Assembly (NCBI GenBank): GCA_030141605.1
Contig: JAQGDQ010000732.1
Coordinates: 41,751-105,750 of the forward strand
Length of the DNA stretch: 64,000 bases
Origin: Tubiluchus corallicola
Lineage: Eukaryota > Animalia > Priapulida
Direction: 5' to 3'
The translations under genes were made by a program, and so were the position numbers. Shown here in pieces: positions 1 through 64,000 of the stretch (position 1 is the first letter of the stretch; every line of letters begins with the position of its first letter). Under the pieces are notes generated by a model, which ran no database searches, was not told where the DNA came from, and saw nothing but the letters and a program-made list of their open reading frames with translations.

Positions 1-286
1 AAAGTTTTATATCTTCAAGCAAAGAAAACAAGAGCCATACTATTCAAAGACTTTTATAAACAATTGCGATGTTTAGAAAATGAGTCTCCTGTGAAGATAT
101 TTGTACTTGTCAGTGCTTCTGCCTTTGCAATTACACACGATTTTCCTTGTCACATTTTTTAAAATTCGCTATTTGATGACAGTTTAGGGGCTGCATTGCA
201 TGTAAAACTGGAAAAAAGTAGTATAATAACCACATGCATAGAATGTTATTAAACTGATGAGCAATACAACTCTTTATCATACTGAC

Positions 287-1120
287 CTGTCAATGTAAAT
301 GATATATGATTATGCTGAAAATCATATTTGAATATAGGCTCCCTTAATCGTGTTATTATTGGACTGTCATATATGCCAAGAAAATTGAAGTGCTTGTTGT
401 TTGAGAAGTCAAAATCTAATAAGGCTAGCTTCGCATTATCACGGATAATCAGATCCCGAAGATATACCATTTTGCTGAATGCCCTTTGATGTATGAAGAA
501 AAGTCTTTCATTGTAGGCTATTTCCAGTCGATTAAATTCAAATTCACTGTTGTGGATACAGTCCTTTTGCAGCCGCTGCAAATTTGTATAACGTATGATT
601 AGGCTAATAAGCTGACGTCCTTCTAGAAACCTTTCAGGAAGTTCAGAGTCTGCATAGTAATCGATGTAAAGATTTCGAAGTTTTATATCTCGTGGTTGTA
701 ATCCTGCTTGCAACCAAATACTGGGTAGTTCCAATTTACTGTAGTTTTTACAATTTACATCTTTATATTTGGCACCTACTGAAACATCGCATTTTGTTAA
801 ACTTAAAGAACTCGTTAAAGTTTTATAAGTTGTTGAAGTAAAGACACTTGTCGAGTTGATGCTGGTTGTTATATTCAGCTCTGACATTGTGGCGTTTGAT
901 GCCATCGCTGTTGTGTTCATCATCGTTGTATTTGCAGGTGACGTTGTTGTTTCTGATGCAAGGCAAAGAAAATTCTCATTTTCAAAATAAATGCATTCTT
1001 CTGTAAAATCACTGCGGCTTGCATTAAGCACTTCGTCAGGATAATAACAATCAACTATTGACTGTCTCCAATTTTGTGTCTTTATCCATAACAGCTGACA
1101 GTCGCAAATGAGGCAAAGGC
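287..1120 (-). CDS. LRR gene exon 7 (long Thr/Ser mucin-like linker); gene continues beyond left edge
   Basis: Acceptor TGCTTTCAG|GC, donor ACAG|GTCAGT. 834 nt, open. The linker is T/S-rich with NxT/S sequons. Confidence 0.8.
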
Positions 1121-1674
1121 CTGAAAGCATAAGAGAAATAACTATTTATATTTGTATTTATGAGTTTAACTGGTCACAGAGCAGTACCAGTTGTTAAGTT
1201 TTCCTGTGCTTGTAAACTTGCCTTTATTTTCATTTTCTCGTTTGTGTATAATTTATTTCTGATCAAATCAAATTGGATTAAATATTTTTTTTATTTTTTT
1301 CAAAGGCATTTATAAGCAGACCATTCCTCACTGCGAAAAACTGTATTTAGGGTTTCAAGGTTTAATTAGATCTTGCTTGCCGTGCTGCAAACAAAATAAA
1401 AATACTTTGTTTATATAATATAATCAAAGACTTATGTACGATATGATTATGTGATTAAATGTTTTATGAGAGATATATAAGATATAGGAAATTATTATAT
1501 ACTCACAACAGAATTTTACAAACAATTTTCCTGATTATCACATTTTTTAAAGTTCGCTATTTGATGCCAGTTTAGGGGCTGCATTGCACGTAAAACTGGA
1601 AAAAAGTAATATAATAGCCACCTGCGTACAATGTTTTTAAACTGATGAGCAATACAACTCTTTATCATACTGAC

Positions 1675-2385
1675 CTGTCAATGTAAATGATATATGATCA
1701 CGTTGAAAATCGTATTTGAATCTAGGCTCCCTTAATCGTGTTATTATTGGACTATCGAAAATGCCAAGAAAATTGAAATGCTTGTTATCCGAGAAATCAA
1801 AATCCACTGACATTAGCTTTGCATTGCCACGAATATGCAGTTCTCGAAGGTATACCACTTTGCTGAATGCCTTTGGATGTATGGAGGAAAGCCTGTCATT
1901 ATAAATTATTTCAAGTTGATTAAATTCAAATTCACTGCTGTGGATGCTATCCTTTTGCAGACTCTCCAAATTTGTGTAACGTATGATTAAACTAACAAGC
2001 TTATGTCCTAAAAGAAACCCTTGAGGAAGTTTAGAGTCTACATAATATTCTATGTAAAGACTTCGAATTTTTACATCTCGTTGTTGTAATCCTTCTTGCA
2101 ACCAAATTTTGGGTAGTAGCCATTTGGTGTAGTTTTTACATATGATGTCTTTATACGTGAAGGAAAATCTCACTTCACATTCCTTTGGACCAGTCGCCAT
2201 TGTTGTTGCTGGTGACCTCGTTATTCGTGATACATCACAGACCACAGTGTCATTTAGACACTCTTCAGTAAAATCGCTGTGACTAGCATTAAATGATTCA
2301 ACCGGATGATAACAATCAATTAACGATTGTCTCCAGTTGCCTGTCTTTATCCACAAAAATTGACAGTCACAAATTAGACAATTGC
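1675..2385 (-). CDS. LRR gene exon 6
   Basis: Acceptor TACTTGTAG|GC, donor ACAG|GTCAGT. 711 nt, open. Confidence 0.85.
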
Positions 2386-3052
2386 CTACAAGTACAAAAC
2401 AAAAGTATTTATCAAGAAAAATTTGAAAATTTTTCATTTCAGATTTGTTTTTGCAATTTTTTATGAAGGCTGATATTATCATTTGAAGCTGACTGGTTAT
2501 AGCTTTCATTGACAGGACCAGTTCAATTTTCCATCATCAGTATTAGCTAATTTTTTCTGCGCATTAGTAATATTATAATATCATATTGAAGCCTAATCAC
2601 CTTCTTTGTCATCGTAAATTTTAATAGTACTGATTTAATATTTTTAAATTACACTTTTAGGAACTATTCTTTTTACACTCATTAATCAACAAAAGAATTT
2701 GTAATGTGCAACAACCGGGCTTTATGGAGTTTGTACGAAAACCTCGAAATGTGAAAAAAGTGAAGAAGCTGCTTTGTGAACACACTTTGTTTGCTGTCCT
2801 TTTTGTTATGTTTTGCATCTCGGCAAATTAAATATTCATTTATGGTAAGTTCCAGTACTTTTTACAAGCAAGCTTTTGAGAGAATTACAAAAAGAATTAT
2901 AACATTAATAACGTATTCTTAAAATTTGTTTTTTAACACCAAATATTTATAAAGACCTGTTTGGCGTGCAAATGTGTGATGAAGGTTGATTGTACCCAGT
3001 CAGCTTGAACATTTTTAAATTGGTGAGCTATACATCTGATTACATTTCTGAC

Positions 3053-3271
3053 CTGTCGAGGTAAAGAGCATATGATCATGTTGAAGATCTTTTTTGAATC
3101 CAGGTTCCTTTAGGCGTGTTAATAATGGACTATCATATGCTTTGAGAAAACAAAATCTAGTGAGATTAGTTTTGCACTGTCACGAAGATGCAGCTCATGA
3201 AGATGTAGAATTTCACTGAATGTCCTTGGATGTATGAAGAGAAGTCTATCATTCAGTTTCAGTGCTGTAGA
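3053..3271 (-). pseudogene. Relic of the 3' part of an exon-1-like LRR exon
   Basis: Shares exon-1-specific words (gaatttcactgaatg, cagtttcagtgctgtagat, gaagatgcagctca) but has internal deletions. The flank at ~2690-2960 resembles intron 1 (~14840-15100). Confidence 0.75.
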
Positions 3272-5105
3272 TTTCCTGTATTTGGAGTTGGTACACCTGA
3301 TGACATGCTATTGGCTCACCCAAAGTGTTACGAAAACTTAAAACAACTTTTTGTTATTCAAAATATTTTTTTAAACACATGCAATTTTAATAGTAATTGT
3401 AAGACATGACCGGTTGAGAGCAACATACCCATTATTGTGACAACAAGCATATTATCTTAAGCAAATCTGTTAATTAAATAATGATGTGGACATGCTAGTA
3501 TTCTGGACTATGTTCTGGAAAAAACTCTAAATCAAATTACGAAGAAACATCATTATCAGAAATTTTCTAAAACTTTGTTAAGTTTCTTTTGCCTATTGTG
3601 TAGATTAATACAAACAACAGGTATTGGCTGTTACTGACCTTGTAATTTTCCATATTTATTTATACATCTGTGTCTTAATAGCAGTTAGGGTACCGATAGG
3701 AAGCTGTTGCAGATATCTTAGCAGCAACAACATATTAATTTTGTAACATTTTATTGGAATAGTATGAAGCCAATCTTTATATGCATATGGCTTACTTATC
3801 ATTGTTAGAAACCACACTTGTAAATCAATGACATATCCAATATCCAATTCTTTAAAAAGCAGTGTTAATTACTGAAGTAGCTACTCTCAAAAACGTAACC
3901 TAAAAATAGCAAATATTGATATGCATTTCATGCGAATGATAGAGTGATATTTTTGAACAAGTAGTCGACATTAATGTAAAAAAAACTAACAATTTCTGAA
4001 AATTATTATTTGGTTGCATGTTGACACTTCCATTTGAGAAACTATACTGTGACAGAATCACCTGTATTCAGCTGTAATTACATACAGATTGACAATGTAA
4101 ATGTTGAAGCATGCTTCATTCGTTTGTTAACTAATTCTGCTCTGGGTTAGTAGATAACTTTTCTTCCAAACAACCATTACCATCAAGGAATGTACGACTC
4201 CACTAAGTCTCATTTTTGATTTTTAATTTTAACACAAACAACAATTGCATGATGTAACCGATTTGGCCATTTTACACATGCTTTTCAGCATCATTGGCAT
4301 ATTTTCCACTTACAATCAGCAGTAAAATTACCAATTTGAAAAACGTGCTTTTCACCAAAGCAGGTATGTTAAAATTGCCTTATTTTTTGTTATAATATTG
4401 TAATTATAGTGACTACTGTTATAGATGCTTGTTTGTGACTGAAAGAAATGCACATTCTTAAATATCTGCAGAAGCATGGCTCTCTCTTGTCAAAAGCACA
4501 GTTAAACACTGAGGTGGTTGCACGCAAACAAGAAAGCTTTAAATAAATAAAATGACTTTCCCGTACGTTTTAGACAGCAGGAATATGATATATTTCAGAA
4601 AAGCCACTGGCACAAGCAACTAATGTCTTTTCCGAAAACTGATTCTAATGTATCTTGCCACTTGAATTTGGGTAATTATACTGTGAAGAAGCGATTCTAT
4701 TCAGCAATTGTAAGACAATGCTGATTGGTGCACAATCTTGCTGTGCTGAGTTTCTATTGGAATTTGCAAATTTGAGAAAGATAAATAGGCTGCACCGGGA
4801 ACACTTTTGTTTATTAGTTTTTTTAATAAATTCCACGTATAAATAAATTATATCTTTATAATTTGTTTTCAGGAAATTATATCATAAGACCTTATAAGCT
4901 GATACTACTTTCTGCTGATAAACTATTACGAGTTTGGCAATATAAGGAACGTGACATCACTATCACCTGTTCAAAAAAAATTTGTTTGTTGATGCAAAAT
5001 TGCTAGGCCTGGATAGCGCACGAAAGTACGATAAGTGTAGGCCAAAAGCAACCTACTGAGAATGTTATTAAATTAGCTAGCAATCCTCCACTTTAACATA
5101 CTTAC

Positions 5106-5822
5106 GTTTCAAGGTGAACGATATATGATCATGTTGAAAATCGTATTTGAATCTAGGCTCCTTTAGTCGTGTTATTGGACTATCGTAAATGCCAAGAAAA
5201 TTGAAATGCTTGTTATCTGAGAAATCAAAATCCACTGACATTAGCTTTGGGTTGCCACGAATATGCAGTTCTCGAAGGTATATGACTTTGCTGAATGCCT
5301 TTGGATGTATGAAGTAAAGTCTGTCATTATAAATTATCTCAAGTCGATTAAATTCAGATTCACTGCTGTGGATGCTATCCTTTTGCAGTCTCTCCACATT
5401 TGTATAACGCATGATTAAACTAATAAGCTTATGCCCTAAAAGAAACCCTTCAGGGAGTTCAGAGTCTACATAATATTCAATGTAAAGACATCGAATTTTT
5501 ACATCTCGTTGTTGTAATCCTTCTTGCAACCAAATTTTGGGTAGTAACCATTTAGTGTAGTTTTTACATATGATGTCTTTATATGTGATGGAAAACCTCA
5601 CTTGACATTCTTTTGGACTTGAAAAACCTGTCACCATAGTTGTTACTGGTGATGTCGTCGTTCGTGATACATCACAGGCCACAGTGTCATTTAGACACTC
5701 TTCAGTAAAATCGCTACGACTAGCATTAAACACTTCAACGGGATGATAACAGTCAATTAACGATTGTCTCCAGTTGCGTGTCTTTATCCACAAAAGTTGA
5801 CAGTCACAAATTAGACAATTGC
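5106..5822 (-). CDS. LRR gene exon 5
   Basis: Acceptor TACTTTTAG|GC, donor AAAC|GTAAGT. 717 nt, open. Confidence 0.85.
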
Positions 5823-7948
5823 CTAAAAGTAGAAAATAAAAGTATTTATCAAGAAAAATTTGAAGATTTTTCGTTTTTGATTTAGTTTTGCAATTTTTTA
5901 TAAAATTGTCAAGGCTAATACCATCATTTGAAGTTAAATAGCTATAGCTGACACTGACAGGAACACTTCAAATTTCCATCCACATTTTGAGCTACTTTTT
6001 TGCTCATTAGTAATATTGTATCCTTCTAATGAAAAAGACTTCTTGAAGCTCGCATCTCCTTTGTCATTATGCATATATTTTAGATTGTTTGAAATTTCGA
6101 CAGTATTGATTCAATATTATGAAACGAAACTTTTGGGAACTATCCTTCTTGCACACTTTTATGAACTTTAGCTGGATATAGAGTAATATTTCCATTATAA
6201 CTACCTGCCCTATAGTAAACATTTCTTGTATTTGGAGTTGGTACACATGGTATGATCAATGAGCAACATACACGTTATTGTGACAACAAGCATATTATCT
6301 TAAGCAAATCTGTTAATTAAATGGTGTGGACATGCTAGCATTCTGGACTATCTTCTGGAAAAAGCTTTAAACCAAAGTACAGAGAAACATCATCATCAGA
6401 AACGTCTAAACTTTGTTAATTTTCTTTTGCCTATTGTGTAAATTAATACAAACAACAGGTACTGGCTGTTACTGACTTTGTAATTTTCCATATTTATTTA
6501 TACATCTGTGTCTTAATAGCAGTTATGGTACCGATAGAAAGCTACTGCAGATATCTCAGCAGTAACAACATATTAATTTTGTAACATTTTATTGTAATTA
6601 TATGAAGCCAATCTTTATATGCATATGACTTTCTTATCATTGTTAGAAACCACACTTGTAAATCAATGACCCATCCAATATACAATTCTTTAAAAAGCAG
6701 TGTTAATTACTGAGGCAGCTACTCTCAAAAACGTAACCTTAAAATGGCAAATATGGATATACATTTTATGCGAATGATAGAGTGATATTTTTGAAGAAGT
6801 AGTCGACATTAATGCAAAACCAACTAACAATTTCTGAAAATTATTATTTGGTTGCATGTTGACACTTCCATTTGAGAAACTATACTGTGACAGAATCGCC
6901 TGTATTCAGCTGTAGTTACATACTGATTGACAATATAAATGTTGAAGCATGCTTCATTCGGTTGTTAACTAATTCTGTTCTGGGTTAGTAGATAACTTTT
7001 TCTTCCAAACAACCATTACCATAGAGGAATGTACGACTCCACTAAGTCTCATTTTTGATTGATTGGTTTTTAATTTTAACAAAAACAACTATTGCATGAT
7101 GTAACCGATTTGGCCATTTTACACATGCTTTTAAGCACCATTGGCATATTTCCGACTTACAATCAGCAGTAAAATTACCAATTTGAAAAACGTGCTTTTC
7201 ACCAAAGCAGGTATGTTAAAATTGCCTTATTTTTTGTTATAATAATGTAATTATAGCGACTATTGTTATATATGCTTGTTTGTGACTGAAAGAAATGCAC
7301 ATTCTTAAATATCTGCAGAAGCATGGCTCTCTCTTGTGAAAAGCACAGTTAAACACTGAGGTGGTTGCACGCAAACAAGAAAGCTTTAAATAAATAAAAT
7401 GACATTCCCGTACGTTTTAGACAGCAGGAATATGATATATTTAAGAAAATCCATTGCCACAAATGGCTAATGACGTTTCCGAAAACTGATTCTATTGTAT
7501 CTTGCCACTTACATTTAGGTAATTATACTGCGAAGAAACGATTCTATACAGCGATTGTATGACAATGCTGACAGGTGCACAGTCTTGCTGTACTGAGTTT
7601 CTATTGGACGTTGCAAATTTGAGAAAGATAAATAGGCTGCACCGGAAACACATTTCTTTATTAATTTTTTATTAAATTCTACGTATAAATAAATTATATG
7701 TTCATAATTGTGTTTTCAGGATATTATACCTTAAGACCTTATAAGTTGCTTGTACTTTTTGTTGGTAAACTATTAAGAGATTGGAAATATTAGGCACCAG
7801 CAGCGCTATCATCGTTCAAAAGTTTTTTGGTTGACGCAAAGTTCCTAGGCCTGGATAGCGCACAAAAGTACGATACGTGTTGGCCAATAGCTGGCTTCTG
7901 AGGACGTTATTAAAATTGGCAACCAATCCTCCACTTTAACATACTTAC

Positions 7949-8665
7949 GTTTCAAGGTGAACGATATATGATCATGTTGAAAATCATAATTGAATCTAGG
8001 CTCCTTTAGTCGTGTTATGGGACTATCATATATGCCAAGAAAATTGAAATGCTTGTTAGCTGAGAAATCAAAATCCACTGACATTAGCTTTGCATTGCCA
8101 CGAATATACAGATCTCGAAGGTATACCACTTTGCTGAATGCCCTTGGATGTATGGAGGAAAGTCTGTCATTATAAATTATCTCAAGTCGATTAAATTCAG
8201 ATTCTCTGCTATGGATGCTATCCTTTTGCAGTCTCTCCAAATTTGTATACCGTATGATTAAACTAATAAGCTTATGCCCTAAAAGAAACCCTTCAGGAAG
8301 TTCAGAGTCTACATAATTATCGATGGAAAGGCTTCGAATTTTTACATCTCGTTGTTGTAGTCCTTCTTGCAACCAAATTTTTGGTAGTAACCATTTAGTG
8401 TAATTTTTACATATGATGTCTTTGTACGTGATGGAAAATCTCACTTCACATTCCTTTGGACTTAAAAAACTAGTCGCCACTGTTGTTGCTGATGATCTCG
8501 TCGTTCGTGATACATCACAGGCCACAGTGTCATTTAGACACTCTTCAGTAAAATCGCTACGACTAGCATTAAACACTTCAACCGGATGATAACAATCAAT
8601 TAACGATTGTCTCCAGTTGCGTGTCTTTATCCACAAAAGTTGACAGTCACAAATTAGACAATTGC
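7949..8665 (-). CDS. LRR gene exon 4
   Basis: Acceptor TACTTGTAG|GC, donor AAAC|GTAAGT. 717 nt, open. Confidence 0.85.
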
Positions 8666-10131
8666 CTACAAGTACAAAATAAAAGTATTTATCAAGAAAA
8701 AATGAAGATTTTTCATTTTTGATTTAGTTTTGCAATTTTTCATAAAATTGTCAAGGCTAATACCATCATTTGAAGTTGAATAGCTATAGCTGACACTGAC
8801 AGGACCACTTCAAATTTCCATCCACATTTTGAGCTACTTTCTTTGTTCATTAGTAATATTGTATCATTCTAATGAGAATGACTTCTTGAAGCTCGCATCT
8901 CCTTTGTCATTATGCATATGTTTTAGATTGTTTAAAATTTCGACAGTATTGATTCAATATTTTGAAACGAAACTTTTGGAAACTATCCTTCTTGCACACA
9001 TTTATGAACTTTAGCTGGATATAGAGTAATATTTCCATTATAACTAACTGCCCTATAGCAAAAATTTCCTGTATTTGGAGTTGGTATACCTGATGACATG
9101 CTGTTGGCTCACCCAAAGTGTTACAAAAACTCGAAACAACAATGGTTATTCAAAATATTTTTTAACACATGCAACTTTAATAGTAATTGTAACACACGAC
9201 CAGTGGCGACTGCACGACTCCACCAAGACTCATTTTTGATTTACTTGTTTTTTTATTTTAACAAAAACAACAATTGCATGATGTAACTGACTTTGGCATT
9301 TTAAACATGCTTTTAAGCACCATTGTCGTATTTTCGACTTACAATCAGCAGTTAAATTACCAATTTGAAAAACGTACTTTTCACCAAAGTGCACATTTTA
9401 ACATTGTTTTATTTCTTTGTTATAATATTGTAATTCTAGGGACTGTTGTTATATATGCTTGTTTGTGACTGAAAGAAATGCACATTCTTAAATATCTGCA
9501 GAAGCATGACTCTCTCTTGTGAAAAGCACAGTTAAGCACTGGGGTGGTTGCACGCAAACAAGAAAGCTTTAAATAAATAAAAAGACTTTCCCGTACGTTT
9601 TAGACAGCAGGAATATGATATATTTAAGAAAAGCCACTGGCACAAGCGGCTAATGACTTTTCCGAAAACTGATTCTAATGTATCTTGCCACTTGAATTTG
9701 GGTAATTATACTGTGAAGAAGCGATTCTATTTAGCAATTGTATGACAATGCTGACAGGTGCACAGTCTTGCTGTACCGTGTTGTTATTGGAATTTACAAA
9801 TGTGAGAAAGATAAATAGGCTGCACCGGAAACACATTTCTTTATTAATTTTTTATTAAATTCTACGTATAAATAAATAATATGTTCATAATTTGTTTTCA
9901 GGAAATTATATCATAAGACCTTATAAGCTGATACTACTTTCTGCTGATAAACTATTACGAGTTTGGTAATATAAGGAACGTGACATCACTATCACCTGTT
10001 CAAAAATTTGTTTGTTGACGCAAAATTGCTAGGCCTAGATAGCGCACGAAAGTACGATAAGTGTAGGCCAAAAGCAACGTACTGAGAATGTTATTAAATT
10101 GGCTAGCAATCCTCCACTTTAACATACTTAC

Positions 10132-10839
10132 GTTTCAAGGTGAACGATATATGATCATGTTGAAAATCGTGTTTGAATCTAGGCTCCTTTAGTCGTGTTA
10201 TTGGACTATTGTAAATGCCAAGAAAATTGAAATGCTTGTTATCTGAGAAATCAAAATCCACTGACATTAGCTTTGGGTTGCCACGAATATACAGTTCTCG
10301 AAGGTATATGACTTTGCTGAATGCCTTTGGATGTATGAAGGAAAGTCTGTCATTATAAATTATCTCAAGTCGATTAAATTCAGATTCACTGCTGTGGATG
10401 CTATCCTTTTGCAGCCTCTCCAAATTTGTGTAACGTATGATTAAACTAACAAGCTTATGTCCTAAAAGGAACCCTTCAGGAAGTTTAGAGTCTACATAAT
10501 ATTCAATGTAAAGACTTCGAATTTTTACATCTCGTCGTTGTAATCCTTCTTGCAACCAAATTTTGGGTAGTAGCCATTTGGTGTAGTTTTTACATATGAT
10601 GTCTTTATACATGAAGGAAAATCTCACTTCACATTCCTTTGGACCAGTCGCCATTGTTGCTGCTGGTGACCTCGTCGTTCGTGATACATCACAGGCCACA
10701 GTGTCATTTAGACACTCTTCAGTAAAATCACTACGACTAGCATTAAACACTTCAACCGGATGATAACAGTCAATTAACGATTGTCTCCAATTGCGTGTTT
10801 TTATCCATAAAAGTTGACAGTCACAAATGAGACAATTGC
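10132..10839 (-). CDS. LRR gene exon 3
   Basis: Acceptor TACTTGTAG|GC, donor AAAC|GTAAGT. 708 nt, open; paralogous to exon 2. Confidence 0.85.
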
Positions 10840-12945
10840 CTACAAGTACAAAACAAAACTATTTATAAAAAAAATTTGAAAATTTTTCATTTTTGATTTA
10901 GTTTTGCAGTTTTTTATAAACTTGTCAAGGCTAATATCATCATTTGAAGTTGAATAGCTATAGTGGGCACTGACAGGACCACTTCAAATTTTCATCCACA
11001 TTTTGAGCTACCTTTTTGTTCATTAATAATATTGTATCATTCTAATGAGAAAGTCTTCTTGAAGCTCGCATCTCCTTTGTCATTATGCATATATTTTAGA
11101 TTGTTTGAAACTTCGATAGTATTGATTCAATATTTTGAAACGAAACTTTTGGGAACTATCCTTCTTGCACACTTTTATGAACTTTAGCTGGATATAGAGT
11201 AATATTTCCATTATAACTACCTGCCCTATAGTAAACATTTCTTGTATTTGGAGTTGGTACACATGGTATGATCAATGAGCAACATACACGTTATTGTGAC
11301 AACAAGCATATTATCTTAAGCAAATCTGTTAATTAAATGGTGTGGACATGCTAGCATTCTGGACTATCGTCTGGAAAAAGCTTTAAACCAAAGTACAGAG
11401 AAACATCATCATCAGAAACGTCTAAACTTTGTTAATTTTCTTTTGCCTATTGTGTAGATTAATACAAACAACAGGTACTGGCTGTTACTGACTTTGTAAT
11501 TTTCCATATTTATTTATACATCTGTGTCTTAATAGCAGTTATGGTACAGATAAGAAGCTACTGCAGATATCTCAGCAGTAACAACATATTAATTTTGTAA
11601 CATTTTATTGTAATTATATGAAGCCAATCTTTATATGCATATGGCTTTCTTATCATTGTTAGAAACCACACTTGTAAATCAATGACATATCCAATATCCA
11701 ATTCTTTAAAAAGCTGTGTTAATTACTGAAGTATCTACTCTCAAAAACGTAACCTTAAAATAGCAAATATGGATATGCATTTCATGCGAATGATAGAGTG
11801 ATATTTTTCAACAAGTAGACGACATTAATGCAAAACCAACTAACAATTTTTGAAAATTATTATTTGGTTGCATATTGACACTTCCAGTTGAGAAACTATA
11901 CTGTGACAGAATCGCCTGTATTCAGCTGTAGTTACATGCTGATTGACAATGTAAATGTTGAAGCATGCTTCATTCGGTTGTTAACTAATTCTGTTCTGGG
12001 TTAGCAGATAACTTTTCTTCCAAGCAACCATTACCATTGAGGAATGTACGACTCCACTAAGTCTCATTTTTGATTTATTGGTTTTTAATTTTAACAAAAA
12101 CAACAATTGCATGATGTAACCGATTTGGCCATTTTACACATGCTTTTAAACATCATTGGCATATTTTCGTCTTACAATCAGCAGTAAAATTACCAATTTG
12201 AAAAGCGTGCTTTTCACCAAAGCAGGCATGTTAAAAGTGCCTTATTTTTTGCTATAATATTGTACTTATAGTGACTGTTGTTTTATATGCTTGTTTGTGA
12301 CTGAAAGAAATGCACATTCTTAAATATCTGCAGAAGCATGACTCTCTCTTGTGAAAAGCACAGTTAAACACTGGGGTGGTTGCACGCAAACAAGAAAGCT
12401 TTAAATAAATAAAATGACTTTCCCGTACGTTTTAGACAGCAGAAATATGATATATTTACGAAAAGCCACTGGCACAAGCGGCTAATGACTTTTCTGAAAA
12501 CTGATTCTATTGTATCTTGCCACTTGCATTTGGGTAATTATACTGTGAAGAAGCGATTCTATTCAGCGATTTATATGACAATGCTGAGAGGTGCACAGTC
12601 TTGCTGTACTGAGTTTCTATTGGACGCTGCAAATTTGAGAAAGACAAATAGGCTGCACCGGAAACACATTTCTTTATTTATTTTTTATTAATTTCCACGT
12701 ATAAATAAATTATATCTTTATAATTTGTTTTCAGGAATTTATATCATAAGACCTTATAAGCTGATACTACTTTCTGCTGATAAACTATTACGAGTTTGGT
12801 AATATAAGGAACGTGACATCACTATCACCTGTTCAAAAATTTGTTTGTTGATGCAAAATTGCTAGGCCTGGATAGCGCAGGCCAAAAGCAAACTACTGAG
12901 AATGTTATTAAATTGGCTAGCAATCCTCCACTTTAACATACTTAC

Positions 12946-13659
12946 GTTCCAAGGTGAACGATATATGATCATGTTGAAAATCATACTTGAATCTAGGCTC
13001 CTTTAGTCGTGTTATGGGACTATCGTAAATGCCAAGAAAATTGAAATGCTTGTTATTTGAGAAATCAAAATCAACTGACGTTAGCTTTGCATTGCCTCGA
13101 ATATACAGATCTCTAAGGTATATCACTTTGCGGAATGCCCTCGAATGTATGGAGGCAAGCCTGGCATTATGAATTATTTCCAGTCGATTAAATTCAGATT
13201 CTCTGCTATGGATGCTATCCTTTTGCAGTCTCTCCAAATTTGTATACCGTATGATTAAACTAATAAGCTTATGCCCTAAAAGAAACCCTTCAGGAAGTTC
13301 AGAGTCTACATAATTATCGATGTAAAGACTTCGAGTTTTTACATCTCGTTGTTGCAATCCTTCTTGAGACCAAATTTTGGGTAGTAACCATTTAGTGTAG
13401 TTTTTACATATAATATCTTTATACTTGACAGCAAATCTCACTTCACACGCTCCTGGACTCGTAGAAAATGTTGTCGCCATTGATGTAGGTGGCGGCGTTC
13501 GTGATACAGCACAAACTACAGCGTCGTTTACGCATTCTTCGGTAAAATCACTGCGACTAGCATTAAATACTTTAAAGGGATGATAACAATCAATTACTGA
13601 TTGTCTCCAGTTGTGTGTCTTTATCCACAAAAGTTGACAGTCACAAATTAAACAATTGC
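12946..13659 (-). CDS. LRR gene exon 2 (LRRCT of previous domain + Thr linker + LRRNT + LRRs)
   Basis: Acceptor TACTTGCAG|GC, donor GAAC|GTAAGT. 714 nt, open. Starts NCLICDCQLLW (LRRCT motif). Confidence 0.85.
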
Positions 13660-15133
13660 CTGCAAGTATAAAAGAAAACTATTCATTGTGAAAAATTTGA
13701 AGAATTTTCATTGATGATTTGATTTTATGAAATTGTCAAGGCTGATTTCAAGGTTGAATAGCTATAGCCTGCACTGACACTGAGGTTTCCATCTCCACTC
13801 CAGTTTTCCATCCACAGAATAAGCTACTTTTTTCTGTGCACTAGTAATATTGTGTCATTCCAATAAGAAAGACTACTTGAAGCTCGCGTCATCTTTTTTG
13901 TCATTATGTATTGATTTTAGATGAGTTTGAATTGTTGTAAGTATTGATTCAATATTTTGAAATGAAACTTTTGGGAACTATCCTTCTTGCACATATTAAT
14001 CCATTTTTGCTGGACATACTGTAATATTTCGTTATAAATGTCATACTGCAGCACAAATTTCTTATGTTGGGAGTTGGTGGCTTGTGACATGGCTATCTAG
14101 TGATTCAAAGTATTGTAAAAACTTACAATAACTTTTACAATTCCAGACATTTTTTGATACACGTGCATTTTTACCTGTAATTGTAAGGCATGACCAGTTG
14201 CAAGCAGCATACACATTATTGTGGCAACAAGCACATTATCTTAAGCAAAGCTGTTAATTAAATAATGATGCGGACATTCTAGTATTTAGAACTGTGTTTA
14301 GAAAAGATACATCATCACCAGAAACTTCGTAAACTTTGTTAAATTATTTTTGCCTAATGCGTAGTTTATTACAAACAACAGGTGCTGGCTGTTACTGATT
14401 TCACAATTTTTCATTTTATTTATATATCTGTGTCTAAAACGCAACTATGGTACCGATTGAAAGCTGCTGCAATCATTTAGAGCAGCAACGATATAATATT
14501 TTTTTAAAAATTTATTTTAATTACATGAAGCCAAATTGTATATGCATATGCCTTTCTTGGGATTGAAAGAAATCACTTATCTACATGCCATTACATGTCC
14601 ATCTCCCTGAAAAGCAGCATTAGGCACTGAAGTAGCCACTCTCAAAAAAGTAGCCTTGGAATTGAAAATATGTATTGACTTTGACATACATTTTACAGAT
14701 TTGACAAAATTATATCGGTCAACTTTAATGCATTCATTTCTGTTTTTGAGAATTCTTATTTGGTTGCACTTTGCTACTTCCATTTGAGTAATTATTCTGT
14801 GAGAGAATCGTCTCAATTCAGGAGAATTAAAGACTGTTGCACATCACAAATTCTTTTGGTGACGAGTTTTTATGAAAACTTCGAAATATAAGCAAAGTTA
14901 AGAGGTGGCATGCGTTGTTAAATTATTTTGTTTACTAAGCTTTTAATAATCTTTGCATATAGACAACTTATACATTAATTTTTGTTTGATCTGTAGTCTT
15001 TTTTTCACGCTAATTTTTGCGAGGTTTACGAAAAGTATAATATTAATAAAGCATTTTCAAAAACTACTTGTTTACACCAAATATTTGCAAAGAGAAATAA
15101 ATTTGAAGTGGGAGAACAATATATCTTACTGAC

Positions 15134-15710
15134 CTGTCAAAGTAAACGATATATGATCATTTTGAAAATCGTATTTGAATCTAGGCTTCTTTAGTCGTGT
15201 TATTGAGCTATCGTAAATGCCAAGGAAATTGAAATGCTTGTTATTTGAGAAATCAAAATCCAGTGAAATTAGTTTTGCGTTGCCGCGAAGATGCAGCTCA
15301 CGAAGATATAGAATTTCACTGAATGCCTTTGGATGTATGAAGAGAAGCTTATCATTATCAGTTATTTCCAGTCGATTAAACTCAGTTTCAGTGCTGTAGA
15401 TACAATTTTCTCCAAGGGAACTCAAACTTGTACGCCGAACAATTAAATCAAGAAGCTTACGTCCAAAAAGAAACCCTTCAGGAAGTTCAGAGTCTATATA
15501 ATAATCAATGAATAGACTTCGAATTTTTACATCTCGTTGCTGTAAACCTTCTTGCAACCAAATTTTGGGTAGTTCCACTTTAGTGTAGTTTTTACATGCT
15601 ACATCTTTATACTTGGCAGCAAATCTCACTTCACATTCTGAAAGCATCTGGACGCAAGGATTATATAATACAATCAAAAGACATACCACGGCAAAAATAA
15701 TCAGAAACAT
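15134..15710 (-). CDS. Multi-domain LRR protein, exon 1 (signal peptide + LRRNT + ~5 LRRs)
   Basis: ATG at 15710 starts the hydrophobic MFLIIFAVVCLLIVLYNPCVQMLS, followed by C-x12-C and LxxLxIxxN repeats. The exon ends ...FTLTG at donor ACAG|GTCAGT (phase 1). Confidence 0.85.
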
Positions 15711-18700
15711 TATCACTACAGAAGCTTTTAAAACGACGGCTCTTCTGCACTTAATATGAGTTAACTGAATGCCGAAACCGGATTAGTTTAGAGTACGTAA
15801 GAGTGCGGCTTTATGAAGCTATGCACACCTTCTCAAGGTGATTCTGAGATGGCGGACACATCCCTCGCTAGCCTCAACAGCTTACAGCCTAGCTCAGAAA
15901 GCGAATCAAATTCGTTTTCCAAAATACCCAATAGAGCTTTCAAGCATTTCAATACATTGTTGATTAGAATGCCTCTTGTCACAATGATTCCACACTAAGA
16001 ATAACACAACCCACAAAACACGCAGATCAGAACACACACAAAAAGAATTTGTTCTAAAATGTATTATTATTACTTATATACGCCTACGTATAGCAAATCG
16101 ACATAAAATTTGTTGAAATTAGCAAGCTGTAGGCATGTAGCCACATTTTGCAGATCACAAATGAGATTGTATCACGTTCTAAGAGCTGTAAACATGCACG
16201 CTAGTTACCCTAATTTTCCTCAAATTTGTATGCCAGGTTTTGCCGTCAACCACAAGGATCCAGAACAAATCTTCCTGCTCACCATAAATGTTGGGGTTCT
16301 CCAACATGTATTGTTTTTCCTAAAGTGAGGATCTGGTACTGCAAAAGTAAATGTCCTTCTTCATCATTGTAATACGACTGTTGTGTGAGTTACTGTTTGT
16401 GCAGTTATTAAAAGTAGTTTTGACGGTTTCTTAAGACTTCTTATAGCTGATTTAGCTATAAGCTAATTGTATTGTCCAGTGACTCCCTACCTTCTATGAA
16501 ATAAAGGCTGTAGCGAAGTGTGCATAGTTCTAAGTTGGTTGCAGGAAATCTGGCTGGAACTGAGCCATAGGCTTGCTAAAATGCTGCATGCAGTAGTTTT
16601 TCTCTCAAATTTCTGTGTTAAAATAAACCTCTTCATTATGTGAAAAGGTATTTCGCATAATGAAAAACGAAAAACATAAGGTTATTTGACATGATTTTCT
16701 GAGATTTCAAATGCAAGCATAAAGAGATCATGTTTAACACTGCCGCAGTTGTGAGCTATCATCTGTTGATCTGTGTGAATGCTTGTCTGCATAGATGCCA
16801 GATAGTCTACAATGCAACAACGTAAACATTGTTACTATAATACTGAACTACAAAACTTCTAGAAAATCATTTTTGCAAATAACGCTGCTACGCAAGAGCA
16901 ACTTCACAACTAAGTTTTTTAATCATAACTTGCACCTAATACTATTACGTTGAGAAAATATGACTGACAAACGTGTGTTTAATCTATTACATTTACAAAC
17001 GTCCCATCTCATTGCCAAAAATTATAATAAGCGAGAGTTTGAAGATCTGGGAACATCAATGGCACTTGATGTTCTAGATTGGAACACTAGCAAAGAAAAT
17101 TTAGCACTGAAACTGAATTTAATCGACTGGAAATAACTGATAATGATAAACTTCTCTTCATACATCCCAGGGCATTCAGTGAAATTTTGTATATGAACCA
17201 AGTTCATTGTTTCGGGGCCCAACGTGCACAAAATATCGTGATAGTCAGGGGTAAATTTGTTACCAAAAAGTTGAAGTGGCAGTTGAACCAACGCGTAGCC
17301 TACGCGCTTTTTAACAAAACTATAAAGGATGCTACTAGGGAGCGCAAAGTTAAGTAGCGTTTATATGACATGCGGATGTGTGTGCGTTTTGAATGGTGCG
17401 AAATAGATAAAATCGATTTATATTGTTTACAATGCACCCGTTTTTGCAGCCTATCTATGCGTTATTTTTTTCAGCTAATCCTATTTGATTTTTCCACAGG
17501 TCCAAAACGCATTTGCATCAGCATGCAACCTAAATGCCACTTCAATAAGTTCAATAAGTAGATCGTTCACATTTCATTCTTGGACATGGTCACGTGTACC
17601 CCAATTTAACGATTTCATTAACATGAATGTGTTTTAGTAGAAAAATAGTTTCTTGCTAGTTGGAAGTCATTTAATTTGGACAAAACTGTACATTGCCTGT
17701 TGTTTCCTAGTTTTCATCTATCTTCTTTGATTGAACCCATGTATTTGGTATTTGCAACATTTCCAGGGTTGATCTCGACTCTAGAAATGCTATATTCTTT
17801 AGTTTTCTTGTAGACGACTTTGAGATTCCTTTTTTCTAGTTTTTAGAGCAGTTTTAATGTGTGCGGAATTTTCAAATTCTAATCCATCCATGTCGTGGGC
17901 GTGTTGTTGGGCTATTAGAAATGGCTGATAGGAATCCGATGCAGGAGCAGCATGACCAACCAGATATCAACAAAAAACATTAGTGTTTAAAGATGCATTA
18001 GTGTTGTTTGCTATAGAACTTTCAGTATTTCAGAAAAATTGACTGCAAAACCATCCAACGACATTTTTTAATTGTGCGTACTTTTTAAAAAGCATTTACA
18101 TCAACAAAAAACACTAATTTTTAAAGATATTTGTGTTTTTTCAGAAGAAATTTGAAATTATATTCAGTAAAGATTAAAGAGCCAATTAAAAACGCAAACC
18201 GACGAACCGAAAATATAATGAATTCTGTTCCTACCTTTATATTTTAGCGTAAATAATTTAATATTAACAATACCGTAATAAACGTGACGAGAATGAAGTC
18301 GGCTAGCCTGTTATTGTTCTAGTTGAACACAGACCGCATAATAAGTATGTTTGAGACCTCACAAGATACTAGATCTCTTCAAAATTTCACCCACGGTTTT
18401 ATTCTAGGTCGCGTGGCAAAGATGTTTACTCACATATTTCTGATTAGGTCTACAAATAGTTCAGTTTAAACAAGTCCCTATTGTTCAAACTATGGCGCGA
18501 GCCACTGCTGTTTGTATACTGCAGTACGTAAAATAAAGGTTGGACATAAAAAGTAAGCCCTTTTGAAATATTCATTAGAACTAGTTCTATTCGCTTCGAA
18601 ATGTAAACACAAGTTTTATAGACAATACCTACTTTAAGCAATACAAAATTTGGATATTTGGACAAAAAACAACCATTAAGTTAGATAGTTAAACCAAGTG

Positions 18701-18784
18701 AATAAATTTAAAGCGGATTACGTAGCTTTAATTAATTAATTAATGAACGAATTGGAAAAAATATTGATGTTGACTTGACGTTCA

Positions 18785-18953
18785 AGAACTCACACTGGAG
18801 AGAAAATTCCAAGTGCAGTCGGTGTGATGCTGAATTTGCTCAGCGAGGCCATTTCAAAAGATATTTAAGAACTCACAATAAAAAAAATCATCCAAGTTTG
18901 CTGTGATGCTGTGTTTAGTCAGACACACATCTTGAAAAGACATTTAAGATCTC
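18785..18953 (+). pseudogene. C2H2 zinc-finger relic (2 fingers)
   Basis: RTHTGEK linker, KCSRCDAEFAQRGHFKRYLRTH and CDAVFSQTHILKRHLRS; frameshifted. Confidence 0.7.
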
Positions 18954-21900
18954 CCAACAAGTGCTTGGTGAATCTTCTATTTATCGACTAGCTTAGTCTG
19001 GTGTACACTTGCACGATCATGCGCACTAATTTATTGATGGCCTCTTGCTGCTGCAGGTGAAGAGAACAGTCTACCGCTTAGAGTTCCGTAAAAAAACCAA
19101 CCGCTCAGCTAAAGACAAATTAACGTGGTCTCACCTTTCAATAGAAAGTTCTCCTTAAAAACAGTGTTGACTTGAGGCCGTAGTGTATCAGAGTGTGTCA
19201 AGTGCATTTCATATAATATTATAATTTTCCATGAAATCACATTGTGTGAGGAGCATAAATGTGCAAAAATTGTCAAATAAAAGGAAATCGTTGCTTTGTG
19301 AGAGCAGTTTTATATGCAAAACAACAAATTCAACACAATTTAAACACAACAATCACATCACTATCAAGCAATGCAATGCAGCAGCATTTATACGCACAAC
19401 CCACTTTAATTTAAATTGTTTCCTTTAATTTTTCATAAGTCCTATAATCAAAAATATCAAACACCGTAATACTAGGTATAATGAATATTATGTCAATTAT
19501 TGCAGAACCAAATTTTCTAAACATTTTATTTCTTTTGTAGGTCGTAATGTTTAGAATTCTATTTCTTGTAATATCAGAAGAGTATCAAGCCTACCCAGAT
19601 TTAAGAAGGAGGTGTTTCTCTTAAATATATATTAGGTGGATTTGGTCTTTAACGTTTCTTGCCATATTGTGTTCATCACGCTGGTTGCTACTCACTGTCC
19701 GTCCCTGTATACATAAATGACTGTCATGGTACAGAAATTTCATTCCATTTTCGTCATTATCACCTCATCGTTTTTTTAATTTTTTGTAATTTTTAGCTTT
19801 CTTTCTTCTCTTGTACTTATATTACTTACTTAAACCCTAATTTTACCTTCATTTTGTCTTCTCTTTCCATTGCTTGCTCACCTCTTTTATCCTAGCCCTA
19901 ACATGTACAACACACAATACATTGCAGTTTCAGCATTTCCTCAGTCAGTAACAAAAAGCTCTCACAGGAAAAGTGATTAGGTAATCACAATTGGCACAGG
20001 AGAATTCGTGCAGGAGAAAACCCTTTTGTATGTAGTTATTGTAATACTGTACTGCAGGTTTAGATGTGCGTCCTTGAAGAGAGATGCAGGAAAAATGACG
20101 CCATTTTGTTGGGCAGGTTTCAGCTTTCTGCTAATCAGTGCTTATGCGTGCATGCGATATTTTTGCAATAATAATTTTTTATTACATATACTCAGTGTAG
20201 TGAATTTTTTTCAAATCGTATAAAAAAGCAACAACAACGTGTTTTGACATGTAATGGCATCCTACATTTTCATTTCAATGTAATAATATTGTTATTGATC
20301 TTTTATTAATTTTCTAAACTGCATTCAGAATATGCATGCTAGTCCGGCGTACATGCACTTTGTTTCGCGAGCTGACCGCCAGTTAGCGGGGCCGTCACCT
20401 TTGCTTACATCAGTGTAACCATAGCGATAACCGCAGCATGTAACGATAATCCGGTAAATATAATAATTTCTGTTTTTCTAACAATGGTATTTTATACACA
20501 AAACAACTTCCCTGAATAACTTAAAAACTGAATTGAAGAAAAGGACAGTTAGTGACAGACAATTTTGTTTCAAACAATTTCGAGTAAACAATTTTTTTAG
20601 TTTTATTTTATTTTAGCAGCCTTACATTTGGTGAAAAAAATAATTTGCAGTTGGCATACTTTTAATTTATAGAATAATATAATTTTGTAGTTTTATTTCA
20701 AATAGCAAATGATAATGGCTTGACGAAACGTCTATATATAAAAAGTGATTGATACATCATGTTCCACAATCGTAGAATAATTCAATTTCCATTCGTCTTA
20801 AATGCAAAATCTGATAATTTTTAATTAGCTGGTTAATTAATTATATTAGTAACAATTCTGAGAGGGTACCCTTTCACCACTAATCAGTAATTACTTTTGC
20901 ACTTTGCAATAACTTAAAATGATGTTAAACTAAATAAACTTACTCCACTTTGGATTTTTTTAAAAGTACTCATTAAAGGTACAGCTATTAAATTTCACTG
21001 TTATTCTTTACTTAGTTAAGCTATGTTAATGCTACAACATAGGCCTATACATATTATATCTTGTAGGCCTATCATTGAAATAAAAAATTAGCATGATAAG
21101 TATTACAAATCATTTTTAATAACACAAAGTACAATGGAGTCATATTATAACACACAGTTTAGAAGAATATACAATTTTTTTTAATAACACAAATATTATA
21201 TTCGCGTAGTACAATGCAGCAATATTATAAACATAGGCCTACACACATTAAATCATGTATCTTTTAAATAAAAAATAAGTAGAGTAAGTTATTCATTCAT
21301 GTGTTTCTTCACTTCGAATAATACGAAATTATTTTAATAACACAAATACTATATACACGTGTAATACTGTGCAGTTATATGCACGTATAGTGTACTATGC
21401 ACTAATATTGTAACATAAGCTATACACATTAAATCATGTATCTTTGAAATAAAAAATATCCTTGATGAATTATTGGCACACAGTAAAACTCGTAACACAA
21501 TAATTCACAATCGATATAGTAGGCCTAGAACACAAGCTTAATTAACATTGGGTCATTTTTGAAACACCTTTCACTGTCAACCATACCTGTCTTAGTAACC
21601 AATACCAAATATTTATCAACTAAGAGACGTCATTTACAACAGCAAGTTTTTACAAAACAAAAATCGTAATTTTACTTTAAATTATGTAATTGTAGTTTTT
21701 CGGCTTATTATTTTTTCAACTAAAGCAGAGCCTCCTAGCAGCGGTAAACAAAAATAAAAAACGGAGTGCATAAATATGGGGTGGTTTTCTTAACTAATAC
21801 AGTAACTAGAACAGTACTTAATTTGTAATCATTTAGTTATGTCTGTGTTGCTACAGTAGCAGAAAAAATTACAGGTTTTATATTATTTTGAAGGGTGTGG

Positions 21901-22279
21901 CCCTGAAGAAGTTAATTATTAAGCAACTTATTATCATAATTAGTTACGTTGTCAAACGAGGAGCCGGGGGAGGCACTACAATGTCCTCTTCCACAGGAGA
22001 TCTTGTTAGAATGTATTGCCTCCGCCCGACCCCCAGCACCAAGTTGTCCTTTCCACCACAAATGAAAAGTTTGGACATCTACGTCTGAAAAACAAACGTT
22101 CATTGGTGTCAACAAAACAGTGTTAACCTAACCAACTGCAGTCTCCCCAGAACCTGCTAAATGTACAACATAAAAAACATGAAGCTTTGCACTTTCAATA
22201 TACAAATTGTCAAAATTTACAGCTCTATACAAGATTTACGTAAAATTTTGAAATGCTTTCAAAAGTTTACAACATCCTG

Positions 22280-22713
22280 CAGCAGCTGCTGTTAATGCAT
22301 TGTTTAAACTAAACATGCAGTATTAGTAGCTGCTTTTATGCATTGTTTAAACTCAACATCCAGTAGTAGCTGCTGTTAATGCATTGTTTAAACTAAACAT
22401 CCAGTAGTAGCTGCTGTTAATGCATTGTTTAAACTAAACATGCAGTATTAGTAGCTGCTGTTAATGCATTGTTTAAACTAAACATCCAGTAGTAGCTGCT
22501 GTTAATGCATTGTTTAAACTAAACATCCAGTAGTAGCTGCTGTTAATGCATTGTTTAAACTAAACATCCAGTAGTCGCTGCTATTAAGGCATTGTTTAAA
22601 CTAAACATCCAGTAGTAGCTGCTGTTAATGCATTGTTTAAACTAAACATCCAGTAGTAGCTGCTGTTAATGCATTGTTTAAACTAAACATCCAGTAGTAG
22701 CTGCTGTTAATGC
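22280..22713. repeat. 41-bp minisatellite, ~10 copies
   Basis: Unit cagtagtagctgctgttaatgcattgtttaaactaaacatc, head-to-tail with no spacers. Confidence 0.95.
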
Positions 22714-22998
22714 AAAGCTACAAAGCTACTCATAACGTGACATTCAATTTTAATAAATTGTCAAGTAACATAAGAATAGAAACAAATTCAAGTTTGTATT
22801 AATGTAGAAACATTTAATAGAAGTTTGTCTAAATTTGTACCAAATAAATTAGCACATTGTTTAATTTTGTTAATTTTGATCAGCTTATGCATCTCAGAAA
22901 TGTTTAAATTGAAGTTTTAGCAAGAAATAATGATCTAATTTGAATACTCTTCCCTCACTGACTTATATAAAATGACCAGAGTAGCAAAATGACCTTAC

Positions 22999-23224
22999 CT
23001 TGGGGGATTATTGTTTCGTTCGATCAGACGCTCGAAATGCTCAGCCAACGGCGGTCGTGCCTCACGTGGAGGATGATCTCCACGAGCGACAGTGACGTTC
23101 ATGGCAGCCTCTTCTTGCTGCCGCTGCCGCTCGTATCGATAAGGGCACGCCGCCGTTGACCGATGGGTCAAGTGAACATCATGTAGGTTCCCCACCCCCG
23201 CCTCACTCCCTGAAGCAAAAGCAC
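22999..23224 (-). other. Isolated GC-rich candidate exon, product unknown
   Basis: TTTAG| acceptor and AAG|GTAAGG donor flank an open 226-nt GC-rich segment. No recognisable domain. Confidence 0.3.
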
Positions 23225-24065
23225 CTAAAGCAAAAAATAAATGTCATTATTTTAAATTTCATTCTGCAATCTCTTAACACATGACGGTAGGTATAAAATT
23301 CACAAAACGCACAATGGCTGCTTGCTGACCCAAGTCACGTGACGCGCTGAGGTTTATTCTTAGATTTCATTATAAGACGCTTTAGATGTGCTCTTATTGG
23401 CTGAGTAATAATACAAATTTTCACAGTTTTATCAAAAAGAGAGGACACAATAAAATCAATACCACAACCAGGTGACTACTCATAAGATTCTTACAGTATT
23501 TCACTTGTGGTATTTCTTATAGGTAAATAAAAATGTGATTTTGCACTTTATTTTGTACTGAGGACCAAAAAAGTATTTTCCCGTGAACGATTACAATTTC
23601 TGTAAAATTTCAAGTTTTGTAAAATAAGTTTGCGTAATGCTTTATTGACATAAAAACGAAAATAGAGACTCATGTCTTTAACATAAAACGCTTAGCCGAA
23701 GCATAGTGATTAAACTTTTTAAAAAAATTCTTTAAAACTTGGTAAGTAACTTAGTATGGCGATACATTTCATCACTGGTAGTATAATTACACAATAGGTA
23801 CTTAAACAATCTGAAAAACCGGTAGTTACTGATAAAAACTTTCTGATAGAATTTGATCATTAAAGGATCACAGGACCCAATGTTAAACTGGAGGTCAAAA
23901 CAACATATTCTTTAAAATGTTGAAAAGAAACTTTCAAGGCACTCAGAAAGAGTCAAGCAAGTTTTTTCAGATTTGACCAGTTAATATTCTGCTCACCTTT
24001 TCACCATCTTTCGTCCTTTAATCTGAAAGTACAAGTCACTGTCGATTATTTTAATATCCTGGTCT

Positions 24066-24097
<32 letters not shown>

Positions 24098-24107
24098 ACT
24101 GCTACTG

Positions 24108-24178
<71 letters not shown>

Positions 24179-24188
24179 ACTGCTACTG

Positions 24189-24268
<80 letters not shown>

Positions 24269-24282
24269 GTTACTACTACTAC
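24066..24282. repeat. Compound (CTG)n/(CTA)n microsatellite
   Basis: Directly visible; it produces the poly-S/V/L ORFs. Confidence 0.97.
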
Positions 24283-25018
24283 GCACACATTTGTAAAAAG
24301 GTCTCCTGTTTTACAGTTTGAAAATGGCACACAGTTGTACTTTAAGTACACTTTGTACAAAGAGCCAAAATGAATAATATTAGCCTTGCACTTTAGCATT
24401 AATTCAGCACAACTGCTTTTAACAGATGTTTTGAGTTGCCACAGTTTATGATAATTAGTCACCCTCCCTTTAGAAGAATACGTTGTAAGCCTTTGTTCGC
24501 GTAACTACTGGTAGTTTTAGAAGTTGTTACAGCCCATGACCTCGTACCACCCACAGTTTTACAATTGTTCAGCTTCTAACCTTGAAGCTCCACCAACAAA
24601 GTATTCGCTAACCTCATTACGTAACATAAGTTACATCAGTTTGAACACTCTACTAACTGTTTCTTATAATAGCTTTTAAATCTTAACGTTCTTTATCTAG
24701 AACAGCCAATAAAAATTCCCTGATTACATAACCAAACTCGTGCTCTGCCCAGCATAGCAAGTTCTCCAGCTTTGCTTGCCAAATTCATTGCAATTGTGCA
24801 ATTATTGCAACGTTTAACTGTGAACTATAGGCATAAACTCACCAAATACCTCATCTTAGTTACTCGCCCACTTCGCATTATGAGTCGCATAAGCTGAGTC
24901 AGCAAGCTTTTGTAGTTTTGTGACTTCTCTTCTGTAGTTGTTAATGAACTTCCACTTCCGTTGACCTCAATCCACCCACGCAAGGTCACCGACCACTTCT
25001 CCAATGACACTTTCTCAC

Positions 25019-25165
25019 TTCCACAGGAAACCACTGCTCAACCAATCGCAGGTAATGTTATGGGCTTCCTAGTTTAAAGTGGAGGTCATAACATTACCTG
25101 TAGGTTGGCTGGCCTGGTGCCTATGAATAGAACTGTATAATGTTCCCTGTTCAGCTCAATATAAT
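25019..25165 (-). repeat. Interspersed repeat, inverted copy of ~53067-53215 (part also at 40359-40397); possibly LTR U3-like
   Basis: ccacaggaaaccactgctcaaccaatcgcaggtaatg...gaatagaactgtataatg is the reverse complement of the 53.1 kb sequence. It contains a CCAAT box. No TSD found. Confidence 0.7.
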
Positions 25166-25892
25166 CATACGTAAATAAATATATGCATACGATACAATAA
25201 TATAATAACAATAAGAAGCAAGTTGTTGTAAGGAGGAAGAAGCACTTTCTAGTCTTCCTCCTACAGGTGGACACCACAACTGATAACATCATTCTATAAC
25301 TACATAAATTCAATTGTTTCGGGAAACCTGTCAAATTTTATGGAACAACTACTACATCACTCAAGGGAAACACTTGAACATTTGAAGAACTCTTAACACA
25401 ATTCTGTTGAACCAACAATAATTCTTACAACAGATGCGTCGAAAAACGTTTACTCGGTAGATTATGAACAACAATCAAACAAAATAAGTCTAACTGATTT
25501 TTTAAAACTAAAATCAAGCTAAACATTTTAAATTCATCAGGGATTTTCAAGCAAAGTTTTATAGCATTATATTTAATTGTTTGCCGAAAAATATTAATAT
25601 AGTGCTGTGGTATATAATAATTAGTAGGTGCAAGTTTGGTATAGTGATCATGAGTATGGAGAACTGGAGTATAATATTTAAAAGGTGATCGTACTCTGTA
25701 TTTTTGAAAGCAAATTCTCTTATCAAAATCACATAGTCAATTAATGAGCATCAACTTAGCGTTCATCGTTTGATCATTTTCCATTTTTTTTTCATTTTAT
25801 TCATCTAGTGGAAATCCAAAGCTACATAGTAATACCGTAGATGATGCCGTAAAGTTTGAAAAGGTGGAAGGTATTTACGAAATTTTCATTTC

Positions 25893-25952
25893 GCGGGATT
25901 TGAACTCACAACCGCAATGTCTGTAGGCGAACACGTTACTCGTTGTGCCATC
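25893..25952 (-). mobile_element. tRNA-derived SINE head
   Basis: A-box-like TGGCACAACGAG and B-box GAGTTCAAATCC at tRNA spacing; no intact cloverleaf. Confidence 0.5.
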
Positions 25953-27362
25953 CAAACAAATGACGTCACTACTCAGCAAGAAGCCTTACCAATGCGCGCA
26001 CAATTAGATCTTAAAATCACAGATGTCGCCACACGAATAAAATTTAAAAATACATAACAACCAATACAAAAAATCATAACGCACCACAAACTGTTTGGGA
26101 AACCGCAAAAAAATATACAAATACTCACTCAAAGATGTCGCCACGTGATAAAGTTTAGAATACACGTAGACAACAATGCTAAACAACTCTAACGTACCAC
26201 AAACTGTTTGAGTAAAGCAAGTCTATATATAAATAGATTTTCGGCTTTGTAATAAGTGGGGATGGCATCTCCGATAGAATAACTGGTCATACGACAGGGC
26301 TCTGGGAATATGTGACCTCCATCGGATGGAACTGTAGAGTACGCACAATACTAAGTATGATAGCCGATAGGCGGTAGCTATTGTATGATTAGTTATATGG
26401 CTGTACAGTATACCATAAAAAATGCTGCATAGAGGTAGCCCAGAAGCTTGCGGGTATGACCCATCTGAGGGGACGAGTCCTTTTTGCAAAATTAAATTTT
26501 GATTTGAAAGCTTACACGTCTCCCAATGTAACACCAGAATTATGTCTAAAATTTTTAAAATCAAAATTAGAAGTCTTTTGAAGTCCCAAAATTGTTTTCT
26601 GGAATTTTGGCATGTTAACAAGCATTAGACATGCAAACTGTAGACATTATTTGAAATTTTATATGCTCTTTAGTTTTAAAAATTACCTTAAATTACGAGT
26701 AAAACGGTATTTCTATTTTTAAGTAAAATCATGATGTCACAGTATTTAAAATGGCAGACTGACGAAAGAATATTAAAAAGATTTGCAAGGCTGGTGCTCT
26801 CTTTTTTGAAAACAACTGCAAGCTTCCCAATAGCAGTATATCACACCATCCAGCTTTCACTGTTTCCCTATGGCAAAGTCAGAATTCGACAGCAAAATAC
26901 GTTATACTTAAAGAAGGGGCAAACTTCACTAACAAAGCAAAACTTTAAATTGCATTTTGTCAAAAATAAGTCTTTTGGTGAGTCAGTGGTGCACACTGGG
27001 AAGGCGAGTCAACGACATTTTACCACTTGCTGCAAACATTGGGATTTTTCCCATCTAGTAGCGTACTAAGTAATACAATTTCAAGTGGAAAGTTTTTCGA
27101 GACATAGTTTAACATATTGCCTTTTCTTCCGCTTTGAGATTGCCCTACTACTACTAATACACCACCATTATTACTGCATACATATGTCTATGTGTTTTTA
27201 CAACATTCCAAAAGACCAACAATACCCAATGCGGCAGCACATTATGCATGTGTCAAAGCCACCACCACCCATGTGACAGCACATTACACATGTTTGAAAG
27301 ATACTTTCACCCAATTCACCTGTTCAACCGTATGTGTAACCCCTAAGTATTGTAAGAATTGC

Positions 27363-29295
27363 AAACTCATGTTGGTCACATACTGTAAAAATATGCCTTC
27401 AACAACATTGCCTGGCTGTTGTGCAAATTGTGGCAGACAAGATTTTCTGTGCGAGACAGTTACATCAGAGAACCAGATGATAGAAATCATCAACGCTTTT
27501 ATTGGTGTGATTTGACTTTGTCTGACGCTCTTTTCACGCATACTGTAGCTTTTGTGTCATCGTGATCCTCCTTCCAACCCTCCTCCTTAGGTATAATAAC
27601 AGACAAAACTTTAGCTACCTTGAGATGCACATCAAGGATCAGTAATTTTAGAGGATATTTGGAAAAAGGACAAATTCGAGCATGCCAGTAGAATTGATGA
27701 ATTGTCAAATCAGAATAACTTATTCTCTTATGTTAACAACTTATAATAGTTTACCTGGTCACTCTAGGAACCGGGGGAGGCGCCAGAATGCCTTGTTCCA
27801 AAGTGCACTGGGATATCACTCGGTGCCCCCCTGCTCGACTCCTAGAACTGTATTCCCCACGCCCTCACAGCCATAAAAAAGGCCGACCACCAAACGTTGT
27901 CGCTGACGTATGGGGATCGGCCCGTAGTTAGGGCATCGTTGCCTGAAAAACAAACACTCACTTTAGCAAATAATTAAAGAAAGTCTTTCTAACTAGTTAA
28001 CTGATTATTATTATTAGCAAATGTTTCAGAATCTGGGACATGTGATGCAAAAACGTGATGCATTGCATTTCTAATAAAATACTTGCCAGTAAAAGATTTT
28101 ACCACTAAACAAATGTAGCAAAAGGCAAGGTTTAAGAACTTAGTTCGCACATGCGCATCAGCTTAATAGATTTTAAGTTTTTCACTGTGCTGAGTGACAC
28201 TCAATCAGACTTCAAAAGAACTTACAATTAGTTTGCTCTGAAATGTTGTTACAACAATGGAAAATAGTTTACAAAGAGACCGGTGGGCAAGGAGAAGTAC
28301 AGTTAACATTAGATGTCTTATTATAATAATTATGATATTACCAAACTTAAGGCAGTTTAACGGTGGTCATTTAAATTTACATGTTTTGTACAGCATTACT
28401 GATGACAGGCGTGAGTACAAAAAAGGCAGTATGTATATGGTATAAAATTTCAAGACGTATTTTTCAAGCTTAATACGGAGTCTAAATAAAAAAAATTACT
28501 CAGCAATTATCCGAACGTTTCCAAGAAAATTAGAAGCATTCAAATTTCAAGTGAAAATCGTTAAAAATTTTAGCACAACACAAGCATTATAAAATTTTGA
28601 GTTCCCAGTTTTATTTAAAATGTCAAAGTAGACTCCTGATCTAGAGCCTCGAGCTGCCGCATGCCCCCCTGCCTCTTCTCTAAATCGAAGCATTTCATAG
28701 CTATGGGGGCATGTAATTCGATGAGTCCGTATCTGATGTCAACATTGCTCATCCCTTGGCACATTTCGTAATAATGACACCTAAAGCAAAAAAGTACCAA
28801 AATCATGCTTCTGTTTCAGTTTTCATTAACCCGCATTTAAATACATGAATGATGTCGTTACAGTCATGTGCAGCTTTCTGATATTCTGCAACACGATTTT
28901 TTGGTCAAAAAGATGAATTTGCTAATTTACAACTTAAATTTAGTGTCATTTTCAGACATTTATTAAGCACACCTAACAAGCTCGTCCTGCACTTGTTCAC
29001 AAGCGGGCTGCAATAATTTGCATCAAAATAAAATCAAAGCAAAAAAGCAATGATGATTTTATCATTCCGTCATCTGACTCATCTTATTGACATAGCTTCA
29101 CACAAAAGCTGCAGTATGCGTGAAAAGAGAGTCAGACAAAGTCAAATCACAGCAATAAAAGCGTTGATGATTTCCATCATCTGGTTCTCTGCGTGAGACA
29201 CTGGCAATATATATATGTGATGCGTCTGTCTTGCACAACAGCCAGGCAATGTTGCTGAAGGCATATTTTTACAGTATGGAGCCAACATGAGTTTT
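27363..29295. mobile_element. Non-autonomous foldback/TIR-like element with ~190-bp inverted arms
   Basis: 27363-27557 is the imperfect reverse complement of 29100-29295 (e.g. tgactttgtctgacgctcttttcacgcatactg / cagtatgcgtgaaaagagagtcagacaaagtca). Confidence 0.7.
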
Positions 29296-29617
29296 TAACT
29301 TCGATTGTGTGTTATTTTCAGGTGTTTTCACAAAAAAATATTCATGAATTATGAAACTGTTTATGTGTAACAGTAATTTACAGCCATTATATCAGGTAAA
29401 TGCTGTTGAAATATGTAACCATTTTTCTAAAACATTGTTAATGTGTTATAGGGCGTTTCCAGATGGAATTCGACATCGTCCATATTAGGAGCCTTGGTCA
29501 CTTACCATATCTTGAGCTATAAGTGAAAAGATTTGATATAAAAATGGTGCAAACTAACACTTGATGTGCATACATTAAGAAAAGTAGAACTGTCCCATGT
29601 TTGTACTTGTAATGCTT

Positions 29618-29757
29618 TTGTTTTGTTTCTGTGTGTAGTATACATAACTCACTTGTTTTGTTTCTGTGTGTAGTATACATAGCTCACTTGTTTTGTTTCT
29701 GTGTGTAGTATACATAGCTCACTTGTTTTGTTTCTGTGTGTAGTATACATAGCTCAC
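29618..29757. repeat. 35-bp minisatellite x4
   Basis: Unit ttgttttgtttctgtgtgtagtatacatagctcac. Confidence 0.95.
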
Positions 29758-32076
29758 AAACATTTTGCCCTTCCTTAGTGCCAAGATAAACAGAAACGGT
29801 GAACGCTACAAATCCAGACATGGTATAGTTTTACTTTCCTCAATAAAGTATGCCCGTTAGTTGCTAATTTGCAACAATAATTTTTTGTATTTTACTTGGC
29901 AAATTTTATTATTAACAACTGTTTTGAGATCTGTCTTAGAAATGACAATGATAATGCAACCTTACTAACTTGTCACATGCAAACATTAGTGATAACTTTT
30001 TTTGCAACTCTAAGTAAAATCATAAAGATTTAGAAATGTTGAAGACAGTAAATTCTAGGAATCAAAATGGCCACATTTGATTGTATTATCGAAAGGTAAC
30101 TATTTTTTCAAGAATGACATGGGTAAAAGAATCATTAGCATAGAATTTTCCATTCGCATGGCTAGTTCTTTGCTCATACATGCATTTCATCATTTGGTAA
30201 TTAAAAGGTCACTGGCTCCTCCATCTGTCAAATGCATTGCACAAAAATGTGCTGTTTTTGGCACATTGTTAACATTTCCTTTCCCTCCCGGATGTACGAT
30301 GTTCATATATGATGCAATGTAATGGTACCAACAAAAAAATATTATATATGCATTAAATTGCTAATATGCACTAACGATTTTTTAAAGTGATTTCTCTGAA
30401 ACTTTTTTCAGGTGCCCCTTTTATGTGTCCTTTAATATATATCATTTTCCTTTGTTTTATTTCAGTACCATCAAGTAAGCATCCGAGGCGTGGTAGCTGG
30501 TTCCTCACGTACCTCCAGCCAATTTAAATTGGAGATATCCTAACAGTATGCTATTGACATGTAACAGTATGCTATCAACAGTGACATGTATTGCCAGTGT
30601 ATTGCTCAGAAAGATAAGCTATTTTTGTTATTTAGTTAAATGTTACTACATACATAACTAATCATGTTAGTCTACATTGTTGTCGTAGAATATGAACTAT
30701 TTAAATTCCACACCACCTGCTCTTTTGAGACACGATTTAGACGACATTTTTATCGTTTTTGCTATTCAGCAACAATTTAGCAAAACTTCAATGGTTATTG
30801 TTTTTGCAGAACAATATTTCATATTAACATTTAATTATTGCTTAGCTTTTCCTTTAATGATGCATAACAAATGCCGGTAATTTCATTCCCTTATAACTTG
30901 GATCCTGATATTGACTTTGTTCATTGGCATGGCGCATTTTGATTCTAATTAGATTTCAGACATTTTGCTGGTTGTAACGGTTTCTACATGGATCTGCACA
31001 CTTCTATTCGTGCAGTTTTGACTGAACTTGTGTTGTAAATTGGCTATAGACATTTTTTCCATGTTGCCATGAAAATATAACATTCTGTAAGCATTTGTTG
31101 CTCTAGAATTTCATTAAATGTTTCTTTAGAATTAGTAGAAGTGGAATTCCCAAGACTGAAATTAAATTTCCTGAAATACATCAATGAGATTAGTGTGACG
31201 CCCTTGCTGTATTGGAGTTTAGTTTTATTAAGCCTGCTAACTTGAGAACAGTGACAGCAGTGCAATGTCATATTATACATGCATAGAGAATTTACTTCTG
31301 CTACATACTACATACGTAACTATGTACTTTGACGTGAGCAGACACAGGGTTTAAAATGCGAGTGGCGTGTGGATGACATGTTGTTGCCACAGGGTGTTTT
31401 CTAAGGCATTTTGTAGAAAACTGAAGAACTCATTCTTTAAATATCAATACTAGGAGCACTGTAAAGCTAATGTTAATGGTTGAATTTGAAAAAAGCCAAA
31501 AGACAAAGGGAAAAGGACAGTCAGTAATGAAAATATGTCTGTTATGCAGTCCAACTAAATTAGGGTGTAATTCATGATTGTCACGAGGACTAGTACTTGC
31601 ATGTGGTAGGGTCGAGTCAATGTAAAAAATCGCGCTTTTAATAACACAAACAAAAGGTGTATTATTTATGGGTATGTGATGCTGCCTATATTGGTAATGG
31701 CTTCATCCAATCATGTGTTAGAGAATAACACAAACAAAAAGTGCAATTATTTTATGGGTAAGGGAAGCTTTGCCACCACCTCTATTTCCTTATTTTTGAA
31801 AATTGGCTCCATTCTCTGTAAGAGATAATCTCTTGCAACCGGATTTCAACATACATTTCATGTAATTATGATCAGTTCTGCAAAACTATAAATGAACAAA
31901 AACAATAATTTTCTTAGTGCAAAATGTGCATCAGTTTTCACAGTTTCGTTGTACTTCTCCATTTTTTCCATTGCTATGTTTTTAACTTCAGCTTTGTCAG
32001 CTTTGGAGTTCCTGCAAAAAAAAATAATGTTTGATTAATTTAATGTGAGGATAGAACATGATGTGTATCTGTATTA

Positions 32077-32530
32077 CTTGCTTACTTGCTGCTCCCACCA
32101 GGTGGAGGCAGGCCAGCACAGGTAGCATCCCGAACCATCACACGCCACAGCTTCCTGTCCTCCCAGTACGACGGCAGCTCTGTGAGATTGTCAGAAACTT
32201 GCAGGTAGCAGTCGAGCCCAAGAGGAGACACAATCACCTGCTAAACAAACCCAACTCCCTTGCCTCAACGAAGATCTTTACGATCGGGCATAGCGGGTGG
32301 CAATGGGTCCGTAACAAGGCTAAGCCGTCTGGGGTTTTATACCCCTTGAGGTCCTACCATGGCAGGCTTGCTGCCGGCGGTGAAGGGCCGTGTCCTGGCT
32401 AACTGAGGGAGCTCTGGTACCCTGTGGGCGAGGTGGTCTCGTCCCCGAGGAGGCAGCCCCTCCAGACTTACCAGCCAGCGGCGTGCTAACAACTCGCCCT
32501 GGTGCTACAACCTGTTTGCGAAACCAGCAA
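32077..32530. mobile_element. RTE-like non-LTR retroelement fragments (3' end on minus; GC-rich 5'UTR-like piece on plus)
   Basis: The minus strand reads EDRKLWRVMVRDA (DR..WR C-terminal motif), then a stem-loop and an (AAGT/AAGC) tail ending near 32077. An adjacent structured GC-rich block spans 32283-32530. Confidence 0.45.
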
Positions 32531-32570
32531 AGTTCAGTATGTGTATTATGAAAATAGGAATTCAGAAAGT

Positions 32571-32655
32571 GTTGCTTAGTTCAATTACAGAATGCCCGCT
32601 TCCCAACTGAGAGGTCGCAGGTTCAGCTCCTGACTAGGTCATATCAAAGACTCAA
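32571..32655 (+). mobile_element. tRNA-derived SINE head
   Basis: A-box-like TGCTTAGTT and B-box-like GGTTCAGCTCC, followed by ggtcatatcaaagact. Confidence 0.45.
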
Positions 32656-35600
32656 CGTGCTATCCCTGGACTATGTCCTAAATGAGATTATTATTAGTAG
32701 TAGTACCTTGGAACAGCAGTGGCAACCAAAACACTATTCACAGGAAAAGGCAATTTTTGATGGTATTAGGTATTAGTGGAGGTAATCGTAAAACTGACCC
32801 ACATCATGATCTAGACCATTTCGTATTCTTTCTAGTGAATTAGAAAACTATAAAAATTGGAAGTTCGGCCTAGGAAAAGGACTTTTGCAGCCACATATCT
32901 TATATGTTAATAAACATATTGAATTGACACAAATTAAAAATTATTTTTCTCCATTTACAAAATAATATGCAATAATGACCAGAAGCAGTCTGCAATGGTG
33001 CAATAGCTGAATAATACACAGGTAAATGGGGCCTGAGAGATAGTAATAAGAGAAAGGGAGAGAGGACAGCGAGGTGACCAAAACTTCATAAAGTCAGCTG
33101 TCCTTTTGATATGTTAAACTGTAAATAAGGCAGCACTAGTAAGCAGAGGTGCAGACAATGAATTTAATTCAATCAATTTGATTTCCTAAATTAGAAGTCA
33201 CTAAAAATGGAGGTAAATGACCGTAAGGTTAGACATAAATGTTAATAAATAAATACAGTCATAGAAAAGTAGAATTAACATGCATTGCTAAATATCATTG
33301 CTAAGGAAAGGGAATTATAATAGAAGATATATATATGACAATGGCAATAAACTATTAATGTAATGGTGATTTTCTTAATATCGTAGCGCAGGCCCACTTT
33401 GCAACCTCTACCTTTATTCGAAAGCATGACATGGTTACCAAACAAGAGTTACATGTCACCCCTTAAAGTGCTATTAGTTCAAACCAAAGTCTTCTAAATT
33501 ATTCTTTTGCAAATATTTCGGTTCTTATTGGCTAAATCTTCACACCTTTTTGCTTTCAACCATTCAGGTTTCATTTTGCCTCTATTTCTGACATGTACAC
33601 TAGTTTGGGGAAGGTTATGACATCAGGCTGGAAACCTGCTGTACTTAAGAGCTGCAGTGGTAATCGGATTGTGCAGAGTTGGTGGTTCTTGTGCTTGTGT
33701 TTCTTCTATCAGACTTTAAGGTCTCCTACTACCCGCTATATGACAAGTTAGAACCTGTTTTTCTTTATATTGTTCAAAATCTTGTCATAGTCAGTTTAGG
33801 CCTTGTAATATTTAAATCTCTTTCCAGTTAAATTTTTAGTGTTATTTAATTCAGTTTTGTTTAATTGTGGTTATGTGGAAATCATTATTAGGCTGCTCCG
33901 CCTCAGTACGAATAATATATATATTATTTTTAATAAGTAGTATTAGTGTTATTAATATGAAGGAGGGACATCAGTTAATAGTTTCACTGCAGTACAATTA
34001 TTCTTTTATGATAATGATAGTGTATGAAACATAACAATTTAATACAGTATGATGTAATAATTTTGATGTCACTGTGTGCCTAATGTCATTATATTGTACC
34101 GAATGTGATAATAATAAATAATAAAAAAATAAAATAATAATAAAAGTTTATTGCAATTGTAAATTTTATTTTAACAAATCATACTTAACAAATAATCACC
34201 CATCCACTTGGTAATCTAATTATCAAATTACTTTAACAAAAAATAGCTAAACTCTGCTCCTCATCATTTAAATTTAAATGCTTTTGCTAAATATCATGTT
34301 CTGCTAGTGTTACACTAAAATAAATAATTTTTTTATATTTAAATTAAAAAAAAACATTATATAACTAGTACTTTAATTGCAACCAGCAAAAATTATGGTG
34401 CTGCAGCACATGAGTAATTTTTGAATATTAAAATGTTAAATTTTAGAGATTTTAAAGCCCAAAAAGTAACCCTCTGAAAAAATATCAGAAAACTTTTCCC
34501 CTGAAAATGTACAATTTATTAGGAGGACAGTAGCCACTTCCTCAGACCACAGTCCAGGACGTCCTCAGACCACAGTCCAGGACGCCTTTGTGTAGTTGAA
34601 ACATAGAAGTGTTCTTCCAATACGAAACACTCTTGATAACTTTCTATTCTTTAAGATAATGAAATCGATTACACAGCTAAGAACCAAGGCAGCAGGAAGT
34701 TTTATTTAGATTTCAAATTAAATAGGTCAATGAGGACTACTGAAATCACACTAACTATTACAGAATCACTTTTAACTTCTACGTCACTTTTTAGCCTTTA
34801 CATCACGTTTTAATCTTACATTCTGCAAACTATTCATCTCTCTGTTAACAAATTTTTTTGCAGAACTCAAAGTATTAGATGTTCAAGAGTTTGGAGGTGT
34901 GGTACGACACTAAAGACAAGACTGCAAAAACCTCAACTGATACGACTCCAAGAGAGACCAGGAAAAAGTTGACAACAAGAATTAGAACAGCAATGAAAAC
35001 AAAAACAACATCAACTACCACATTTCAAACAATTGTGGAAAGAACCTTGAAATAGCTTTCAAACTGTTTGTTTGGGATTGTCCAGTGACTGTATAAATAA
35101 AAGAAATTAAATTAAATAAAAGTGGTTTAGAAAAAACCTTTAGAATCGTTTTGTGTGAAAAGCGTATTTTTTAGGTCTACATAATTATCATCATAATTCA
35201 TATAGTAAAACTTTGTGGGAGTTGGTATTTGTGCATTTGTTGCAAGCTGCTGCCATCTACTGCCTAGTTTGTAAGGCTTCTGATAGCTGACTTAGTGCAC
35301 ATCCTCTAGCTGCTTAAAATAATGCATCCAGTGAACGATGGTCAAGTGTACATGGTTCTAAGTTAATGCCTATAATTTGGGCTGTAACTTGGTTTGCAAA
35401 ATGTGTCTAAATGCAGTAGCTTTTAGCTTATGATATTATTTCAGTGTTAAAATAAATCTGGTGCAGGAAAAACTAGTTGTAAGCGTTCTCCACTTTCATT
35501 GGCTTGTACCCACTGTGAGTCTGTGAGGTAAATGTTAGTAATAAAAAAGTCATACAGAATATAACTCATTGCAGTCATTGGAGTCAAGATCAAAGAATCC

Positions 35601-36149
35601 TGCTGTATTGTATGATTTGCAAGATTATATTATAGTTTGCAACAAAAGCAGTTCTAATTTATTACAAAAAGGATTAGATAGTAAAAAAATGTCAAGGGAT
35701 CATGACTTCTAGTTACATGGGGGATTTGAGGGTTATATGCAGAAAGAAATGTTCAGGCTGCTGTAGTTCTAAAGTACAATTTAAAGATGGATTCTGTCTT
35801 GAGTGTTATAAAAATATTTTTGAGAGGGGGCTATTACAGAAACAGCACATAAAGGGATTCCGACATATTCCGGGGGAGATAAAATAGATAATGCTGTTAA
35901 AGCAAATAAGTTAGCATAGAGCACAGAGAAGTCCAAAGGAACTTGGAAGGTTTAAGTCTAAACATAATAACATAAGTAGGCAAAGTTGGGATTTTTTTAT
36001 ATAGGCAGTACCCTAATTAGAAGGAAGATACATCTGAACTCTATTCATTGTTTTGTCCAGCTGATAGAGATGACCGGCCTGTTGTTGGCTCATTTTAATG
36101 GTATATCGCATAAAATGCAAACTTTGGTAGGCATTCATATGAAAAATAC

Positions 36150-38025
36150 CACAGCTGATGTATGTAGACAGGGATTGCTGTTCATGAACAGGAACAAGAA
36201 GTAAGACACACGCCATGTTTCATTTGTGGAAGAACATGATAGTTCGGCTAGATGTCTACCACTTCATTAGAAGACTAGGATCCTGCACTCTCGAGTCTCA
36301 TCAACTGTATGCACCATTCATGAGGCAAATCTCAGCAGCCATATTCGAGTGGGATGACAAAGATGTGCAAAATCTCATCAAAGCCAATCGCTCAGAGGTG
36401 GTGAAGCAGCAAATTTCACTATCCAATGCAAATGTCAGAAGACAATTGACCAGATGTGAGCTAGCTCGGCACTGTCGTCATGCGACAAGAGGAGTGGAGG
36501 AAATGACCCGCCTTCTCGACATAATCAACAAAGTATTGTCTGGAGAACAAGGCAAGGACACCATGGGCGTTCCTCTTGTCGACGTATGAGGGCAGAATGG
36601 GCTCAACAAAAACGTCATGTGAAATGCCTGCAAGAGCCACCAAACTACCAGCTCTACACTCAGACAGGCACTCTATGGAAAGGAGATGTCATCCAGCCAG
36701 TATATAGATGTGCACGTGGCTCAACATCTATGGAGTCATTTCATTCTCAATTTTTCAACTTCAATCAGGTATTAATTCAAATGTTTTTGTTCCTCAGTTT
36801 GCGATAAATGACATGGATTTCTTTGTTTGGCACTTCAAATTATTATAACATGCATTTTTCCAAGGCTTCTTCTTTTTGGTATTTAGTATTAATTTCTATA
36901 TATTGCAATTTCAGGAACGAGTGTAATCAAACGCACTTCCAAGCTTACCTGTTTGAAGGTATTGTGAGATGGAACGAGGATAGGCATGCTGCTTCAGTTA
37001 GTACCACCACAAAAATTTCTCAACGGCCGTTCAGCGGTGAATTGAAGCAGAGAGTGGATGAACTCAACAGGAAGGTTTTTAGATGTGACTACGATTCCTC
37101 AAGGTTTGTGATATTACATTACTTTAATGTGTTCAACATGCTCAGTTGTTTAACATTATTGTGCCTGATGTGTCAAAACATGTATTTTTTATTGTCTGAG
37201 TTTTAATTATAATTTCTTTTTATAGGTGAGCTGATAAGCGTAGCATACTTCTTCTCACAAACTGGTAAAGTCTTGAAGCCACCTTTGTTTGACCCTGATG
37301 TGAAAAATGAAGAAGATGAAGTTGACGAAGAAGACGAGGCAGTACTGAAACCTCATTACCAAATGGAGGCTCATTCTGCAGGATTATGGCCAGATCCAGG
37401 AACTGCTATTATCAAATCCGAAGGTGCAAGCTCACACCACTCTGCAGATGTTTCAGATAAATCAGAAAACGCTGGCCGACTGGTAAGTTTGCAGTGCATT
37501 TTTATTATTGACAATTTCACTGTTTAAAAACTGTGACTTACGCTGCATTTACATATATATATTGACTGTGATGTGACACTGTAACACTATTGTAACACTG
37601 TATATTGTCCTTGTAGGTTCAACAAGAAAGCGAACTGTACAGGGTATGGACCCACCATCACAGCCGTTAACATCACCGCGTCCACTTCCACCGGCACATC
37701 GACTTCCCGATGTACCTCCAGTTGTAGAATTCCGGGAAAGATATACCTAAATTCTACATCCGAACACAGCTGGTGAGGCATCTGCGAGAAAGCAAAAGTT
37801 GCCTGATGATGCTGGGAAACCACCAAGTGTGCCTCGCTCAACATCGTACAGACATCGGCGCATGCGAGAACACGGGCAATCTCCAAAGTGCAAGCGAATG
37901 AAGCCTTCCAATTGTTGCAAGAAATGTGGGTTTGAAAGGACTGCTGACACAGGCCATCGGTGTCAGCATGGATACGTTTTCTGTCCAAACGAAGGTATTC
38001 CATATGAGCGGCGGCGGCTGCGGCA
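36150..38025 (+). pseudogene. Decayed intron-containing putative DNA transposase (DUF6729-associated family; superfamily uncertain)
   Basis: Motifs RLDVYHFIRR, IFEWD, ELARHCR..TRG, GVPL, YRCARGSTSMESFH, FQAYLFEGIVRWNEDR, GELISVAYFFSQTG and a C-terminal CKKCG..GH..FC. GT-AG introns and frameshifts. Family recognised from memory. Confidence 0.6.
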
Positions 38026-38245
38026 ATAACACCAACAACAAATTCTTGGACAATTCATGGCACACGTGCAAACACAACTTGAACGAATTTCACACATACA
38101 GCAACAGCAACGGCAACAATTACAACAACAGCAAAATATAAATCGCAGAAACAGACAATACAGACAACGGCCATACTTTCCACAAAGACGGCGCCCAACC
38201 AGAGGGAACAATTGTATAATTTACAATTTCTATAACTCACAATGA
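38024..38245 (+). pseudogene. 5'-truncated paralog of the polyQ/Arg-rich small ORF
   Basis: QILGQFMAHVQTQLERISH...YRQRPY...NCIIYNFYN. Another fragment lies at 40271-40339. Confidence 0.65.
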
Positions 38246-39110
38246 GGAATCCAAACACCAGTACGCTGTCAGTGAGGGCACCACGACGAAGTACACCACT
38301 TCTGCATAGAGATCTGCATAAAATAACCAACCGGAAATACACCACTTCTGCATAGAGATCTGCATAAAATAACCAACCGGCCCTTTTCAGGGCCACAAAA
38401 TTTATCCGAAAGAAAATTCTGATTTTGCAAATTCAACTGTCTCCTAATTATTAAAATTTAATTTTAAACATAAATTCAAACACAATATTTTTTATTTTTG
38501 TTTCCTTCATAACAATAATATACACATTGCATATGTCAAATAAAACTCAGTTTTAACTGTTTAGTGGTTAATATTCAATCAAATAATATCGTTTAATTTC
38601 GGTCAAAATTTCGAAAAAAAATACTCTAATTTCCGCGTAACAAGAACAATTAAGACGTGTACTCTAACGTCCGCAATGTAACAATTCACTCGTCTTTAAT
38701 CCCTGGCGAGCTATAAAAATTCTGTAGCCGCCAAATTTTCAGCACTTACCTAACGCACAGACTGTAGATGTTAATTAGATGTTCTATTTTTGGCAATTTT
38801 TGCTTCACTAGTCTAATAAACAATCACAAGACGCGTTTCACATTGACATTATTATTTTTTGGCATTCTTTATCTTTGTCTTGTCTTCGGAGGAAAAAACA
38901 GTAATTTCGAAGGTAATAAATTTCTCTTATGTTAATTTACATTAGCATTTATTATCAAAATATCTAAAACTATTTAAGTCTAAAGTTTTCTGAATAACAT
39001 GTTTGGTTTCATACATGTTATGTTATGCATAAAATGAAATGAAGAATAATTTTCCATATTGTTTGAAAAATCTTTGTTTTTTTAACAAAAATGTGTCTAT
39101 GTTACAGAAA

Positions 39111-39548
39111 ATGGAAAAATTGCAGTTGAATCCAATTGAACAGCAACAAGAACAACAACAGGAACAAGGACAGGAACAAGGACACGAACAAGGACACGAA
39201 CAAGGACAGGAACAAGGACAGGAACAAGGACAGGAACAAGGACACAAACAAGGACACGAACAAGGACAGGAACAAGGACAGGAACAGGAACAACATCAAC
39301 AACAACAACACCAACAACAAATTCTTGGACAATTCATGGCACATATGCAAACACAACTTGAACGCATTTCACGCATACAACAACAGCAACAACAACAATT
39401 ACAACAACAGCAACAACTATTACAACAACAGCAACAATTACCACAACAGCAAAATATACATCCCAGACAAAACAGATGACGATATAGACAACGCCCATAC
39501 AACAACAGACGACGCGGATCCAACTGCGTGTACAATTTCTTCAACTGA
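39111..39548 (+). pseudogene. PolyQ/EQGQ-repeat small protein, copy A (CGA>TGA stop at 39477)
   Basis: ATG just after acceptor gttacag|; 12-bp EQG[QH] repeats; colinear with intact copy B. Confidence 0.6.
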
Positions 39549-40979
39549 TGATATCATGATGATATGATGGAACCACTTCTGCTTCCGAACTTTTTTTCGA
39601 AATTTTGACCAAACAGCCTGCAGAAAAAACCTTCTAGCGGTGCCTGGTGGGACTCTCGGAAGGAGATATATGGCTCATCAGAAAGAGGAAGAACGGGGCT
39701 ACATGCCCTTAAATATAACCAACCGGCCCTTTTCAGGGCCACAAAATTTATCCGAAAGAAAATTCTGATTTGCAATTTATTAAATTAATTTAAATTAAAT
39801 TTAAAAAACAAAATTAAAACAGAATTCTTCTGACTTTTCAATATTAATATCTCTTATATTAATTTCGCTGGTATCTTAATATATATATTTATATATAAGA
39901 TTCGAGGCTACAGCCCCGACGAGGGCACCATTTGCGGCGATCTATACATCAAACGAAAGGTCTCGATCTAGAGTCGTGCCATTGAACAACTCTCCCTAAT
40001 TATTAAAATTTAAAATTCAAACAATATTTTTTATTTTTCTTTCCTTCATAACAATAATATACACATTGCATATGTCAAATAAAACTTTAACCGTTTAGTG
40101 GTTAATATTCAATCAAATAATATCGTTTTGAACGTATTGGCCATTATTTGCCTCTATATACTGTAAGCTGAGAACTCATACACAAGTTATATATAGCCAA
40201 AATGCAGTACGGCTTTGATTTGGTGCGAAAAACAAGAAAATAGTAACTGCGAAAAATGATAATAATTAACAACAATAACACCAACAACAAATTCTTGGAC
40301 AATTCATGGCACACGTGCAAACACAACTTGAACGAATTTTACTTTCAGGTTATTATAACATTACCTGCGATTGGTTGAGCAGTGGTTTCCTGTGGAAAGA
40401 ACGAACACGTGACATCGTCAGTTGTCTTTTGGTTGTCGTGGAATGCACTTCTCCTCTCTGCCTGCCGAGTGTCGTGGATTCTGTAAGGTTTGAAGCATTG
40501 TCATCAGGTTATTTTTTTTCTATTGTGTTGTTCTTCTCAGCCGTCCCTTTTGCATTCAAAGTCTTGGTTTTGTTGTTTCGTTTGTTTAAATTTCTGGAGT
40601 GTCCGTTATGCAGCGCTTACCCGCATCACCGATGGCGGACCGTAAGGCTATCTACTGGGTCGAGCCCCGGAACAATATTGAAGTATTACTCCCCATCGCC
40701 TTAATTGTTCTGAAGAACAGCTATTTTACCTTCCACAACAGAAAATCAGGTAATAAACGCCATAAGAATGGAATCAGCGGCGATTATAATAATTACATTG
40801 TCCAAATGAGAAATAAAACTTATATTATGCCTACGGAGCTACAAATAATGGACAGACTGAAAGTAACCTTGCTAACACAGCTAAAGCTTTTAATACTTTC
40901 TTTCAATCTGTTGGGAACAATATGTGTAAAAAAATTCTCAATCTTTCTATTCATATCTCAAAGGCGAAAATAGACCAAC

Positions 40980-42482
40980 TATTTTTCTTAATCCAACAGA
41001 GAATTGTGAAACCAAAAAATATATTATGAAATTAAAAAATAACAAATCCCCTGGGCATGAAAATGTTCAAACCATGTTTTATAAACTTGCAGTTGATATT
41101 ATATCACCTGTATTAACTACTATGTTTAACTGTGCTATTTCAAGTTTAATATTTCCAGATATATTAATGATTGCAAAAATTGTTCCTGTATTTAAATCTG
41201 ATGATCCTGTATTTAAATGTGATGATACTAATAATCCCTCTAATTATAGACCAATTTCTATACTATCTCCAATAACAAAAATATAATTTTTGATAGACTA
41301 AATAATTTTTTTATTAATACAAAGGTTATATCAAAACTTCAATTTGGATTTAAGAAAAACTATTCCACAGAATTAGCTACTGCCAAATTTATTGAAAACA
41401 TGCTGCACAACATTGATAACAAACTCTATACGTGTGCTATATTCCTTGACTTATCTAAAACATTTGATACTGTGCAGCACAATATACTTCTCTACAAATT
41501 ACAACATTATGGCATCAGAGGCACTGCACTTCAGCTACTAACATCTTACTTATCTAATCGTCAACAATTCACCGTCATCAATAATACCTCTTCAGATCGA
41601 GCACACTTCACCTGTGGAGTTCCCCAGGGGTCAACATTGGGCCCATTACTATTTCTTATTTATATAAATGATCTTCCTATGGCATCTAACTTTAATATGC
41701 GCATGTTTGCAGACGATACTAACCTATTCATATCTGTCACCAATCTTCTCAGTCTTGAAACTAGAACTAATGAAGAACTAATCAAAATTAGCAATTGGAT
41801 GATAGCTAACAAACTATCAGTGAATTATAACAAGACTAAGTACATGTTGATTACTAAGAAACCTGTTCTACCTATTACAATCAAAGTAAACAGTAACGGT
41901 CTTCATCAAACAACCGGCATCAAATATCATGAAATGGAATACACATATAAAAACCATTGCATATAAAGTCAATAAAAACTCCAGTATATTCAGCAAACCT
42001 AGGTACTACGTAGATACAAAAACCCTGAAGAAGATATACTATTCTCTTATACATCCCTATTTGCTTTACTGTATTCTATGTTGGGGGAGAGCAAAAAATA
42101 ACAGCCTGCGACCATTAATTACAGCCCAAAATAAAACTGTTAAATTTATTACTTTCTCAAACCGGCATGATCATGCTGTATGCTCAGTTATGCTCAGTTA
42201 AACCAATTAATAGTAAAAGACATATATACTCAACAGTTATTTAAATCTATGCATAAATTTACTAATAATGCTCTCCCCGAACTATTTGCAAATTACTTTA
42301 CTCAAACTAGAAACATACTTTCATACAACACCAGAGTGTCTCGTAGGGGTAATTACTTTCAGCCCAGATTTAACACTATAAATGGCTTAAATACATTGCA
42401 TCACCTTGGCACTAAATTGTGGAATAATTTAGATCCACTACATCATGTAAAACTGCAGTTAAACTATTTTGTAATCACCTGA
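40980..42482 (+). mobile_element. 5'-truncated, degenerate LINE reverse transcriptase (CR1/L2-group-like), copy A
   Basis: KSPG, NYRPISIL, QFGF, FLDLSKTFDTV, GVPQGSTLGPLLFLIYINDL, MFADDT; stops and frameshifts. Confidence 0.9.
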
Positions 42483-42632
42483 TTATCACCTATTAATAGG
42501 TCTTACTCCCAAACTTAACTCAATTGCTGTTTTGCACATTTATATTCTCTTCTCTACTCTAGATTACTGAAACTTATTACCCACAATACAAAAAAAACTT
42601 TTTTATGATAAATCTCTTTGTAAGGATCCTTT

Positions 42633-42790
42633 ACACACATATATGCATATGTAAATATGCATATATGTGTGTGTATAAGTATGTGTACGTATGTGTGTAT
42701 GTATATATGTGTACGTATATGTATATGTGTGTGTATGTATGTGTATGAGTTTTTATATACATCTTTGCGTGCGTGCGTGCGTGTGTGTGA
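42633..42790. repeat. Mixed (TA)/(TG)/(TGCG) microsatellite
   Basis: Directly visible; almost absent at the equivalent site (~55462-55487) in copy B. Confidence 0.9.
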
Positions 42791-42951
42791 ACCAAAACCA
42801 CATGGGTGCTGATAATGCGTTACATGGTTTACTATCCTATTCCCAAAAATAAAAATATGCTTGCTTGCCCGCTTGAATATACTTGCTATATTTATGATTA
42901 AATTTGCTTTTTTGTTTGCTTTTCATTCAATAGCTGCATTTATAGATTGAC

Positions 42952-43816
42952 GATTAATCTCGGTTTGTAGAAATTGATTTACTTGGTGTGAAATCATGTT
43001 AGAGACTAAGTTGTTTCTAATTATTACAGGACTTTCGGTTGTTACGAACGCTGAGGTCTTAAGGGTGGACTGCGATAAAAGTGGTTCACACTTTGTTGAC
43101 TTTGGCGAACGAGGAGAGAGAAGAAAAGTTGATGTGCGTGTAGAGGGAGTCGCATGCGCGCTAGATGGGAATGAATATGATGCCATAACCATTCCCTGCA
43201 CATGCGACAACGATGGAAACGCACAAAAATGGTATCTTTGCAGGTACAAGTGCCTGCAGAGAGATTCCAAAGGAGATAGAATGCTTAACCTGACTTTGGT
43301 TGTTGTCAGAAGGATGAAAGTCACTGAGAAAATGTTGTCATTCCAGATGCGTACTGCAAAAGTTGGTAGAGCGAAGAGAACAGCTATCGGAGAAGATACC
43401 AAGCAGACCGTATCTATAAATGAGTGGCAAATGTCTATCAGTGAGAGGATTGATCAAGTGTTGGAAGTAGGTTATAAGCACTGGATTATTACAGCATTGG
43501 CTATAGCAATATACAGGCTCAGACCCGGACCTCTAAGAAATGCATTGGTTGGATTCGCTTTGGTGTATGTTCTAACATACGGTTTCGGTCCGGTTGAAGC
43601 AAGAGACTATGTCTCACGTATAGAACTAGAACCAATGGCTAATGTAAGTGAGATCAAACTTGAAGATATCAAGAGTGATTCTCATTTCAAATATGGCATG
43701 CCTGATACTGAATGGTATGTTGAAGTGGATAACAAACTTAATGTTGTTATACACCTGATGAGAAAATATTGGGCTATGCTGTTGATGGTGCTGATTAAGT
43801 CATATCTAACAAAATC
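42952..43816 (+). other. Candidate endogenous viral element: flavivirus-like prM-M-E(N-terminus) fragment; ORF 42996-43841
   Basis: 865-bp insert absent from copy B. It encodes a signal peptide (…VTNA/), a 109-aa 6-Cys domain, a furin site RAKR, a 74-aa segment with two hydrophobic helices, a signalase-like VEA/, then RDYVSRIELEP…. Confidence 0.65.
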
Positions 43817-44175
43817 ACTGATGTTCATTTATTACATTTAATACTTACTGTACAAATTTTCTTCGTTTGTTTTTTTTTTGTTTTTTTTGTGCATTTATTA
43901 TTTAACTACATTTTCGTTCATTTGCTGCATTTTAGTTCACTCGCTGCATTTATGATTTAACCAGATTGCTTGCTTTTTTGTTGTTGCATTCATGACTTGT
44001 TCAGTTGTTGTTTTAATTTTTAATTGCGTTATTTGCTTGTTTTTTTCCATTGGTATAATTATAATATAACTGCCTTGCATTTTGTTTATTTGCTACACTT
44101 TAGACCTAACTACGTATTTATTCACTTAACCATGTAGTCTGTCGTGCTTTACAATATTTCTAAGTTATAATAGGG

Positions 44176-47100
44176 GTGGCTGACTCGATGACCTCCTGGT
44201 CTTTCGCCATCCTATCTCTACATACGTTACATAATTTGTTGTATTTGCGCTATAAATATTATATTAGAGATGAATAAAGCTTTGAATTGAATTGAATTTC
44301 GAATTATTAAAATTAGTAGATAGCCTAAAAAATGCAAATTTGTTGGATTTCCAGTCTTATGGCAATTCCAAACCAACAAAAACCAGGGCACTTGCAAAAG
44401 CACTATACAGTTTGGGTATTAAAGTAGGGTGGGCTTTAGATTTAATCGAAGACACAAGTCCTGCTGCCACACGAACATTGTACACAAAAGTGAAAAATTT
44501 TCAAAAACGGTTATGCGAAAAATGTCAGAAAATGCAAAAGACAAGGTTGTGGCAGCAGTCTTTAGTGCCTTGCCTTCCACAAGTAGTGGCAGTGCTAGTG
44601 AAAGTGCACATCACTACAACCAAGCAAGCCAAACTTTGAATTTAGGTACTGTAATAAAATTGGGTTGTCTCTAGAAGAAATTTTGAGTTGCGCAGGTGGA
44701 AATAAGTTTGAGAGTTCCTCACAAAGTAAATCAAAATTTTCTGTAGATCAGCTTAGTAAGGGAGTTGCTTGGGAAGTGTACACTGCTTGTGCTAAAAACA
44801 CAAAAAAATTCAAAAATGTGTTAGTTGCTTGCTGTGAACCCTGTTTGCTGTGAAGACAAAGACGTTTTGCTTCCAAAACTCAAAAATAGACTCTACCATA
44901 TGCACGTGCTAATGAAAAAAAATCCAAGAGTGCATTATGCTACTTGAAAAAGCCTTTCTTAGGCCAGGATGAACAGATAACAGCCAATATTTCAAATGCT
45001 AGTTCTAGTTCGTCTACTTATGTTACAGTCTACAAGAAGAGGACCGCATTTCTTGAAAAACAGAAAAGGGATTCAAATGCAGCTTATAATGTAGAAACAG
45101 AGAGCTTAAAAATGATATCGCTCAGCTTGAAAAGCGGTTACAAACCATTTCTTTGCTGAAAAAGAACGCACAGTGTAAGAAATTGACAAATGCAGCAAAT
45201 CTGGAACTGGTTGGTAGCACAAAGAATTTGAAAAAGAAATTGATGAGAAGCAATTCCAAAATTGGAAAACAGAAAAGCAACATTGAAAATTTGAAAAAGC
45301 AGTGGGAAGCATGTTCTGCAGAAAATCTCAACCTGACAGAAAAATTGTCTGAGTTTGAAAGTAGCAAAGAAGCGATGGAGAATGAAGTGCTTGGTAGAGA
45401 AAGTTTATTAAAACGAGCCGAGGAGAAAGAAGCAGAGTTACAATCTCACATTGATGCATTATTGAAAAGTCGTGGAAAATAATCCAAAAAAATTCTTACT
45501 GCAAGAAAAAGTTTCAGAAATTCAAACAAAAAAATTTAGTGAGTAACTCTGCAACAGTTTCTTGTGAACTGGAAAAAATAAAAAAATCATTAGCTGAGGG
45601 ACTGAAAGAAAACAGTAATTCAAAGCAAAGTATAGAAGAACTTGTAGAAGGAACATCAGATATGACAACATCGTGCATGAAGTTTACAGGAAGCTAGTAT
45701 CTTTAAATGTCGGAACAAGATCATGTGCAGAAGTTGTGAAGATAGTTTTGGAAAAGATGGCCAGTGCAAAAGTGGGGCGTTTACCAGGAAAAGATTTTGC
45801 GAGGATTGTTATACTGGAAGCTAAAATACTAGCTCAGGTACATGTACTGGGCATGCTACTACCTGAGGAAAATATTACACTGTGCAGAGCTGGGACCAGC
45901 AAAGAGGGAAAGCCCTATGGGACGTGCAATATTCAAACGAGTTAGAGAGAAGCACTCACTATTGGTACTAGGGATTTGCCCAATAAATTATGTTCCTTCA
46001 CAAGATTTTTTTACAGGTTCTTTTATGGTTGGATCAGATCCTAGTTCATTTTTAAAATAATCCTCATCTTCCAAGGTTCAAAGCGAGATTCTTAAGGAGT
46101 TACCTAACTAAAAAGTTGTCAGGCTGTACATTGCTTCACTTAGGTATACAACCTCACGCCCTGATTACACACTATTGCGTGTATGCAAAGATCAACAGGA
46201 TTCGCTATAATTATAATCGTTCTGACGTTACATATCGACTTTCTTGCTTTAACGAGTTAACCAAATTTTTTTATCGTATAATCCGTGTTAATCAATATAC
46301 GTAGTTAAAAATAAACCACTGTATTTTTTATTTCGCATCATGTAACTGCGTTTTAAAAAGATTTTATTACGTTTTCTGTGAATTTTATTTTCTGGGAAAT
46401 GGCTATTCTAGGAAATGGCTATTCTAGGAAATGAAAAATCTTTATGGGAATTTTTTTCTAGCAAAAAACTTTTCTGTGAAGTTTTTTGCCGGGGGATATT
46501 GCAAAAAATTTTGTTACATTTAGCTAAGCTTCACGTTTTAAATGTAGATGAACAAAAACAGTGGGCAGATAGATTTGTTTCAAAAATTAAGAATACAATG
46601 ACTGATCGATATTGTAAAAAAAAGTTGCAGTCTTATGCAAGAATATAAGGAAAGGGTGCTTCCAAATATTATAAAGGGATACGACAGAATCACAACAGTT
46701 GAGATTCTTGTCACAAAATGAACAACTTTTTTGTGGAATGCATTTTATTGTAGGTCTAGGCACTCAAGCCTATGCTGCCCTGAATGTTTGGGAGAAATGC
46801 ATTTTTGGTGATGCATTTGAAGATCGGGTCGGGTATGCTAAAGTAGGCTGTTTTCCTACAGCAAATGAAAGTGGAACAACTAGGCTGGTAAGGACAGTGT
46901 GCAAAGCTGTTGGATCCAGGGCATGTGAAAAGTCAGGAAGGCAAGAACATTTTGCCATTGTGGCACTATTCTAAATTCTTTTGAGCTCATTTATAATATG
47001 AATGATGTTTACCAGCAATTGCAGAATAAGTTGTGGGTCTGGGCAGTTGATTCCAGTGAGCTTTTAAATGGTAATAGTAGGTTGTTTGGAGAAATGGGAC

Positions 47101-48315
47101 AGTGGGACGGTATATCAGAAAAGCTGTTCCAAGCCAATGAATCTGGCATACAAGCAAAACAGGCCTTAGAAGTGATATGTGCAGGATTTTTGGTTGTTGT
47201 AAAATGCATGCTATCAGATCATTTGCTTAGGGGAAGCCATACAGAGTCTAGTGGACAGGATGAGTTAGCTACTGCCCCTGTTCCTAGTACTAATGTTAGT
47301 GCTGAAAGGGATTTTGGAATGTTGGATCGGATAATGAGTGAAAAGCTAATGCCACCTTTATCGCGATTGAAGGATTAATAATGTATAAGCAGAATAAGAC
47401 AGCAGATTGGTTAGAAGTCAGTGAAGATTCAGACAGAAGAACTTGTAGCCTGGCGAAAAGAAGTGCAAATAAGGAAACAACCGAAACAAATGCAACACAA
47501 GGAAAGTAATCTAGCAAAAGAATAAGTAGAACAAGAAAAGAAAGAAAAATTAAGCAGGGCATTATTCAGCATAGGTGATTTGAGAATGCAGATTCAGTAC
47601 AGGAAAGTAGTTTTAGGACAGGGTAATGTAAAAAAACTGTTTAAATTTGCCTTCAGATCAGCAAAAATTTACTGCAGAGAAATTAGCCACCAATTCAGCA
47701 AGAGTCAGGCAATGTCAGCAGTTGTTAGACAGCATCTATGGTGCAATGAAGCAAGTGCTATTGCAACAACATCAGAAACAGAACAAATCAGAAGTCAATT
47801 CTTAACTTACGGTAATCTGGAAGAGATGGCAAGTACACGAAAAAGATGCGGAATAGCAGGTGAGGGTAGTCTCCGCAGTGACATAGATCCTTGAAAATTG
47901 TTAGCTAGAAGAATGAAGCACCTCCGTTTGGTAAGGGAGAATTGTTCGATTGTGTTATAGTCAGAGTTGGAAACAGATGTGGGACAAGATATGATGGTTA
48001 CAAGAAAATTTGTCTGTGAAGATTAGCAAACTTAAGAGATGACATTGAAAAGGGTAAGCTTGTTGAGATAGAAGCAGACTTTAGTGGGGAAAAGCATACA
48101 GAATTTGTGGATTGATGAGGACAGTGGTGAAGAGATTTCGTACAGAGGTGGAGAAGTAGCAGAGTGGGATGGGAACACTGTATTCAGTGTTGGTTTTCAA
48201 GCAGATGAGGAGGAGGATGAAGATGAGGATTGAGATGAAGATTACAACACTGAAGAACACTGCAAAAATTACCTGTGCTGAAAGACTATGATCAATTTGA
48301 ACTCAGAATTCTGTA
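44176..48315 (+). pseudogene. Decayed large DDE transposase with CxxH motif and N-terminal coiled coil (hAT/P/MULE clan-like, family unassigned), copy A
   Basis: Fragments TLCR[A/D]GTSKEGK, IKNTMTDR, FCGMH, ESGTTRLVRTVCKA, TNVSAERDFG, NKTADWL and an acidic tail; many frameshifts. Confidence 0.6.
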
Positions 48316-49004
48316 AAAAAATAATAACAACGAAGATTATGTTTATGAAATGTAATTTATAAATTATATGTTTTTCACTTGTATTCTTCAATTGTATGGT
48401 TAGTGCAGTTTTTTTGCTTTAACATGTCAAAACATTGGAAAATTCTATGACTCAATTAATAACTTGACACTTAGCAGCGTCGTGTTTTTTACACTTCGGC
48501 GGATAGAAAACAGGATTAACCGTGCACCACATTACTAAGGCGTTAGAGTACACACTATAAAAAATTCTGCTGCTCAATATCTGAAACAGTACGTGTACTC
48601 TAACGTCCGCGTAACAAGAACAATTAAGAACGTGTACTCTAACGTCCGCAATGTAACAATTCAGTCGTCTTTAATCCCTGGCTAGCTATAAAAATCTCTA
48701 GCCGCTAAACTTTCAGCACTACTTCAAGATGCGTTTCACATTGGCATTATTATTTTTTGGCATTCTTTATCTTTGTCTTGTGTTCGGAGGAAAAGACAGT
48801 ATTTCGAAGGTAATAAATTTCTCTTATATTAATTTACATTAGCATTTATCAAAATATCTAAAACTATTTAAGTCTAAAGTTTTCTGAATAACATGTTTGG
48901 TTTCATACATGTTATGTTATGCATAAAATGAAATGAAGAATAATTTTCCATATTGTTTGAAAAATCTTTGTTTTTTTAACAAAAATATGTCTATGTTACA
49001 GAAA

Positions 49005-49385
49005 ATGGAAGGATTGCAGTTGAATCCAATTGAACAGCAACAAGAACAACAACAGGAACAAGGACAGGAACAAGGACAGGAACAAGGACAGGAACAAGGA
49101 CAAGAACAAGGACAGGAACAAGGACAGGAACAGGAACATCAACAACAACAACAACAAATTCTTGGACATTTCATGGCACATGTGCAAACACAACTTGAAA
49201 GCATTTCACGCATACAACAACAGCAACAACAACAATTACAACAACAGCAACAACTATTACAACAACAGCAACAATTACCACAACAGCAAAATATACATCC
49301 CATTCAAAACAGACGACGATATAGACAACGCCCATACAACAACAGACGACGCGGATCCAACTGCGTGTACAATTTCTTCAACTGA
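49005..49385 (+). CDS. PolyQ/EQGQ-repeat, Arg-rich-tail small protein (126 aa), copy B, intact
   Basis: Upstream donor gaag|gtaata (~48810) and acceptor gttacag|. Open reading frame ending RRRYRQRPYNNRRRGSNCVYNFFN. Confidence 0.45.
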   Translation: MEGLQLNPIEQQQEQQQEQGQEQGQEQGQEQGQEQGQEQGQEQEHQQQQQQILGHFMAHVQTQLESISRIQQQQQQQLQQQQQLLQQQQQLPQQQNIHPIQNRRRYRQRPYNNRRRGSNCVYNFFN

Positions 49386-49794
49386 ACTTCATATGAATTA
49401 TCGAGAACCACTTCTGCTTCCGAACATTTTTTCGAAATTTTGACCAAACAGCCTGCGGAAAAAACGTTCTAGCGGCGCCTGGTGGGACTCTCGGAAGGAG
49501 ATATATGGCTCATCAGAAAGAGGAAGAACGGGGCTACACGCCCTTAAATATAACCAACCGGCCCTTTTCAGGGCCACAAAATTTATCCGATTTGATAAGA
49601 AAATTCTCGATAAGATTCGAGGCTACAGCTCCGACGAGGGAACCATTTGCAGCGATCTATACATCAGACGAAAGGTCTCGATCTAGTGTCAGGCCATTGA
49701 TGGTTTATTTTTCGAATTGGGCCCACCGGAAGGAAGGGGGGGCGAAAAAACCCCAAAAATGGCCATTTCTCGACCGTTTTTTGCAAAACTTATA

Positions 49795-51977
49795 CAGTGG
49801 CCGCCGCTTATTATGGACACGGTTATTGTGGACAGCCGGTTATTGTGGACAACTCGCGAGGGACGGAATTTTGCCCTAATAAAATCCGCCGGTTAATATG
49901 GACAGCGAACATTCTTGGCACGTGAACCAGCCGTGCCAACCACGGCCTGCGCGCGTGATTGAAAAGAGCTTCCCGCTCTGCTGCCTGTGTGAGTCATTGC
50001 ATCAGTCAGTTCGCCGTTTGCCGTGGCCCGTGAAGGTTGGGTGCGCTCTCTGTATCACCTCGCGTAATCAACTGTGTCCAGAAGGCTGTCCTGCTTTGTC
50101 TTGGCAGTGAACTCGATTAGACTCGCATTGTGTTGTGCTTGTAATTGGTGTGTTTTGCATTGCAGTGAACAAGGCTAGGTTTGCGAAGTGCCGTTTTGAT
50201 CACCTCTCCGTAGCCTAGCTCCACTTAACTTTTGCATAACCTCATCTCCGCACGTCCTCTTCTTCTTATTCTTCTTCTTCTCTCTCAGATGGGTAAGCGA
50301 AAGGACCGTTCTGTGACTGAGAAAGTGGCACTGTTGAACAAGTTCTACGATTTGAAGAAGGAGAACCCTAGGGTCAGCTTGCGGGATGCGGCAGAAACCC
50401 TTGAAACGAAAAAGAGCGCTCTGCACTTGATGATCAAGAACGAAGCCGAACTTCGTCATGAAGCTGCTGAGGACGGTGTGCAAATCAAGCGACATCGGTG
50501 TGGAAAGGATGAAGACATCGAGGACGCTCTGCTGCAGTTCTACAACTGGGCCCACCAGCGAAACATCCCTCTTAGTGGTCCATTGTTGATGGAAAAGGCC
50601 AAGGCAATCGCTGAAGGAGCGGGTGTTGCGTTCAATCCAACCGATGGGTGGTGTTCAAGGTGGAAAAAGAGAAACGGTTTGACTTTCATCACATTGCGAG
50701 GAGAAGCAGCCGAGGCCGAGACATCAAGTGCCGACGATTTCTTGAAGAAGGAATGGCCGACTTTGTTGGGTCAGTTTGACAGGAAGGACATTTTCAACAC
50801 CGACGAAACGGGGATCTACTTCCGCGCTCTTCCTGGTTCGACGTACGTCAAACTGCGCAACAAGAAGACGGCAAAGGGCTTCAAAACTGCCAAGGACCGG
50901 ATCACTGCACTTGTCACGTGCAGCCTCGAAGGAGAGCGGCTTCCCCTCCTGATTATCGGCAAATCCAAATCGCCACGGTGCTTCAAAGGCCGTGAACTGC
51001 CGAATGACTGGATTTACAAGTTCAGCCACAATGCATGGATGACGGCAGCGATCTGGGAGAGTTTTCTGCGCGAACTCGACCTCCAGATGGGGCGGCAGCA
51101 GTGAAACATCTTGCTTTTGGCAGACAATTGCAGCGCCCATGCACAGGTTCAGGGACTGAAGAATGTGACGATTCGCTTCCTGCCACCAAACACGACTTCG
51201 GTTCTGCAACCATGTGACCAAGGGATCATCAGGGCGCTGAAGGCTCTCTTCCGGACAGCGATTCGCCGCAAAATCTTGCAGATCATGGAGGATCTCGAAG
51301 ATGAAAATTCTTCTGCACACGAAGTCGTGAAGAAGTTGAACGTGTTGCAAGCCATGGAAATGCTCTCTGCCGCGTGGAAGACGGTCAAGCCGGAGACCAT
51401 TGTGAACTGCTGGAGGAAGGGAGGCTTTGGAAATGTCGACGAGGAGGTCGACGAAGTTGCAACTGCAATTCCCGTCCCGGAAGAGGTCCCTGAAAGCGAC
51501 GCCGAGGACTTCATTGCTTGGGTGGCAGTCGATGACGACGCAGAAATTGCTGAAGAGAGGACGAGTGAAGAGATGACGCATGACCTGGTGTAACGCGTTG
51601 CTGCAGCAAAAACCGAAGTTGAAGATTCCGAAGAAGACGACGATGAGGAAGAAGCGGAGCCTGTTGTCTCGTCGAAAGAAATGAGGGCCGCCCTTGAGGT
51701 GCTGGAGCGAGGCCACAGGCAGAACGGTCTCAACATTGAGAGCTTCGAAACTGTGATAACTTCCTTCCGTTCAAGGTTGAGAGAAAAGTTTCCTGCCAAA
51801 CAAACTCGTCTGACTTCTTTTTTTCAATAAAACAGGAGACGAGTTGATACAGACAGTTTTTTGCCTTTTTTAATGAAGGGGAAGGGTCTTCATGGGTCAC
51901 TTCGCTTAATATGGACAGCCGCTTAATATGGACATACACTGCTGGCCCGAGGTGTCCACAATAAGCGGCGGCCACTG
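49795..51977 (+). mobile_element. Full-length Tigger/pogo DNA transposon (2183 bp)
   Basis: 26-bp TIRs CAGTGGCCGCCGCTTATT[A/G]TGGACAC, TA target duplication (49793-94, 51978-79) and subterminal ...TGGACA repeats. Confidence 0.95.
50289..51830 (+). pseudogene. Tigger/pogo transposase (CENP-B-type HTH + DD30D), two in-frame nonsense codons
   Basis: FNTDETG, LLADNCSAH, LQPCDQGII and a C-terminal PIP-box-like QTRLTSFF. Stops TGA at 51102 and TAA at 51591; no frameshifts. Confidence 0.92.
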
Positions 51978-52575
51978 TACCTCTTATTTCTGAAGAATGG
52001 GAACGGGCCGAGGGTGGTACTGGGTATGGATAGATAGCCCGTTCAGCGGTAGGTGTAGTAGGCACATTTAGAATTCGCGAGAGGGCCATGGCGCCCCGCA
52101 ACGGGCGTTTTCCCGGAACCAACTCGCGATTTTTTCGAAATTTTGACCAAACAGCCTGCGGGAAAAACGTTCTAGCGTCGCCCGGTGGGACTCTTGGAAG
52201 GAGCTTTATAGCTCTTTACAAAGAGGAAGGACGGGGCTACACGATGATGTGGGTTATATTTTAGGGCAGGTCCACCGAGAGGAGTATCAACGAGTTAATT
52301 ATGTGTTCTATTTTCCGCAATTTTTCAATAATTTTCGCTTAGAAAACTGCGACGCATTCCATTGTGCTGACGTCATCCATTGTACTCTGTCTATAAGTTT
52401 AACTCAGTAAAAAGCTGCTGCTGGCTTTGCGTTAGATAAACAGACATACAGTAGGCATGATGTGATGCGCTACAGGCTTTGCGTTAGGTAAGTAGGCAGG
52501 ATGTTACGGGCTTTGTGTTATAAATGAGGACTAGGTAGAATGTTCGCGTATTATTGATTACACGTGTATTTATAT

Positions 52576-52603
52576 GCAAAATCTTTTGCGGGTCCTTTGC
52601 TAG
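52576..52603 (+). mobile_element. Helitron-like 3' terminus
   Basis: Hairpin gcaaaa-tc-ttttgc(ggg) followed a few nt later by CTAG|T. Confidence 0.4.
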
Positions 52604-53769
52604 TCCTTAATAATTAATCTTGGTCTTAAGATTATAATAATTAACACGAATGCCTAACTCGTTAGCTTTATAATCATATACTGGGTGAGTCAGAAAGTCT
52701 AGCTGCATCATAGCTTAGTGATCATGCCACTGAGGCAGCCAACTCAGACTCAGCAAATCACTAGAAAACAAGTTTAATAAAAATTTGACACCATTATACT
52801 TGATATTATGTGATTCGGTGAGAGCATATGTGCATACATTATTTTCACAGCTTGTACACAATTTTAATGTTTGTGTCCAGAATAGGATAATTTGTGCTTG
52901 CCCAAGCAGGAGCTTGCCGAAACAGCATCCAAACAGGAGTACTGGAGCAGAAGTAATTTGAACTCTATCAAATTCAAACAGCTGTTTTTACTTGTAATTT
53001 GTGTTCGCAGTATACCACAGCAGTGATTGTAATGCAGTGTAGAGGCAAACTACTAGCTTAACCCTTAATATTGAGCTGAACAGTGAAAGGTGCATTATAC
53101 AGTTCTATTCATAGGCACCAGGCCAGTCAGTCTAAAGGTAATGTTATGACTTCCACTTTAAACTAGGAAGCCCATGGCATTACCTGCGATTGGTTGAGCA
53201 GTGGTTTCCTGTGGAAAGAACGAACACGTGACATCGTCAGTTGTCTTTTGGTTGTCGTGGAATGCACTTCTCCTCTCTGCCTGCCGAGTGTCGTGGATTC
53301 TGTAAGGTTTGAAGCATTGTCATCAGGTTATTTTTTTTCTACTGTGTTGTTCTTCTCAGCTGTCCCTTTTGAATTCTAAGTTTTGGTTTTGTTGTTTCAT
53401 TTGTTTAAATTTCTGGAGTGTCCGTTATGCAGCGCTTACCCGCATCACCGATGGCGGACCGTAAGGTTATCTACCGGGTCGAACCCCGGAACAATATCGT
53501 AGTATTACTCCCCTCGCCTTAATTGTTCTGAAGAAGAACAGCTATTTTACCTTTGACAACAGAAAATTAGCTAATAAACGCCATAAGAATGGAATCAGCG
53601 GCGATTATAATAATTACATTGTCAAAATGAGAAATAAAACTTATATTATGCCTTGTTAACCTTGTTAAAACAGCTAATGCTTTTAATACTTTCTTTCAAT
53701 CTGTTGGGAACAATATGTGTAAAGATTTTTCTCAATCTTTCTATTCATATCTCAAAGGCGAAAATAGAC

Positions 53770-55310
53770 TAACTATTTTCTTAATCCAATAGAGAATTGT
53801 GAAACCAAAAAATATATTATGAAATTAAAAAATAAGAAACCCCTGGGCATGAAAATGTTCAAACCATGTTTTATAAACTTGCAGTTGATATTATATCACC
53901 TGTATTAACTACTATGTTTAACTGTGCTATTTCAAGTTTAATATTTCCAGATATATTAATGATTGTAAAATTTTTTCCTGTATTTAAATCTGATGATCCT
54001 GTATTTAAATGTGATGATACTAATAATCCCTCTAATTATAGACCAATTTCTATACTATCTCCAATAACAAAAATATAATTTTTGATAGACTAAATAATTT
54101 TTTCATTAATACAAAGGCTATATCAAAATTTCAATTTGGATTTAGGAAAAACTATTCCACAGAGTTAGCTACTGCCAAATTTATTGAAAACATGCTGCAC
54201 AACATTGATAACAAACTCTATACGTGTGCTATATTCCTTGACTTATCTAAAACATTTGATACTGTACAGCACAATATACTTCTCTACAAATTACAACATT
54301 ATGGCGTCAGAGGCACTGCACTTCAGCTACTAACATCTTACTTATCTAATCGTCAACAATTCACCGTCATCAATAATACCTCTTCAGATTGAGCACACTT
54401 CACCTGTGGAGTTCCCCAGGGGTCAACAAGGGCCCATTACTATTGCTTATTTATATAAATGATCTTCCTATGGCATCTAACTTTAACATGCGCATGTTTG
54501 CAGACGATACTAGCCTATTCATATCTGACACCAATCTTCTCAGTCTTGAAACTAGAACTAATGAAGAACTAATCAAAATTAGCAATTGGATGATAGCTAA
54601 CAAACTATCAGTGAATTATAACAAGTCTAAGTACATGTTGATTACTAAGAAACCTGTTCTACTTATTACAATCAAAATAAACAGTAACGTTCTTCATCAA
54701 ACAACCGGCATCAAATATCTAGGACTACATTTAGACGTTGACATGAAATGGAATACACATATAAAAACCATTGCATATAAAGTCAATAAAAACTCCAGTA
54801 TATTCAGCAAACCTAGGTACTACGTAGATACAAAAACCCTGAAGAAGATATACTATTCTCTTATACATCCCTATTTGCTTTACTGTATTCTATGTTGGGG
54901 GAGAGCAAAAAATAACAGACAGCCTGCGACCGTTAATTACAGCCCAAAATAAAACTGTTAAATTTATTACTTTCTTAAACCGGCATGATCATGCTGATAT
55001 GCTCAGTTATGCTCAGTTAAACCAAGTAAAAGTAAAAGACATATATACTCAACAGTTATTTAAATTTATGCGTAAATTTACTAATAATGCTCTCCCCGAA
55101 CTACTTTAATCAGTTGCAAATTACTTTACTCAAACTAGAAACATACTTTCATACAACACCAGAGCGTCTCGTAGGGGTAATTACTTTCAGCCCAGATTTA
55201 ACACTATAAATGGCTTAAATACATTGCATCACCTTGGCACTAAATTGTGGAATAATTTAGATCCACTACATCATGTAAAACTGCAGTTAAACTATTTCGT
55301 AATCACCTGA
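53770..55310 (+). mobile_element. Degenerate LINE reverse transcriptase, copy B
   Basis: Same motifs plus IKYLGLHLD; lesions partly differ from copy A. Confidence 0.9.
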
Positions 55311-56048
55311 TTATCAACTATTAATAGGTCTTACTCCCAAACTTAACTCAATTGCTGTTTTGCACATTTATATTCTCTTCTCTACTCTAGATTACTGAAA
55401 CTTATTACCCACAATACAAAAAAAACTTTTTTATGATAAATCTCTTTGTAAGGATCCTTTACACACATATATGCATATGTAAATATCCACATGGGTGCTG
55501 ATAATGCGTTACATGGTTTACTATCCTATTCCCGAAAATAAAAATATGCTTGCTTGCCCGCTTGAATATACTGGCTATATTTACGATTAAATTTGCTTTT
55601 TTTTGTTTGCTTTTCATTCAATAGCTGCATTTATAGATTGACTGCATTGCTTGCTTTTTGTGTTAATTTGTCACATTATGATTACTGATGCTCATTTATT
55701 ACATTTAATACTTACTGCACAAATTTTCTTCGTTTAGTTTTTTTTTTGTTTTTTTTGTGCATTTATTATTTAACTACATTTTCGTTCATTTGCTGCATTT
55801 TAGTTCACTCGCTGCATTTATGATTTAACCAGATTGCTTGCTTTTTTGTTTTGTTGTTGCATTCATGACTTGTTCAGTTGTTGTTTTAATTTTTAATTGC
55901 ATCATTTACTTGCTTTTTTTTCATTGGTATAATTATAATATAACTGCTTTGCATTTTGTTTATTCGCTACACTTTAGACCTAACTACGTATTTATTCACA
56001 TAACCATGTAGTCTGTCGTGCTTTACAATATTTCTAAGTTATATAGGG

Positions 56049-59000
56049 GTGGCTGACTCGATGACCTCCTGGTCTTTCGCCACCCCATCTCTACATACGT
56101 TACATAATTTGTTGTATTTGCGCTATAAATATTATATTAGAGATGAATTGAATTTCGAATTATTAAAATTAGTAGATAGCCTAGAAAATGCAAATTTGTT
56201 GGATTTCCTGTCTTTTGGCAATTCCAAACCAACAAAAACCAGGGCACTTGCAAAAGCACTATACAGTTTGGGTATTAAAGTAGGGTGGGCTTTAGATTTA
56301 ATCGAAGACACAAGTCCTGCTGCCACACGAACATTGTACAAAAAAGTGAAAAATTTTCGAAAAATGTCAGAAAATGCAAAAGACAAGGTTGTGGCAGCAG
56401 TCTTTATGCCTTGCCTTCCACAAATAGTGGCAGTGCTAGTGGAAGTGCATCAGATTTTCAGTGCACATCACTACAGCCAAGCAAGCCAAACTTTGAATCT
56501 AGGTACTGCAATAAAATTGGGTTGTCTGTAGAAGAAATTTTTGAGTTGTGCAGGTGGAAATAAGTTTGAGAGTTCCTCACAAAGTAAATCAAAATTTTCT
56601 GTAGATCAGCTTAGTAAGGGAGTTGCTTGGGAAGTGTACACTGCTTGTGCTAAAAACACAAAAAAATTCAAAAATGTGTTAGTTGCTTGCTGTGAACCCT
56701 GTTTGCTGTGAAGAGAAAGATGTTTCGCTTCCAAAACTCAAAAATAGACTCTACCATATGCACGTGCTAATGAAAAAAAAAATCCAAGGCCGCATTATGC
56801 TACTTGAAAAAGCCTTTCTTAGGCCAGGATGAACAGATAACAGCCAATATTTCAAATGCTAGTTCTAGTTCGTCTACTTATGTTACAGTCTACAAGAAGA
56901 GGACCGCATTTCTTGAAAAACAGAAAAGGGATTCAAATGCAGCTTATAATGTAGAAACAGAGAGCTTAAAAAATGATATCGCTCAGCTTGAAAAGAGGTT
57001 AGAAGCCATTTCTTTGCTGAAAAAGAATGCACAGTGCAAGAAATTGACAAATGCAGCAAATCTGAAACTGGGTGGTAGCAAAAAGAATTTGAAAAGGAAA
57101 TTGATGAGAAGAAATTCCAAAATTGGAAAACAAAAAAGCATCATTGAAGATTTGAAGAAGCAGTGGGAAGCATGTTTTGCAGAAAATCTCAACCTGAAAG
57201 AAAAATTGTCTGAGTTTGAAAGTAGCAAAGAAGCGATGGAGAATAAAGCGCTTGATAGAGAAACTTTATTAAAACGAGCCGAGGAGAAAGAAGCAGAGTT
57301 ACAGTCTCACATTGATGCATTATTGAAAAGTCGTGAAAAACAATACAAAAAAAAATTCTTAGTGCACGAAAAAGTTTCAGAAATTACAACAAAAAAATTT
57401 AGTGAGTAACTCTGCAACAGTTTCTTGTGAACTGGAAAAAATAAAAAAAATCATTAGCTGAGGTATTGAGAGAAAACGGCAATTTAAAGCAAAGTATAGA
57501 AGAACTTGTAGAAGGAACATCAGATATGACAACATCGTGCATGAAGTTTACCAGAAGCTAGTATCTTTAAATATCGGAACAAGATCATGTGCTGAAGTTG
57601 TGAAGATAGTTTTGGAAAAGATGGCCAGTGAAAAAGTGGGGCGTTTACCAGGAAAATATTTTGTGAGGATTGTTATGCTGGAAGCTAAAATACTAGCTCA
57701 GGTACATGTACTGGGCATGCTACTAACTGAGGAAAATATTACACTGTGCAGAGATGGGACCAGCAAAGAGGGAAAGCACTATGGGACGTGCAATATTCAA
57801 ACGAGTCAGGGAGAAGCACTAACTATTGCTACTAGGGATTTGCCCAATAAATTATGTTCCTTCACAAAAAATTTTTTACAGGTTCTTTTATGGTAGGATC
57901 AGATCCTAGTTCATTTTTAAAATAATCCTCATCTTCCAAGGTCCAAAGCGAAATTCTTAAGGAGTTACCTAACTAAAAAGTTGTCAGGCTGGACATTACT
58001 TCACTTAGGTATACAACCTCACGCCCTGATTACACACTATTTGCATGTATGCAAAGATCAACATGATTCGCTATAATTATAATCGTTCTGACGTTACATA
58101 TCGACTTTCTTGCTTTAACGAGTTAACCAAATTTTTTTATCGTATAATCCGTACTAATCAATATACGTAGTTAAAAATAAACCTCTGTATTTTTTATTTT
58201 GCATCATGTAACTGCGTTTTAAAAAGATTTTATTACGTTTTCTGTGAATTTTATTTTCTGGGAAATGACAGTTCTGGGAAATGGCTATTCTAGGAAATGA
58301 AAAATCTTTATGGGAATTTTTTCTAGCAAAAAACTTTTCTGTGAAGTTTTTTTGCCGGGGGATATTGCAAAAAATTTTGTTACATTTAGCTAAGCTTCAC
58401 GTTTTAAATGTAGATGAACAAAAACAGCGGGCAGATAGATTTGTTTCAAAAATTAAGAATACAATGACTCATCGATATTGTAAAAAAAAGTTGCAGTCTT
58501 GTGCAAGAATATAAGGAAAGGGTGCTTCCAAATATTATAAAGGGATACGACAGAATCACAACAGTTGAGAGTCTTGTCACAAAATGGACAACTTTTTTGT
58601 GGAATGCATTTTATTGTAGATCTGGGCACTCAAGCCTATGCTGCCCTGAATGTTTGGGAGAAATGCATTTTTGGTGAAGATCGGGTCGGGTGTGCTAAAG
58701 TAGGCTGTTTTCCTACAGCAAATGAAAGTGGAACAATTAGGCTGGTAAGGACAGTGTGCAAAGCTGTTGGATCCAGGGCATGTGAAAAGTCAGGAAGGCA
58801 AGAACATTTTGCCATTGTGGCACTATTCTAAATTCTTTTGAGCTCATTTATAATATGAATGATGTTTACCAGCAATTGCAGAATAAGTTGTGAGACTGGG
58901 CAGTTGATTCCAGTGGCTTTTAAATGGTAATGCTAGGTTGTTTGGAGAAATGGGACAGTGGGACGGTATATCAGAAAAGCTGTTCCAAGAAAATGAATCT

Positions 59001-60245
59001 GGTATGCAAGCAAAGCAGGCCTTAGAAGTGATATGTGCATGATTTTTGGTTGTTGTAAAATGCATGCTATCAGATCATTTGCTTAGGGGAAGCCATACAG
59101 AGTCTAGTGTACAGGATGAGTTAGCTACTGCCCCTGTTCCTAGTACTAATGTTAGTGCTGAAAGGGATTTTGGAACGTTGGATCGGATAGTGAGAGAAAA
59201 GCTAAATGCCACCTTTATCGCGATTCAAGGATTAATAATGTATAAGCAGAATAAGACAGCAGATTGGTTAGAAGTCAGTGAAGATTCAGAGAGAAGAACT
59301 TGTAGCCTGGCGAAAAGAAGTGCAAATAAGGAAACAACCGAAACAAATGCAACACAAGGAAAGTAATCTAGCAAAAGAATAAGTAGAACAAGAAAAGAAA
59401 GAAAAATTAAGCAGGGCATTATTCAGCATAGGTGATTATGAGATAGTGAAGAAGCTGGTGGAATAAATTTTTCGAGGTACAGTTCTCCAAGTACCAAGCT
59501 TTGTGATTTGAGAATGCAGATTCAGTACAGGAAAGTAGTTTTAGGACAGGGTAATGTAAAAAAACTGTTTAAATTTGCCTTCAGATCAGCAAAAATTTAC
59601 TGCAGAGAAATTAGCCACCAATTCAGCAAGAGTCAGGCAATGTCAGCAGTTGTTAGACAGCATCTATGGTAACAATGAAGCAAGTGCTATTGCAACAACA
59701 TCAGAAACAGAACAAATCAGAAGTCAATTCTTAACTTACGGTAATCTGGAAGAGATGGCAAGTACACGAAAAAGATGCGGAATAGCAGGCGAGGGTAGTC
59801 TCCGCAGTGACATAGATCCTTGAAAATTGTTAGCTAGAAGAATGAAGCACCTCCGTTTGGTAAGGGAGAATTGTTCGATTGTGTTATAGTCAGAGTTGGA
59901 AACAGATGTGGGACAAGATATGATGGTTACAAGAAAATTTGTCTGTGAAGATTAGCAAACTTAAGAGATGACATTGAAAAGGGTAAGCTTGTTGAGATAG
60001 AAGCAGACTTTAGTGGGGAAAAGCATACAGAATTTGTGGATTGATGAGGACAGTGGTGAAGAGATTTCGTACAGAGGTGGAGAAGTAGCAGAGTGGGATG
60101 GGAACACTGTATTCAGTGTTGGTTTTCAAGCAGATGAGGAGGAGGATGAAGATGAGGATTGAGATGAAGATTACAACACTGAAGAACACTGCAAAAATTA
60201 CCTGTGCTGAAAGACTATGATCAATTTGAACTCAGAATTCTGTAA
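56049..60245 (+). pseudogene. Decayed DDE transposase, copy B
   Basis: Retains TLCRDGTSKEGKHY, FCGMH and SAERDFG..KLNA..GLIMYKQNKTADWL. Confidence 0.6.
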
Positions 60246-60996
60246 AAAAACAATAGCAACGAAGATTTAAGTGAAGACTATGAAGACTGCTGTGAAAAAC
60301 TGCTTCCTAGAGGATTATGATAACCTGGAAGTCCTGTAAAAATATTAATATAATAACAAAACAAGTATTTAAATGACAACAATGAAGAATTTTCATCTTT
60401 TGGAAGATTACTGTAAATCTGAACTTTGAGCTCTGTAAAAAACAAGTGCAATTAATAGTCATCAGTTGTCAGCTTTGACCTACCAACAGTAATGGAACCA
60501 CAATATGGAGTTCTCCCTGAAGAAATGAACTCAGCATTCAGAACCATAATGGGATTCATGGGCGGCAATTTTCCCTCCCAGCCCAAGTAGGACCTCTCAA
60601 ACCAGTAAATGATTGGCTAGCTGAATTCAATAAGTGTAAATAGAATAAACTCTATCCTACAAAAAAAGTATTGCATCTGAGATCAGCATTTTAGCCGATG
60701 CAGAACTAATACATATGAGTGATGAAATGAGCAATCCAAATGATGTTGATCTGGGATTCAACACACAATGACCAATATTTTCAGGAATGCTACAAAGTGA
60801 TGAGGAAAACGAGATAGTAGTGAAAAGAGTGGAACGTGAACACCAACAGTTGCCACAACAAAAGACTTCAAAAAATTGACATTAAGACAAAGAAATCTGT
60901 TGGAAGAGAGCATTTCTGAATTAAAACATTTAACTGAGCAACAAAAATCACGTCTTTACAGGATGGAGCAATCATTGGTTGAAACTATAAAATAAA

Positions 60997-62682
60997 GTAT
61001 GACGTACATTGAATAAGTTTAATATTCATGCCCGTTAACTGTTTCATGTTATTGCAGAGGTGTCATTTACTTCAATAATAATATTATTTCAATAGCAGCA
61101 CCAACAGAGTGAGCAAGATGGTTACAAAGCTGGAACCCATCGAACAAAAAAGGAGACTCAGCTCCCTATCTCCATCATGGGAGCAGGCGCTGAGGAGGGG
61201 GACCCTGCCACCCATTCAACTTCGTGGCAGGAGGCCCTGGTATAAACACTTACATTATTGCTTAACTTACCTTCTGTATTAATATTTCCCAGTCAAAGAT
61301 AAACATCAGAATCTATTATACAAAAAATGGCGTGTTGTGTAAAAGTTAAATGCAAAAGAATGTTGCTGCTGTGGATTACAAAATTATATTAAACTGAAAT
61401 AAATCGAGTTTTTTTGTCAAACTCTTACATATTGCTATTACAATTTTGAATAATTATGGGTTTTCAGGCAATAAAATCTGATGTTGACAACAATCAGTAA
61501 CTCTTGCATGGTATTAACAATTAATAAGTAATATTTTCCCAAAAAATTGCTTTCAAGTAAAATATACTGTATTAGTAATTGTAGTTTTATCTGATGCAAA
61601 TCATAGTTCATCTGATGTTTTATGTCAAACGTGCTAGAAGCCCACATCCATTATGGCTGTATGCAATAAGAAGAAGATATGGAGGTGCTGATAAACAAAC
61701 GTTAAATAAATTTAAATATCTACTATATTTACCAGCCATTATTCAACAATTGGATTTTAAAGGCAAAAGCTAAAACCAACATTTTTTTGTTTCTGTTCAA
61801 CAATGGAAAATCTTGTAGCAAGTGGACTGAAAAAAAGAAAGATGCTAATTTTGTGTGCAATTTGAGACTTGAACTTGAGACATAGGAACTAGAAATCTCA
61901 AATTAGGCCATATTTTCATCTCCATTTTTTTTACTTTAGCCACCGAGTATTTTGTGCTGGGACTGCGGGCTACTACGACCATCCCCCCCACCCCCCTCCT
62001 CCAGCTCTCCAAGCCTGCTGTCCCTTGCTCTACCAGGGCTTTAGCCGGCGTCCGGGTAAGATCTCACATTCACTTGTTGAACCATTCACATTCACTAGTT
62101 GAACCATTCACACTCACTTGTTGAACCATTCACATTTACTTGTTGAACCGTTCACATTCACTTGCTGAACCATTCACATTCACTTGTTGAACCGTTCACA
62201 CGGCTCACATTCACTTGTTGAACAGTTCACACGGCCCACATTCACTTTTTGTCATATTCAGCATTTCATAAGAATTAATACACGCTCCTACACTGAAGTC
62301 CCGACAGTTTACTTTTTCACCCACGAGGACGCCACTAGTCCCAATGTTTCACAATAATGTCTTCAATGACATATTTCTTTCTTTGCTTTAACTTTGCGTT
62401 ACTAGAAATATGCTCAATAGCTGTTCATGTCTCTTAGTGATAATTCAGATGTTGTGAGAGTTGGAAAAACTATGACGTACATTGAATAAGTTTAATATTC
62501 ATGCCCATTAGCTGTTTCATGTTATTGCGGAGGTGTCATCTACTTCAATAATAATTTATTTCATGAGCAGCACCAATAGAACAAACAAAAATATCCTAAA
62601 GTTGGAACCGTTAGAGAGGCAAAGAGGATTCAGCTCCCTATTACCACCATGGGGGCACACACTGAGGAGAGGGACCTGCCAC
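60997..62682 (+). repeat. ~210-bp direct repeat pair (60997-61210 and 62471-62682)
   Basis: Both begin tatgacgtacattgaataagtttaatattcatgccc and end ...ctgaggag..ggac(c)ctgcca. Confidence 0.8.
62064..62247. repeat. 22-bp minisatellite, ~8 copies
   Basis: Unit cacattcacttgttgaaccatt. Confidence 0.9.
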
Positions 62683-63067
62683 TGAGATAAAATCCAGATG
62701 GAAAGTATCAACTGGACCAAGGTAATTATGTTTCACACAGGCATAAATAGGTACAGACTCAATATTGCTCTCTCTCTTGGATATGTGAATAGCAGTGGTG
62801 TGTGTACATCGTCTCTGTATATTCGAGCTAATTTAATATATTTATAGTGAGAGTTGCAAAGTGAAACTTATATCATATTCTGCATGAATAAAAAACGCAT
62901 CCAGTTTAATGATTGGTTGAATTCTAAGAAAAACGATTGCCAAGATATTTCTGAAAAACTAAAATTCTGCAATAATTCTTTTGTGAAGTTTTGCGTTACT
63001 TACCTGGTAAAACGTGTTTTCTTCCATGTATCAGTGTAGGGGTGATATCACGCCTAATTAACAGACA

Positions 63068-64000
63068 ATGGCAACATGTATATTGTGTAGACGCAAGTAT
63101 CCTGATGCGTCAAGCAGGATCGAATTTGGCTATCTCATTCTTTGTAACAAATGTTACAACGCTAGAATATCAGAAAGCGGAGGTGCTATTGTACCCATCC
63201 AAGTTGAAAATGCCCAGGAAAGAGGCTCAGTAAGCAAGAATGCTGTATGCAGTGACACAGACGATGACAGTATAAATCTAATTCACAACGAACTGAATTA
63301 CTTTGCTCAAAATCAGTTGGAGGCAGGAGTGCCATTTGTAGATTTGGCAAAGGTTATTCACGACTTTTATTCGGAGGAAAAATGTGATGAGGCGAAAGCG
63401 GTGCTTATTGGTCTTATACCACGCGACAATATAGACAATCCAGAATTCGTGAAGAACAGAATCGGTCCATCCAAAAAGGCAAATGTGTGCAATGACATAC
63501 TGAAGCTATTGCAATACGGCCCTATAATAAATGCTGTGCCTGCACCGAGATTTGCGGCCGCTTTCTCTCAAAACATCCCGCCAATGAGTCTGAAATCAAT
63601 GGATACATCAGTATTGTTAAAACAACTTCAAATTGTGCAGCAGGACCTAGCGGTATTGAAAGATAAATTCATAACGAAGGAGGACTTAAATGAAATCTTA
63701 GACGCACGTTTTGCCAGCTCTAACATTGCCATAGCAAAGCAGAAGAGCTATTCTTCAGTAGTCCAGTCAGCAGGTGTGTTATCTTCCTCTTCAGAGTCAA
63801 TCCCGCATAAGCCACCTACCACAAAGACGGTGACGCTGGGTGATTCAGATAAGGATAGTGATGGCTTCACTAAAGTCGTACGTTCTGGTAAACGCCCCAG
63901 ACTTCCTTCAACAAAGCCAGCATCTAAGCGGGTTATAACTGGTACTGCAACCAACAGTGAGGTAAAATCCAGCAAGCCGTTACGACAGTTGTTCGTTACG
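63068..64000 (+). CDS. Open ORF1-like protein of a non-LTR retrotransposon, runs off right edge (not in supplied ORF track)
   Basis: Hand translation gives 311 codons with no stop: MATCILC…CNKC (C4 finger), HNELNYFAQN…DFYSEEKCDEAK…NRIGPSKK…NDIL…PRFAA…IPP, a coiled coil, SYSSVV, GFTKV and RQLFVT (start of an RRM-like part). Confidence 0.75.
   Translation, partial: MATCILCRRKYPDASSRIEFGYLILCNKCYNARISESGGAIVPIQVENAQERGSVSKNAVCSDTDDDSINLIHNELNYFAQNQLEAGVPFVDLAKVIHDFYSEEKCDEAKAVLIGLIPRDNIDNPEFVKNRIGPSKKANVCNDILKLLQYGPIINAVPAPRFAAAFSQNIPPMSLKSMDTSVLLKQLQIVQQDLAVLKDKFITKEDLNEILDARFASSNIAIAKQKSYSSVVQSAGVLSSSSESIPHKPPTTKTVTLGDSDKDSDGFTKVVRSGKRPRLPSTKPASKRVITGTATNSEVKSSKPLRQLFVT

Follow-up and report, generated by a model that had tools for sequence, protein, structure and literature searches.

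An 865-bp insert in the genome of the priapulid Tubiluchus corallicola is a real endogenous viral element (EVE) of a very divergent flavi-like lineage. The identification of its coding part as a viral prM-M module can be held with high confidence. The fuller account, in which an RNA virus that entered by break repair left the insert as a fossil in the germline, with a prM chaperone and a possible second M-like protein preserved, is rather likely. The insert lies in one copy (A) of a tandem duplication, and the matching empty site is preserved in the other copy (B). Both copies fall within the window, i.e., the whole 64,000-nucleotide (64-kb) stretch of DNA that was analysed (Table 1).

Table 1. 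Features of the viral insert and of the surrounding host locus, in window positions.
Feature	Position	Strand	Basis or remark
Copy A of the ~10-kb tandem duplication	38622..48338	+	self-BLAST
Degenerate non-LTR retrotransposon around the insert	40817..44296	+	co-oriented with the viral ORF
Endogenous viral element, whole insert	42952..43816	+	replaces 41 bp of host repeat; covered by DNA-run contigs
Leader of 44 nt, each of the three frames interrupted by a stop, probably non-coding in the virus	42952..42995	+	
ATG and predicted 19-aa signal peptide	42996..43052	+	hydropathy; aligns with the Met-initiated N-terminus of P0003
pr-like domain, 109 aa, six Cys, NLT sequon	43053..43379	+	furin motif RAKR at 43368-43379
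M-like protein, aa 129-202, 74 aa	43380..43601	+	amphipathic helix, two predicted membrane helices, signalase-like VEA 200-202
72-aa tail, Cys-free, NVS 216 sequon, cut by the right junction	43602..43816	+	not alignable to the E of P0003
Possible second M-like helix and membrane segment	43710..43793	+	EW, 17 residues, K/R-H/Y-W; in register with M
Copy B of the tandem duplication, without the viral insert, with a pogo/Tigger-type transposon	48596..60267	+	self-BLAST
Empty site in copy B, 41 bp	55643..55683	+	same start appears as loose ends in contigs of X1, X2, and X4

The left edge of the 865-bp insert is ...ATAGATTGAC and the right edge is ACTGATG.... The 865 bp in copy A stand against 41 different bp in copy B, and neither edge shares a letter. 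The GC content of the insert is 41%, compared with 32% and 27% in the flanks. No direct repeat of the target-site duplication (TSD) type was found at the junctions; the longest one nearby measures 7 nt and is located in host DNA, 9-10 nt away from each junction. An A-run or poly(A) was likewise not found at the junctions. Thus, the TSD and the 3' poly(A) of a LINE-made (TPRT) retrocopy are both absent, and the preliminary description of an 865-bp for 41-bp exchange lacking these marks is borne out. The 64-kb window contains no second copy of the insert. Viral sequence joined to host DNA and an empty site are present in the window and in contigs from DNA runs.

A single frame is open from the ATG at 42996 to a stop at 43839-43841 in host DNA, yielding 281 aa, the last seven of which are host-derived. 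At the insert's composition, a run of 274 open codons would arise by chance with a probability of about 1e-9. The signal peptide, six Cys, NLT sequon, RAKR site, M-like segment, and VEA that had been read from the sequence beforehand all lie at their proposed places in this one frame.

The identity of the encoded protein was established through a single relative. An exhaustive homology search of 1,835,955,588 cluster representatives returned only one match, P0003, a single-member Logan protein of 351 aa on a 2,387-nt contig. Residues 6-202 of the insert protein align with residues 1-196 of P0003 across the signal, pr, and M (92/198 identical, 46%). Directly after its AEA, P0003 runs on into flavivirus E: residues 199-319 match PF00869 (E 4.9e-8, 33 bits, cut-off 27), and the fusion-loop motif RGWGNGC is present. 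Against the PDB, P0003 matched 121 sequences at E<=1 (best 3e-9), and the 60 listed are all flavivirus envelope or polyprotein chains. P0003 covers all of prM and, from a divergent flavivirus E, the initial 155 aa. It would represent an undescribed flavi-like virus or an EVE, and its viral nature rests on the E domain. Since aa 20-202 of the insert are homologous to a protein that precedes flavivirus E, they occupy the prM position. The prM-M identity is thus supported by homology and position, and the viral origin and the pr/furin/M reading first proposed from motifs hold up, with P0003 carrying the same module directly before flavivirus E. As far as sequence can tell, the insert protein would work like prM, although it is not filed as Orthoflavivirus. 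The source virus is likely related to orthoflavivirus-like flavivirids.

The pr-like domains of the insert protein and P0003 are both 109 aa long and are identical at 53 of 108 aligned columns. All six Cys (26, 54, 68, 70, 82, and 86) align with Cys of P0003, and six conserved Cys are a feature of orthoflavivirus pr. The NLT 98 sequon is absent in P0003, and the furin site RAKR (aa 125-128) has RNKR as its counterpart. An R-X-K/R-R furin motif is described between pr and M (PMC10770923). The M-like proteins measure 74 aa and 73 aa, with 32 of 73 columns identical. In TBEV, the corresponding parts are given as pr 1-88, RTRR, and M 89-162, i.e., 74 aa (PMC11221509). An M of about 75 aa with a peripheral helix and two membrane helices is matched, at the level of prediction, by the 74-aa segment. 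In a two-row model, helices are predicted at 129-142, 144-154, and 160-178, after beta strands, and the amphipathic helix is also indicated by the hydrophobic moment.

Structural comparison added little to this picture. The pr domain is predicted as all-beta in a low-confidence model (pLDDT about 59; 53 in a second model). With such models, Foldseek returned nothing at E<=0.001, and VIA gave a best Z of 3.2 for pr, with no flavivirus pr among the 50 matches listed; at this model confidence, such blanks carry no information about the pr fold. TBEV prM ranked 7 of 48161 chains (Z 5.3, rmsd 3.7, 50 aligned) and Powassan M ranked 15 (Z 5.0, rmsd 7.5, 71 aligned), both within helical noise. Profile resources gave a similar result. 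No Pfam prM/M match was obtained for the insert protein, its parts, or P0003, and no prM was matched in the PDB by sequence or by a two-row profile. Weak PDB-sequence matches to antibody V domains, T4 gp27, and dehydroquinase were rejected as noise. NCBIfam had no match, the ESM Atlas no usable match for either protein, and viral and metagenome contigs no relative. Word-indexed protein searches found none of 631 candidates related to the insert protein, and none of 7991 among proteins of 616-2000 aa, a range below full polyproteins. A further search of this kind recovered only P0003 itself among 7997.

The target of the insertion is a degenerate retrotransposon. Its RT frame (41250-41966) matches Pfam RVT_1 (E 1.2e-26) and is followed by an AT-rich 3' region, a hairpin at 44173-44212 (z only -1.17), AATAAA, and (TTGAA)3 at 44282-44296. 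The insert site lies downstream of the RT frame and upstream of the hairpin, AATAAA, and (TTGAA)3. This tail is presumably a CR1/L2-type LINE 3' UTR. No clear TSD was found for the LINE, apart from one AT-rich 13-mer. Contigs from four of the six listed sequencing runs (X1, X2, X4, and X5) were examined. Contig depth in X1 is 12 over the insert and up to 1056 over the flank, and in X2 it is 151-173 and 9909. These depths are taken only as a sign of a multicopy flank, not as copy number. The start of the empty site appears as loose ends in five, five, and three contigs of X1, X2, and X4, respectively. The deeper flanks and the loose ends together indicate that the target is a multicopy repeat and that the empty state is ancestral. 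At 42870 and 42882, most other copies of the repeat read T, but A and B both have C. These shared private letters place both flanks, including the empty site of copy B, in the same local lineage, and the insertion is therefore later than the A/B split. The proposal that the insertion followed the duplication is thereby upheld.

A route of entry that fits the junctions is break-repair capture, in which cDNA made by a host RT was patched into a DNA break; this reading is considered probable. Once the tandem duplication had taken place, cDNA that a retroelement RT had copied from viral RNA would have replaced 41 bp of the LINE-type 3' UTR in copy A. What the sequence shows directly is the exchange of 41 bp of target, neither a TSD nor poly(A), and a viral sense strand that runs in the same direction as the LINE. 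The main rival for the mechanism is a double template switch by the RT of the LINE, from LINE RNA to the RNA of the virus and back again, followed by recombination of the hybrid cDNA into copy A. The position of the insert in the LINE-type 3' region of a multicopy repeat, on the same strand as the RT frame and lacking TSD and poly(A), is compatible with such switching. However, co-orientation has a 50% chance of arising anyway, and the private A/B letters are kept 70-80 nt to the left and a few nt to the right of the insert, so any cDNA tract from another member of the family must be very short. Template switching is accordingly regarded as unlikely. In the host, the element is probably a passenger or a source of small RNA.

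In classical flavivirids, the capsid supplies the prM signal within one polyprotein. The insert does not have this Orthoflavivirus layout, in which prM is internal in the polyprotein and its signal comes from the capsid anchor. An in-frame stop lies seven codons upstream of the ATG at 42996, and the 274 codons downstream are intact. P0003 likewise begins with Met at its signal peptide. These features favour, to a moderate degree, the view that the ORF used its own start codon in the virus. Alternatively, the leader stops may reflect decay after insertion, and the Met start of P0003 may be an effect of gene calling. The P0003 gene occupies 1,053 of the 2,387 nt of its contig, and it is either a separately started ORF or itself a broken fossil. 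The closed leader, the second sequon (NVS 216), and the multicopy nature of the target had been overlooked in the preliminary description. Word searches of an open-access library of papers returned no report of a Met-initiated prM or a duplicated M. Relevant sequences may be listed in the supplements of Mifsud and Bamford.

An own start codon would also suit a carrier outside Flaviviridae, or a retroelement env, that acquired a free-standing flavivirus-type prM-E gene. The leader closed in three frames and the Met-initiated signal peptides of both proteins point in this direction, given that classical flavivirids are described as using a single polyprotein (PMC11760431, PMC12942856). The insert, however, contains no gag, pol, or LTR piece, and such a carrier is judged improbable. 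A polymerase of the NS3/NS5 type is also absent from the insert.

The segment after VEA was initially taken to be the start of E. This part of the reading is not sustained, as the tail has no Cys, scores at chance against the E of P0003, and resembles M instead. The local score against the E of P0003 is reached by 327 of 1000 shuffles, and in tblastn this E is unmatched by any frame of the insert. Alternative frames of the tail contain stops and show no E likeness, and neither the PDB nor Pfam yields a match to the tail. The first 27 residues of P0003's E contain two Cys, versus none in the 72-aa tail. E directly after M, as in the Orthoflavivirus layout, is thus not seen in the insert. Several details could be accounted for if the tail were the N-terminal part of a highly divergent E (prM-M-E), for example in a virus that swapped E at the M/E boundary. 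The tail begins exactly at the signalase-like site, where E begins in P0003. Its RDYVS faintly resembles RDFV near the start of a known E (7l30), and its polar first half could form strands. However, E is usually better conserved than prM, and the tail ends in a hydrophobic helix in register with M. On this evidence, a divergent E has a low probability.

The likeness of the tail to M was assessed in several ways. The EW, the amphipathic helix, the K/R-H/Y-W, and the hydrophobic run stand in exact register with both M proteins. Against the prM profile, the score of the tail is reached by 9 (global) and 12 (local) of 20000 shuffles with BLOSUM62, 6 and 12 of 20000 with BLOSUM45, and 61 and 82 of 20000 with BLOSUM80. 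Against P0003 alone, the numbers are 238, 126, and 1807 of 20000. When Trp is capped, 706 of 20000 shuffles reach the score of the tail; the likeness to M is largely due to two Trp. The reversed tail scores 16.5 versus 40 for the tail, and none of 189 control windows reaches the tail-M score. An HMM comparison of the tail and M gave an E of 1.4e-4, valid for a single comparison; the tail-M comparison was made post hoc, prompted by a weak BLAST piece (E 0.49). Taken together, the evidence lends moderate support to a putative second M-like module. At the DNA level, M and the tail are identical at only 39 of 105 positions; any duplication of M is therefore old and viral and was not made at insertion. 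An imperfect palindrome at 43725-43754 also lies within the M-like tail (fold z -2.0, 10/200 shuffles) and is probably due to chance.

The tail could instead derive from elsewhere in the viral RNA, or from another RNA, through an RT template switch that produced a chimeric cDNA. The homology to P0003 ends abruptly at aa 202, and the GC content drops there from 0.43-0.45 to 0.35. RTs do make virus-retroelement chimeras, as reviewed for LCMV/IAP (PMC3205384). Yet a template switch would have to hit the signalase site exactly and keep the frame for 72 codons, and the M-like register of the tail would become a coincidence. A chimeric origin is thus quite improbable.

With a second M-like module as the preferred reading of the tail, what is known of prM suggests a scheme for the virus. 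Translation would start at the ORF's own ATG, and the signal peptide would direct the product into the ER. Signalase would cut after aa 19 and aa 202, and furin after RAKR. The pr part would shield the fusion loop of E, and M would be double-anchored. After M would come not E but another small membrane partner of the M-like kind.

The age of the insertion can be bounded through the duplication. Of six segments compared between copies A and B, five have a substitution divergence of 1.95-3.89% and one has 0.52%. The insertion had been called datable on these grounds. The divergence does give an upper bound, but not the date itself, as it varies from 0.5 to 3.9% by segment; the bound is further blurred by possible conversion. 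The low-divergence segment, 47575-48338 versus 59503-60267, may reflect gene conversion or a younger event. A and B could also be two haplotypes assembled in tandem, with the insert as a heterozygous polymorphism. The copies differ by the presence or absence of mobile inserts, and a divergence of 0.5-3.9% lies within the heterozygosity of polymorphic invertebrates. However, the window contains no N gap, and the A-to-B join is continuous sequence, which leaves the haplotype explanation with a small probability.

The read-derived contigs bear on whether the insert is physically present in the host. An X1 contig spans 42922-43860+ with no substitutions and one gap, extending more than 44 nt beyond the right junction. 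At the left junction, it reaches 30 flank nt, one letter fewer than the bridging criterion requires, and a stop there is expected where a 31-mer graph branches. In X2, two contigs share the outer ends of the X1 contig. X4, from another study, contains 42979-43160 (182 inner bases) in identical form. X5, a small run with the same species label, gave no matching contigs, which is no proof of absence. No RNA run was among those listed as containing the insert, and this says nothing about expression. X1 and X2 come from one sample, which may be the assembly's own, and differ from the window and from each other at 43078, 43145, 43175, and 43630 (a 1-nt loss each, and two X2 substitutions). These differences within the insert may reflect allelic variation, additional copies, or errors in the contigs. 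A chimeric assembly or contamination by a virus would be compatible with a single sample behind the best-covering runs (X1-X3), possibly the assembly source, and with the empty result of X5. However, contigs of two DNA-type runs continue from the flank into the insert, and the 182 identical bases occur in a second study, making this explanation extremely improbable.

Several known systems offer points of comparison. The module shares with orthoflavivirus(-like) prM (TBEV, Binjari, and Tamana-bat-like) the signal, a Cys-rich, beta-predicted pr, the furin site, and a 74-aa M with an amphipathic helix, two membrane helices, and a signalase-like end. Its homolog P0003 has this module directly before a fusion-loop-bearing E. 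The insert differs in having no detectable sequence match to these proteins, a pr of 109 aa versus 88 in TBEV, its own ATG in place of the capsid anchor, and a Cys-free, possibly M-like segment in place of E. According to Mifsud et al. (2024), orthoflaviviruses and some of their close relatives are the only viruses in which prM has been detected (PMC11410658). In the same source, Bole tick virus 4 (BTV4) is described as having a pair of small membrane-anchored proteins encoded ahead of E, of which the first carries a furin site; these partners are not homologous to prM and occur only in that subclade. Compared by description, the first partner in the insert is prM-like, whereas the second would be a duplicate of M.

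Bamford et al. (2022) described flavivirid EVEs at 374 loci in 36 of 1075 species, and their main text uses "prM" once, in the introduction (PMC9752770). Those elements, as far as they are described there, are also intronless flavi-like genome fragments in animal DNA whose age is bounded via duplicated copies. The present insert differs in consisting of prM without a detectable NS or E part and in the survival of the empty site next door. With such prM-only content, searches with known polyproteins would likely miss it. EBLN elements and LCMV/IAP hybrids, as reviewed in PMC3205384, are further cases of RNA-virus sequence copied to DNA, probably by a host retroelement RT. The LINE-1-made EBLN carry a TSD and poly(A), whereas the insert has neither, and the exchange of 41 bp within a LINE-type 3' region suggests entry by break repair or through a template switch.

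The window contains additional repeats and gene-like features. A tandem array at 249-15782 (-) has a period of about 2.8 kb and some seven Cys-rich LRR-like exons that are 78-92% alike (LRR_8 E 0.0027, below cut-off), with an inverted fragment at 17102-17192; it looks like an expanding receptor-type gene family. At 49793-51979, in copy B only, lies a pogo/Tigger-type DNA transposon with 28-nt terminal inverted repeats (96% complementary) and with HTH_Tnp_Tc5 and DDE_1 encoded in the same frame, which is interrupted by one stop codon (51102-51104). Both copies carry a degenerate transposase-like gene (44286-48300 and 56130-60200) with DGT, CxxH-like, and ERDF motifs and no Pfam match, which we take to be hAT-like. 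A simple-repeat expansion at 42700-42797, just left of the repeat in copy A, is absent from copy B. Gln-rich QEQG repeat frames stand at the starts of A and B (39033-39479 and 48927-49385) and differ in unit number.

Flavivirid EVEs in themselves are already well known. The intact empty site with private flank variants offers a clean case of RNA-virus cDNA entering a repeat without TSD or poly(A). Together, the insert and P0003 extend prM to a lineage missed by Pfam. Tentatively, they may represent an undescribed flavivirus-envelope lineage with a free-standing prM(-E) ORF that has its own start, on a segment or subgenomic RNA, and with a duplicated M before E in one member. If true, the host would have preserved, as a recent fossil, a flavivirus assembly module arranged in a new way. 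Should the own start and the second M-like module prove real, the chaperone module would have been uncoupled from the capsid and duplicated, and such uncoupling and duplication would bear on the evolution of class II fusion partners.
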